Part shown: positions 1 to 24,273 of the stretch, piece by piece
Numbering within the stretch: the first letter of the stretch is position 1
How the letters are laid out: the number at the start of each line of letters is the position of its first letter
From: an archaeon
GTDB taxonomy: Archaea; Iainarchaeota; Iainarchaeia; Iainarchaeales; CSSED10-239
Length of the DNA: 24,273 bases
Assembly (NCBI GenBank): GCA_035387745.1
Contig: DAOOON010000005.1
Span: forward strand, 14,414 to 38,686
Reading direction: 5' to 3'
Notes under the pieces: generated by a model
Database searches by the model: none
What the model was told of the DNA's origin: nothing
What the model saw: only the letters and a program-made list of their open reading frames with translations
Made by a program: the position numbers and the translations under genes

Positions 1-54
1 GATGCTAAAGAAAATACAGAAGATGCAGATGCTAAAGAAAATACAGAAGACAAA
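1..54 (+). repeat. 27-bp in-frame tandem repeat (two copies visible at the window edge)
   Basis: GATGCTAAAGAAAATACAGAA at 1..21 recurs exactly at 28..48. The two 27-bp units differ only in their last 6 nt (gatgca vs gacaaa). They encode DAKENTEDA / DAKENTEDK. Confidence 0.8.
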
Positions 55-2250
55 GGACTATTAGACTTTATAACAAAAAACAAAAACACGCCAAAACTAA
101 AAAGCCAAGTTGATTATAAATCAATAAGTGTTGATACTGTTACTTCTGATGGTATAAAAACAAATAATTATTTATTAGAGAATACTTCTGAAAAAAATTT
201 AAAAGTTGGACAAACCCTTATTTCTTTCTCTCATCATACAGACTATGATGGTACAATGGCTGGTCAATCTACAGAAAAAGCAATAGATTTAATTGAGTCA
301 AGAGAGAAAGAAGAAACTTGCGGGCAAAAGGTTACAAATTTAACTTTTTTAGGGGCGCCAATAGGTAGCGTCATTCCCAAATCCTTTAGAAATCACAGAT
401 TTGTTGTTGGATCTATGATAGCACAAAAATTTGCATATTTGGTTTTGCCAGGTTCTGGTTATTTTAATTCATTTATAGGCCCTGCAATTGTAAGCGATAT
501 CCCTATGCAAACTATGATTATGCCAGAAATACATGGTTGTATTGATGATGAAGAAGGACTTTATGCTCATTTCTTTGTTTCTGCTCAAGAAGAAGAAAGA
601 CAAAATAAAGATTCTAAAAATAAAGTAGGAGAAGCAATAATTGATGGAACAAAAAAAGTCGAAGAAGTTGTTTCAAAAGTAACTTCTGGAACAGAACTTG
701 AAAAAGGAGTAAAAGCTGGTTCAGATAAAGTAAAAGAATATGTTGAAGAAAATATTATCGAAGATCCAATTGTTCAAGCAACATTTACTACTGGTGGAGG
801 AACAAACACAGCAGTAAAAGGACAACTTTTCTTTATAGAGATTGGTCCAAAAACAAAATGTATGGCAAGTGGCTATAATGATAAAGGTGTGGAAGTATTA
901 AAAGATAAAGATACAAATATAGATGTTACAATTGATAAAGAAAAAGGAATATTAACAGTTACTGATGAAAATGGCACTAGAACGGTTATTGGTGAAGGTA
1001 GCAAAGATTTTGTAAGACTAATTGGAGATAACTTAGGTATTCCTGCAAAAGTCATACCTCGTAGTTTAACTTATATACCATTACCAAACAATACAGAACC
1101 ATTATTTGAAATTGATGCTCATGGAAATCTTACTGTAAAAAATTCAGAGTTTTTTGATTGTCTAAGGGCAGGTTATGAAGCACAAACTGGCCTTACCCTG
1201 AATTCTACAAGTAAGAACTTAACTCCATATCTTGGAATTGTAAAATTAACAAATGATATTAATCCTATTGGGGCATATACTTCTAGTTTTTTAGGGAATT
1301 CAATTATTTCTCAGGGCGCTGGTCTTCCAAGATTAATTGCTAATGGCAATACTTCTAAATTAACTGTTTTAGGAAATAGATCTACAACAATTGGCCCAAT
1401 AGATGGAAAAGAAAATAGAACTGGTAAAAACATAAGCGTTCAGTTTGAGTTTGGTCAGCTTGTTTATAGTGAAGAAGCAAAAGCCTATATTATGTGGGTA
1501 GAAACAACAACAGAAACAAGTGGTAATGATATTGCAAGCATGAAAGCAGAAGTCACAAAGACCAAAGCAATAAATGGTTGTGAAAATGAAGAGATTGGTA
1601 TTAATTTTTCTACATCTCCAGTAAAAGATAATGATCAAGCAGCAGCAAACACAGAAAAACTAAATAAGGCTTTAGAAAAAGTTGGGCCTTTCCAAATGTT
1701 TGATACTAAGACCAAAACTTTTATTTTCTATGTAAGTGATCCACCAGAATGTGAGCAAAGACTAAAGATAATAGATAAAGAAACTGGAGAAATCTATGAT
1801 GCAAAGATATCTTCTTTTGAGCAAACACCAAATGGTATTTCTGTAAAAACTGATGACGGCCAAACACATAATCTTGAGTTTAGTGCAGAAGACGGTGTTC
1901 CAAGGCTTACCTATAATGGAGAAAAAGACACTTTAACTTCTGCTCAAGGAAAGAACGGTTCTTTCTGGTATGACCCAGAGACAGGTAATTGGTATACTAC
2001 AAATGGAAATCTAATACCACTAAATGATGCATTTAGAGATGGTGTTTCCTTTGGTGTTGATGGTAATGGTAAAGTTACTGGAACTCCAGGAACTAATGTG
2101 TTTAATATTGGTTCTGCAGGGTCAGGGAAAGGAAGCGGAGGCTTTAATATTCCTTTGACTCCTGAATCAACAGTTATGATAATTCTTTACATAACAGTAA
2201 TATTAAGTGGATTTGTTTTAATCTATATGGACAGGAAAAAAAGAAAATAA
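1..2250 (+). CDS. Large secreted/surface protein, 5'-truncated by the window edge, with C-terminal membrane anchor
   Basis: Frame 1 is open from nt 1 straight into the tracked ORF (256..2250), so the CDS probably starts upstream of the window. It opens with acidic DAKENTED repeats. It ends with a Gly/Ser-rich linker, IPLTPES, a ~20-residue hydrophobic helix (TVMIILYITVILSGFVLIYM) and an RKKRK tail. No enzymatic motif recognised. Confidence 0.6.
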   Translation, partial: DAKENTEDADAKENTEDKGLLDFITKNKNTPKLKSQVDYKSISVDTVTSDGIKTNNYLLENTSEKNLKVGQTLISFSHHTDYDGTMAGQSTEKAIDLIESREKEETCGQKVTNLTFLGAPIGSVIPKSFRNHRFVVGSMIAQKFAYLVLPGSGYFNSFIGPAIVSDIPMQTMIMPEIHGCIDDEEGLYAHFFVSAQEEERQNKDSKNKVGEAIIDGTKKVEEVVSKVTSGTELEKGVKAGSDKVKEYVEENIIEDPIVQATFTTGGGTNTAVKGQLFFIEIGPKTKCMASGYNDKGVEVLKDKDTNIDVTIDKEKGILTVTDENGTRTVIGEGSKDFVRLIGDNLGIPAKVIPRSLTYIPLPNNTEPLFEIDAHGNLTVKNSEFFDCLRAGYEAQTGLTLNSTSKNLTPYLGIVKLTNDINPIGAYTSSFLGNSIISQGAGLPRLIANGNTSKLTVLGNRSTTIGPIDGKENRTGKNISVQFEFGQLVYSEEAKAYIMWVETTTETSGNDIASMKAEVTKTKAINGCENEEIGINFSTSPVKDNDQAAANTEKLNKALEKVGPFQMFDTKTKTFIFYVSDPPECEQRLKIIDKETGEIYDAKISSFEQTPNGISVKTDDGQTHNLEFSAEDGVPRLTYNGEKDTLTSAQGKNGSFWYDPETGNWYTTNGNLIPLNDAFRDGVSFGVDGNGKVTGTPGTNVFNIGSAGSGKGSGGFNIPLTPESTVMIILYITVILSGFVLIYMDRKKRK

Positions 2251-2302
2251 ATCCATTTATATTTATTTTTTTTCTTAAATATATATTTAGATGTGATTAA
2301 AA

Positions 2303-3796
2303 ATGGGAAGATTAGAAGAATATCAGGAAAACAGAAAAAATAATTTTAGTTCTATAGTAAATATGGGAATAGAGCCTTATCCTTATACTTATGATAGAAC
2401 GCATGTTTCTAAGGATATTAAGGAAAAGTATAAAGATCTAGAGCCAGATAAATATACAACAGAGATTGCTAGTGTTGCTGGAAGAGTTCTTTCTTTAAGA
2501 TCTCTTGGTAAGATTTCGTTTATTGATTTACATGATACTTATGGTAAGATGCAAATAGTTGTTAAGAACGAGACTACAAGTCCTGAAAATCTTGAGCTTT
2601 TAAAAAAGCTTGATGATGGTGATATAATTGGTGTTAAAGGAAAGATCTTTAAGACAAAAAGAGGAGAGCTTTCAATTGATGCACAGGATATAACTTTCTT
2701 ATCAAAAGCCTTTATGCCTCTTCCTGAGAAATTCCATGGTATTCAGGATGCTGAGCTGAAATATAGACAAAGATATCTAGACTTAATGACTTCTAAAGAA
2801 TCAAGGGATATATTTTTTATTAGAGCAAAGATTATTAAGATTATTAGAGAAATACTTGACAAGAAGGGTTTCTTAGAAGTAGAGACACCTTTGCTTCAGT
2901 CCCTTTATGGTGGAGCAAATGCCAGACCATTTATAACTGAGAGTTTTGTATGGAAGAGACAGCTTTATCTTTCAATTTCTCCTGAACTTTACTTGAAAAG
3001 GCTACTTGTAGGTGGTTTTGACAAGGTATATACTATTTGTAAGAACTTTAGAAACGAAGGGATAGATAGATCTCATAATCCAGAGTTTACAATGCTTGAA
3101 TGTTACGAGGCTTTTAAGGATTATAATTCAGCAATGGATTTGATTGAGGAAATTTATGAAACCATAGCTTTAGAACTTAACGGCAGCACAAGGGTTACTT
3201 ACCTTGAGCAAACCTTTGATTTCAAGAGACCATGGAAGAGATTAACCATGGCTGGCGCTCTTAAAGAGTATGCAAATCTTGATGTTGATAAATTAAGCGA
3301 TAGCGACTTAGCAAATCTGCTTAAAGAAAACAGATTGGAATTAGAGACCTATAAGAGAGGCCTAGCCATCTCTGAGTTGTTTGAGCATTTCTGTGAGAAC
3401 CATCTTCTTGGGCCAGTCCATATTATTGACCATCCAAAAGAGACTACTCCTCTTTGTAAGCTTCATAGAAGCAATAAGGACTTGATAGAAAGAGACGAGC
3501 CATATGTTAATTACTCAGAGGCAGGAAACATTTACAGCGAGTTAAACGACCCAATGTTACAAGAAAAGCTAATGCTTGACCAGGCAGACCAGGGAAGAGG
3601 AAAAGGCGAGAACCATCCAGTAGACACTGACTTTATTGAATCCCTTAAGTACGGAATGCCACCAGCTTATGGTCTTGGCCTTGGTATTGACCGCCTTGTC
3701 ATGATATTTACAAACTCCGCAAACATAAGAGAAGTAATATTATTTCCAATGATGAAAGAAGAAGGGGATGGCTTAGAAGATAACGAAAAAAAGTAA
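2303..3796 (+). CDS. lysS: Lysyl-tRNA synthetase, class II
   Basis: N-terminal OB anticodon-binding region. Class II motif 2 region is CKNFRNEGIDRSHNPEFTMLE. SELNDP is present. Motif 3 is GLGLGIDRLVMIFT. The 497-aa length is typical. GTGAT SD-like sequence upstream of the ATG. Confidence 0.93.
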   Translation: MGRLEEYQENRKNNFSSIVNMGIEPYPYTYDRTHVSKDIKEKYKDLEPDKYTTEIASVAGRVLSLRSLGKISFIDLHDTYGKMQIVVKNETTSPENLELLKKLDDGDIIGVKGKIFKTKRGELSIDAQDITFLSKAFMPLPEKFHGIQDAELKYRQRYLDLMTSKESRDIFFIRAKIIKIIREILDKKGFLEVETPLLQSLYGGANARPFITESFVWKRQLYLSISPELYLKRLLVGGFDKVYTICKNFRNEGIDRSHNPEFTMLECYEAFKDYNSAMDLIEEIYETIALELNGSTRVTYLEQTFDFKRPWKRLTMAGALKEYANLDVDKLSDSDLANLLKENRLELETYKRGLAISELFEHFCENHLLGPVHIIDHPKETTPLCKLHRSNKDLIERDEPYVNYSEAGNIYSELNDPMLQEKLMLDQADQGRGKGENHPVDTDFIESLKYGMPPAYGLGLGIDRLVMIFTNSANIREVILFPMMKEEGDGLEDNEKK

Positions 3797-3866
3797 GGTA
3801 TTTAAATATATTAGATATACTTATTATTACAATATTTAATTAAAATTTAAAAGGGGATAGAAAAAA

Positions 3867-4088
3867 ATGAGTCAAAAATGTATTATTTGTGGAAGAGCAA
3901 TTGGTAATTATGGCATATATTGCCCAAAATGTCAAGAAGATCTTGAAAAGAAAATACAAAAAAGAGAAAAGTTTGAAGAAGTCTACAGAAGTGCTGATTT
4001 CTTTGAGAGAATGAAATTAAAAGAAACTAAAGATGCACTAAAGGCTAGACAGAATAGATTAGCTCAAAAACCTGTTTCTAAAAAGTAA
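3867..4088 (+). CDS. Small zinc-ribbon protein (hypothetical)
   Basis: CIICGRAIGNYGIYCPKCQ gives CxxC-x11-CxxC, followed by a charged helical tail. GGGGA SD-like sequence about 10 nt upstream of the ATG. Confidence 0.5.
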   Translation: MSQKCIICGRAIGNYGIYCPKCQEDLEKKIQKREKFEEVYRSADFFERMKLKETKDALKARQNRLAQKPVSKK

Positions 4089-4091
4089 AAT

Positions 4092-4116
4092 GGAAAAACC
4101 GAGGACGGTTTTTTCC
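4092..4116. terminator. Hairpin plus T-run between convergent genes (possible bidirectional terminator)
   Basis: GGAAAAACCG-AGGA-CGGTTTTTTCC forms a 10-bp stem with a one-T bulge and a 4-nt loop, running into a T tract. Several further T-runs follow in 4117..4219. It sits between the 3' ends of 3867..4088 (+) and 4220..4840 (-). Confidence 0.4.
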
Positions 4117-4219
4117 CAAGAAAAATTATCTAGTTCTCAAAAAATTTTAATTTTTCTGGGCCATAAAATTTTATTAATTTTTTTGGGTTTTTGAACTTTT
4201 TTGTCCAATAATTTGTGAA

Positions 4220-4840
4220 TTAATTTAATTGGCTGTCAAGTGCAGCTTTTATTTCTGCAATTGTTTTCTCAGAACCACAGGATCTTAATATTTGATTTCC
4301 TTCTTTATCTAGAACAACATAAGCTGGAACATAACGGCAATCTCCCATTATTTCTTCATATATGATATTAGAATTAACTCCTTGTGGCATAGCTACTGGA
4401 AACTCTCCATCTCCAATTATTTCTACCCATATATTTGCTTTGTTTGAATAATTATTCCAGATTTCTTTTTCTAGTTCAGGTAAAAGCTTCTGACAATGTC
4501 CACAATAGGTTCCTGCAAACACAATAAAGCTTGGTTTACTTGTAGCATAGAAGTCTTCAAGCTTTGAGCTTTTTGTTATTTCTCCAGAGATTATTACTGG
4601 CGTAGTTTCTAAATTTGGATTTTCTGTTTCTTCATTAATTCCAAGTTCTGGCATTGTTTCTTGAGTATTTGTTTCTGCGTTATTATTATTCAAATATTTT
4701 AAAGAAAAAGTTATTATTAAAAGCACGCAAAGTATTGCTAATACCCAGATGATTATCTTAACTCTATTATTTTTAGAAAAAAAATTAGTTTTTTTCTTTT
4801 CTTCATATTTACTAATTTTTGTTTGTATTTTCTTTTTCAT
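4220..4840 (-). CDS. Membrane-anchored thioredoxin-fold thiol:disulfide oxidoreductase-like protein
   Basis: N-terminal TM helix (IIIWVLAILCVLLIITF), low-complexity linker, then FAGTYCGHCQKL with a CGHC active-site motif in a thioredoxin-like context. Starts 1 nt after the stop of the upstream decarboxylase gene. Confidence 0.65.
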   Translation of the reverse strand: MKKKIQTKISKYEEKKKTNFFSKNNRVKIIIWVLAILCVLLIITFSLKYLNNNNAETNTQETMPELGINEETENPNLETTPVIISGEITKSSKLEDFYATSKPSFIVFAGTYCGHCQKLLPELEKEIWNNYSNKANIWVEIIGDGEFPVAMPQGVNSNIIYEEIMGDCRYVPAYVVLDKEGNQILRSCGSEKTIAEIKAALDSQLN

Positions 4841-4841
4841 A

Positions 4842-6062
4842 TTATTCTTCTTTTTTCTTTTTTGATCCTTTTTTCATAATATAAATTTCAAGAGGTGGAA
4901 AACCATTAAAGTATATAGAACTATAACTTCTAGTGTATGCGCCTGTAGAAAGGATGTATAATCTATCTCCTTCTTTTAGACTCTTTGGCAAAAGATACTT
5001 ATGCTTTTCATAAAGTGTGTCTGTAGAATCACAGGTAGGTCCTGCAAGTATTACTTCTCTGCAGTCTTTTTCCTTTGGTGGCTTTCTATAGTTTTCTGTA
5101 AAGATAGGATATTTGATTGATTCATCAAGTGTTTCAATTAGTCCTCCAAATTTACCAACATCAAGATATACCCAGTCAAACTGATTAGATAAAGACTTTT
5201 TAGAAATCATTACAACTTCTGTAACTATAACTCCTGCATCTGCTGCAATTGAACGACCAGGCTCAATTATGATCTCTAATTTCTTAGAGAAATGTTCTCC
5301 AAAGTCTTCTTCTAAAAATCTAGTTATTTCTTTAGAATATGTTTCTAAGTCATGTGTTGGGCTTATATAGTTTGCTGGAAATCCCCCGCCCATATTTATT
5401 AGCTTTAATTCTATCCCTTCTTGTTTAACGGCATCAAACAAATATTTACATTGTGCAATTGCTTGATCCCATTGGCCTATATCTCTTTGTTGTGAACCAA
5501 CATGGAAGGATACGCCATAGGGATGTAATCCTAATTTCTTTGCTTCAAAAATAAGATGATAAATCATATCTGGGTGTGCACCAAATTTTCTAGATAGTGG
5601 CCAATCAGCAGAACCACCCTCCATAATTATTCTAAAGAAAACTTTAGAGCCAGGAGCCGCATGTGCAAGTTTTTTTATATCACTAATTGAATCTGTTGCA
5701 AATAGTCTAATGCCTTTCTTGTAGGCATAAGCAATATCTTCTTCTTTTTTAATTGTGTTACCAAAAGATATTTTTTTTGGCGATATCTTTAATCTTAATA
5801 ATTGATCAAGCTCGTAATTTGTTGCAACATCAAAGTTAGAACCTTTTCTTGCAAGCAATTTAATGATGTCATCTTCTGGATTTGCTTTAACAGCATAGTA
5901 TATTTTTGCAAACGGCATATTCTTAATTAATTCATCGTATTTTTCTTCAATCTTCTGAAGATCTATAATTAAGAATGGTGTTTTTTTGCCTTTTGCAAAT
6001 TTTTTTATTTTTGTAAACTCTTTCTTTGTTATATAATCAAAGAGTGGCCTATTTGAAAACAT
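4842..6062 (-). CDS. Group IV PLP-dependent decarboxylase (ornithine/lysine/diaminopimelate decarboxylase family, ODC-like)
   Basis: YYAVKANP (PLP lysine), HVGSQQ, GGGFPANY, EPGRSIAADAG and GPTCDSTD motifs in the order typical of alanine-racemase-fold decarboxylases. 406 aa. Confidence 0.8.
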   Translation of the reverse strand: MFSNRPLFDYITKKEFTKIKKFAKGKKTPFLIIDLQKIEEKYDELIKNMPFAKIYYAVKANPEDDIIKLLARKGSNFDVATNYELDQLLRLKISPKKISFGNTIKKEEDIAYAYKKGIRLFATDSISDIKKLAHAAPGSKVFFRIIMEGGSADWPLSRKFGAHPDMIYHLIFEAKKLGLHPYGVSFHVGSQQRDIGQWDQAIAQCKYLFDAVKQEGIELKLINMGGGFPANYISPTHDLETYSKEITRFLEEDFGEHFSKKLEIIIEPGRSIAADAGVIVTEVVMISKKSLSNQFDWVYLDVGKFGGLIETLDESIKYPIFTENYRKPPKEKDCREVILAGPTCDSTDTLYEKHKYLLPKSLKEGDRLYILSTGAYTRSYSSIYFNGFPPLEIYIMKKGSKKKKEE

Positions 6063-6148
6063 ATTTGTTCTTTAATCTCCTTTTTATTTAGTCATATTTT
6101 ACAATATAAAATAAAAAAAATAAAAAATGAATTTTTTGTTAATTTCAA

Positions 6149-6391
6149 TTATTTCTTTTTAAATAATATTCTTGCTAATAAATAGCTAAGCGCCCAAAGT
6201 ATTGCAGTAACTGGAATAGTTAGCCATAATGCAGACTTACCTAAAACAAAAAATATTTCAATAATAAGCATAGATATAAATAATGTTGAAAATACTAAAA
6301 ACATAACTAATGAAAAATAATCCCAGTATATTTCATATTTTATATTCTTTTCTGTTTTAACCTTTTTTATTTGTCTCTTTTTTTTAACCAT
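6149..6391 (-). CDS. Small membrane protein (hypothetical)
   Basis: 80 aa with a basic N-terminus and two predicted TM helices. AGGAGG SD upstream of the ATG. Confidence 0.45.
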   Translation of the reverse strand: MVKKKRQIKKVKTEKNIKYEIYWDYFSLVMFLVFSTLFISMLIIEIFFVLGKSALWLTIPVTAILWALSYLLARILFKKK

Positions 6392-6404
6392 TTTATTATT
6401 CCTC

Positions 6405-7082
6405 CTATCTCTTTTTTCTTTCTTTTTGTGTTTCTTCCATTATATCTAATTGTAATCTTTGTATTTCTAGTAATCTTTGCCATTGTTTTTGAACAAGATT
6501 ATCCATTTTTTCGTGTAAATGTCTAATTTCTAATTCTGATTTTAAGTTTATCTTATAATCGTTTTCTGCTCTTATTCTATCCTTTTGGTCTTTTCTATTT
6601 TGACTCATCATAATTATTGGTGCTTGTAATGCAGCTAAACAAGACAATATTAAATTTAATAGTATAAATGGATATGGGTCATATGGTTTTTGTAATAAGA
6701 AATAACTATTTATTCCTATCCAAATAATAAGAAAAACACCAAAGGAAATAATAAACCCCCAAGAACCCCCAAACTTTGCAACACCGTCTGCAAGTTTTTG
6801 ACCCACTGTTAGATTTTCTTTTTCTTGCATTATGTCTTTAACTATGGATTCGTGTTCTACAAGGCTTTTAACAACCTGTTTATCAATTTTATTTAGTTCT
6901 CCTTTTTCTTTCTTAAGAATGCTTTCAATGTATTCTTGTCTTGCAATTTTTAATTCTTCTCTAGTGATAAATCCGTCTTCTGTTGCTTTCTGGTTTTTTT
7001 TTCTAATAATTGCTAAAAGTTCTGATCTGACTGTGGCGATAGGTATGTCTCCAGTTACACCATTTCCATTTTTATCAGCCAT
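6405..7082 (-). CDS. DUF1003-like membrane protein
   Basis: Two TM helices followed by LQAPIIMMSQNRKDQKDRIRAENDYKINLKSELEIRHLHEKMD. From memory this matches the conserved core of the DUF1003 family. Confidence 0.7.
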   Translation of the reverse strand: MADKNGNGVTGDIPIATVRSELLAIIRKKNQKATEDGFITREELKIARQEYIESILKKEKGELNKIDKQVVKSLVEHESIVKDIMQEKENLTVGQKLADGVAKFGGSWGFIISFGVFLIIWIGINSYFLLQKPYDPYPFILLNLILSCLAALQAPIIMMSQNRKDQKDRIRAENDYKINLKSELEIRHLHEKMDNLVQKQWQRLLEIQRLQLDIMEETQKERKKR

Positions 7083-7093
7083 ATATATTCAAA

Positions 7094-7336
7094 TTATTTT
7101 TTTGGTTTAGAAAATCTTATTAATACGCAGATTGCCGCAATAGCAATTATGCTATTTATAATAGTGTTAGCTATGAGCCCTACTTTGTAACCGTCTATTA
7201 CTAATAAGATTGTTCCAATAATGTATGCAATAATAAACACAGTAGATATTTCTCTTCTTTTATTCATAGAAAAGAATTGAAATAACCAAGCAATAAATAT
7301 TATTGCTAAACCAATAATCGCAAGATTTAATGTCAT
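7094..7336 (-). CDS. Small membrane protein (hypothetical)
   Basis: 80 aa with three hydrophobic segments. Its start overlaps the stop of the upstream gene by 4 nt. Confidence 0.45.
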   Translation of the reverse strand: MTLNLAIIGLAIIFIAWLFQFFSMNKRREISTVFIIAYIIGTILLVIDGYKVGLIANTIINSIIAIAAICVLIRFSKPKK

Positions 7337-7557
7337 TTCTTTGCCTTCTTTTTAGTTTTAATTATATTAGTTGTTTTTTTTTTAATTGTAGCTACTTTTG
7401 TAGTTTTCTTTTTTGCAAATTTCTCACAGCCACCTGTTGCAACAACATCTCTACCAACGCAAGTGCCTTTATTTTTGTTTGTAACATTTGGTCTAAATCT
7501 TAAACATTTTGAACAGGTTTTATCTCCTGCGCCCTCACTCCAATATCCTGGAAACAT
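7333..7557 (-). CDS. Small Cys-rich protein with Lys/Thr-rich tail (hypothetical)
   Basis: Four Cys (CSKC ... C ... C) in the first 45 residues, then KKKTTKVATIKKKTTNIIKTKKKAKK. Translationally coupled to 7094..7336. Confidence 0.45.
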   Translation of the reverse strand: MFPGYWSEGAGDKTCSKCLRFRPNVTNKNKGTCVGRDVVATGGCEKFAKKKTTKVATIKKKTTNIIKTKKKAKK

Positions 7558-7640
7558 TTTTTTGCTCCTTTTTAAAATTGTATTTTTTTCTATTTATATA
7601 TAGATATATTATATTTATATATCTTTTGTTAGGATTTCTC

Positions 7641-7976
7641 CTAATTTTTATTTCGTTTTGTCATCCAATAGGTTATCCAAACTGCAATTATAGTAACTAA
7701 AACCGCATAAATAATCATTGCCCAGACTGTCTGAGCTGTTCCAAATACTCTTTGGAATATGGTTTTAATGGTTTCATTCCAGGCAAGAGCTGCGACAAGA
7801 CTAAATGCCCCAGTAATCAATGTTATCAATTTTTCATTAACTTCTTTTCTCATTTGTTCTTGTTCTTTCTTAAATTGAGTTTGTTGTCTTTTTAGTTTGT
7901 TCTTCATTCTCTTAAGTTCTTCTTCTGTTAATTTAATTTTAGTAATCTTTTTTGTCATCTTTAGTATTTTTTTCAT
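7641..7976 (-). CDS. Membrane protein with charged coiled N-terminus (hypothetical)
   Basis: 111 aa with a K/E-rich N-terminal half and two C-terminal hydrophobic helices (ITLITGAFSLVAALAW, MIIYAVLVTIIAVWITYW). Confidence 0.5.
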   Translation of the reverse strand: MKKILKMTKKITKIKLTEEELKRMKNKLKRQQTQFKKEQEQMRKEVNEKLITLITGAFSLVAALAWNETIKTIFQRVFGTAQTVWAMIIYAVLVTIIAVWITYWMTKRNKN

Positions 7977-8042
7977 ATAATCACCAATATAAAAAATTAT
8001 AGTCTATTGTTTTAAAATACTTTCTGCGGTATTATTTATTAT

Positions 8043-8786
8043 ATGAAAACACCAATAATGCCTACAATTAATTATAAAAAATTTTCATGGAATGAATTAG
8101 ATAAAATAGATCAAAATACTATAACACAAATTTCAGAAATTGACAATTTATTTTATCGATCCTCTTCAGATTTAGAAGAATATCTACGTAAAATAAAAAT
8201 AAATGCAGATAAAACAATAATTTATTTGTGTTATAGGGGGAAAGAACTGGTGGGTGCAGTTTTTGGTACTTTAAATCGTGTTTCTGAATTTTGCAATAAA
8301 GATTATAAAATTAAAGCAAAACCTAAAGACTATATGTTTTTATTAACCGAGTTTTTTGTTAAGCCTGGATTTCAAAATAATGGCATCGGTACAGCACTAA
8401 TGGCTAGAGTATTTGCAGATCAAAGAGCCAAATATGATTCTAAATTTATATATATGAAAGCATTTCGAAAAACCCAAACTATAAATAAAAAACTAACCGG
8501 AATAACGCCATTTATTGTGCCTATAAAAGAGGTGGCAGAAATTAAAAGAATAGTAAATAATCTTTCAATAATTGAAAAACGTAAAAAAAGAAACATATCA
8601 CATAATAAATCAATGAAAACTGGCGCCTTAAAACGGAAGATATTTCGTAATTTTAAAAATTCAAAATATAAATATGATTTAATAGAGACCTCTAATCCAT
8701 CAATTACTGATGTTAAAGATCATTACATCGTAATAAATAAAAATCCAAAATATAAAAGAAAGCAAATAAGAAGTATTGCAAAATAA
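8043..8786 (+). CDS. GNAT-family N-acetyltransferase-like protein with basic C-terminal extension
   Basis: FFVKPGFQNNGIGTALMARVF fits GNAT motif A (Q/R-x-x-G-x-G/A acetyl-CoA loop). The C-terminal ~90 residues are Lys-rich with no recognised domain. Confidence 0.55.
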   Translation: MKTPIMPTINYKKFSWNELDKIDQNTITQISEIDNLFYRSSSDLEEYLRKIKINADKTIIYLCYRGKELVGAVFGTLNRVSEFCNKDYKIKAKPKDYMFLLTEFFVKPGFQNNGIGTALMARVFADQRAKYDSKFIYMKAFRKTQTINKKLTGITPFIVPIKEVAEIKRIVNNLSIIEKRKKRNISHNKSMKTGALKRKIFRNFKNSKYKYDLIETSNPSITDVKDHYIVINKNPKYKRKQIRSIAK

Positions 8787-8793
8787 TTTTATT

Positions 8794-9351
8794 CTATTTC
8801 TTTTCTTTGCTTGTTTTTCTATATATAAATATTACAAGTAAAAATTCTGCAATAATTACTACTGGTAGCATCTTATTCAATAACTTCGTTGCAGAGATTG
8901 TTGCAACAAATAAAGATACAAGCGATGCTGAAAGTATAGAGTATCTTATAATTTTATCTTTAATTAATATAAAGGCCATTAACAAAGCCAAAAGAAAAGT
9001 AAAAATCATTCTGCCAATATTTATTCTATTATTATATGTTTCTAATATCTTGTTATAATCTCTATAACAATAGCTACATTCCATTTGGCAGTCTTTCTTA
9101 TAAACAATGTTCCCTTCTGACTTATAACAAGAATTAATGTATTCTTGATTATAGGAACAATTAGCATCTATATTTGTAATAACTTCTGGTTTGTAATTAT
9201 AATCCTGTAAATAACAATTATCTTTTGGTCTTTCTAAAAATAATTTATCTATTGTAAAAACAAAACTAATAACTAAAGCAAAAATCAAAGTAAACATTAT
9301 AATATTATATACTACATTTTCTAGTTTTTTTGATTTTACTTTTTTATTCAT
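8794..9351 (-). CDS. Membrane protein with Cys-rich extracytoplasmic segment (hypothetical)
   Basis: N-terminal TM helix, then a segment with 8 Cys (CYLQ..CSY..SCYK..CQMECSYCY), then two to three C-terminal TM helices. Its ATG overlaps the helicase stop (TAATG). Confidence 0.5.
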   Translation of the reverse strand: MNKKVKSKKLENVVYNIIMFTLIFALVISFVFTIDKLFLERPKDNCYLQDYNYKPEVITNIDANCSYNQEYINSCYKSEGNIVYKKDCQMECSYCYRDYNKILETYNNRINIGRMIFTFLLALLMAFILIKDKIIRYSILSASLVSLFVATISATKLLNKMLPVVIIAEFLLVIFIYRKTSKEKK

Positions 9352-10700
9352 TATCTTCTACCTCTATTGGTGTATTTTTTTTGTCTTATTTTTTTCTTAT
9401 GTTTAAAAAAATCCATTCTTTTCTTTTTAATATCTTCTTCTGTTAGTTCTCCAATTACCATCTTTTTTTGGTTTTCTTTTTTTCTATCCTTTCTATCCTT
9501 ACTGAAATGTTCTCTTCTTTCTTGATATCTGTTTATTCTTTCAAGTGCTCTTTCTTCTTCTTTTGTTCTTTTTAGAGTTATAGGAACAATTGACGGCAAG
9601 ACCTTTGCTTCAACTATAAAACCAAATTTCTTACACATTCTTAGAAAGTCTTCTTCTTCTTTTTGAGTAATGATTGATATTGCTCTTCCTTTCTTTCCGG
9701 CTCTTGCTGTTCTTCCAATTCTATGTATATATTGTGTATTGTCTTTTGGCAAGTCGTAATTGTAGATATATTCTAGATTATCAATGTGTATACCTCTTGC
9801 AGAAACATCTGTAGATATTAATAACCCGTCTGCATTTGCGTGATATTTTTCAATGGTTCCTGATCTTTTATTTTGTTCTAGGCCGCCATGTAATTTAAAG
9901 CATTCTACTCTTTGTTCTTTTAGATTATTATAAATAACGTCTACCTCGCTTCTAGTATTACAAAAAACAATAGCTTTTTTACTGTGTTGCTTAACAAGAT
10001 GTAAAAGCAAAGAAAACTTCTGATTTTGTTTGACTAGATAATAGTCTTGTAAAAGATTTTTTGGGTCAACGTAAGTCTGCACAACAATTCTTTGTGCATG
10101 AGAGATATATTTTCTTTCGATATTTGAGACATCGTTTGTTATAGTTGCAGAAAAAAGAAGCGTTTGTCTTTCTTTTGGTAGTTGCTCAATAATTCTTGAG
10201 ATATCTTCTGAAAAACCCATGTCACACATTCTGTCTGCTTCGTCTAATATTAAATATTTAATATTATTAACTTTTAGATTTCTTCTTTCAAACTGGTCAA
10301 TTATTCTTCCGGGCGTTCCTATAACAATGTCTGCATATTTTAATTGTCTTGCCTGATTACCAACAGAAGCGCCGCCAAATATAGCACAGGCTTGAAGTTC
10401 TTTAACTTTTGCTATTTTTTTGGTTTCTTCATAAACTTGATTAGCAAGTTCTCTTGTAGGTACTATAATTAGTAATTGAACTTTTTTTTGTTTTGTAATT
10501 GATGGTAAAACACCTGCAAGAAAAGCAATAGTTTTTCCTGTACCTGTTGCTGATTGAGCAATTATGTTTTTGCCTTCAAGTATTGCAGGAATAACCTTTT
10601 CTTGTATTTCTGTTGGCGTTTTTATGCCAATATTATGTATTGCCTGTAGTATTTGCTTATCTTTGACAAGGCCTTCAAAGTTATTATTTGTATTTGTCAT
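9351..10700 (-). CDS. DEAD-box ATP-dependent RNA helicase
   Basis: Q-motif region (GIKTPTEIQ), motif I AQSATGTGKT, Ia PTRELA, II DEAD, III SAT and VI HRIGRTARAG. Basic C-terminal tail. Confidence 0.92.
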   Translation of the reverse strand: MTNTNNNFEGLVKDKQILQAIHNIGIKTPTEIQEKVIPAILEGKNIIAQSATGTGKTIAFLAGVLPSITKQKKVQLLIIVPTRELANQVYEETKKIAKVKELQACAIFGGASVGNQARQLKYADIVIGTPGRIIDQFERRNLKVNNIKYLILDEADRMCDMGFSEDISRIIEQLPKERQTLLFSATITNDVSNIERKYISHAQRIVVQTYVDPKNLLQDYYLVKQNQKFSLLLHLVKQHSKKAIVFCNTRSEVDVIYNNLKEQRVECFKLHGGLEQNKRSGTIEKYHANADGLLISTDVSARGIHIDNLEYIYNYDLPKDNTQYIHRIGRTARAGKKGRAISIITQKEEEDFLRMCKKFGFIVEAKVLPSIVPITLKRTKEEERALERINRYQERREHFSKDRKDRKKENQKKMVIGELTEEDIKKKRMDFFKHKKKIRQKKYTNRGRR

Positions 10701-10716
10701 GTTTTATTTTTCCCAT

Positions 10717-11007
10717 TTATTTTTTTTTATAATTTACGGGGTCAAGTCCATATTCTTTTCTGTATCTATTATATCTTGTAATTGCTTCATTAAGTTCTTT
10801 TGTCGCAGCCTCCATATTTAGTTGTGGCTGTGGATTAATTCGTGGATTACTAGATAAATATAAAGAGTATTTCCTCATATATTCTTTTAATCTTTGATCA
10901 ACTATTTTTTCCAGATTTTTTAATATCGCTTTTTCGTTTGGTTTAAGTTTATATTTTTCTTTTATTTTATTTTTTATTTTTCTGGTAGTTTTTTTTATAA
11001 TACGCAT
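10717..11007 (-). CDS. Hypothetical basic helical protein
   Basis: 96-aa ORF directly upstream of and co-oriented with the helicase gene. No recognised motif. Confidence 0.4.
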   Translation of the reverse strand: MRIIKKTTRKIKNKIKEKYKLKPNEKAILKNLEKIVDQRLKEYMRKYSLYLSSNPRINPQPQLNMEAATKELNEAITRYNRYRKEYGLDPVNYKKK

Positions 11008-11086
11008 AGTTCCTCACTTTATTTAAAATAATAAGAAACAAATAGTTTATAAATTAAGATTAAAATAAAAAAAGAAAAAGCATAAT

Positions 11087-11287
11087 TTATATGCTTTTGA
11101 ACTTTATTATAGCCCAAATTGCTGCAAGTCCTACAAGTGTATAAACTATTGTTACTAATATAGGTATTGCACCGAATACTGTAGTTACAAGATTAAAACT
11201 AAAAAGTCCTACAAGTAACCAGTTTAAACCGCCTACAATTATTAAGATGAGTGCAATTAAACTTATTGTGTCTCTCTTTCCTGCCAT
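11087..11287 (-). CDS. DUF378-like small membrane protein
   Basis: 66 aa. GGLNWLLVGLFSFNLV plus a second TM helix matches my recollection of the DUF378 signature. GGAGGT SD 8 nt upstream. Confidence 0.65.
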   Translation of the reverse strand: MAGKRDTISLIALILIIVGGLNWLLVGLFSFNLVTTVFGAIPILVTIVYTLVGLAAIWAIIKFKSI

Positions 11288-11373
11288 TTTTATAACCTCC
11301 GTGTTATATGTTATATTAATATTTATAATAAGAAATGTTTAAATACCCTAATAAATAGACTGCTTGATTCAAA

Positions 11374-12039
11374 TTAATTAGTTAATATTGCATTTAATCT
11401 GTCTGTTATTTCTTTTTTATAATCTCTAAATTGCATTATTGCTTTTCCTTCTTTAGATATTTCAATAGTTAAAGCTTCTAGTTCTTTTGGGAAATCGTGT
11501 TTAAATGCCTTTGTATACTTTATACCTGAAAGTCTTTGAAACAATGCTGCAATAACTATGTCGTGTGTTATGTTTTCAAAAATAATTGTTCTGTTTGTCA
11601 TTTTGTTTACTCTGTTTGGAAGTTTAAATCTGTCTTTTATAATTTGATCTGCTATTACTTCTGGTTTAGGGACAATTCTCTTTGGAAAGTTTCCATTTAA
11701 CCAAATTTTAATAACAATTGAATCTTTTACTCCTAATTTTTCAGAAACTCTTTTAAAAAAAGTTAAGAGATTATCTCTTTTTGTGGTTTTTATTCTTTCG
11801 CCAGAGAAATATTTATGTCCTCTTAGTTCTTTATTTATTCTTAATTTATATTCTGTATTTGTTAGTTTCTCTAAGATCTCTGCAGTTTCAATAGTTCTAT
11901 TTTCTGTAGAAGAATAAATTTTTGCAGGTTTAGATTCTCTTGCTAATTTAACAATATCTTCTTTTCCTTTAGGTGTTATGTTTTTGCCATTTTTTGTTTT
12001 TTGAGCATGTCTTCTAAAAGATATAGATACTGGTGGCAT
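11374..12039 (-). CDS. Histidine phosphatase (phosphoglycerate-mutase-like) superfamily protein
   Basis: N-terminal SFRRHAQK (RH catalytic motif) and C-terminal ITHDIVIAAL (second catalytic His region). Assignment rests only on these two short motifs. Confidence 0.5.
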   Translation of the reverse strand: MPPVSISFRRHAQKTKNGKNITPKGKEDIVKLARESKPAKIYSSTENRTIETAEILEKLTNTEYKLRINKELRGHKYFSGERIKTTKRDNLLTFFKRVSEKLGVKDSIVIKIWLNGNFPKRIVPKPEVIADQIIKDRFKLPNRVNKMTNRTIIFENITHDIVIAALFQRLSGIKYTKAFKHDFPKELEALTIEISKEGKAIMQFRDYKKEITDRLNAILTN

Positions 12040-12079
12040 AAAAGAAATAGAAACAAAAAGAATATAAATTTAATTAAAA

Positions 12080-12691
12080 TCAATTTTTGCTTTTATTAAA
12101 ATTAAACACTCTATCTGCAATCTGTTCTCCATAGATAGATTGTATTTCTTTATAAGAAAAGCCAGCAAATCTTAGTGTTTTTGGGTTTATTCCTCTTGCA
12201 GTTAGTATTTTTGTGGTAATTTTTGGCTTTTTTAATGCCTCTGAAACTAAGAATCTAATTTCTAAAACTTTTGTTCTAGAATATTTTGGAGGATATCTTA
12301 TTGCGCCTTTATATGACCACACACCCTCTCCATTTAGTGTTGCATTATATGATTTGATGTCTTGACCTGACAATTTTCGTCTTAAAGTTCTATTGTTATT
12401 TGCTTTAGTTTCTGTTGTATATCCAAATGGCTTACCATCTGATTTAAAAATATCTGGTCCCATACTTTGGTTACTTTTTATAAGCCCTCTTTTAAGTTTA
12501 AAGTCATATTCTCCTTTTTGCTTTAGAATTTGGGCTCTTTTAAATGCTCTATAGTTCTTTGCGCCTTTTTCTGTTGAAAATACAGGTTTTCCCCCCAAGG
12601 TAGCATTAGGGCCGATACTTATATTTCTTTTAATAATTCCTTTTCTTACTATTTTTGGTTTTACTACAGGTCTTGGTCTTGTTACAGGCAT
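12080..12691 (-). CDS. Basic protein with internal duplicated motif (hypothetical, possibly nucleic-acid binding)
   Basis: RKGIIKRNISIGPNATLGGKP...TEK and KRGLIKSNQSMGPDIFKSDGKP...TTE are two copies of one motif. The protein is very Lys/Arg-rich. AGGAG SD upstream. Confidence 0.5.
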   Translation of the reverse strand: MPVTRPRPVVKPKIVRKGIIKRNISIGPNATLGGKPVFSTEKGAKNYRAFKRAQILKQKGEYDFKLKRGLIKSNQSMGPDIFKSDGKPFGYTTETKANNNRTLRRKLSGQDIKSYNATLNGEGVWSYKGAIRYPPKYSRTKVLEIRFLVSEALKKPKITTKILTARGINPKTLRFAGFSYKEIQSIYGEQIADRVFNFNKSKN

Positions 12692-12782
12692 TTAACATCA
12701 TCTCCTTTAATTATTGAATTTAATTTATATAAAAGGGTAGAAGGTAATATTTAAAAAGATTGCCTCTTTCCTGTAATCTTGG

Positions 12783-12823
12783 ATGTATTACTCAGAAATG
12801 TTAAAAAATAGCGAGTAATACAT
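12783..12823. repeat. Perfect 11-bp inverted repeat with 19-nt spacer
   Basis: ATGTATTACTC (12783..12793) and GAGTAATACAT (12813..12823) are exact reverse complements. Located in the 165-bp gap downstream of hicA and upstream of 12080..12691. Confidence 0.6.
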
Positions 12824-12856
12824 AAAAACACACTAATATTAAAAAAAGGAATTATC

Positions 12857-13084
12857 TTATAATAAATCTAAGAATTCATCTTTTGAAAGTCTTAAGTCCT
12901 GTTTAATTATTTTATTCAAAAGTCCTTCAGGGACGGGCTTATTAGAATGCATTGGTATAACAACTAATCTGCCATCAGAATGAGAAAATATTTTGTGAGA
13001 TCCTTTTTGCCTTATTTCTTTAAAACCCAACTTTATTATGACTTTAGTTAGCTTTAAAGAAGAAACAATAGGAAGCTCACTCAT
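12857..13084 (-). CDS. hicA: HicA-family mRNA interferase toxin
   Basis: 75 aa. KLGFKEIRQKGSHKIFSHSDGRLVVIPMH is the typical HicA (YcfA-like) dsRBD-fold signature with the catalytic GSH. 4-nt overlap with the upstream hicB. Confidence 0.85.
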   Translation of the reverse strand: MSELPIVSSLKLTKVIIKLGFKEIRQKGSHKIFSHSDGRLVVIPMHSNKPVPEGLLNKIIKQDLRLSKDEFLDLL

Positions 13085-13305
13085 AATGTAACCCTTATCA
13101 TACCTAAAACATTATTATTCAATATTTTTGATTTTTCTTCTTTTTTAACTTCTAAATATAGAGAAATTGCTTCTTTCATATTTGTAATTAATTCTTCTAC
13201 AGTATCTCCAGTAGAATAACATCCTGGCAGATTAGGAACAGAACCATAATATTGTTTAGTTTCTTTATCTTCTTCAATTAAAACATCAAAAGAGTTATTT
13301 AACAT
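13081..13305 (-). CDS. hicB: HicB-family antitoxin (UPF0150-like)
   Basis: 74 aa. YYGSVPNLPGCYSTGDTVEELITNMKEAISLYLE is the classic HicB N-terminal domain signature. AGGTGG SD upstream. Confidence 0.85.
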   Translation of the reverse strand: MLNNSFDVLIEEDKETKQYYGSVPNLPGCYSTGDTVEELITNMKEAISLYLEVKKEEKSKILNNNVLGMIRVTL

Positions 13306-13342
13306 ATCTTACCACCTAATATAATATAGAAATAATCAAAAT

Positions 13343-13465
13343 TTAAAGCTTTCTTTTTCTAAAAGAAGCATAGAAATAGGAGTCGGATTCCCTCCTCCCA
13401 GATTCGGTTGGGGAGGAACGAGTTATTGGTTCATTGTTAGAAGTTGGTGGATACTTCTCTTTCAT
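13343..13465 (-). CDS. int: Putative Int(N): N-terminal fragment of an integrase gene split by integration
   Basis: Not in the ORF track (40 codons). AAGGAG, a 9-nt spacer, then ATG at 13465. Encodes MKEKYPPTSNNEPITRSSPTESGRRESDSYFYASFRKRKL*. It reads from inside the element through the left att copy into flanking DNA. Its codon phase across the repeat is identical to that of the integrase ORF at the right att copy. Confidence 0.55.
   Translation of the reverse strand: MKEKYPPTSNNEPITRSSPTESGRRESDSYFYASFRKRKL
13387..13407. repeat. Left attachment-site copy (21-bp direct repeat)
   Basis: ATTCCCTCCTCCCAGATTCGG is identical to 24219..24239 in the same orientation. Confidence 0.85.
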
Positions 13466-13509
13466 TCTTACCAACTCCTTTTAGTTTATATTAATATTCT
13501 GATTGAAAG

Positions 13510-13544
13510 CTTTTATAAAAGTGTAGCTTGTGTAGGGAGTGTAT
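13510..13544 (-). promoter_or_regulatory. Candidate int promoter/operator: palindromic TATA-like element plus three 9-bp-spaced GTGTAG repeats
   Basis: CTTTTATAAAAG (13510..13521) is a perfect palindrome about 45-55 nt upstream of the Int(N) ATG on the minus strand. GTGTAG, GTGTAG and GTGTAT start at 13521, 13530 and 13539. Confidence 0.35.
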
Positions 13545-13555
13545 ACAAACTCAAG

Positions 13556-14737
13556 TTATCTGCACACTACATTTATTATTTTTTGAATATCAGCATATTT
13601 TTCATAATCGCAAATTAATTTCCCCTTATTAAATTCAGAAGAATTACTAAACCATAAATTAACCACACCTTTAGAATAACACGCACAAATTAAAGTATAC
13701 AGTTGATTAGATTGATAATATAATTCTGATTTCTTACGATAAAGTCTATCAACATCTTTATCTCCACTGGTAAACTCTAAAGCAATAGGGGGATGAACTG
13801 TTTTTAATTTACACATATCTTCTAATTCTTCATTACTTCTTGATGCTTTATTTATATATATTTTATATTGGTCTATATCTGAAGTAAAATAATCATATAA
13901 TTTGTGTTTGTCTTTAAGTAAAGCAATTATTTCGATTAATTTCCCCCTTATACTTTTTTTAAGTTCTATTTCTTTATTATATTCATATATTTTAGTAGAT
14001 AATTTTGCTCTTTCTTCTTCTAATTTGAGTAGCTTATTTTGAGAAGGTGTGTTTTTGGAGGTGTCATAATAAAATGTATTACTACATTCTCCACGCAATT
14101 TATTTACTTGCTCATCTATTTTGTTGTATTCTTTAATATCTGGGCATTCTTCTAAGTATATAGATAAAGGAGCATAATTTGTGGTATAGAATAAATCTAT
14201 TTTTGTTATTAGTTTTTCTTTTTTTCCTTCTGTAATTGCAGGAAATATACTTTTGGAATCTTGTTCTTTAATATTATCACTTAAAGTATCCAAAACCAAT
14301 TTTATAAAATCAATAGGATATTTCTGATTTAATAAATCAAATATATCATAAAATTCATTTAAATTTAAAGTTCTATGCAAAATTATATTTTGCGCTAAAT
14401 CAAATCTATTTTTTTTAATTAGATTTTTAGCATAAAGTATTTGATTTTCATCAAATGCTCGTTTATAGTAATAAATCATATCATTTCCATTTACCAGAAT
14501 ATCTAAATCAAAAGCTTTCTTGAATTTAGTTGCTTTCAATTTATCAAATGTGTCCTTATCTGTTGCCTTAAACCAACGTTCAATTATATCTCTCGCACGT
14601 TCTTCTGAAATATCATTAGTGCTATTAAACTTTGAGATTATCAAATCAGATAAATCATTTTTCGTACAATAAGTCTTTTCTTTTATTGTTTTTTCAATAA
14701 AAGGGTATATTTCTTCTTTTGCATCCATACATTCCAC
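13556..14737 (-). CDS. Hypothetical protein (element orphan, 393 aa)
   Basis: Long ORF with no recognised motif. The tracked start is GTG inside an AGGTGG SD, so the ATG at 14728 (MDAKEE...) is the more likely start. Confidence 0.6.
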   Translation of the reverse strand: MECMDAKEEIYPFIEKTIKEKTYCTKNDLSDLIISKFNSTNDISEERARDIIERWFKATDKDTFDKLKATKFKKAFDLDILVNGNDMIYYYKRAFDENQILYAKNLIKKNRFDLAQNIILHRTLNLNEFYDIFDLLNQKYPIDFIKLVLDTLSDNIKEQDSKSIFPAITEGKKEKLITKIDLFYTTNYAPLSIYLEECPDIKEYNKIDEQVNKLRGECSNTFYYDTSKNTPSQNKLLKLEEERAKLSTKIYEYNKEIELKKSIRGKLIEIIALLKDKHKLYDYFTSDIDQYKIYINKASRSNEELEDMCKLKTVHPPIALEFTSGDKDVDRLYRKKSELYYQSNQLYTLICACYSKGVVNLWFSNSSEFNKGKLICDYEKYADIQKIINVVCR

Positions 14738-14936
14738 CTTTATTTGCTTCCAAACTACTATAAAAGTCTGGAGTATTTTTATTATTATTAAATAATTACG
14801 ACCCTAAATGCTTATAAATAGTGCGTTTTATTGGAGCGATAAACCACTCCTATGCTGTTTAAATAAGCAGTTAAAAATCGTTTAGTGCAATATTATGTAA
14901 TAATACCAGAAAACAACAAAAAGGAGAATAAGAAAT

Positions 14937-15179
14937 ATGTCAGAAAGAAAATCGATAGAAGGGACGATATTATCAATATCAAATAAAGTCAATCCAAAGG
15001 GGGTGCCATATTCAATATATAAGATTTCTACTCTTGAAGGAAAAGAGTTAGACTTGTTTCAATGGAATAACAATTTTAGATTATTGAATAAGTTATGTAG
15101 ATTTGAAATAGAATCCAATACAAAAGATAACAAAGAGTATAACTCAATAATTGAAATCAAAGAGGTGAAGAAAGAATGA
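14937..15179 (+). CDS. Small hypothetical protein (beta-rich, possibly OB-fold-like)
   Basis: 80 aa with AGGAG SD upstream. First gene of a tightly packed plus-strand operon. The OB-fold idea comes only from an alternating beta-strand pattern. Confidence 0.5.
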   Translation: MSERKSIEGTILSISNKVNPKGVPYSIYKISTLEGKELDLFQWNNNFRLLNKLCRFEIESNTKDNKEYNSIIEIKEVKKE

Positions 15180-15451
15180 AAGTATATGAACTTAAGGATA
15201 CGACCCCGTATCCTAAACTTAAACACGATAATACTGTTTTTGAATTAAAGACACAAAGCGATTTTGAACAGGCAATCTTGGACAATGATGGGGAAATTTT
15301 TATAGAAGATACTAAATGTTATCTTCTAACTAAAAATAATAGGTGTTATGTATTGTTTTACAAAGATAAAGGACCAATAGTAAGAATGTTGAAAGATAGA
15401 ATGGATGGGGGGAACAGCAATGACAACAATAGAAGAAATATTAGCAAGTAA
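15176..15451 (+). CDS. Small hypothetical protein
   Basis: 91 aa with GAGGTG SD. ATGA overlap with the preceding gene, and it overlaps the start of the next gene. Confidence 0.5.
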   Translation: MKVYELKDTTPYPKLKHDNTVFELKTQSDFEQAILDNDGEIFIEDTKCYLLTKNNRCYVLFYKDKGPIVRMLKDRMDGGNSNDNNRRNISK

Positions 15452-16982
15452 TCCTACTCAGTATTCTAATTTATCTATGGGAATCAAAGATGGTTTATTC
15501 TATTATGGTAAAATGGTTGAACATAAAGGACAACTATTAGAGATGATGGTCTTGTCTAATAGACAACTCTTAACTAATTACAGTAGTTTAAACACAAAAA
15601 CAGATAAAAGACCTAATGAAATAAATAATTTTGGTATATTCTATCAAGATTTACCAATAAACATTGCCAATAACGACTGGTCCAACGATAGCATTACCAA
15701 ATTTATTAGTTCTAATAATAAATTAATGAACAAAAAAGAAGTTTACAATAAAGTAAAAGAACAGATAACTAAATATATGGATTTATATGATGAAAGAATA
15801 AGTTCTATGGTTGCTTGTTGGTGTATGGGCACATATATCTATAATCTATTTTCAGGATATGGGTATATACTGCTTACAAGCCAGAAGGATTCAGGAAAAA
15901 GTAAATTACTAAAAATCATTGGACAACTTTCAAGAAATAGTATCTATCTAAGTTCTCCAAGCGAGTCTGTTTTATTTAGAATGATAAATGGAAATAGACC
16001 TACTTTACTTCTTGATGATTTTGAAACATTAAAGAACGAAGAAAGAACACACTATATCTTGCAAATACTTAAGATTGGTATAGATGAAGATGGGGCAATT
16101 CCAAGAAATGAAAAGTATAAGGATACTTTTGTTCCAAAAAACTATAATTGTTTTTGTCCTAAAGCATTAACAAATACTTGCTCTCTTGACCCTATTACCA
16201 TAAGTCGTTGTATAACTATTAATTTACTTCCAACGAATACAGAAAAGGGTAAACTAAAACCAAATAAAAGAGATTTAATCTGGCAAGAAATAAGAGATGA
16301 TTTGCATATATTGATAATGGAGAATTATCAAGAAATAATTGATATATACAATAACGAATCTTTTGGAGACTTTAATTCAAGACAATTAGATACCACTAAA
16401 GGATTGTTATCTATTGCAAAGTTTATTGATGATTCAGTTTATCAAGAAGTTTCTGAATTTCTAAAAGAATCTTTTAAAGATAGAGACCTACAAGACCTCA
16501 GTTCAGATTGGGAATACTTATTATTTAAGCAACTTTATGAAAAAGTGCCAAGTCCAAGATGGTGTTCTACAAAAGAGATGAATGAATGGTTAAAAGAGGT
16601 CGCAATTCCTACAGATTATAATAAAGGATTTAATCAATATATTGGTTTTGTTTTGAGTAAATTATCTTCATTATTCCCAAAACAAAGACATAATGATGGA
16701 ATTATGTATTTGATATCTCCAAAAAGTGTCCAAGAATATATGAGTTTAAAGAAGTATCCTTGCACCTTAGAGGGTTCACAGGATACACAACCTACACTTG
16801 ATTTCAAAGATGAACCATTTAGGGAATTAAAAAATGAAATTATGGATACTTGTGTAAATTGTAATCAAAGAACCTACGTTAAATATACTTCTAAAGTAGT
16901 AAAGGGTAGAAACATTTGTGAAGACTGTGTAAAGAGTGAAGCCAAAAGGAAGGGTAAAGAACTATTAGATAGTATGTATTGA
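15405..16982 (+). CDS. P-loop NTPase, DUF3631-like; putative element replication/helicase-type ATPase with C-terminal zinc ribbon
   Basis: Walker A-like SQKDSGKSK, then SPSESVLFRMINGNRPTLLLDDFE (Walker B-like). The layout recalls DUF3631/SF3-type ATPases of integrative elements. C-terminal CVNC-x20-CEDC. The likely true start is the ATG at 15420 (MTTIEE...), preceded by a GGGGGG SD. Confidence 0.55.
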   Translation: MGGTAMTTIEEILASNPTQYSNLSMGIKDGLFYYGKMVEHKGQLLEMMVLSNRQLLTNYSSLNTKTDKRPNEINNFGIFYQDLPINIANNDWSNDSITKFISSNNKLMNKKEVYNKVKEQITKYMDLYDERISSMVACWCMGTYIYNLFSGYGYILLTSQKDSGKSKLLKIIGQLSRNSIYLSSPSESVLFRMINGNRPTLLLDDFETLKNEERTHYILQILKIGIDEDGAIPRNEKYKDTFVPKNYNCFCPKALTNTCSLDPITISRCITINLLPTNTEKGKLKPNKRDLIWQEIRDDLHILIMENYQEIIDIYNNESFGDFNSRQLDTTKGLLSIAKFIDDSVYQEVSEFLKESFKDRDLQDLSSDWEYLLFKQLYEKVPSPRWCSTKEMNEWLKEVAIPTDYNKGFNQYIGFVLSKLSSLFPKQRHNDGIMYLISPKSVQEYMSLKKYPCTLEGSQDTQPTLDFKDEPFRELKNEIMDTCVNCNQRTYVKYTSKVVKGRNICEDCVKSEAKRKGKELLDSMY

Positions 16983-17011
16983 TTTTTCAAAAACGAACTT
17001 AGGAGATTAAT

Positions 17012-17446
17012 ATGGCAAGTACAAAAGAAGGTAAAGAGATAAGCAAGATGAATGCTGTAAAAAATGGGTTATACTTAAAGTTTACAGACTTTTTTCCCTG
17101 TAATTTATGTATTAACAGAGAGAAATGTTCTGATTTTATTCCTGGAGGTTCTTGCTCTATTGATTCTGAATTGTTCAATCAATTAGTTACTACTGAGATA
17201 GATGAATTAAAAGTATTAGACCAATTGATTAACTACAATATGGTTAGACTATCAAGAGCAACAGAACAATCAAGAAACAGACCAGACCATATCGAATTAA
17301 GTAGGATATCTGCAGAAATAAGAAATCTTATTCAAGCAAGGTTTATAATAAAAAGAAGGATAGAAGGTGAAAAAGAATATGCACGAACTAAAGTATTGCA
17401 ACCAATGTCCGACCAGAGCCAATTGCATTTATTTCAAGAAAAATAA
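17012..17446 (+). CDS. Hypothetical 4-Cys protein (paralogous motif with the next gene)
   Basis: AGGAG SD. Contains CNLCINREKCSDFIPGGSCSID, i.e. CNxCxxRxxCxxFx5CxxD. Confidence 0.55.
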   Translation: MASTKEGKEISKMNAVKNGLYLKFTDFFPCNLCINREKCSDFIPGGSCSIDSELFNQLVTTEIDELKVLDQLINYNMVRLSRATEQSRNRPDHIELSRISAEIRNLIQARFIIKRRIEGEKEYARTKVLQPMSDQSQLHLFQEK

Positions 17447-17669
17447 TTTCTGTGAAAGAGACCAAATGATTAGTGAAGACATTTATGGATTCAAAAAAAC
17501 CAGCATAGACAAATGGTATTCTTTAGTTAATTTAGATAGAACTGAAGATAAAAATAAAGCCAAATTCTATAAGATGGTCAATAAAGAAGTAAAAGAACTT
17601 ATACAAGATATACAAGAGCAGATAGCAGAAGAAAAAGAAAACGAGGATGAAAAAAATGCAAGACTTTAA
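17367..17669 (+). CDS. Hypothetical 4-Cys protein overlapping the previous gene out of frame
   Basis: The tracked start is GTG. The ATG at 17379 sits 8-10 nt after AAGGTGA and is the likelier start. Contains CNQCPTRANCIYFKKNNFCERD, the same CNxCxxRxxCxxFx5CxxD spacing as 17012..17446. Confidence 0.5.
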   Translation: MKKNMHELKYCNQCPTRANCIYFKKNNFCERDQMISEDIYGFKKTSIDKWYSLVNLDRTEDKNKAKFYKMVNKEVKELIQDIQEQIAEEKENEDEKNARL

Positions 17670-18006
17670 AAAATTAAAAATTTGGCAGTTAGGAAGAGAG
17701 TTTACTAAAGATATTTATGATATTACAGAACACTTCCCAAAACACGAGTTTCATTCAATGACCAACCAGCTCAGAAGAGCATCTTACTCAATACCTTCGA
17801 ACATTGCTGAAGGTTGTGGGAAAAGTAGTCAAAAAGAATTTGGAAGATATCTTTCTATTGTTAGTGGGTCGATAAAAGAATGTGAATGCTTTCTTATTCT
17901 TTCAAAAGACTTAGAATATATAACTAACAAAGAATTTAATGAATTAAATGGAAAATTAGAAATAATTGGAAAGATGTGTAATAAACTATTAATAAAAATA
18001 AATTAA
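17647..18006 (+). CDS. Four-helix-bundle protein (23S rRNA intervening-sequence protein / Avd-like family)
   Basis: KIWQLGREFTKDIYDIT..FPKHEFHSMTNQLRRASYSIPSNIAEGCGKSSQKEFGRYLSIVSGSIKECECFL is the characteristic signature of this family. The start may be the ATG at 17656 (GAGGA SD 9 nt upstream). Confidence 0.8.
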   Translation: MKKMQDFKKLKIWQLGREFTKDIYDITEHFPKHEFHSMTNQLRRASYSIPSNIAEGCGKSSQKEFGRYLSIVSGSIKECECFLILSKDLEYITNKEFNELNGKLEIIGKMCNKLLIKIN

Positions 18007-18359
18007 CTATTTACATATTGTTTTATATAAGTATAATCTGATTTTATTTTGCCAAATTCTTTATCTGCATTTTTCCAATCTGGTGGGCAATATCGGTATG
18101 ATTCGCTTATTGTTCTTAAATGTCTATATGCTTTATAGATTTGATTAGCATTTTTACAAATAAATTCTTCTCTTTCTGGATGAGTTCCTGGCTTTTGTAA
18201 ATTAGGAAATTTATTAAGCACAAAAAAATTTACCCAATGGACTGCAGAATAAAACAAAATTATTGATGACCAAGCCTTACAATTAGATTCGGAATCTTTA
18301 GCAATTTGTTCATTGTGTTTTGCAAGGTCTGAAAAATCATATTTATTCAATATTATCAC
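18003..18359 (-). CDS. Small helical protein, HEPN-like (tentative); third gene of a 3-gene cassette
   Basis: 118 aa. The GTG start overlaps the upstream stop (TAGTG). The layout ...ILFYSAVHWVNFFV...KPGTHPEREEF...ISESYRYCPPD resembles classical HEPN domains (TH loop and Y..RYP C-terminal motif). A clean Rx4-6H motif is not present. Confidence 0.4.
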   Translation of the reverse strand: MIILNKYDFSDLAKHNEQIAKDSESNCKAWSSIILFYSAVHWVNFFVLNKFPNLQKPGTHPEREEFICKNANQIYKAYRHLRTISESYRYCPPDWKNADKEFGKIKSDYTYIKQYVNS

Positions 18360-18730
18360 TATTTAATTAGTGCTTTCGCATTTTCTGAAATTTGGTGTAT
18401 AAAATAAGAGTTATCCGAAAAAACATTAAATTCAAATTTTATTTTTTCGTCTTTAAATCTTTCCCTTAATTCTAATTCTAAGTCATAAATCTTATCTCTA
18501 CTATCATAATCGTTTGGGTCAATTAATGTCCAAAATCTAATTACATTTCTATCATTCATAACATACAATTTTTTTACAAATGGTAATGAACTAACTAAAT
18601 GAAAATAAAATTTAATTGCATATACCTTTGTAATAATAGTAATTGGATTATATAATTGTTTATTTATCCCAATATAACACTCATCTATTAATCCCAAAGT
18701 ATTTGTGTTTGCTTGTTTATTAATATACAT
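18359..18730 (-). CDS. Small alpha/beta protein, possibly a degenerate minimal-nucleotidyltransferase-like partner; second gene of the cassette
   Basis: 123 aa. KKLYVMNDRNVIRFWTLIDPNDYDSRDKIYDLELELRERF..IKFEFNVF has the strand-helix-strand pattern of MNT-type antitoxins. It lacks the GS...DxD catalytic signature. Confidence 0.35.
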   Translation of the reverse strand: MYINKQANTNTLGLIDECYIGINKQLYNPITIITKVYAIKFYFHLVSSLPFVKKLYVMNDRNVIRFWTLIDPNDYDSRDKIYDLELELRERFKDEKIKFEFNVFSDNSYFIHQISENAKALIK

Positions 18731-18737
18731 ATAATCC

Positions 18738-19103
18738 CTATTTTGTTTGTGCTTTCAAATCTAATGTTTTTATTTGTTCAGATATTTTTACTAAATTCTC
18801 TGATGCTAATTTAAGTTTATCTGCATAATCTTTTTTCTCAGATAATGACAAATTAAGTAAGTTCTTATCAATAGTAGCCATCTTTAAATTGAAAATTAAA
18901 TCTTTATATATCTCTGAAAGTTCTGGAGAATCGTTTTTTATTAGTGAAATTAATAATTCTTCATCATTTAATACTTCGCTCATTTTCTTAAGCTTTTCAG
19001 AATCATTAGATTCTAATATATAAACTTCATTAATAAAGCTACTAATTATTTTTAATAATTTAGAATATGCAGTAATAAAATCAATAAGTATTTCTTTGTC
19101 CAT
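18738..19103 (-). CDS. Small all-helical hypothetical protein; first gene of the cassette
   Basis: 121 aa with an ATG start, preceded by a TATA-rich 160-bp gap. Its stop lies 7 nt before the next gene's start. Confidence 0.45.
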   Translation of the reverse strand: MDKEILIDFITAYSKLLKIISSFINEVYILESNDSEKLKKMSEVLNDEELLISLIKNDSPELSEIYKDLIFNLKMATIDKNLLNLSLSEKKDYADKLKLASENLVKISEQIKTLDLKAQTK

Positions 19104-19264
19104 ATGTAATCTATATAGTTATTAAATAAGTTAATAAATATAACTATTTTTAAAGGCAATTTACCCCTACTATATATATAGTATATATAGAAAAATATAT
19201 AAATAGAAAATTAACACATTATAATTTACTTTCATAACTCTGAGTTATAATACCCATTATATAA

Positions 19265-21733
19265 TCAATATCTAAATAATTTATTTGCACTTTCAACTAA
19301 ATCAATTTTTCTTCTATCCAATTCCAATATTTCATTTATCTTTTTAGTATTTTCATCAATAATCCTTTGGTCAAATAATGGGATTTCTATGTCTTTTAAA
19401 CGCTCTAAGTTTAAATGAGGAATTGTTGATGCTATTACTGTTCTTCTTAAAGATTGATATAGTCCAATTTCTTTAGTAATTAACACCGAAAAGATATATT
19501 CTGGAGTTATTGTAAGTTTGTATTTTTCTTTAATATAAGATATACAACTTTTCTTTAATCTACATTTTAAAATTCCTGAAGAAATTAAGAAATTAGTATT
19601 TGTAGAAGCAATTGCAAACATCCCTATTTTCCCATCTTTAGTAAACAATATATCTTTTTCCTTTATTTCGAAATTTATTTGATTAAATAAATCTTTAGAA
19701 AGATATAAATCAGCAGTTCTATTAATTGTATAATTTACTAAATCTGAGGTTCTAATAAATGGAATATCTGTTTCTTTTTTAAAGATATATTCAATATAAT
19801 TATCACTGCCAATTTCGATACCTTTTTTAAAATCAAATAGTTCTCCAAGAGTAATTGTTGGAATCCCCTTAGATTTCAAATTTTGAATTGGATATATATA
19901 TCTTGGGAATAAATATTTAGGAATCCATAAATCATAATCTTTTATTTGAGAGAATGTAATATTAAAGTAGCTATCTTTTGATTTATATTTTTTAGGTTCT
20001 TTTTTCCAAAGTTTATATTCCTCTGATACATTCTTTATGTCGTCGATTTCATTTTCTTTGCCTCTTCTATCGTGCCCACAATTTTCTATAACTGACATAA
20101 ATATGGGGTAATCTTTTGGAATTTTATTTAATGGTTGCTTCTCTAATATTAAAATTGTTGTTTTGGTAGAGGTATTTGGCATAAATGTTTCCAATGGAAC
20201 ATCAATTATAGCATTTATTTTTGTGTGTTCACAAATATATTGCCTCACATAACCTAAGCTTTCATTACCGAATATTCCATCAGGTAATACAATCGCCATT
20301 TGTCCTCCATCCTTAAGTAATTGCAAACATCTCTCCACAAAAAGTATTTGAGGTGCTTCTTTATCTTTTAATTTACCGATTTCCCACTTATTATTTAATT
20401 TCCATTTGTGACCTAATGCATATTGTTTTAATTTATCTTCTCCACGAACAGGAATCTTACTTCCAAATGGTGGATTAGTTAAAAGAATACTAAAATCCCC
20501 CAAATGAACTTTTGTTTTTGTGGTGGTATTCCAATGATTTGGATTTTCTAAACTATCTTCACAGAATATTCCACTTTTACCATCTCCAATTATTGCCATA
20601 TATGCTTTTGCAACTTTCGATAAAAAATAGTCCTTATCTATTCCTCTTATTCTATTAAGTGCAACTTCCATTTTTTCTTCTTGAAGATTATTTTTATTCC
20701 AATGATACTTTTCTCCTTCAGCATCTAATTTCTTCCAAACGTGTCTTAAAGATTCTATCAAAAAGCCACCACTTCCACAAGCGGGGTCTATGATTAAATC
20801 TTCATCATTCGGGTCTAAGATATCTACCATCATTTTTACTACATTACGTGGAGTGAAGAATTGACCTTGCCCTCCTTTTAATGCGTGCCCAATAAATGTT
20901 TCAAAAGCATCTGCAATTATATCTCTCTCTGCTTCAATAAGACAATAATTCTGTAACTCTCCTACTACATAAGCAACAGAATTAGAATCTAATGTTATTG
21001 TATCGTTATCATCCAATACTTCTTTATATTTTCTTTTTACCTTATTAAATAAATCTAAAATTCTTTTTTTAACGGTTTCTGTATCTTCATCCACTCCTGC
21101 TCTAAATGTGACAATTTCATTAGGTTCTGTAAATCTTTCATCATAAATTTTACAGAAAATCAAATTAATAAGTTGCTGAGCCAATACTTCATCTCTTGTT
21201 GCTCCAATGGTATTAGCAAATAAATGATTTCTTATTGCTTTAAATGTTGCTTTTAAGTTGTGAGTGGGCTTTAAATCTTTACGTTTAAATCTACCTATAT
21301 CTTCAATTCTTTGTCCATATCGAGGAATATTGGGTATTTCTTCAAATTCAATTTTACCTGATTTTTCAATTTTTCTTAAAAATAATCTTTCGTCTCCATT
21401 AAACCAAACTCCAAGATATGCTTTAGAGAATCTTAAATAATCTTGAAGCTGAGTTTTCCCATCTTTTCTATTTTTTTTCTTACACTCTACAATAATATAA
21501 ATTTCATCTTCTTGTTTTTTACTATTTGGGAAAATTGCAATATCTATGGGATATTCTTTTTTTGTATCTGATGGTCTAATTTTCACTCTAAATTGTGGTC
21601 TGGTTTGGATATTTACTTTGGGATACCCATAATCTTCAACCAATTGTTTAGAAAATGTTTGTACCGCATCTATTTCTTCTGGTGTTGCTTTAACTTTTAT
21701 CCCTGAAATATAATCCTCTATATATTCTGCCAT
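19265..21733 (-). CDS. Fused restriction-modification enzyme: PD-(D/E)xK nuclease-like N-domain + gamma-class N6-adenine DNA methyltransferase + single HsdS-like target-recognition domain (Type IIG/IIB-like)
   Basis: N-terminal PIDIAIF...IYIIVECKKK (D...ExK, HsdR-N-like). FFTPRNVVKMMVDIL, IIDPACGSGGFL (motif I) and LTNPPFG (motif IV). C-terminal ~240 aa with TLGELFDFKKGIEIGS, typical of specificity-subunit TRDs. Confidence 0.8.
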   Translation of the reverse strand: MAEYIEDYISGIKVKATPEEIDAVQTFSKQLVEDYGYPKVNIQTRPQFRVKIRPSDTKKEYPIDIAIFPNSKKQEDEIYIIVECKKKNRKDGKTQLQDYLRFSKAYLGVWFNGDERLFLRKIEKSGKIEFEEIPNIPRYGQRIEDIGRFKRKDLKPTHNLKATFKAIRNHLFANTIGATRDEVLAQQLINLIFCKIYDERFTEPNEIVTFRAGVDEDTETVKKRILDLFNKVKRKYKEVLDDNDTITLDSNSVAYVVGELQNYCLIEAERDIIADAFETFIGHALKGGQGQFFTPRNVVKMMVDILDPNDEDLIIDPACGSGGFLIESLRHVWKKLDAEGEKYHWNKNNLQEEKMEVALNRIRGIDKDYFLSKVAKAYMAIIGDGKSGIFCEDSLENPNHWNTTTKTKVHLGDFSILLTNPPFGSKIPVRGEDKLKQYALGHKWKLNNKWEIGKLKDKEAPQILFVERCLQLLKDGGQMAIVLPDGIFGNESLGYVRQYICEHTKINAIIDVPLETFMPNTSTKTTILILEKQPLNKIPKDYPIFMSVIENCGHDRRGKENEIDDIKNVSEEYKLWKKEPKKYKSKDSYFNITFSQIKDYDLWIPKYLFPRYIYPIQNLKSKGIPTITLGELFDFKKGIEIGSDNYIEYIFKKETDIPFIRTSDLVNYTINRTADLYLSKDLFNQINFEIKEKDILFTKDGKIGMFAIASTNTNFLISSGILKCRLKKSCISYIKEKYKLTITPEYIFSVLITKEIGLYQSLRRTVIASTIPHLNLERLKDIEIPLFDQRIIDENTKKINEILELDRRKIDLVESANKLFRY

Positions 21734-21788
21734 TCATTCATCCCCATATTAAAATTATACTATATTATAGAACAAAAGAGAATAAAAA

Positions 21789-21806
21789 GGTAACCATTTG
21801 GTAACC
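21789..21806. promoter_or_regulatory. Candidate operator: GGTAACC x2 at 11-bp spacing in the divergent RM / wHTH intergenic region
   Basis: GGTAACC at 21789..21795 and 21800..21806. The 20-mer AGGTAACCATTTGGTAACCT is also a near-palindrome (8 of 10 half-site positions match). Confidence 0.4.
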
Positions 21807-21859
21807 TAATTTGAACTTGATTTCTTAAAATAAAACAATCTTATTCTATAGGTATTGCT

Positions 21860-22135
21860 ATGAAAAAAGACATTGCAGAATTAGTATCTTTTATTGTAAG
21901 AGGGTCTAATAGAATAATTATACTTAATTGTTTAGCTTTAGAAGAACTAACGCCTTCTCAAATAAAAAAGAAAACAAACCTATATCTTAGTCATATCTCA
22001 AGAGTTATACAAGAGCTTTTGGATAGAAAACTAATTATTTGTATTAATCCAGATTCTCCGATGGTTAAATTTTATGCTATAACTAAAAAAGGTAAAACTA
22101 TTATAGAATTAGTGAGGAAATATAAAAAAGAGTAG
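21860..22135 (+). CDS. Winged helix-turn-helix transcriptional regulator (ArsR/MarR-like small archaeal-type wHTH)
   Basis: 91 aa. LTPSQIKKKTNLYLSHISRVIQELLDRKLI (HTH) followed by KFYAITKKGK (wing). Divergent from the RM gene. Confidence 0.7.
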   Translation: MKKDIAELVSFIVRGSNRIIILNCLALEELTPSQIKKKTNLYLSHISRVIQELLDRKLIICINPDSPMVKFYAITKKGKTIIELVRKYKKE

Positions 22136-22139
22136 GATA

Positions 22140-23156
22140 TTACTTAGAAGTAGTATGCATTTTTAGTTTTTGTATCTCTAATAAATATTCTATTGTAGAT
22201 TCCACATATGAAAAATATAATTTTAACACATTATAATCTATGTCTTCTTCTTGTTTATGGTCTTTATCCTTTAGTTTCTTGTATATTCTGGTATATACTA
22301 AATATTCAATTGTGCTTTCTATCTCTTGAGAAATTATCATTTTCTTTTGAATCTTCCTCATATTATCTTCAGGTTTATGTAATCCACAAGACTCATCTGT
22401 TGTTTTCTTGGAAAACTCTTCAAAAAAATGTTCTATTACTCCAATTAATTTGTGTATGGTCTTTTCTTTATCCCCCATTTCTAAATATCTATAGCCTTCT
22501 ATTAAAAGTTCAGACACTTTTTCATATCCATATTCTGATAATTTATTAGAAATTGGAACATTAATATAATATTCTAATGATTTTGGTTCGGAAATAACTG
22601 TAGTTGAAATTATAGTTGATAATTCATTTAAAAATTTAATATTCTCAAATAATATTTTAGAATACTCGAAATTAGATATATCTGATTTACGATTTAATTG
22701 AGTAATTTGAAAATAAATTACTGGCATTGATATGACTTCTATTATTATCCTGGATTCTTTACTATCCCACTTAAAAAGTAAATCAATATTATATGGCAAT
22801 TCAGCTCTTATACCTTTTAACCAATTATAATATAGTTTTTGTTCATCAGATATGGTTTTTACTTTTAATAAAGATTTAAGTTTATATTTCAAATCTGGAG
22901 TATATACTCTTTTCATACTATAATGTATAACTGTAGAGAATAACTTGGGATTAGAATGGATTTTGCTATAACTATGTTCTAAAACATCTACCATAGTAAT
23001 ATCATCAGTAAGATAACCCACTTTTTCCATATAATTCTTTAATTCTAATTGAATTCCATTATATAATTCTGCAAATTTTTGGTCAGAAGTATCTTTACAA
23101 GGATATCCAAAGATTCCTTTAACTATAAGGTTATTTACATTTACCATATTTATCAC
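22140..23156 (-). CDS. Hypothetical protein (element orphan, 338 aa)
   Basis: Long ORF with no recognised catalytic motif. Mixed N-terminal domain and helical C-terminal third. The tracked start is GTG, with an alternative ATG at 23147. Confidence 0.6.
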   Translation of the reverse strand: MINMVNVNNLIVKGIFGYPCKDTSDQKFAELYNGIQLELKNYMEKVGYLTDDITMVDVLEHSYSKIHSNPKLFSTVIHYSMKRVYTPDLKYKLKSLLKVKTISDEQKLYYNWLKGIRAELPYNIDLLFKWDSKESRIIIEVISMPVIYFQITQLNRKSDISNFEYSKILFENIKFLNELSTIISTTVISEPKSLEYYINVPISNKLSEYGYEKVSELLIEGYRYLEMGDKEKTIHKLIGVIEHFFEEFSKKTTDESCGLHKPEDNMRKIQKKMIISQEIESTIEYLVYTRIYKKLKDKDHKQEEDIDYNVLKLYFSYVESTIEYLLEIQKLKMHTTSK

Positions 23157-23211
23157 TAAATATATATTAATATCGTAAATTTATTAAATAGATTATTAAA
23201 GACAAACTAAA

Positions 23212-24201
23212 TCATACAATCCCTCCAAGATTTAATATAGCACTATCTAAATCTCTTCCACTTAAGTGAACATATCTACTTGCCATATCACTGGCTTGTG
23301 TCCATCCAAAGAATTGTTTTAATTGTGCTTCTGTTAAATGGTTTGCAAGGTATGTTGCTCTGCTGTGCCTGAAAAGATGAGGATTTGATTTTTTTTCTAT
23401 ATTGCTTTTCTTGAAAGTTTCATTAAGTGTCTTTCTTACTACAGAATAACTTGGTATTTCTTTTGGTCCTCTGCCTTGTTGATTTCTCCTTATCATCTTA
23501 CACCATACATTGCTTTCACTGTCTTCACCAAATGGATGTTCTTTTATCCATTCTTTAAGATAGGGAACTGATTTGATTATTGGAATTCTTCTTTGTCCCG
23601 TTTTTCCATTAACTAAAATAGAGGATATCTTTTCTCCAAAGGTTATGTGCTTAATTTTAAGTGTAAGCATCTCTCCAATTCTTGCTCCTGACTCATACAA
23701 TAAGTAAATAAATGCTTTGTCTCTTGTAAACTTTGCAGTAGCAACTAATTTCAAAACTTCTTCTTCGGTCAATAACTCTTCAGGTAAAATATTACTTTTA
23801 GAATCCTTAACTTTAATCCAAGAAACAATCTTTGGAGCAGTTTCATCATCTCCAAGTAGCCACTTATAGAATCTCTTTAGAATTATCTTATAGTCTGATT
23901 TAGTCCAAAAAGCATAGTCTCTTTGCTCAATAGTAAACATCAAATATTCAATATCTTGCTTTGTGGCTATAGCAAAAGGTATTTGTATTACATTAGACAT
24001 ATCTCTAAGCATATAGATAGACTTAGATAGTCTAATTGACTTAATTCCTTGAGCTTTCATAGATATAACATAGTCAAGTATTGCATTTCTGTTCTCTTCA
24101 ACAACCTCTAAATTGTTTTGTAGAGTAAAAATAGCTCTGCTTAGTCTGTGTTCAGTCCTGTATATGTCGTCGGGACCACTTACATTACAAACTTCTAACA
24201 A
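23212..24201 (-). CDS. int: Tyrosine recombinase/integrase, catalytic (Int(C)) portion; ORF stays open upstream to 24255 through the att repeat
   Basis: ESGARIGEM (Arg I), HLFRHSRATYLA (HxxR) and MASRYVHLS (catalytic Tyr), with a SAM-like core-binding N-domain. The tracked start is a TTG with no SD, and the next in-frame Met is 47 codons in. The frame continues upstream as PVDPQSESGRRECTRKSS. Confidence 0.85.
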   Translation of the reverse strand: MLEVCNVSGPDDIYRTEHRLSRAIFTLQNNLEVVEENRNAILDYVISMKAQGIKSIRLSKSIYMLRDMSNVIQIPFAIATKQDIEYLMFTIEQRDYAFWTKSDYKIILKRFYKWLLGDDETAPKIVSWIKVKDSKSNILPEELLTEEEVLKLVATAKFTRDKAFIYLLYESGARIGEMLTLKIKHITFGEKISSILVNGKTGQRRIPIIKSVPYLKEWIKEHPFGEDSESNVWCKMIRRNQQGRGPKEIPSYSVVRKTLNETFKKSNIEKKSNPHLFRHSRATYLANHLTEAQLKQFFGWTQASDMASRYVHLSGRDLDSAILNLGGIV

Positions 24202-24218
24202 AGAACTCTTTCGAGTGC

Positions 24219-24239
24219 ATTCCCTCCTCCCAGATTCGG
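24219..24239. repeat. Right attachment-site copy (21-bp direct repeat)
   Basis: ATTCCCTCCTCCCAGATTCGG is identical to 13387..13407. It lies 18 nt upstream of the tracked integrase start. Confidence 0.85.
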
Positions 24240-24273
24240 ACTGGGGATCTACCGGTCACTGCCTTTTTCTGTC

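Follow-up and report, generated by a model that had tools for sequence, protein, structure and literature searches.

A probable integrative plasmid in an archaeal tRNA-Tyr gene, with an Xer-like integrase gene that appears to be split by the insertion

Positions 13387-24239 of the window, as we call the whole 24,273-nt stretch of DNA analysed here, very probably represent a 10,832-bp integrative plasmid-like element that is inserted in the 3' end of a tRNA-Tyr(GUA) gene and whose integrase gene was split by the insertion. An integrated element between att repeats, yielding a 10,832-bp circle upon excision, had been proposed in the initial annotation of this DNA, and both the empty and the occupied alleles of the site are now seen; the splitting of the integrase gene by integration is the new point. 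The host, not recognised in the initial annotation, is an ultra-small archaeon of the DPANN group, probably Diapherotrites-like. One related contig comes from activated sludge.

The tRNA-Tyr target and the boundaries of the element

The element is bounded by a 21-bp repeat, ATTCCCTCCTCCCAGATTCGG, found at 13387-13407 and 24219-24239, in both cases on the plus strand and with the spacing of 10,832 bp reported before. These are its only two occurrences in the window: with up to three mismatches allowed no further copy was found there, and none was expected from 100 shuffles. The initial annotation was right to take the repeat for an att site and missed that it constitutes the 3' end of a tRNA-Tyr gene cut by the end of the window. 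The features at the two boundaries are as follows.

24219..24239, minus strand: attR, the copy that serves as the functional 3' end of tRNA-Tyr
24221..24273, minus strand: tRNA-Tyr(GUA) gene, truncated at the window end (predicted by ARAGORN, intron option)
13387..13407, minus strand: attL, the displaced copy, consisting of the last 19 nt of tRNA-Tyr and 2 trailer nt
12857..13305, minus strand: hicB-hicA toxin-antitoxin pair (Pfam HicB_lk_antitox and HicA_toxin), directly outside attL

Within the window, the tRNA gene is represented by its 3' exon (24256->24221) and the last 17 nt (24273->24257) of a 54-nt intron. The complete tRNA-Tyr(gta) gene, with its 54-nt intron, is intact in an occupied allele on a 62.7-kb contig (L061:381-509, ARAGORN with the intron option), which is 100% identical to the window over 3556-24273 and provides the flank beyond it. 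Its first acceptor pair is C1-G72, which is typical of archaeal tRNA-Tyr. The tRNA part of attL comprises six of the seven T-loop nucleotides, the T-stem 3' strand, the acceptor 3' strand and the discriminator; beyond attL come the chromosomal trailer CCGACTCC and hicB, the same arrangement as in empty sites. The "TCCCCA" noted earlier outside both repeat copies is real and corresponds to the T-stem 5' strand of the tRNA, which reads CCCCAG at attR and CCCCAA at attL. The locus has the hallmarks used to define tRNA islands (Islander, PMC4383910): the repeat coincides with the 3' part of a tRNA gene, which the element regenerates, the displaced tRNA fragment lies at the far end, and the integrase adjoins the tRNA. 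Housekeeping genes lie to the left of the element, as annotated before. The hicB-hicA pair is probably an older captured remnant outside the element; a second att copy flanks the hicBA region in L007 and L038.

Gene content of the element

Accessory cargo between the repeats, with the integrase at the right end, agrees with the earlier description. In addition to the integrase gene, which is treated below, the element contains the following genes.

13556..14737, minus strand: 393-aa ORFan, a backbone gene without family match
14937..15451, plus strand: two small backbone ORFs (80 aa and 91 aa) that precede the replication gene, without family match
15405..16982, plus strand: replication protein, a replicative helicase, AAA+/SF3-like, whose C-terminus carries a zinc ribbon
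17012..18006, plus strand: two Cys-rich ORFs of 144 and 100 aa, followed by a bAvd-like protein of 119 aa
18003..19103, minus strand: three small ORFs of 118, 123 and 121 aa, without family matches
19265..21733, minus strand: 822-aa fused restriction-modification (RM) protein, variable cargo
21860..22135, plus strand: winged-helix transcription regulator of 91 aa (PF14947, 6.8e-07)
22140..23156, minus strand: 338-aa ORFan, without matches

The assignment of the replication protein as a helicase is well supported: it contains Walker A (G164-K165) and Walker B (D204) motifs, and its structure model (pLDDT 88) matches MCM, PriRep1, the NrS-1 helicase, SV40 LTag and Mpox E5. Among its relatives (7300 representatives) are proteins fused to Prim-Pol, DnaG-type primase, PriCT_1, DUF3631 and MCM_WH domains, and the family is annotated in Pfam by a weak DUF5906 match at most. 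Neither a primase nor an origin nor a circular contig was recognised for the element, which we predict to replicate as a circle using its own helicase.

The backbone is shared by sister elements (L056, L058, L060). The 393-aa ORFan has same-position counterparts of 289-423 aa in sister elements, and its homologues fall in only 2 of 5.8 billion protein clusters; the 80-aa and 91-aa ORFs are conserved in L001 and L054-L060. Conserved beside the replication gene in all sister elements is the 144-/100-/119-aa group, the last member of which is a four-helix "23S rRNA intervening sequence protein" (PF05635, 3.6e-36). The 118-, 123- and 121-aa ORFs, which recur in L001, L054 and L055, had been called TA-like genes; that label finds no family support, and the real toxin-antitoxin pair is hicBA, outside attL. 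The 822-aa protein combines an HSDR_N_2 nuclease-like N-terminus, an N6-adenine MTase and a specificity domain, and looks type IIG or MADS2-like. Elsewhere the same cargo slot holds a type III RM system (L001, L055, L060) or a HinP1I-like R-M pair (L058).

An integrative plasmid is the best reading of this gene set because no virion genes were recognised: searches of the ORFs against Pfam and PHROG gave no capsid, portal, terminase or packaging ATPase match. The earlier preference for a plasmid-like element over a classical provirus is supported. That the element is a provirus from some as yet undescribed group of archaeal viruses, which would leave the integration mechanism unchanged and hide its capsid proteins among the ORFans (393, 338 and 118-123 aa), appears unlikely, even though six of the 14 ORFs belong to no family, archaeal virion proteins are often unrecognisable, and the first suicidal integrases known came from a virus, SSV1 (PMC8371274). 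No copy is present in IMG/VR, however, and the conserved backbone is a replication module, the variable part being restriction-modification cargo. Furthermore, the capsid proteins of spindle-shaped viruses are of a small, transmembrane or hydrophobic kind, and the element encodes no predicted transmembrane or hydrophobic small proteins.

An integrase gene probably divided between the two ends

A tyrosine recombinase ORF (23212-24201, minus strand; PF00589, 3.8e-22) does lie next to the right repeat, as the initial annotation stated, at a distance of 17 nt; what that annotation missed is that this is the C-terminal part only of the gene, whose predicted promoter, start codon and first 19 codons lie at the left repeat.

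13475..13498, minus strand: predicted int promoter and ribosome-binding site (SD-like AGGAG at 13475-13479; TATA-like box TTAATATAAAC at ~13485-13498)
13408..13465, minus strand: int(N) exon, with an ATG at 13465-13463 and 19 codons in frame into attL
23212..24218, minus strand: int(C), 335 codons, with a frame open up to attR and no ATG

Joining 24218, att and 13408 produces one 361-aa ORF that runs through att and has an ATG with AGGAG upstream. The int(N) exon reads MKEKYPPTSNNEPITRSSPT-ESGRRE into attL. Seven distinct variants of int(N)/attL are found in nine copies, all with the ATG and an open frame and with 3 nt as the only length difference; the TATA-like box and SD upstream of int(N) are conserved in all attL copies, and TTAATATAAAC and AGGAG are the predicted int promoter and ribosome-binding site. 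At the other end, the frame of all four attR variants runs into a TGA within the tRNA, and no ATG precedes int(C). Indels on either side of att are multiples of 3. As a protein, the short int(N) exon is weakly conserved, with many non-synonymous changes. Since no full-length integrase with the N-exon occurs among 5.8 billion protein clusters, the 361-aa ORF is a reconstruction; the "full-length" N-termini of some homologues (P0009) are gene calls that read through the tRNA and therefore lend it no support. The active integrase is predicted to be the restored 361-aa protein.

The same layout is found in a second, independent element (L052; 8.7 kb, 21-bp repeat), the integrase of which is 60% identical: when its ends are joined, an in-frame exon with ATG and SD results, the sequence of which is unrelated to int(N) of the window. 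In both reconstructions attP falls within the int ORF, as in type I integrase genes, and in the window int(N) lies beside attL and int(C) beside attR. In sister elements the left-end exons continue into fragments of other tRNAs (as seen in L056 and L058), and L060 ends in a partial PF16795 integrase. A relative with a 50% identical integrase, L064, occupies the same tRNA-Tyr with an intact gene, both the promoter and the ATG of which lie downstream of att.

The residues R206, K232, H307xxR310, W332 and Y342 of the restored protein, all within int(C), are invariant in alignment A1 and present the R, K, HxxR, H/W and nucleophile Y of tyrosine recombinases in the conserved order. In a phmmer search of PDB sequences all matches were Xer-type entries (XerA, XerH, XerD and others), the best being P. 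abyssi XerA (4a8e). The only Pfam match was PF00589; PF16795 (Phage_integr_3) was not matched even at E<=10, and hhalign detected no similarity to the PF16795 fragment of L060 (probability 0.05%). Judged by these comparisons, the integrase is Xer-like (PF00589) and outside the PF16795 family. Identification as the XerA chromosome dimer resolvase was rejected: the score is 89.9 bits against an NCBIfam equivalog cut-off of 220, and the gene is on a mobile element bounded by att.

In classical type II (lambda/pNOB8-like) integration, the integrase would be an intact 329-aa protein starting at TTG 24201 and the left-end ORF would be coincidental or a regulatory uORF. Gene callers do annotate a 329/330-aa protein from this TTG, which is conserved in all four attR variants and could serve as an alternative start, all family-conserved parts begin downstream of it, and close relatives such as L064 are classical. 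However, the TTG has neither an SD nor a TATA-like box, both of which precede the left-end ATG; the frame between att and the TTG is open in all variants, a +3 indel notwithstanding; and an in-frame ATG with SD recurs in the unrelated exon of L052, the chance of both being, by rough estimate, ~1e-5 or less. We consider classical integration quite unlikely and a gene split by integration the better account.

Empty and occupied alleles

The initial annotation had predicted an empty site, and it exists, base for base, in related contigs, where tRNA-Tyr is directly followed by hicB with a single att copy between them. Four of these contigs (L005, L008, L009, L010) are 98.1-99.7% identical to the chromosome of the window; L007 is more distant. 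Two occupied contigs consist of the element and exactly 141+141 nt (L062) or 123+123 nt (L063) of shared flank, which suggests that they are assembly-graph bubbles and that both alleles coexist in single samples. The same element is also present in other host flanks and in a variant tRNA-Tyr (L054, L055). The circular junction int(N)-att-int(C), also anticipated, was found in no contig of IMG/VR, the JGI metagenome contigs or the GTDB genomes.

The 19-nt core of the repeat, searched in three public collections, occurs at tRNA-Tyr/att junctions of related archaea and otherwise only in a few unrelated chance matches; it is not the common dispersed repeat that the initial annotation had named as grounds for giving up its reading. 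That the repeat is a chance or dispersed one and the interval ordinary chromosome or a never-mobile fixed island, for which one could cite the similar base composition of the element and its surroundings (GC 27.5 vs 29.5%, GC3 18.4 vs 19.1%, so that the comparison once proposed as a check does not set the element apart), is already refuted by empty and occupied alleles at 98-100% flank identity and by the occurrences in L054 and L055, and is also at odds with the confinement of the 19-mer.

Proposed mechanism

In the circular form, attP would lie inside the 5' end of the integrase gene, in the order promoter, SD, ATG, 19 codons, att (~7 codons) and 335 codons. Site-specific insertion by the tyrosine recombinase would target the 3' end of tRNA-Tyr(GUA), a gene that contains an intron; recombination between attP and the matching 21 bp of the tRNA would rebuild the tRNA 3' end from element DNA and, because of the position of attP, would at the same time cut the integrase gene. 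This would leave int(N), with the promoter and a 26-codon leader, at attL, and int(C), a complete conserved enzyme without promoter or ATG, at attR, which is the "suicidal" or type I layout. Excision is predicted to need an intact copy in trans or leaky expression of int(C).

A further reading, tentative and not very likely, is that the split layout had a second, independent origin in an Xer-like DPANN clade targeting tRNA-Tyr, from classical ancestors like that of L064, by movement of the promoter and start codon across attP, and that integration may be a reversible expression switch rather than true suicide. Such a switch is conceivable because nothing but a dispensable leader is lost from the gene and int(C) lies directly downstream of tRNA-Tyr in the same orientation: the circle would provide a strong promoter and the ATG, the chromosome weak read-through and a TTG start, with self-excision still possible.

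Comparison with known systems

The suicidal SSV-type integrases of archaea were reportedly described by She et al. in 2001-2004. Suicidal (SSV-type, type I) archaeal integrases comprise the SSV1, pTN3 and pT26-2 families (Badel et al. 2020, PMC7253208; PMC8371274); a 2021 review (PMC8371274) holds that they are found only in archaea and are an adaptation that arose once, places the suicidal SSV, pTN3-like and pT26-2-like families in PF16795 and links the system to hyperthermophilic archaea. Gene-splitting by integration has so far been described only for this unrelated integrase family, mostly of heat-loving archaea. The element shares with these families an attP in the int ORF, insertion into a tRNA 3' end that places int(N) and int(C) at opposite ends, an archaeal host, and orphan int(N)/att remnants in tandem arrays at the target (L006, L027, L028, L048). 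It differs in its enzyme, Xer-like PF00589 rather than PF16795, in the length of att, 21 bp (also in L052) versus ~40-50 bp, and in its host, a low-GC metagenomic DPANN archaeon versus a hyperthermophile. Unlike in the SSV type, all that is detached is a non-conserved leader of 26 codons, so that int(C) keeps every conserved block and, as far as its sequence indicates, inactivity of int(C) is not evident.

With archaeal XerA and type II pNOB8-like integrases, the enzyme has in common the R..K..HxxR..W..Y residues and a SAM-like N-domain, and L064 sits at the same tRNA-Tyr; unlike type II integrases, the gene is not left intact by integration. As in archaeal cryptic integrated elements (CIEs) and integrative plasmids (pT26-2 family, PMC6972569; thaumarchaeal CIEs, PMC6563490), ~10 kb in a tRNA gene carry an integrase, a helicase-type replication protein, a wHTH protein, defence cargo and many ORFans, but here the backbone ORFans match no family in Pfam, PHROG, NCBIfam or PADLOC. 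In bacterial ICEs, too, according to the part of the ICEKp1 study considered here (PMC13023037), the change between circular and integrated state alters the promoter driving int; in that account transcription alone is rewired, whereas here the start codon and first codons are detached as well.

An element integrated in a tRNA gene is in itself ordinary. At this locus the gene-splitting architecture is seen in DPANN archaea and in another lineage of tyrosine recombinases; the locus also adds a defined, polymorphic mobile element with swappable RM cargo to organisms with a little-known mobilome. Classical and split relatives at one tRNA-Tyr hot spot, and a sister element with a (partial) PF16795 integrase in the same position, form a natural series in which one can study how, and for what reason, integrases acquire an att site of their own.

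Integration into a tRNA-Tyr gene

The element is bounded by a perfect 21-bp direct repeat, ATTCCCTCCTCCCAGATTCGG, which has no other match in the window at up to three mismatches. As the initial annotation proposed, the identity of the two copies is not a matter of chance (the expected number of random occurrences is none), the att–att spacing, and with it the size of the circle, is 10,832 bp, and a recombinase gene adjoins the right copy.

Features of the element, its surroundings and its target (window positions unless a contig is named)
12857–13305: hicB–hicA pair, outside attL
13387–13407: left copy of the repeat (attL)
17012–17669: a pair of Cys-rich ORFs of 144 and 100 aa that overlap
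19265–21733: 822-aa restriction-modification (R-M) enzyme with fused nuclease-like, N6-methyltransferase and specificity domains, type IIG/MADS2-like
23212–24201, minus strand: ORF with a Phage_integrase domain, ending 17 nt from the right copy
24219–24239: right copy of the repeat (attR)
L061:381–509: complete tRNA-Tyr with a 54-nt intron

Neither ARAGORN at default settings nor Rfam at the gathering threshold found a tRNA or other RNA in the window, because the target gene is cut by the window end, 34 nt beyond the right repeat copy, and carries a long intron; a ctRNA match at the right end, from an Rfam scan by E-value, was dropped as a chance hit. The minus strand there reads as a T-arm (CCCAG TCCGAAT CTGGG), an acceptor strand (AGGAGGG) and then the discriminator. 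Longer relatives, and ARAGORN with introns permitted, allowed the gene to be recognised: in two contigs of related archaea (L002, L005) the same sequence is an archaeal tRNA-Tyr(GUA) whose first pair is C1–G72 and whose long intron follows position 37. The missing flank is supplied by L061, a JGI contig of 62,764 bp with 100% identity to window positions 3556–24273, where a DUF6498 gene, the complete tRNA-Tyr, attR and the integrase follow in this order. From the comparison of these three contigs the repeat therefore comprises the final 19 nt of the tRNA and two trailer nucleotides, and the complete gene in L061 means that the tRNA stays intact in the occupied state. Among related archaea the intron measures 0 (L026), 30, 54 or 67 nt, with nearly unchanged exons (L005:5780–5908, L002:9920–10059, L047, L026).

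The host is a low-GC (~29%) DPANN archaeon. The C1–G72 pair in tRNA-Tyr is an archaeal feature, as is the intron, which fits this host. The left flank does encode the housekeeping proteins recognised initially (LysRS, DEAD-box helicase and a decarboxylase, here ornithine decarboxylase), each of which matches NCBI proteins of an archaeal MAG exactly, and the 90%-identity cluster of the decarboxylase includes a Candidatus Diapherotrites archaeon; Diapherotrites, Woesearchaeota, 'ainarchaeum' and unclassified archaeal MAGs are the sources of the integrase homologues and of the matches to the tRNA-Tyr. Each of the three flanking proteins has two NCBI accessions per sequence, in opposite numbering order (HOZ35638-649, HOZ35971-982), which suggests that NCBI received two contigs covering this region. 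Upstream of lysS, an ORF of 664 aa (256–2250) has no Pfam or NCBIfam match.

Mobility of the element

Contigs with an empty site, recovered by look-up of the 74-aa HicB-like protein flanking attL, have the structure expected before insertion: in L005 and L007–L010 hicB comes immediately after the tRNA-Tyr, there is one att copy, and the sequence equals the window minus 13408–24239. The chromosome of four of them (L005, L008, L009, L010) is 98.1–99.7% identical to the window, and L007 is a more distant relative. Two further contigs, L062 (MEGAHIT k141) and L063, comprise the element, with the same 10,832-bp att–att spacing, plus exactly 141+141 and 123+123 nt common to the empty allele; they are probably assembly-graph bubbles, which would mean that both alleles coexist within one sample. 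Elements of the same type, with a 98% identical replication protein, lie in other host flanks at a variant tRNA-Tyr (…GGGAGGGGGGA) in L054 and L055. Empty and occupied alleles and the other flanks therefore establish the interval as a mobile element and rule out both a fixed island and a repeat that arose by chance. The compositional comparison proposed initially was uninformative, as GC, GC3 and tetranucleotides show no contrast between element and chromosome.

The circular junction envisaged for the excised form was absent among matches to the att 19-mer, of which there were none in IMG/VR, 25 loci in metagenome contigs and 13 in GTDB genomes. None of the 10–12-kb contigs with replication-gene homologues (L054–L060, L062, L063) shows overlapping termini, and all are integrated copies. 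A search of IMG/VR with the integrase alignment gave just two matches, distant and truncated, and a protein search found no full-length integrase with a restored N-terminus. The restored gene described below is therefore a reconstruction, based on its two separated parts and on their conservation among related copies.

The integrase gene

On the minus strand the integrase frame is open from the conserved domain through attR until a TGA within the tRNA closes it, and this stretch contains no ATG; in the integrated state the sole in-frame start is the TTG chosen by gene callers. When the element ends are joined (24218 / att / 13408), the frame gains 26 codons up to an ATG at 13465, upstream of which lie AAAAGGAG and the TATA-like TTAATATAAAC, and the product is 361 aa. 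What integration detaches is a non-conserved leader, int(N), while all blocks common to relatives stay in the remainder, int(C); the relatives' integrase proteins start 3–5 residues ahead of the 'DIY' motif. The conserved TTG could permit translation of int(C) in the integrated state.

Scans of public collections for the att core yielded nine copies of attL type, among which seven sequences are distinct, and four junctions of attR type. The box, SD, ATG and open frame are kept in every attL copy, with a sole length variation of 3 nt, and the frame is open back to the TGA in every attR junction, with a single indel, also of 3 nt; at the protein level the N-exon evolves fast.

An independent test is offered by L052, where an integrase 60% identical to that of the window belongs to an 8.7-kb element delimited by a 21-bp repeat at the corresponding place in the tRNA. 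Joining its ends likewise yields an exon in frame that brings an SD and an ATG of its own (MSKIKQTIPQTTNYLLTTTNPSK-SGRRDYT…) and is unrelated in sequence to the window's N-exon. By a rough estimate, an in-frame ATG before a stop, together with an SD, would arise by chance in 27%-GC DNA in <1% of cases per element. In L064, whose integrase is 50% identical and occupies the same Taw1–DUF2666–PAP2–tRNA-Tyr locus, a TATA-like box and an ATG lie 54 nt downstream from att; an in-frame stop separates them from it, and the gene therefore stays intact. Such classical relatives may show the origin of the window's layout.

The 'SGRRDYT' N-termini of three homologous proteins (P0003, P0009, P0021) do not serve as proof of the restored N-terminus: for P0009, L002 shows that gene calling began at an ATG in the intron and ran on across the tRNA, and the other two are likewise not counted as support.

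Together, the split ends, the conservation among variants, and L052 and L064 argue that the window integrase gene, as reconstructed from both ends, has the type I, 'suicidal' layout, in which integration splits the gene.

Nature of the element and its cargo

The 525-aa replication protein has only 12 close homologues, and a full HMMER scan collected 7300 representatives; its relatives are frequently fused N-terminally to Prim-Pol, a DnaG-type primase, PriCT_1, DUF3631 or an MCM winged helix. Its structural model, a confident one (pLDDT 88), matches MCM, PriRep1, the NrS-1 helicase, SV40 large T antigen and poxvirus/ASFV primase-helicases, and the protein is a replicative helicase. A 519-aa 'Terminase_6N (weak)' protein in L052, pursued as a terminase lead, is not homologous to it.

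The position of the R-M enzyme is a swap site, occupied by type III Mod/Res and DUF5655 in L001 (1934–7287), L055 and L060, and in L058 (8576–10341) by a HinP1I-like endonuclease together with a C5-methylase. Further products of the element are a wHTH regulator and a four-helix protein of bAvd-like type. The gene of the latter is separated from the helicase gene by the two Cys-rich ORFs, which have CxxC-type motifs and of which gene callers trim the second to 67 aa; both gave weak sub-threshold matches only. ORFs of 393, 338, 123, 121, 118, 91 and 80 aa fall into no meaningful family (PHROGs, NCBIfam and PADLOC included), and the two longest lack the alignment depth for structure prediction.

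There were no matches to capsid, portal or terminase and no hydrophobic small proteins, and IMG/VR holds no copy. These negatives, with the helicase and the R-M cargo, favour an integrative plasmid, our best reading of the gene content, over a classical provirus; a provirus whose virion genes escape recognition is improbable. The initial finding is real and its reading essentially right, and in kind the integrative plasmid is an ordinary tRNA-integrated archaeal one.

The tRNA-Tyr gene as an integration hot spot

The order DUF2666–PAP2 phosphatase–tRNA-Tyr–integrase is kept across distant DPANN genomes (L002, L051, L052, L064; ~7000–10000 in each), and this conserved neighbourhood therefore marks tRNA-Tyr as a recurrent integration hot spot. 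A radical-SAM gene precedes it in L002, L051 and L064, with a wyosine-synthesis domain listed in L051 and L064. In L007/L038 a second att 19-mer (rc 2385, 2946) flanks the hicB–hicA pair. Between L007 and the window this pair shows 91.6% identity, against just 72–79% for the surrounding chromosome; it has the look of a remnant captured earlier at the same tRNA-Tyr site.

A strain 99.87% identical to the window (L006:93–2057; JGI Ga0209717_1001922) carries there a 1.9-kb insert with Fic and UDG genes, flanked by a 29-bp repeat (att + CCGACTCC) and terminating in an orphan int(N) exon without int(C). Contigs L013, L014, L039 and L045 have the same kind of beginning, and L052 too has a Fic gene between its att copies. 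Downstream of tRNA-Tyr, int(N)–att remnants stand in tandem in L027 (rc 931, 2499) and L028/L048 (1767–1827, 4491–4551), resembling the debris of gene capture that SSV-type integration is described as leaving.

Sister elements and known suicidal integrases

Three contigs (L056, L058, L060) share the backbone, with replication proteins 72–88% identical to that of the window, and their left-end exon differs from the window's, being ribbon-helix-helix-like (…IELNLDKHTYDYLKSKGINISKMVRQLL…).

End features of the sister elements
L056:~190–330: left-end exon, reading into a tRNA-Met(CAT) 3'-half-like fragment
L058:1–150: left-end exon, reading into another tRNA fragment
L060:1–69: left-end exon
L060:11336–11755: partial PF16795 integrase C-terminus, at the other end

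By hhalign the PF16795 fragment has no similarity to the window integrase family. The same plasmid backbone thus bears either a classical suicidal or a Xer-like integrase in the same split arrangement; we found no paper in which classical suicidal integrases are reported from DPANN-associated plasmids of this group.

The window integrase matches PF00589 only, also when hits up to E ≤ 10 are admitted. Among proteins of solved structure its best relatives are XerA (Pyrococcus abyssi, Thermoplasma), XerH and XerD; it scores under the XerA equivalog cut-off, and R206, K232, H307xxR310, W332 and Y342 are present. Known suicidal integrases (SSV, pTN3-like, pT26-2-like) contain PF16795, probably originated in a single event and use att sites of 40–50 bp, and the system has been attributed to hyperthermophilic archaea (PMC8371274). 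Badel et al. added a few cases in Methanosarcinales (PMC7253208) and Krupovic et al. one SSV1-like case in Thaumarchaeota (PMC6563490). In a full-text literature search none was described in DPANN, the two terms co-occurring only in a Thermococcales virus paper.

The interest of the element thus lies in its split integrase, a suicidal architecture in a Xer-like DPANN lineage, for which classical relatives and PF16795-bearing sister plasmids are at hand for comparison. Whereas the SSV, pTN3 and pT26-2 integrases have PF16795, that of the window is a Xer-like PF00589 protein and, unlike those families, would detach only a non-conserved 26-codon leader upon integration.

Follow-up and report, generated by a model that had tools for sequence, protein, structure and literature searches.

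Probable splitting of an Xer-like integrase gene on integration of a 10.8-kb element into the tRNA-Tyr gene of a DPANN archaeon

Suicidal integrases are encoded by genes that are split when the element carrying them integrates. All have been assigned PF16795, and they are described as one monophyletic family of single origin, found mostly in hyperthermophilic archaea (PMC8371274). The catalytic tetrad of the SSV-type enzymes is R..KxxR..Y (PMC5861418). Known hosts are Sulfolobales, Desulfurococcales, Thermococcales, Archaeoglobales and Methanosarcinales (PMC8371274, PMC7253208). For elements of the SSV2, pTN3 and pT26-2 kinds, an intact copy acting in trans has been proposed as the source of Int (PMC8371274). 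The literature that we searched describes suicidal integrases from the SSV, pTN3 and pT26-2 families only and does not mention DPANN archaea in this connection, though a prior description may exist for DPANN mobile elements. We have analyzed a stretch of archaeal DNA of 24,273 nt (the window) that contains an integrated 10.8-kb element, in which attP probably falls within the 5' part of the element's own gene for a tyrosine integrase. A sequence-only reading of this DNA had proposed that the integrase gene is partitioned in the manner of SSV, with Int(N) and Int(C) at the two ends of the element.

A direct repeat of 21 nt, ATTCCCTCCTCCCAGATTCGG (read on the minus strand as CCGAATCTGGGAGGAGGGAAT), occurs in two identical copies at 13387-13407 and 24219-24239. 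The spacing of the two copies is 10,832 bp. No third copy with three or fewer mismatches was found in the window, and none of 100 shuffled controls gave any repeat match. A segment at 13216-13236, within hicB, was considered as a third copy at 71% identity, but it fails the three-mismatch search and was taken as chance. The right-hand copy corresponds to the last 20 nt of a tRNA-Tyr(GTA) gene plus 1 nt, running on the minus strand from the T-loop to the discriminator base and one nucleotide beyond; the sequence-only reading had overlooked this. The 3' part of the tRNA gene occupies 24220-24273 (minus strand), comprising the last 17 nt of a 54-nt intron (24273-24257) and the 3' exon (24256-24220), and the remainder of the gene lies beyond the window end. 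It is found in L001 (ENA ERZ27257431), which carries the same integrated element and has 87 nt extra past the right end of the window (L001 1-87). When introns were allowed, ARAGORN placed tRNA-Tyr(GTA) at L001 12-140, with the 54-nt intron after position 38. With default settings neither ARAGORN nor Rfam reported a tRNA for the window or for L001; the gene has this intron and is cut by the window end.

Empty sites were found in nine other metagenome contigs, namely those encoding a HicB identical to the product of 13081-13305 in the flank. In each, the tRNA-Tyr and a single core are joined straight to 'ccgactcctatttc...hicB'. On alignment, this attB consists of the left arm of the window's right junction and the right arm of its left junction. 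The target is thus the 3' part of the host's tRNA gene, and on integration the core of the element restores this gene. The empty sites together with the alignment of the arms define the element, 13387-24239 including both cores (minus strand), as an insertion of 10,832 bp with exact boundaries, polymorphic within the population. The hicB gene (13081-13305, minus strand) that served as anchor for this search lies directly outside the element and is followed by hicA (12857-13084, minus strand). The empty sites have this toxin-antitoxin pair (12857-13305) as well, and it therefore belongs to the host side of the boundary and not to the element.

The flanking lysyl-tRNA synthetase has its best similarity to proteins labeled 'archaeon' and to those of Candidatus Diapherotrites, Woesearchaeota and Micrarchaeota, and most relatives of the integrase belong to Candidatus Iainarchaeum or to unclassified archaeal MAGs. 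Judged by these similarities the host is a DPANN archaeon, and the expectation that gene splitting would here extend to a new host group holds. In addition to the integrase, the element encodes a 338-aa protein of unknown function, a winged-helix (wHTH) protein, an 822-aa restriction-modification fusion, a 23S_rRNA_IVP-like protein, a 525-aa DUF5906-like protein and a 393-aa protein of unknown function. Ten element proteins gave no match to PHROGs. The 822-aa cargo protein (19265-21733, minus strand) resembles a single-chain restriction-modification enzyme, with HSDR_N_2 and N6_Mtase/Eco57I-like domains and one Methylase_S target-recognition domain.

The gene for the 23S_rRNA_IVP protein (a bAvd-like four-helix bundle) is common to three related elements, at 17647-18006 (plus strand) in the window, L139 2111-2464 and L140 4767-5120. 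It co-occurs with the wHTH gene and that of a 470-525-aa, weakly DUF5906-like protein, so that these constitute a core common to the three elements; the core has no PHROG match. L049, whose integrase is 98% identical, has the replication-side backbone in common with the window at 90% nucleotide identity. There, other cargo (L049 1139-7303 versus 19300-23200 in the window) replaces the 338-aa, wHTH and 822-aa restriction-modification genes. The element family is therefore modular.

The integrase is encoded on the minus strand at the right end of the element. Its frame is open from 24255, has TTG 24201 as its first start codon (329 aa) and stops at 23212. Int(C), from the att core to the stop, occupies 23212-24218 and contains the PF00589 catalytic domain. 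The conserved body starts at DDIY, 10 codons after the TTG. Between 24218 and DIY we found no TATA box, no Shine-Dalgarno sequence and only an unsupported TTG, so that the promoter and start of its own that a pNOB8-type gene has are absent here.

At the left end lies the Int(N) ORF of 40 codons (13343-13465, minus strand), with its ATG at 13465-13463 and TAA at 13345-13343. In the integrated state it encodes MKEKYPPTSNNEPITRSSPTESGRRE and then a host-encoded tail, SDSYFYASFRKRKL, before the stop; codons 1-26 (13465-13388) are the element's own and the last 14 are host DNA. A Shine-Dalgarno-like AAGGAG is found at 13475-13480 (minus strand), with a 9-nt spacer to the ATG, and a TATA-box-like TTTTATAAAA at 13511-13520 (minus strand), 46 nt upstream of the ATG. 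Both are conserved in a variant of this region in another contig, L131. We regard TTTTATAAAA as a candidate int promoter that integration would have parted from Int(C). The Int(N) ORF reads the distal core (13387-13407, minus strand) as (T)ESGRRE and the integrase frame reads the tRNA-proximal core as (S)ESGRRE. The phase is the same, since the first base of both copies falls at codon position 2 (13465 - 13407 = 58; 24240 - 24239 = 1). When the halves were fused in silico they gave an ORF of 361 aa, in which MKEKYPPTSNNEPITRSSPTESGRRE is followed by CTRKSS and then LLEVCNVSGPDDIY..., and the predicted circular junction reads ...AACTCGTTCCTCCCCAACCGAATCTGGGAGGAGGGAATGCACTCGAAAGAG.... Thus the sequence-only reading was correct in its placing of the 40-codon ORF at 13465 with AAGGAG, spacer and ATG, in assigning nucleotides 13407 and 24239 both to codon position 2, and in the 361-aa fusion with a proper ATG and Shine-Dalgarno sequence.

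We searched for a free circular copy of the element. Neither the exact fused 361-aa protein nor the 40-aa ORF is present in a collection of 15 billion proteins, and the attP junction is absent from IMG/VR. A profile of the fused N-termini gave no match among 5.8 billion proteins, and the contigs that carry the neighboring 390-aa gene include no episomal copy. The relatives in IMG/VR are two only, and distant, at 41% identity. All database copies of the integrase have been called as products of 329-330 aa.

The family of the enzyme was assessed on an alignment of 22 members. PF00589 was matched by all 22 and a SAM-like N-terminal domain (PF13495 or PF02899) by 12, and none of the 22 matched PF16795 (Phage_integr_3), even at E <= 10. 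In the numbering of the fused protein the catalytic residues are R206, H307xxR310 and Y342; R206, the H307 and R310 of HLFR, and Y342 are invariant. This is the canonical R..HxxR..Y tetrad and not R..KxxR..Y. The best PDB matches by both sequence and fold were XerA (4a8e, 5hxy), followed by XerD and XerH. SSV1 integrase was absent from the PDB sequence matches at E <= 1 and from the best 50 Foldseek matches, and there was no fusellovirus among the phage-collection matches listed or tallied by organism (15 of 37 records). Among annotated viral relatives the closest are the integrases of pleolipovirus-like proviruses of Archaeoglobales, which have 38-39% identity and the classical layout. From its PF00589 and SAM-like domains and its R..HxxR..Y tetrad the enzyme is classed as an Xer-like tyrosine recombinase. 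Since the tests for the SSV family failed, this is SSV-type behavior in a family outside SSV. The term used in the sequence-only reading is therefore apt for the behavior, the core being inside the int frame, but not for family membership.

The AlphaFold2 model made from the 22-sequence alignment has a mean pLDDT of 74. Residues 1-46 have pLDDT < 50, and the fold is confident from around residue 47. What Int(C) loses is thus only a predicted disordered tail of ~45 aa. The statement that the integrated copy cannot make full-length Int is correct, yet Int(C) keeps every conserved and folded segment, and on this model it is doubtful that the split halves are inactive.

The same property can be turned into an argument against a split gene. 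Everything that is conserved or folded is encoded after the TTG, and the integrase might therefore have a classical layout, as in lambda or pNOB8-type elements, starting at TTG 24201 or at another internal start with att upstream, while the 40-codon ORF is unrelated or non-functional. The calling of 329-330-aa products in every database copy fits such a layout. The integrase has more than 3,000 homologues, and 45 genome and 80 metagenome loci were compared. The conserved body of the homologues begins at a DDIYxxExRL motif, and the loci that we fetched have two layouts, corresponding to the closest clade (52-98% identity) and a distant sister clade (40-50% identity).

In the distant clade the tRNA ends 53-116 nt upstream, and there is often a C-terminal zinc ribbon. 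A TTTATAAA-like TATA box lies 23-30 nt before the gene's own ATG, which is placed 1-5 codons before DIY, and in L016, L018 and L039 the stretch from att to this ATG is interrupted by stop codons. With this arrangement the int genes of the distant clade are not split. These homologues speak for a classical start in the window. They begin near the body with att outside int, which makes the N-terminal extension a feature derived within a single clade. Homologues that lack the extension, a possibility raised in the sequence-only reading, thus exist among the distant relatives.

In the closest clade all elements are in tRNA-Tyr, and the open frame of the integrase takes in the 3' end of the tRNA. 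For 13 loci the tRNA was located independently. In all 13 the int frame is free of stops from the 3' part of the tRNA to DIY, and the other two frames have 1-10 stops each. No TATA box or Shine-Dalgarno sequence was found between att and DIY in the closest-clade loci, unlike in the sister clade. L061 and L072 have no start codon at all before DIY in the upstream open frame. One subclade retains an internal ATG 5-6 codons before DIY, and from this, or from the in-frame TTG 24201 in the window, a shorter Int without the N-part could be made.

The distal ends of the elements carry the most weight. Eight loci (L001, L009, L052, L056, L057, L058, L139 and L140; 52-60% Int identity) had a flank that reached the second att copy. 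L049 was left out, as with its different cargo the element extends past the 10-kb flank. In 8/8 an ORF of 16-37 codons that starts with ATG runs into the first distal copy in the int phase, and in the other phases this was seen in 0/16. With all distal copies included, decayed remnants among them, the counts are 12/15 in the int phase versus 1/30 in the others. The related loci share ancestry, and the 8/8 are therefore not eight independent trials. Several of the distal N-ORFs are preceded by SD-like sequences. Some lineages read the tRNA-Tyr segment as SGR[RG][DE] and others read it as LGGGI, and within each lineage the frames of Int(N) and Int(C) agree. Such agreement across two readings of the tRNA segment is hard to explain without translation through the core. 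The Int(N) ORF is accordingly conserved in related integrated copies, in position and phase, as the sequence-only reading had anticipated. The peptide itself is weakly conserved overall (28-35% identity), with a loose recurring motif (PPTSNNEP, KPLTSNN, LPTSNSS). In view of the open frame, the in-phase distal ORFs and the lack of signals before DIY, we consider a classical start with an unrelated distal ORF to be unlikely.

The DNA encoding the N-peptide (13408-13465, minus strand, and its equivalents in L009, L052, L139 and L140) is strikingly poor in G and rich in C and A in several lineages (ccaccaacttctaacaa and ccacaaaccac are examples), and it might serve the integrase as arm-binding sites as well. 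On a stronger version of this, the C/A-rich DNA would be kept for its own sake, as arm-type integrase-binding sites or as the attP promoter, and the in-phase frame would be an untranslated by-product. The motifs CCACCAACTTCTAACAA and CCACAAACCAC in the G-poor DNA upstream of the distal core, common to lineages, and the predicted disorder of the N-peptide are consistent with it. But neither an ATG, nor a Shine-Dalgarno sequence, nor agreement of phase with int is needed for binding, yet all three recur. Moreover the Int(N) variant of L131, at the same site, differs from that of the window by four substitutions and a 3-nt indel that is in frame. We regard a role at the DNA level alone as distinctly improbable. 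That a small ORF crosses the repeat in phase by chance, because G+C-rich tRNA-derived sequence has few stops, deserves next to no credence: all three frames are open across the 21-nt core, but no ATG ORF is found in 29/30 out-of-phase frames against one in 12/15 in phase, and between att and DIY the two other frames are closed by their stops.

Several further features were seen at these sites. In a number of related loci the unit of a short N-ORF and att core is repeated in tandem beyond the intact element, in 2-3 copies that are 0.8-1.9 kb apart (L009 17240-19880; L057 17900-19600; L052 18650-19830; L140 7500-11260). Some of the copies are decayed, without ATG or with a shorter core. The copies resemble what earlier integrations would have left behind as they accumulated at the same tRNA-Tyr. 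L131 (1-2170; Ga0209717_1001922) has the same tRNA-Tyr/hicB site with a different insert of 1.9 kb that contains Fic and uracil-DNA-glycosylase genes. At its end this insert has the Int(N) promoter region and ORF, 95% identical to those of the window, but no Int(C), and its direct repeat is 29 nt in length, made up of the core and 8 nt of host flank.

The tRNA-Tyr genes of the compared DPANN genomes have introns of 37-123 nt after position 37/38, apart from L004 and L053, which have none. ARAGORN called Asn, Asp and His tRNAs in some relatives, and we considered a switch of target between near-identical integrases. However, all of these have the anticodon loop CTGTAG and the same arms, and they are therefore tRNA-Tyr genes with misplaced introns. 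The gene calls P0006, P0008, P0010 and P0021 begin at an ATG or GTG inside the tRNA-Tyr gene, and spurious N-termini such as MRPAVDRKIPGASPGGG are translated tRNA.

We return to the reading that we prefer, an att site within the int gene. In the circle, int would be a single transcription unit made up of the TATA-like box, AAGGAG, ATG, 19 codons, core, linker and body. The 21-nt core would be read as seven codons that mimic the 3' end of tRNA-Tyr, and a 15-codon linker and the Xer-like body would complete the 361 aa. On integration the element would recombine, inside its 21-nt core, with the 3' end of tRNA-Tyr(GTA). In the integrated state the tRNA is followed at once by the integrase body, which lacks a promoter, a ribosome-binding site and an ATG, and the TATA-like box, Shine-Dalgarno sequence, ATG and 26 codons end up 10.8 kb away at the other end. 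Since the tail is predicted to be disordered and the sister clade does without the extension, the detached part is probably dispensable. The effect of splitting is therefore probably a loss of expression signals, and not the cutting of a domain. The int gene would then be expressed from the circle and silenced after integration. For excision, Int could be supplied in trans by a co-resident intact copy. A second, more speculative route is leaky initiation of Int(C) at TTG 24201 on transcripts reading through from the tRNA gene.

On balance we lean, with a little more than even confidence, towards a second and independent origin of self-splitting integration in this Xer-like DPANN family. The ancestors would have had attP upstream of int, and a backward extension of the frame across the tRNA-mimicking attP would have joined it to a new promoter and start codon. 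The split would then act as an expression switch, with int expressed only from the circle and the protein left intact. If this is true, the same architecture has arisen in an unrelated family, and the trait is convergent. The non-split sister clade and the subclade with the internal ATG would then be intermediate stages, and the loci would provide a series that shows how the architecture evolved, with att outside int, then inside it with an internal ATG, and then inside it with no internal start. This suggests a simpler rationale for the architecture, in which expression of int is coupled to the excised state. There are also consequences for annotation. Gene callers systematically mis-annotate such integrases, either truncating them or starting them inside the tRNA gene (as in P0006, P0008 and P0021), and the short N-ORF with its att core is a handy marker for the far boundary of an element in DPANN genomes.

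How does the locus compare with known systems? The position of attP inside the int ORF and the archaeal host are as found for SSV1 and SSV2 and for the pTN3- and pT26-2-like integrases (PMC8371274, PMC7253208). As with the SSV type, integration into the 3' part of a tRNA gene puts int(N) and int(C) at opposite ends of the element, and integrated copies and remnants accumulate. Unlike the SSV type, the enzyme belongs to a different family of tyrosine recombinases, closest to XerA and with HxxR in place of KxxR. Its Int(N) is ~19 codons plus seven encoded by att and is predicted to be disordered, whereas in the SSV type this part is tens of residues of functional protein. The hosts also differ, being here DPANN archaea from metagenomes.

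The homologous two-domain body from DIY onwards is shared with integrases of pNOB8-type layout, namely those of the sister clade, Geoglobus acetivorans pleomorphic virus 1 and Pleomorphic virus ThalV2 (the two viral ones at 38-39% identity). Like the classical integrases of archaeal mobile elements, the gene adjoins a tRNA 3' end, often that of tRNA-Tyr, and reads away from the tRNA. The classical genes differ in having att 53-116 nt upstream with a TATA box and their own ATG in between, so that the gene is intact after integration, and many have a C-terminal zinc ribbon. XerA (PDB 4a8e, 5hxy), the best match of solved structure, has the same core-binding and catalytic domains and R..HxxR..Y residues. 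It differs in being a resolvase of archaeal chromosome dimers that acts at dif sites, is not carried on a mobile element and has no tRNA neighbor, and the identity is ~20%. In the pleolipovirus SNJ2, excision restores an operon and creates an ORF across attP (orf26), but this ORF is distinct from int, lying downstream of it, and int itself stays intact; as would be the case here, circularization makes a coding sequence and a transcription unit that are missing from the integrated state (PMC13107129).

Follow-up and report, generated by a model that had tools for sequence, protein, structure and literature searches.

To our knowledge, AMPylation of the toxin by an MNT enzyme is the only established mechanism of neutralisation in a HEPN-MNT pair. 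Three small co-transcribed genes, the third of which aids or regulates a toxin-antitoxin pair, make up the omega-epsilon-zeta, PaaR-PaaA-ParE and TAC systems. That MNT-HEPN modules may need a third, DNA-binding component was put forward as a speculation by Makarova et al. 2009 (PMC2701414). In MNT-HEPN dyads the MNT gene takes the 5' position and is translationally coupled to its partner, and the genes of the HEPN-T group cluster with R-M operons (PMC3710099). The HEPN toxins of the type VII HepT-MntA systems (Shewanella, Aphanizomenon, Legionella) are, according to two reports, DUF86-type proteins with an Rx4-6H motif that are neutralised by MNT-catalysed (oligo)AMPylation (PMC7641770, PMC11586414). 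AF_0298-like HEPN-T proteins keep the Arg, lack the His of Rx4-6H, and carry an alternative conserved His more N-terminally, in an insert between helices 2 and 3; HEPN proteins without the motif are still toxic (PMC3710099). AbiV of Lactococcus, an antiphage abortive-infection HEPN RNase that degrades rRNA according to a preprint (bioRxiv 10.1101/2024.05.05.592566), was grouped with the AF0298-like HEPN-T proteins and has the alternative conserved His at the same position (PMC3710099). Finally, PrrC-EcoprrI presents a HEPN anticodon nuclease within a type I RM locus (PMC3710099).

The locus described here is a triad of small genes on an integrative element of an uncultured low-GC archaeon, contained in a window of 24,273 nucleotides (the whole stretch of DNA that was analysed, ca. 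25% G+C). The element (13387-24239, 10.9 kb) ends in perfect 21-nt direct repeats: the exact 21-mer CCGAATCTGGGAGGAGGGAAT occurs twice in the window, with 0 occurrences expected by chance, as the left (13387-13407) and right (24219-24239) attachment-site repeats, both on the reverse strand, the latter adjoining the integrase gene (23212-24201). An equivalent repeat pair is present in the related element L003. Rfam and tRNA scans of the window yielded no match, and the element's 525-aa protein gave no match in IMG/VR. All three genes lie on the reverse strand: P1 (19103..18738, 121 aa, ATG start) is the first gene of the operon, followed by P2 (18730..18359, 123 aa, ATG start) and P3 (18359..18003, 118 aa, GTG start). 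Between the TAG of P1 and the ATG of P2 there are 7 nt (GGATTAT), and the P2 stop and the P3 start have one base in common (TAGTG), so that the tight co-oriented arrangement reported in a preliminary description of this DNA is borne out by the list of open reading frames and by the sequence. Along the operon the predicted pI rises from acidic (P1, 4.95) through neutral (P2, 7.8) to basic (P3, 8.9). We give a probability of about one in two to the reading that this triad would be a module of toxin-antitoxin or abortive-infection-like type whose MNT-like partner has lost catalysis.

Upstream of P1 the operon has a region of its own (19104..19264, reverse strand), as the preliminary description also held. 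Its 161 nt, with 16.8% G+C, comprise a 12-nt inverted repeat (19114-19125 / 19131-19142, 92% complementary) and an A/T-rich TATA-like block 25-39 nt 5' of the P1 ATG that is kept in the L015 lineage, and they may be read as a putative archaeal promoter and operator. Homology to the related elements spans this region and ends at about 19273, the end of the RM gene. A scan for sigma-70 promoters and terminators, which is unsuited to an archaeon, gave no excess over chance. The RM gene itself (19265..21733, reverse strand) encodes a single chain of 822 aa with HSDR_N_2, N6_Mtase and specificity domains, type IIG-like and MAD2-like below the cut-off; together with the repeats and the integrase gene it confirms the mobile element with an upstream RM enzyme recognised earlier. 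On the other side lies a forward-strand gene (17647..18006) for a 119-aa four-helix-bundle protein of the 23S_rRNA_IVP / bAvd-like kind (PF05635, E 3.6e-36; TIGR02436), convergent to P3 and overlapping it at the stop codons (TTAA, 18003-18006). It stands beside the triad only in close relatives (L003, L005, L023, L024) and not beside the L015 and L019 triads, and hhalign detected no profile similarity between its product and P1 or the P3 family.

The triad recurs outside this locus. In L003 and L005 its proteins are 81-98% identical to those of the window, and more distant copies in L015 (61/44/44% identity for P1, P2 and P3) and L019 (32/33/41%) have the same gene order with 7-nt gaps or 4-8-nt overlaps; full triads turned up on a few low-GC contigs of archaeal type and nowhere else. 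These data bear on the view that the three ORFs form no functional unit and are chance ORFs in AT-rich DNA or unrelated adjacent genes, to which we give next to no credence. Long spurious ORFs are commoner at ca. 25% G+C, and none of the three proteins directly matches a curated family. Against this stand the dN/dS values (dS reaching 0.65), which are 0.03-0.17 for all but one of the nine pairwise comparisons that involve the related elements L003 and L005 (0.03-0.07 for P1; the ninth value, 0.40 for P2 of L003 versus L005, comes at a dS of only 0.10), as well as confident models for P2 and P3 and relatives that number in the hundreds. Since dN/dS is low, and since order and coupling recur in distant loci at 32-61% protein identity, P1, P2 and P3 are real genes under purifying selection; the conservation and selection data already refute an origin as chance ORFs.

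When P1, P2 and P3 were compared directly with Pfam, NCBIfam, PADLOC and PHROGs nothing significant was found, and phmmer and hmmsearch runs of single proteins and family profiles against PDB sequences returned chance matches only (a J-domain fragment, AsnC, designed coils). PADLOC, including its NTase+HEPN candidate PDC-M05, gave no match for the three proteins or 10 relatives; one relative had a single weak match (PDC-M26A, E 0.0075). The relatives matched no NCBIfam or PHROG model, and the P2-like and P3-like families have no model of their own in Pfam, NCBIfam or PADLOC. To that extent the proteins are the orphans they were first called; the term fails for P3 in an exhaustive profile search, which retrieved 87 representative relatives from 1.84 billion searched, one of them spurious (a repeat match to a 1850-aa repeat protein). 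P3 alone, in a word-indexed homologue search, found two close relatives only. The P3-like family has 262 members and the P2-like family 205, the latter with no Pfam domain.

P3 belongs to the HEPN domains, and among them to the AF_0298-like HEPN-T type. Its AF2 model (pLDDT 93.9) shows the up-and-down four-helix bundle of HEPN proteins plus an insert helix after core helix 2, five helices in all (9-23, 28-50, 60-70, 72-90 and 92-117, that at 60-70 being an insert), and the top eight Foldseek matches in PDB all belong to the HEPN/HEPN-T clade: 2hsb (AF_0298, TM 0.70), 1ufb, 1wol, 1o3u, 2q00, 4nqf, sacsin HEPN and HepT, the E-values being no better than 0.025, a weakness common among helical bundles. 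The best of these, namely AF_0298 (2hsb), TM0613 (1o3u), TT1696 (1ufb) and ST0689 (1wol), are the structures that represent MNT-HEPN systems of the HEPN-T/PF05168 type (COG2250, UPF0332). At the sequence level 20 of 88 P3 family members match PF05168, below or near threshold (best E 4.5e-6), and four match YaaC; one relative carries a precomputed PF05168 match and several are named 'UPF0332 family' by JGI. P3 of the window has no Pfam match at E <= 1, PF05168 included, and because only relatives match, its link to PF05168 is transitive. The HEPN-like layout ascribed to the 118-aa protein from its sequence is upheld by this model, by its structural matches and by the PF05168 matches of its relatives.

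The conserved residues of P3 agree with this placement. R89, which closes core helix 3 (helix 72-90), is present in 108 of 108 family members, H60, with which the insert helix between helices 2 and 3 opens, in 106, and R63 in 107; W30, Y37, A39, H41, R89 and Y90 are invariant, and N16, H41, H60, R63, R89 and Y90 form an invariant or near-invariant polar set. A His 4-6 residues after R89, which would complete an Rx4-6H motif, occurs in only 4 of the 108 members, the window having RYCPPDW. The lack of a clean Rx4-6H motif noticed at the outset, and the two segments quoted with it, GTHPER (58-63) and SESYRYCPPD (85-94), are thus found again. The missing motif is no anomaly, because AF_0298-like HEPN-T proteins are characterised by just this combination, an Arg that is kept without the Rx4-6H His and an alternative His between helices 2 and 3 (PMC3710099), and P3 shares it. 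H60, R63 and R89, with H41, are candidate active-site residues, and P3 is putatively an RNA-targeting effector or toxin. AbiV, for its part, is longer than P3, matches the P3 model weakly (9bj5, TM 0.28-0.39), is controlled by an RNA antitoxin (type III) rather than by an MNT-like protein, and has no equivalents of P1 or P2.

P2 is best matched by MNT antitoxins, although the fold match is of marginal significance. Its AF2 model (pLDDT 80, core 89-95) is alpha/beta, in the order helix-helix-strand-strand-helix-strand-(short helix)-strand, strand 1 leading to strand 2 with no short helix on the way. Of the eight best Foldseek PDB matches, six are MNT antitoxins from HEPN-MNT pairs (7ae2_B, 8xeo_B, 5yep_A, 8xeh_E, 6m6v_A and 7aer_A), and 2rff follows at rank 24. 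E-values are 5e-3 to 3e-2 for the best matches and up to 8e-2 when 2rff is included, TM scores are 0.39-0.51, and generic alpha/beta sandwiches score nearly as well. A weakly matching AsnC/RAM-like ferredoxin fold is the less likely alternative, MNT ranking higher in Foldseek, and a Foldseek comparison of the P2 model with viral structures gave nothing informative. The nucleotidyltransferase motifs are missing: G[GS] occurs in none of 40 family members, no DxD is conserved on strand 2, and strand 2 itself is hydrophobic (VIRFWTL in the window), acidic residues being confined to the hairpin turn, where the window has D60 alone. The preliminary description, of an MNT-like pattern without the GS and DxD residues, agrees with this best match and with the missing motifs. 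Bacterial P2-like proteins have an acidic cluster (S-E-D-D or N-D-G-D) at the turn between strands 1 and 2, and to judge from these residues may have residual metal or nucleotide chemistry. Pfam gave no match for P2 of the window or 40 relatives, with no sequence or profile link to NTP_transf_2; hhalign of the P2 family against a bona fide NTP_transf_2 protein returned a probability of 0.09, and there were sub-threshold traces only from the P2 of L019 to DUF4269 (E 0.067) and from that of L015 to OAS1_C (E 0.071). No relative of P2 was found in IMG/VR.

The genomic setting ties P2 to P3. An archaeal-only P2 HMM, run on a set of 459 ORFs, had as its top non-self matches four bacterial genes directly upstream of P3-like genes, and a P2-like gene stands directly upstream of a P3-like gene in 10 of 10 lineages sampled, archaeal and bacterial. 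The spacing is a 1-nt overlap in the window and in L008, an 8-nt overlap in L015, a 7-nt gap in L019, and gaps of 2-6 nt in L011, L014, L025, L027 and L029. Bacterial dyads occur without P1; some have an unrelated beta-rich first gene of 82-85 aa instead, and in some bacteria the P2 gene is duplicated in tandem. The layout is that of an MNT-HEPN dyad, with P2 5' of P3, tight coupling and both proteins below 150 aa, and P2 is the putative antitoxin or binding partner of P3. From the occurrence of the dyad in bacteria without P1 it follows that the core is a diverged MNT-HEPN-type module to which a lineage-specific gene was added. The triad is therefore an unannotated variant of the familiar HEPN/nucleotidyltransferase pair and not wholly new, which disposes of the earlier suggestion of a system unlike any described.

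Likeness to the dyads of the HEPN-T/PF05168 type extends to the 5' position of the partner, the tight coupling and the size of the proteins (100-130 aa); the differences are that P3 of the window is too diverged for PF05168, that P2 lacks NTP_transf_2 similarity as well as hG[GS] and DxD, and that the archaeal clade has the extra first gene P1. The type VII HepT-MntA systems share with P2-P3 the order of an MNT-like gene followed by a HEPN gene and their translational coupling, the type VII MntA/MNT antitoxins 7ae2_B, 8xeo_B, 5yep_A, 8xeh_E and 6m6v_A are the best structural matches of P2, and the HEPN partner is the presumed effector in both. Unlike them, P3 is a HEPN-T protein without Rx4-6H and P2 has none of the catalytic residues, and enzymatic neutralisation would for this reason not be expected.

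The same features are open to a reading in which nothing toxic is left, and this we consider rather unlikely: P2-P3 would be a domesticated MNT-HEPN derivative, both proteins non-catalytic and forming an RNA- or nucleotide-binding complex that regulates the element's own genes or a host process, with P1 as an extra subunit and no role in addiction or defence. It accords with the absence of NTase motifs from P2 and of Rx4-6H from P3, with the existence of inactive HEPN regulators such as MtlR and MNT-fused HEPN proteins (PMC3710099), and with the strong purifying selection on all three genes. On separate Chloroflexi-type contigs, moreover, the dyad follows a methylmalonyl-CoA mutase gene at one and the same position, a pattern closer to that of a gene pair under stable inheritance than to that of a mobile toxin-antitoxin system, and tblastn of P3-like proteins found no relative in the PLSDB plasmid and INPHARED phage collections. 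It accords less well with the polar set of P3, which is the alternative active site proposed for AF0298/AbiV-type proteins (PMC3710099) and is not expected of a purely structural domain, with the position of the archaeal triads on integrative elements beside RM cassettes, and with a rare and patchy spread, as is characteristic of conflict systems (87 representatives among 1.84 billion; P1 in one of 185,579 species genomes).

P1 stands apart from its two partners. Gly, Arg, His, Trp and Cys are absent from its sequence and Pro occurs once, and since this composition goes with amphipathic-helix periodicity it is probably all-helical. No match was obtained in Pfam, NCBIfam, PADLOC, PHROGs or PDB sequences, and hhalign detected no profile similarity to the P3 family, in keeping with the initial impression of a helical protein with no counterpart in canonical two-gene MNT-HEPN modules. 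The three proteins thus do not all fall into a well-described family: structure and profile searches place P3 in HEPN-T and P2 marginally among MNT proteins, and sequence and profile searches place P1 in no family. Homologues of P1 were seen only within triads (61% identity in L015, 32% in L019), its profile met one locus in a GTDB genome scan (the single species genome cited above) and one in a JGI metagenome scan, and IMG/VR yielded no match. By this distribution P1 appears to be a lineage-specific accessory component, added in a small archaeal clade. The three-component toxin-antitoxin operons resemble the triad in layout without homology; no search showed an HTH, RHH or SecB-like signature in P1, and P1 and two distant homologues had no HTH, RHH or SecB match in Pfam, NCBIfam or PDB sequences. 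Two apparent leads were discarded: the P1 HMM, run on the set of 459 ORFs, matched a K/E-rich ORF of 100 aa in the element (E 3.6e-4), probably by composition, and the name 'nucleoside-triphosphatase THEP1' that JGI gives to the L015 homologue is an artefact of a match below threshold.

The RM gene beside the triad is exchangeable cargo and no fixed partner, a qualification to the preliminary description, which noted the triad immediately downstream of the RM enzyme. Its place is held in L003 and L005 by a type III Mod/Res cassette with DUF5655 and in L015 by a 1017-aa MmeI-like enzyme. In the window, a gene divergent from that of the RM enzyme (21860..22135, forward strand) encodes a 91-aa winged-helix protein with a weak HTH_45 match, which is 82% identical to its L015 copy although the RM proteins of the two elements are only 20% identical; for L003 and L005 the figure is 48%. 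Three different RM cassettes are found between the conserved flanks that the triad and the HTH_45 gene form.

This arrangement raises the idea, which we regard as quite doubtful, that the triad is an RM-linked guard following the logic of PrrC: it would monitor or back up the adjacent RM system, P1 and/or P2 being the sensor, and free the HEPN effector when an invader inhibits RM. In three of four archaeal triad lineages the triad is directly downstream of RM genes (the 822-aa type IIG-like enzyme; type III with DUF5655; the 1017-aa MmeI-like enzyme), one bacterial dyad (L029) follows N6_N4 methyltransferase genes, HTH_45 and triad bracket the RM slot, and the clustering of HEPN-T with R-M and the case of PrrC itself provide precedents (PMC3710099). 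Like PrrC-EcoprrI, the triad sets a HEPN effector beside RM genes, where it could be a second line of defence. PrrC, however, is a large ABC-ATPase-HEPN fusion that is physically regulated by one specific RM enzyme, and P3 is a stand-alone HEPN protein of 118 aa with its own partner and RM neighbours of varying type. Because L003 and L005 keep the triad (81-98% protein identity) next to RM genes of another type, a specific physical coupling of that kind is unlikely. A conserved upstream region belongs to the triad itself, and the L019 triad and most bacterial dyads are without an RM neighbour.

As a toxin-antitoxin or abortive-infection-like module, the triad would have as its core the two genes P2 and P3, an ancient and diverged relative of the MNT-HEPN dyad. 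R89, closing core helix 3, and H60, from the insert between helices 2 and 3, likely make up the active or RNA-binding site of P3, close to H41 and R63. As P2 has lost hG[GS] and DxD, it would not AMPylate P3 in the way of type VII MntA; most likely it would silence P3 as type II antitoxins do their toxins, through stoichiometric binding, and the tandem P2 duplicates of some bacteria suggest that it works as a dimer. P1 is probably a third component with a regulatory or adaptor role. Once set free, P3 would bind or cleave RNA and so halt the cell, and such an arrest would stabilise the element through addiction and/or serve as an abortive-infection-type backup beside the exchangeable RM slot. 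What was observed in the preliminary description is confirmed, and its interpretation is supported in part, with toxin-antitoxin or defence function as a candidate role.

A stronger version, which we hold to be distinctly unlikely, makes P1-P2-P3 an undescribed tripartite HEPN system of DPANN-type archaeal elements, in which the dead MNT protein and P1 would sense invasion, or loss or inhibition of the RM cassette, and set free a HEPN RNase of the AF0298/AbiV type; triad and HTH_45 gene would be the fixed frame of a defence hotspot. If true, it would mark a passage from an enzymatic type VII toxin-antitoxin system to a binding-based, sensor-equipped abortive-infection system. For the family at large, there are a few hundred archaeal and bacterial dyads in which an MNT-like partner without any catalytic motif accompanies a HEPN protein with an invariant alternative His/Arg set. 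They offer a natural test case for whether AF0298-type HEPN-T proteins are RNases, how a HEPN protein is controlled without AMPylation, and what role a third protein plays. The integrative element of this DPANN-like archaeon, with its swappable RM slot framed by conserved genes, is useful likewise for the study of archaeal defence hotspots.

The three coupled minus-strand genes of the triad encode P1 (19103..18738, 121 aa), P2 (18730..18359, 123 aa) and P3 (18359..18003, 118 aa, with a GTG start). Seven nucleotides lie between P1 and P2 (TAG-GGATTAT-ATG), P2 and P3 overlap by one base (TAGTG), and the region 5′ of P1 comprises 161 nt at 16.8% G+C; layout, couplings, upstream region and the restriction-modification (RM) neighbour are all present as described in the preliminary description. 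The genes are real; in comparisons with two related elements dN/dS amounts to 0.03-0.17 at dS values of up to 0.65, except for P2 in the low-divergence L003-L005 pair (0.40, dS 0.10). P1 is nearest to its counterpart in L005 (96% nt) and P3 is nearer to L003 (88%) than to L005 (84% nt), a mosaic divergence that suggests recombination inside the operon among related elements. A four-helix-bundle gene (23S_rRNA_IVP/bAvd-like, E 3.6e-36; 17647-18006, plus strand) converges on P3; their stop codons overlap (TTAA at 18003-18006) and therefore the 3′ ends of their transcripts must overlap too. This gene is kept beside the triad in closely related elements only.

An exhaustive profile search with P3 yielded 87 representatives, nearly all of them stand-alone proteins of 115-130 aa (one, a repeat protein, was spurious), and several relatives carry the JGI label 'UPF0332 family'. 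PF05168 (HEPN) is matched by 20 of 88 family members (best E 4.5e-6) and YaaC by 4 of 88. The AlphaFold2 model of P3, calculated from a 108-sequence alignment, has five helices (pLDDT 93.9), and its top eight Foldseek matches in the PDB are all HEPN or HEPN-T-clade structures, including AF_0298 (2hsb, TM 0.70), TT1696, ST0689, TM0613, the PaREP1-type protein SsR10 (2q00 and 2jpu) and 4nqf; sacsin HEPN and HepT rank 10 and 11. Residues W30, Y37, A39, H41, R89 and Y90 are conserved in 108/108 sequences, N16 and R63 in 107 and H60 in 106, and a His 4-6 residues after R89, which would complete the canonical Rx4-6H motif, is found in 4/108. In AF0298-like HEPN-T proteins and AbiV the Arg is kept and the motif His missing; the alternative active site proposed for them uses another, strongly conserved His located in a helix 2-3 insert (Anantharaman et al. 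2013, PMC3710099). The P3 pattern matches the published one exactly, with R89 terminating core helix 3 (72-90) and H60 starting the insert helix (60-70) in the model, and a known subtype thus accounts for the missing Rx4-6H motif. From its modelled fold and its conserved residues P3 is a predicted HEPN domain of the described AF0298-like HEPN-T subtype, although P3 of the window has no direct PF05168 match.

The conserved partner of P3 is P2. A P2-like gene lies directly upstream of the P3-like gene in all 10 lineages with readable context, namely the window group and contigs L007 (partial), L015, L019, L008, L011, L014, L025, L027 and L029. When 459 ORFs were searched with an HMM of archaeal P2 sequences only, the best non-self matches were four bacterial upstream neighbours of P3-like genes (L029, 7e-6; L011, 0.0016; L008, 0.0086; L027, 0.088), and the upstream genes of L014 and L025 tie to the family via L011. 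None of the 205 family members carries a Pfam domain. Part of the family consists of tandem duplications of about 218 aa (dozens of such proteins), a form that the P2-like gene often takes in Chloroflexi-type contigs and which suggests that P2 may act as a dimer. The AlphaFold2 model of P2 (pLDDT 80, rising to about 90 in the core) runs helix-helix-strand-strand-helix-strand-(short helix)-strand, and antitoxins of the minimal nucleotidyltransferase (MNT) type from solved HEPN-MNT complexes account for six of its eight best Foldseek matches. Scores of E 5e-3 to 3e-2 and TM 0.39-0.51, with generic alpha/beta sandwiches close behind, make for a marginal fold call, and the alternative is that P2 is an unrelated small alpha/beta fold. 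The G[GS] motif occurs in 0 of 40 aligned family members, strand 2 is hydrophobic with acidic residues confined to the hairpin turn (in the window only D60), and P2 has no link to NTP_transf_2 at the sequence level. Our reading is that P2 is probably a pseudoenzyme derived from an MNT (probability about 0.6). Since P2 lacks the defining nucleotidyltransferase motifs, the module should not be filed as type VII HepT-MntA.

The three genes, proposed in the preliminary description as a novel toxin-antitoxin or defence cassette, do co-occur outside this locus, in two further lineages, with the gene order unchanged and neighbouring genes overlapping by 4-8 nt or lying 7 nt apart. In L015-L018 an HTH_45 gene, a 1017-aa MmeI-like type IIG enzyme and a 150-aa membrane protein precede genes of 119, 131 and 120 aa, whose products share 61%, 44% and 44% identity with P1, P2 and P3; in L019-L022 the corresponding genes (123, 121 and 117 aa; 32%, 33% and 41%) are neighboured by an asparaginase-like gene and giant ORFs. 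The full triad is rare, since P1-based scans returned one genome (an 'archaeon' MAG) among 185,579 species representatives and one contig in JGI metagenomes. P1 is acidic (pI 4.95), is devoid of Gly, Arg, His, Trp and Cys, and has an amphipathic periodicity that favours helices; it gave no match in any library searched or profile comparison made, has no relatives outside triads, and finds no counterpart in known systems. Two bacterial dyads, that is, P2-like and P3-like gene pairs, are preceded by another first gene (L008 3257-3514 and L027 2383-2631), encoding beta-rich proteins of 82-85 aa that are homologous (32% identity), unrelated to P1 and without a family match, and further bacterial dyads have no first gene at all. 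What occupies the third position thus varies, P1 being an addition specific to one clade. RefSeq places one P1 variant (WP_292559206.1) in 'Methanoculleus sp.', probably through a binning artefact, and the JGI name 'nucleoside-triphosphatase THEP1' on the L015 homologue was rejected as based on a sub-threshold match; public annotations of P1 relatives look unreliable.

The triad resides on a 10.9-kb element delimited by perfect 21-nt direct repeats (CCGAATCTGGGAGGAGGGAAT) at 13387-13407 and 24219-24239 (0 expected by chance). The host-side proteins bear the NCBI name 'MAG TPA: archaeon' and close cluster mates belong to 'Candidatus Diapherotrites archaeon', which points to an uncultured DPANN-like archaeon of low GC content as the host. 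In L003 the related element is flanked by an equivalent, longer repeat pair (GTTCGAATCTGGGAGGGGGGAT) that resembles a tRNA 3′ end; ARAGORN scans of the window, L003 and L024 were negative for tRNA genes. The element includes a tyrosine integrase gene (23212-24201) and a 525-aa gene (15405-16982, plus strand), probably for its replication protein. The product of the latter matches a DUF5906 P-loop weakly, below threshold, and an MCM P-loop more weakly still (E 0.14), has a Cys-rich C-terminal motif, and gave no relatives in a pattern scan of IMG/VR. Just outside the left repeat is a HicA toxin/HicB antitoxin pair (12857-13084 and 13081-13305, both minus strand), called from precomputed Pfam hits on L001, an ENA metagenome contig 100% identical to the window. 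Upstream of the triad, 21733..19265 (minus strand) encodes an 822-aa protein that joins HSDR_N_2, N6_Mtase and a specificity domain, a predicted single-chain, type IIG-like RM enzyme. It scores 431 bits against NCBIfam MADS methyltransferase MAD2, below the cut-off of 720, and has a weak C-terminal match to MAD5; it may represent a compact form related to components of the methylation-associated defence system. By blastn, backbone homology with related elements (86-95% nt) extends over 13389-19273 and 23212-24268, covering the upstream region of the triad and ending where the RM gene ends. In place of the intervening RM, HTH_45 and 338-aa genes, L003 and L005 carry a type III Mod/Res + DUF5655 cassette. 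The RM gene does adjoin the triad, as the preliminary description emphasized, but this break argues that it is exchangeable cargo and that the triad belongs to the conserved frame. The HTH_45 protein of the window is 82% identical to that of L015, though the RM proteins of these two share only 20% identity, and 48% identical to those of L003 and L005; between HTH_45 and the triad there is thus a variable RM slot (window 19273-23212; L003 3387-9141; L005 1533-7287; L015 43-3512), filled by the 822-aa, the type III or the 1017-aa cargo. The swappable slot, a useful by-product of this analysis of a DPANN-type element, has the look of a hotspot for defence genes carried by archaeal integrative elements.

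The most economical reading of the cassette is a diverged MNT-HEPN-type module. P3 would be an RNA-targeting effector, and P2, encoded 5′ and translationally coupled, its putative neutraliser. Type VII MntA is described as neutralising HepT through AMPylation (PMC7641770, PMC11586414); P2 is without the residues for this, so it would act on P3 by binding. P1 may contribute a regulatory or sensing function; a speculation of Makarova et al. 2009 (PMC2701414) is that MNT-HEPN might depend on a third component that binds DNA. For the triad we favour a putative role in addiction and/or abortive infection, because it sits on an integrative element beside three different RM cassettes. One bacterial dyad adjoins methyltransferase genes, and such siting fits the published clustering of HEPN-T genes with R-M operons (PMC3710099). 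In Chloroflexi-type contigs the dyad always lies 3′ of a methylmalonyl-CoA mutase gene (L014 3341-4357; L025, L026 3001-3669), a synteny that suggests stable inheritance. No PADLOC model matches the triad proteins, and tblastn searches of PLSDB and INPHARED found no P3-like relatives on plasmids or in phages; together with the marginal P2 fold and the Chloroflexi synteny, this discourages over-reading. The structural intuition of the preliminary description, a HEPN-like P3 and an MNT-like P2 without catalytic residues, was right; its statement that the system matches nothing described went too far, for the cassette resembles, probably works like and probably descends from HEPN-T-type MNT-HEPN dyads. 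New here are two families without annotation that make up a conserved dyad, together with a clade-specific third gene. The pairing of a pseudo-MNT partner with an alternative-site HEPN would make a clean test case for the non-enzymatic control of HEPN toxins.
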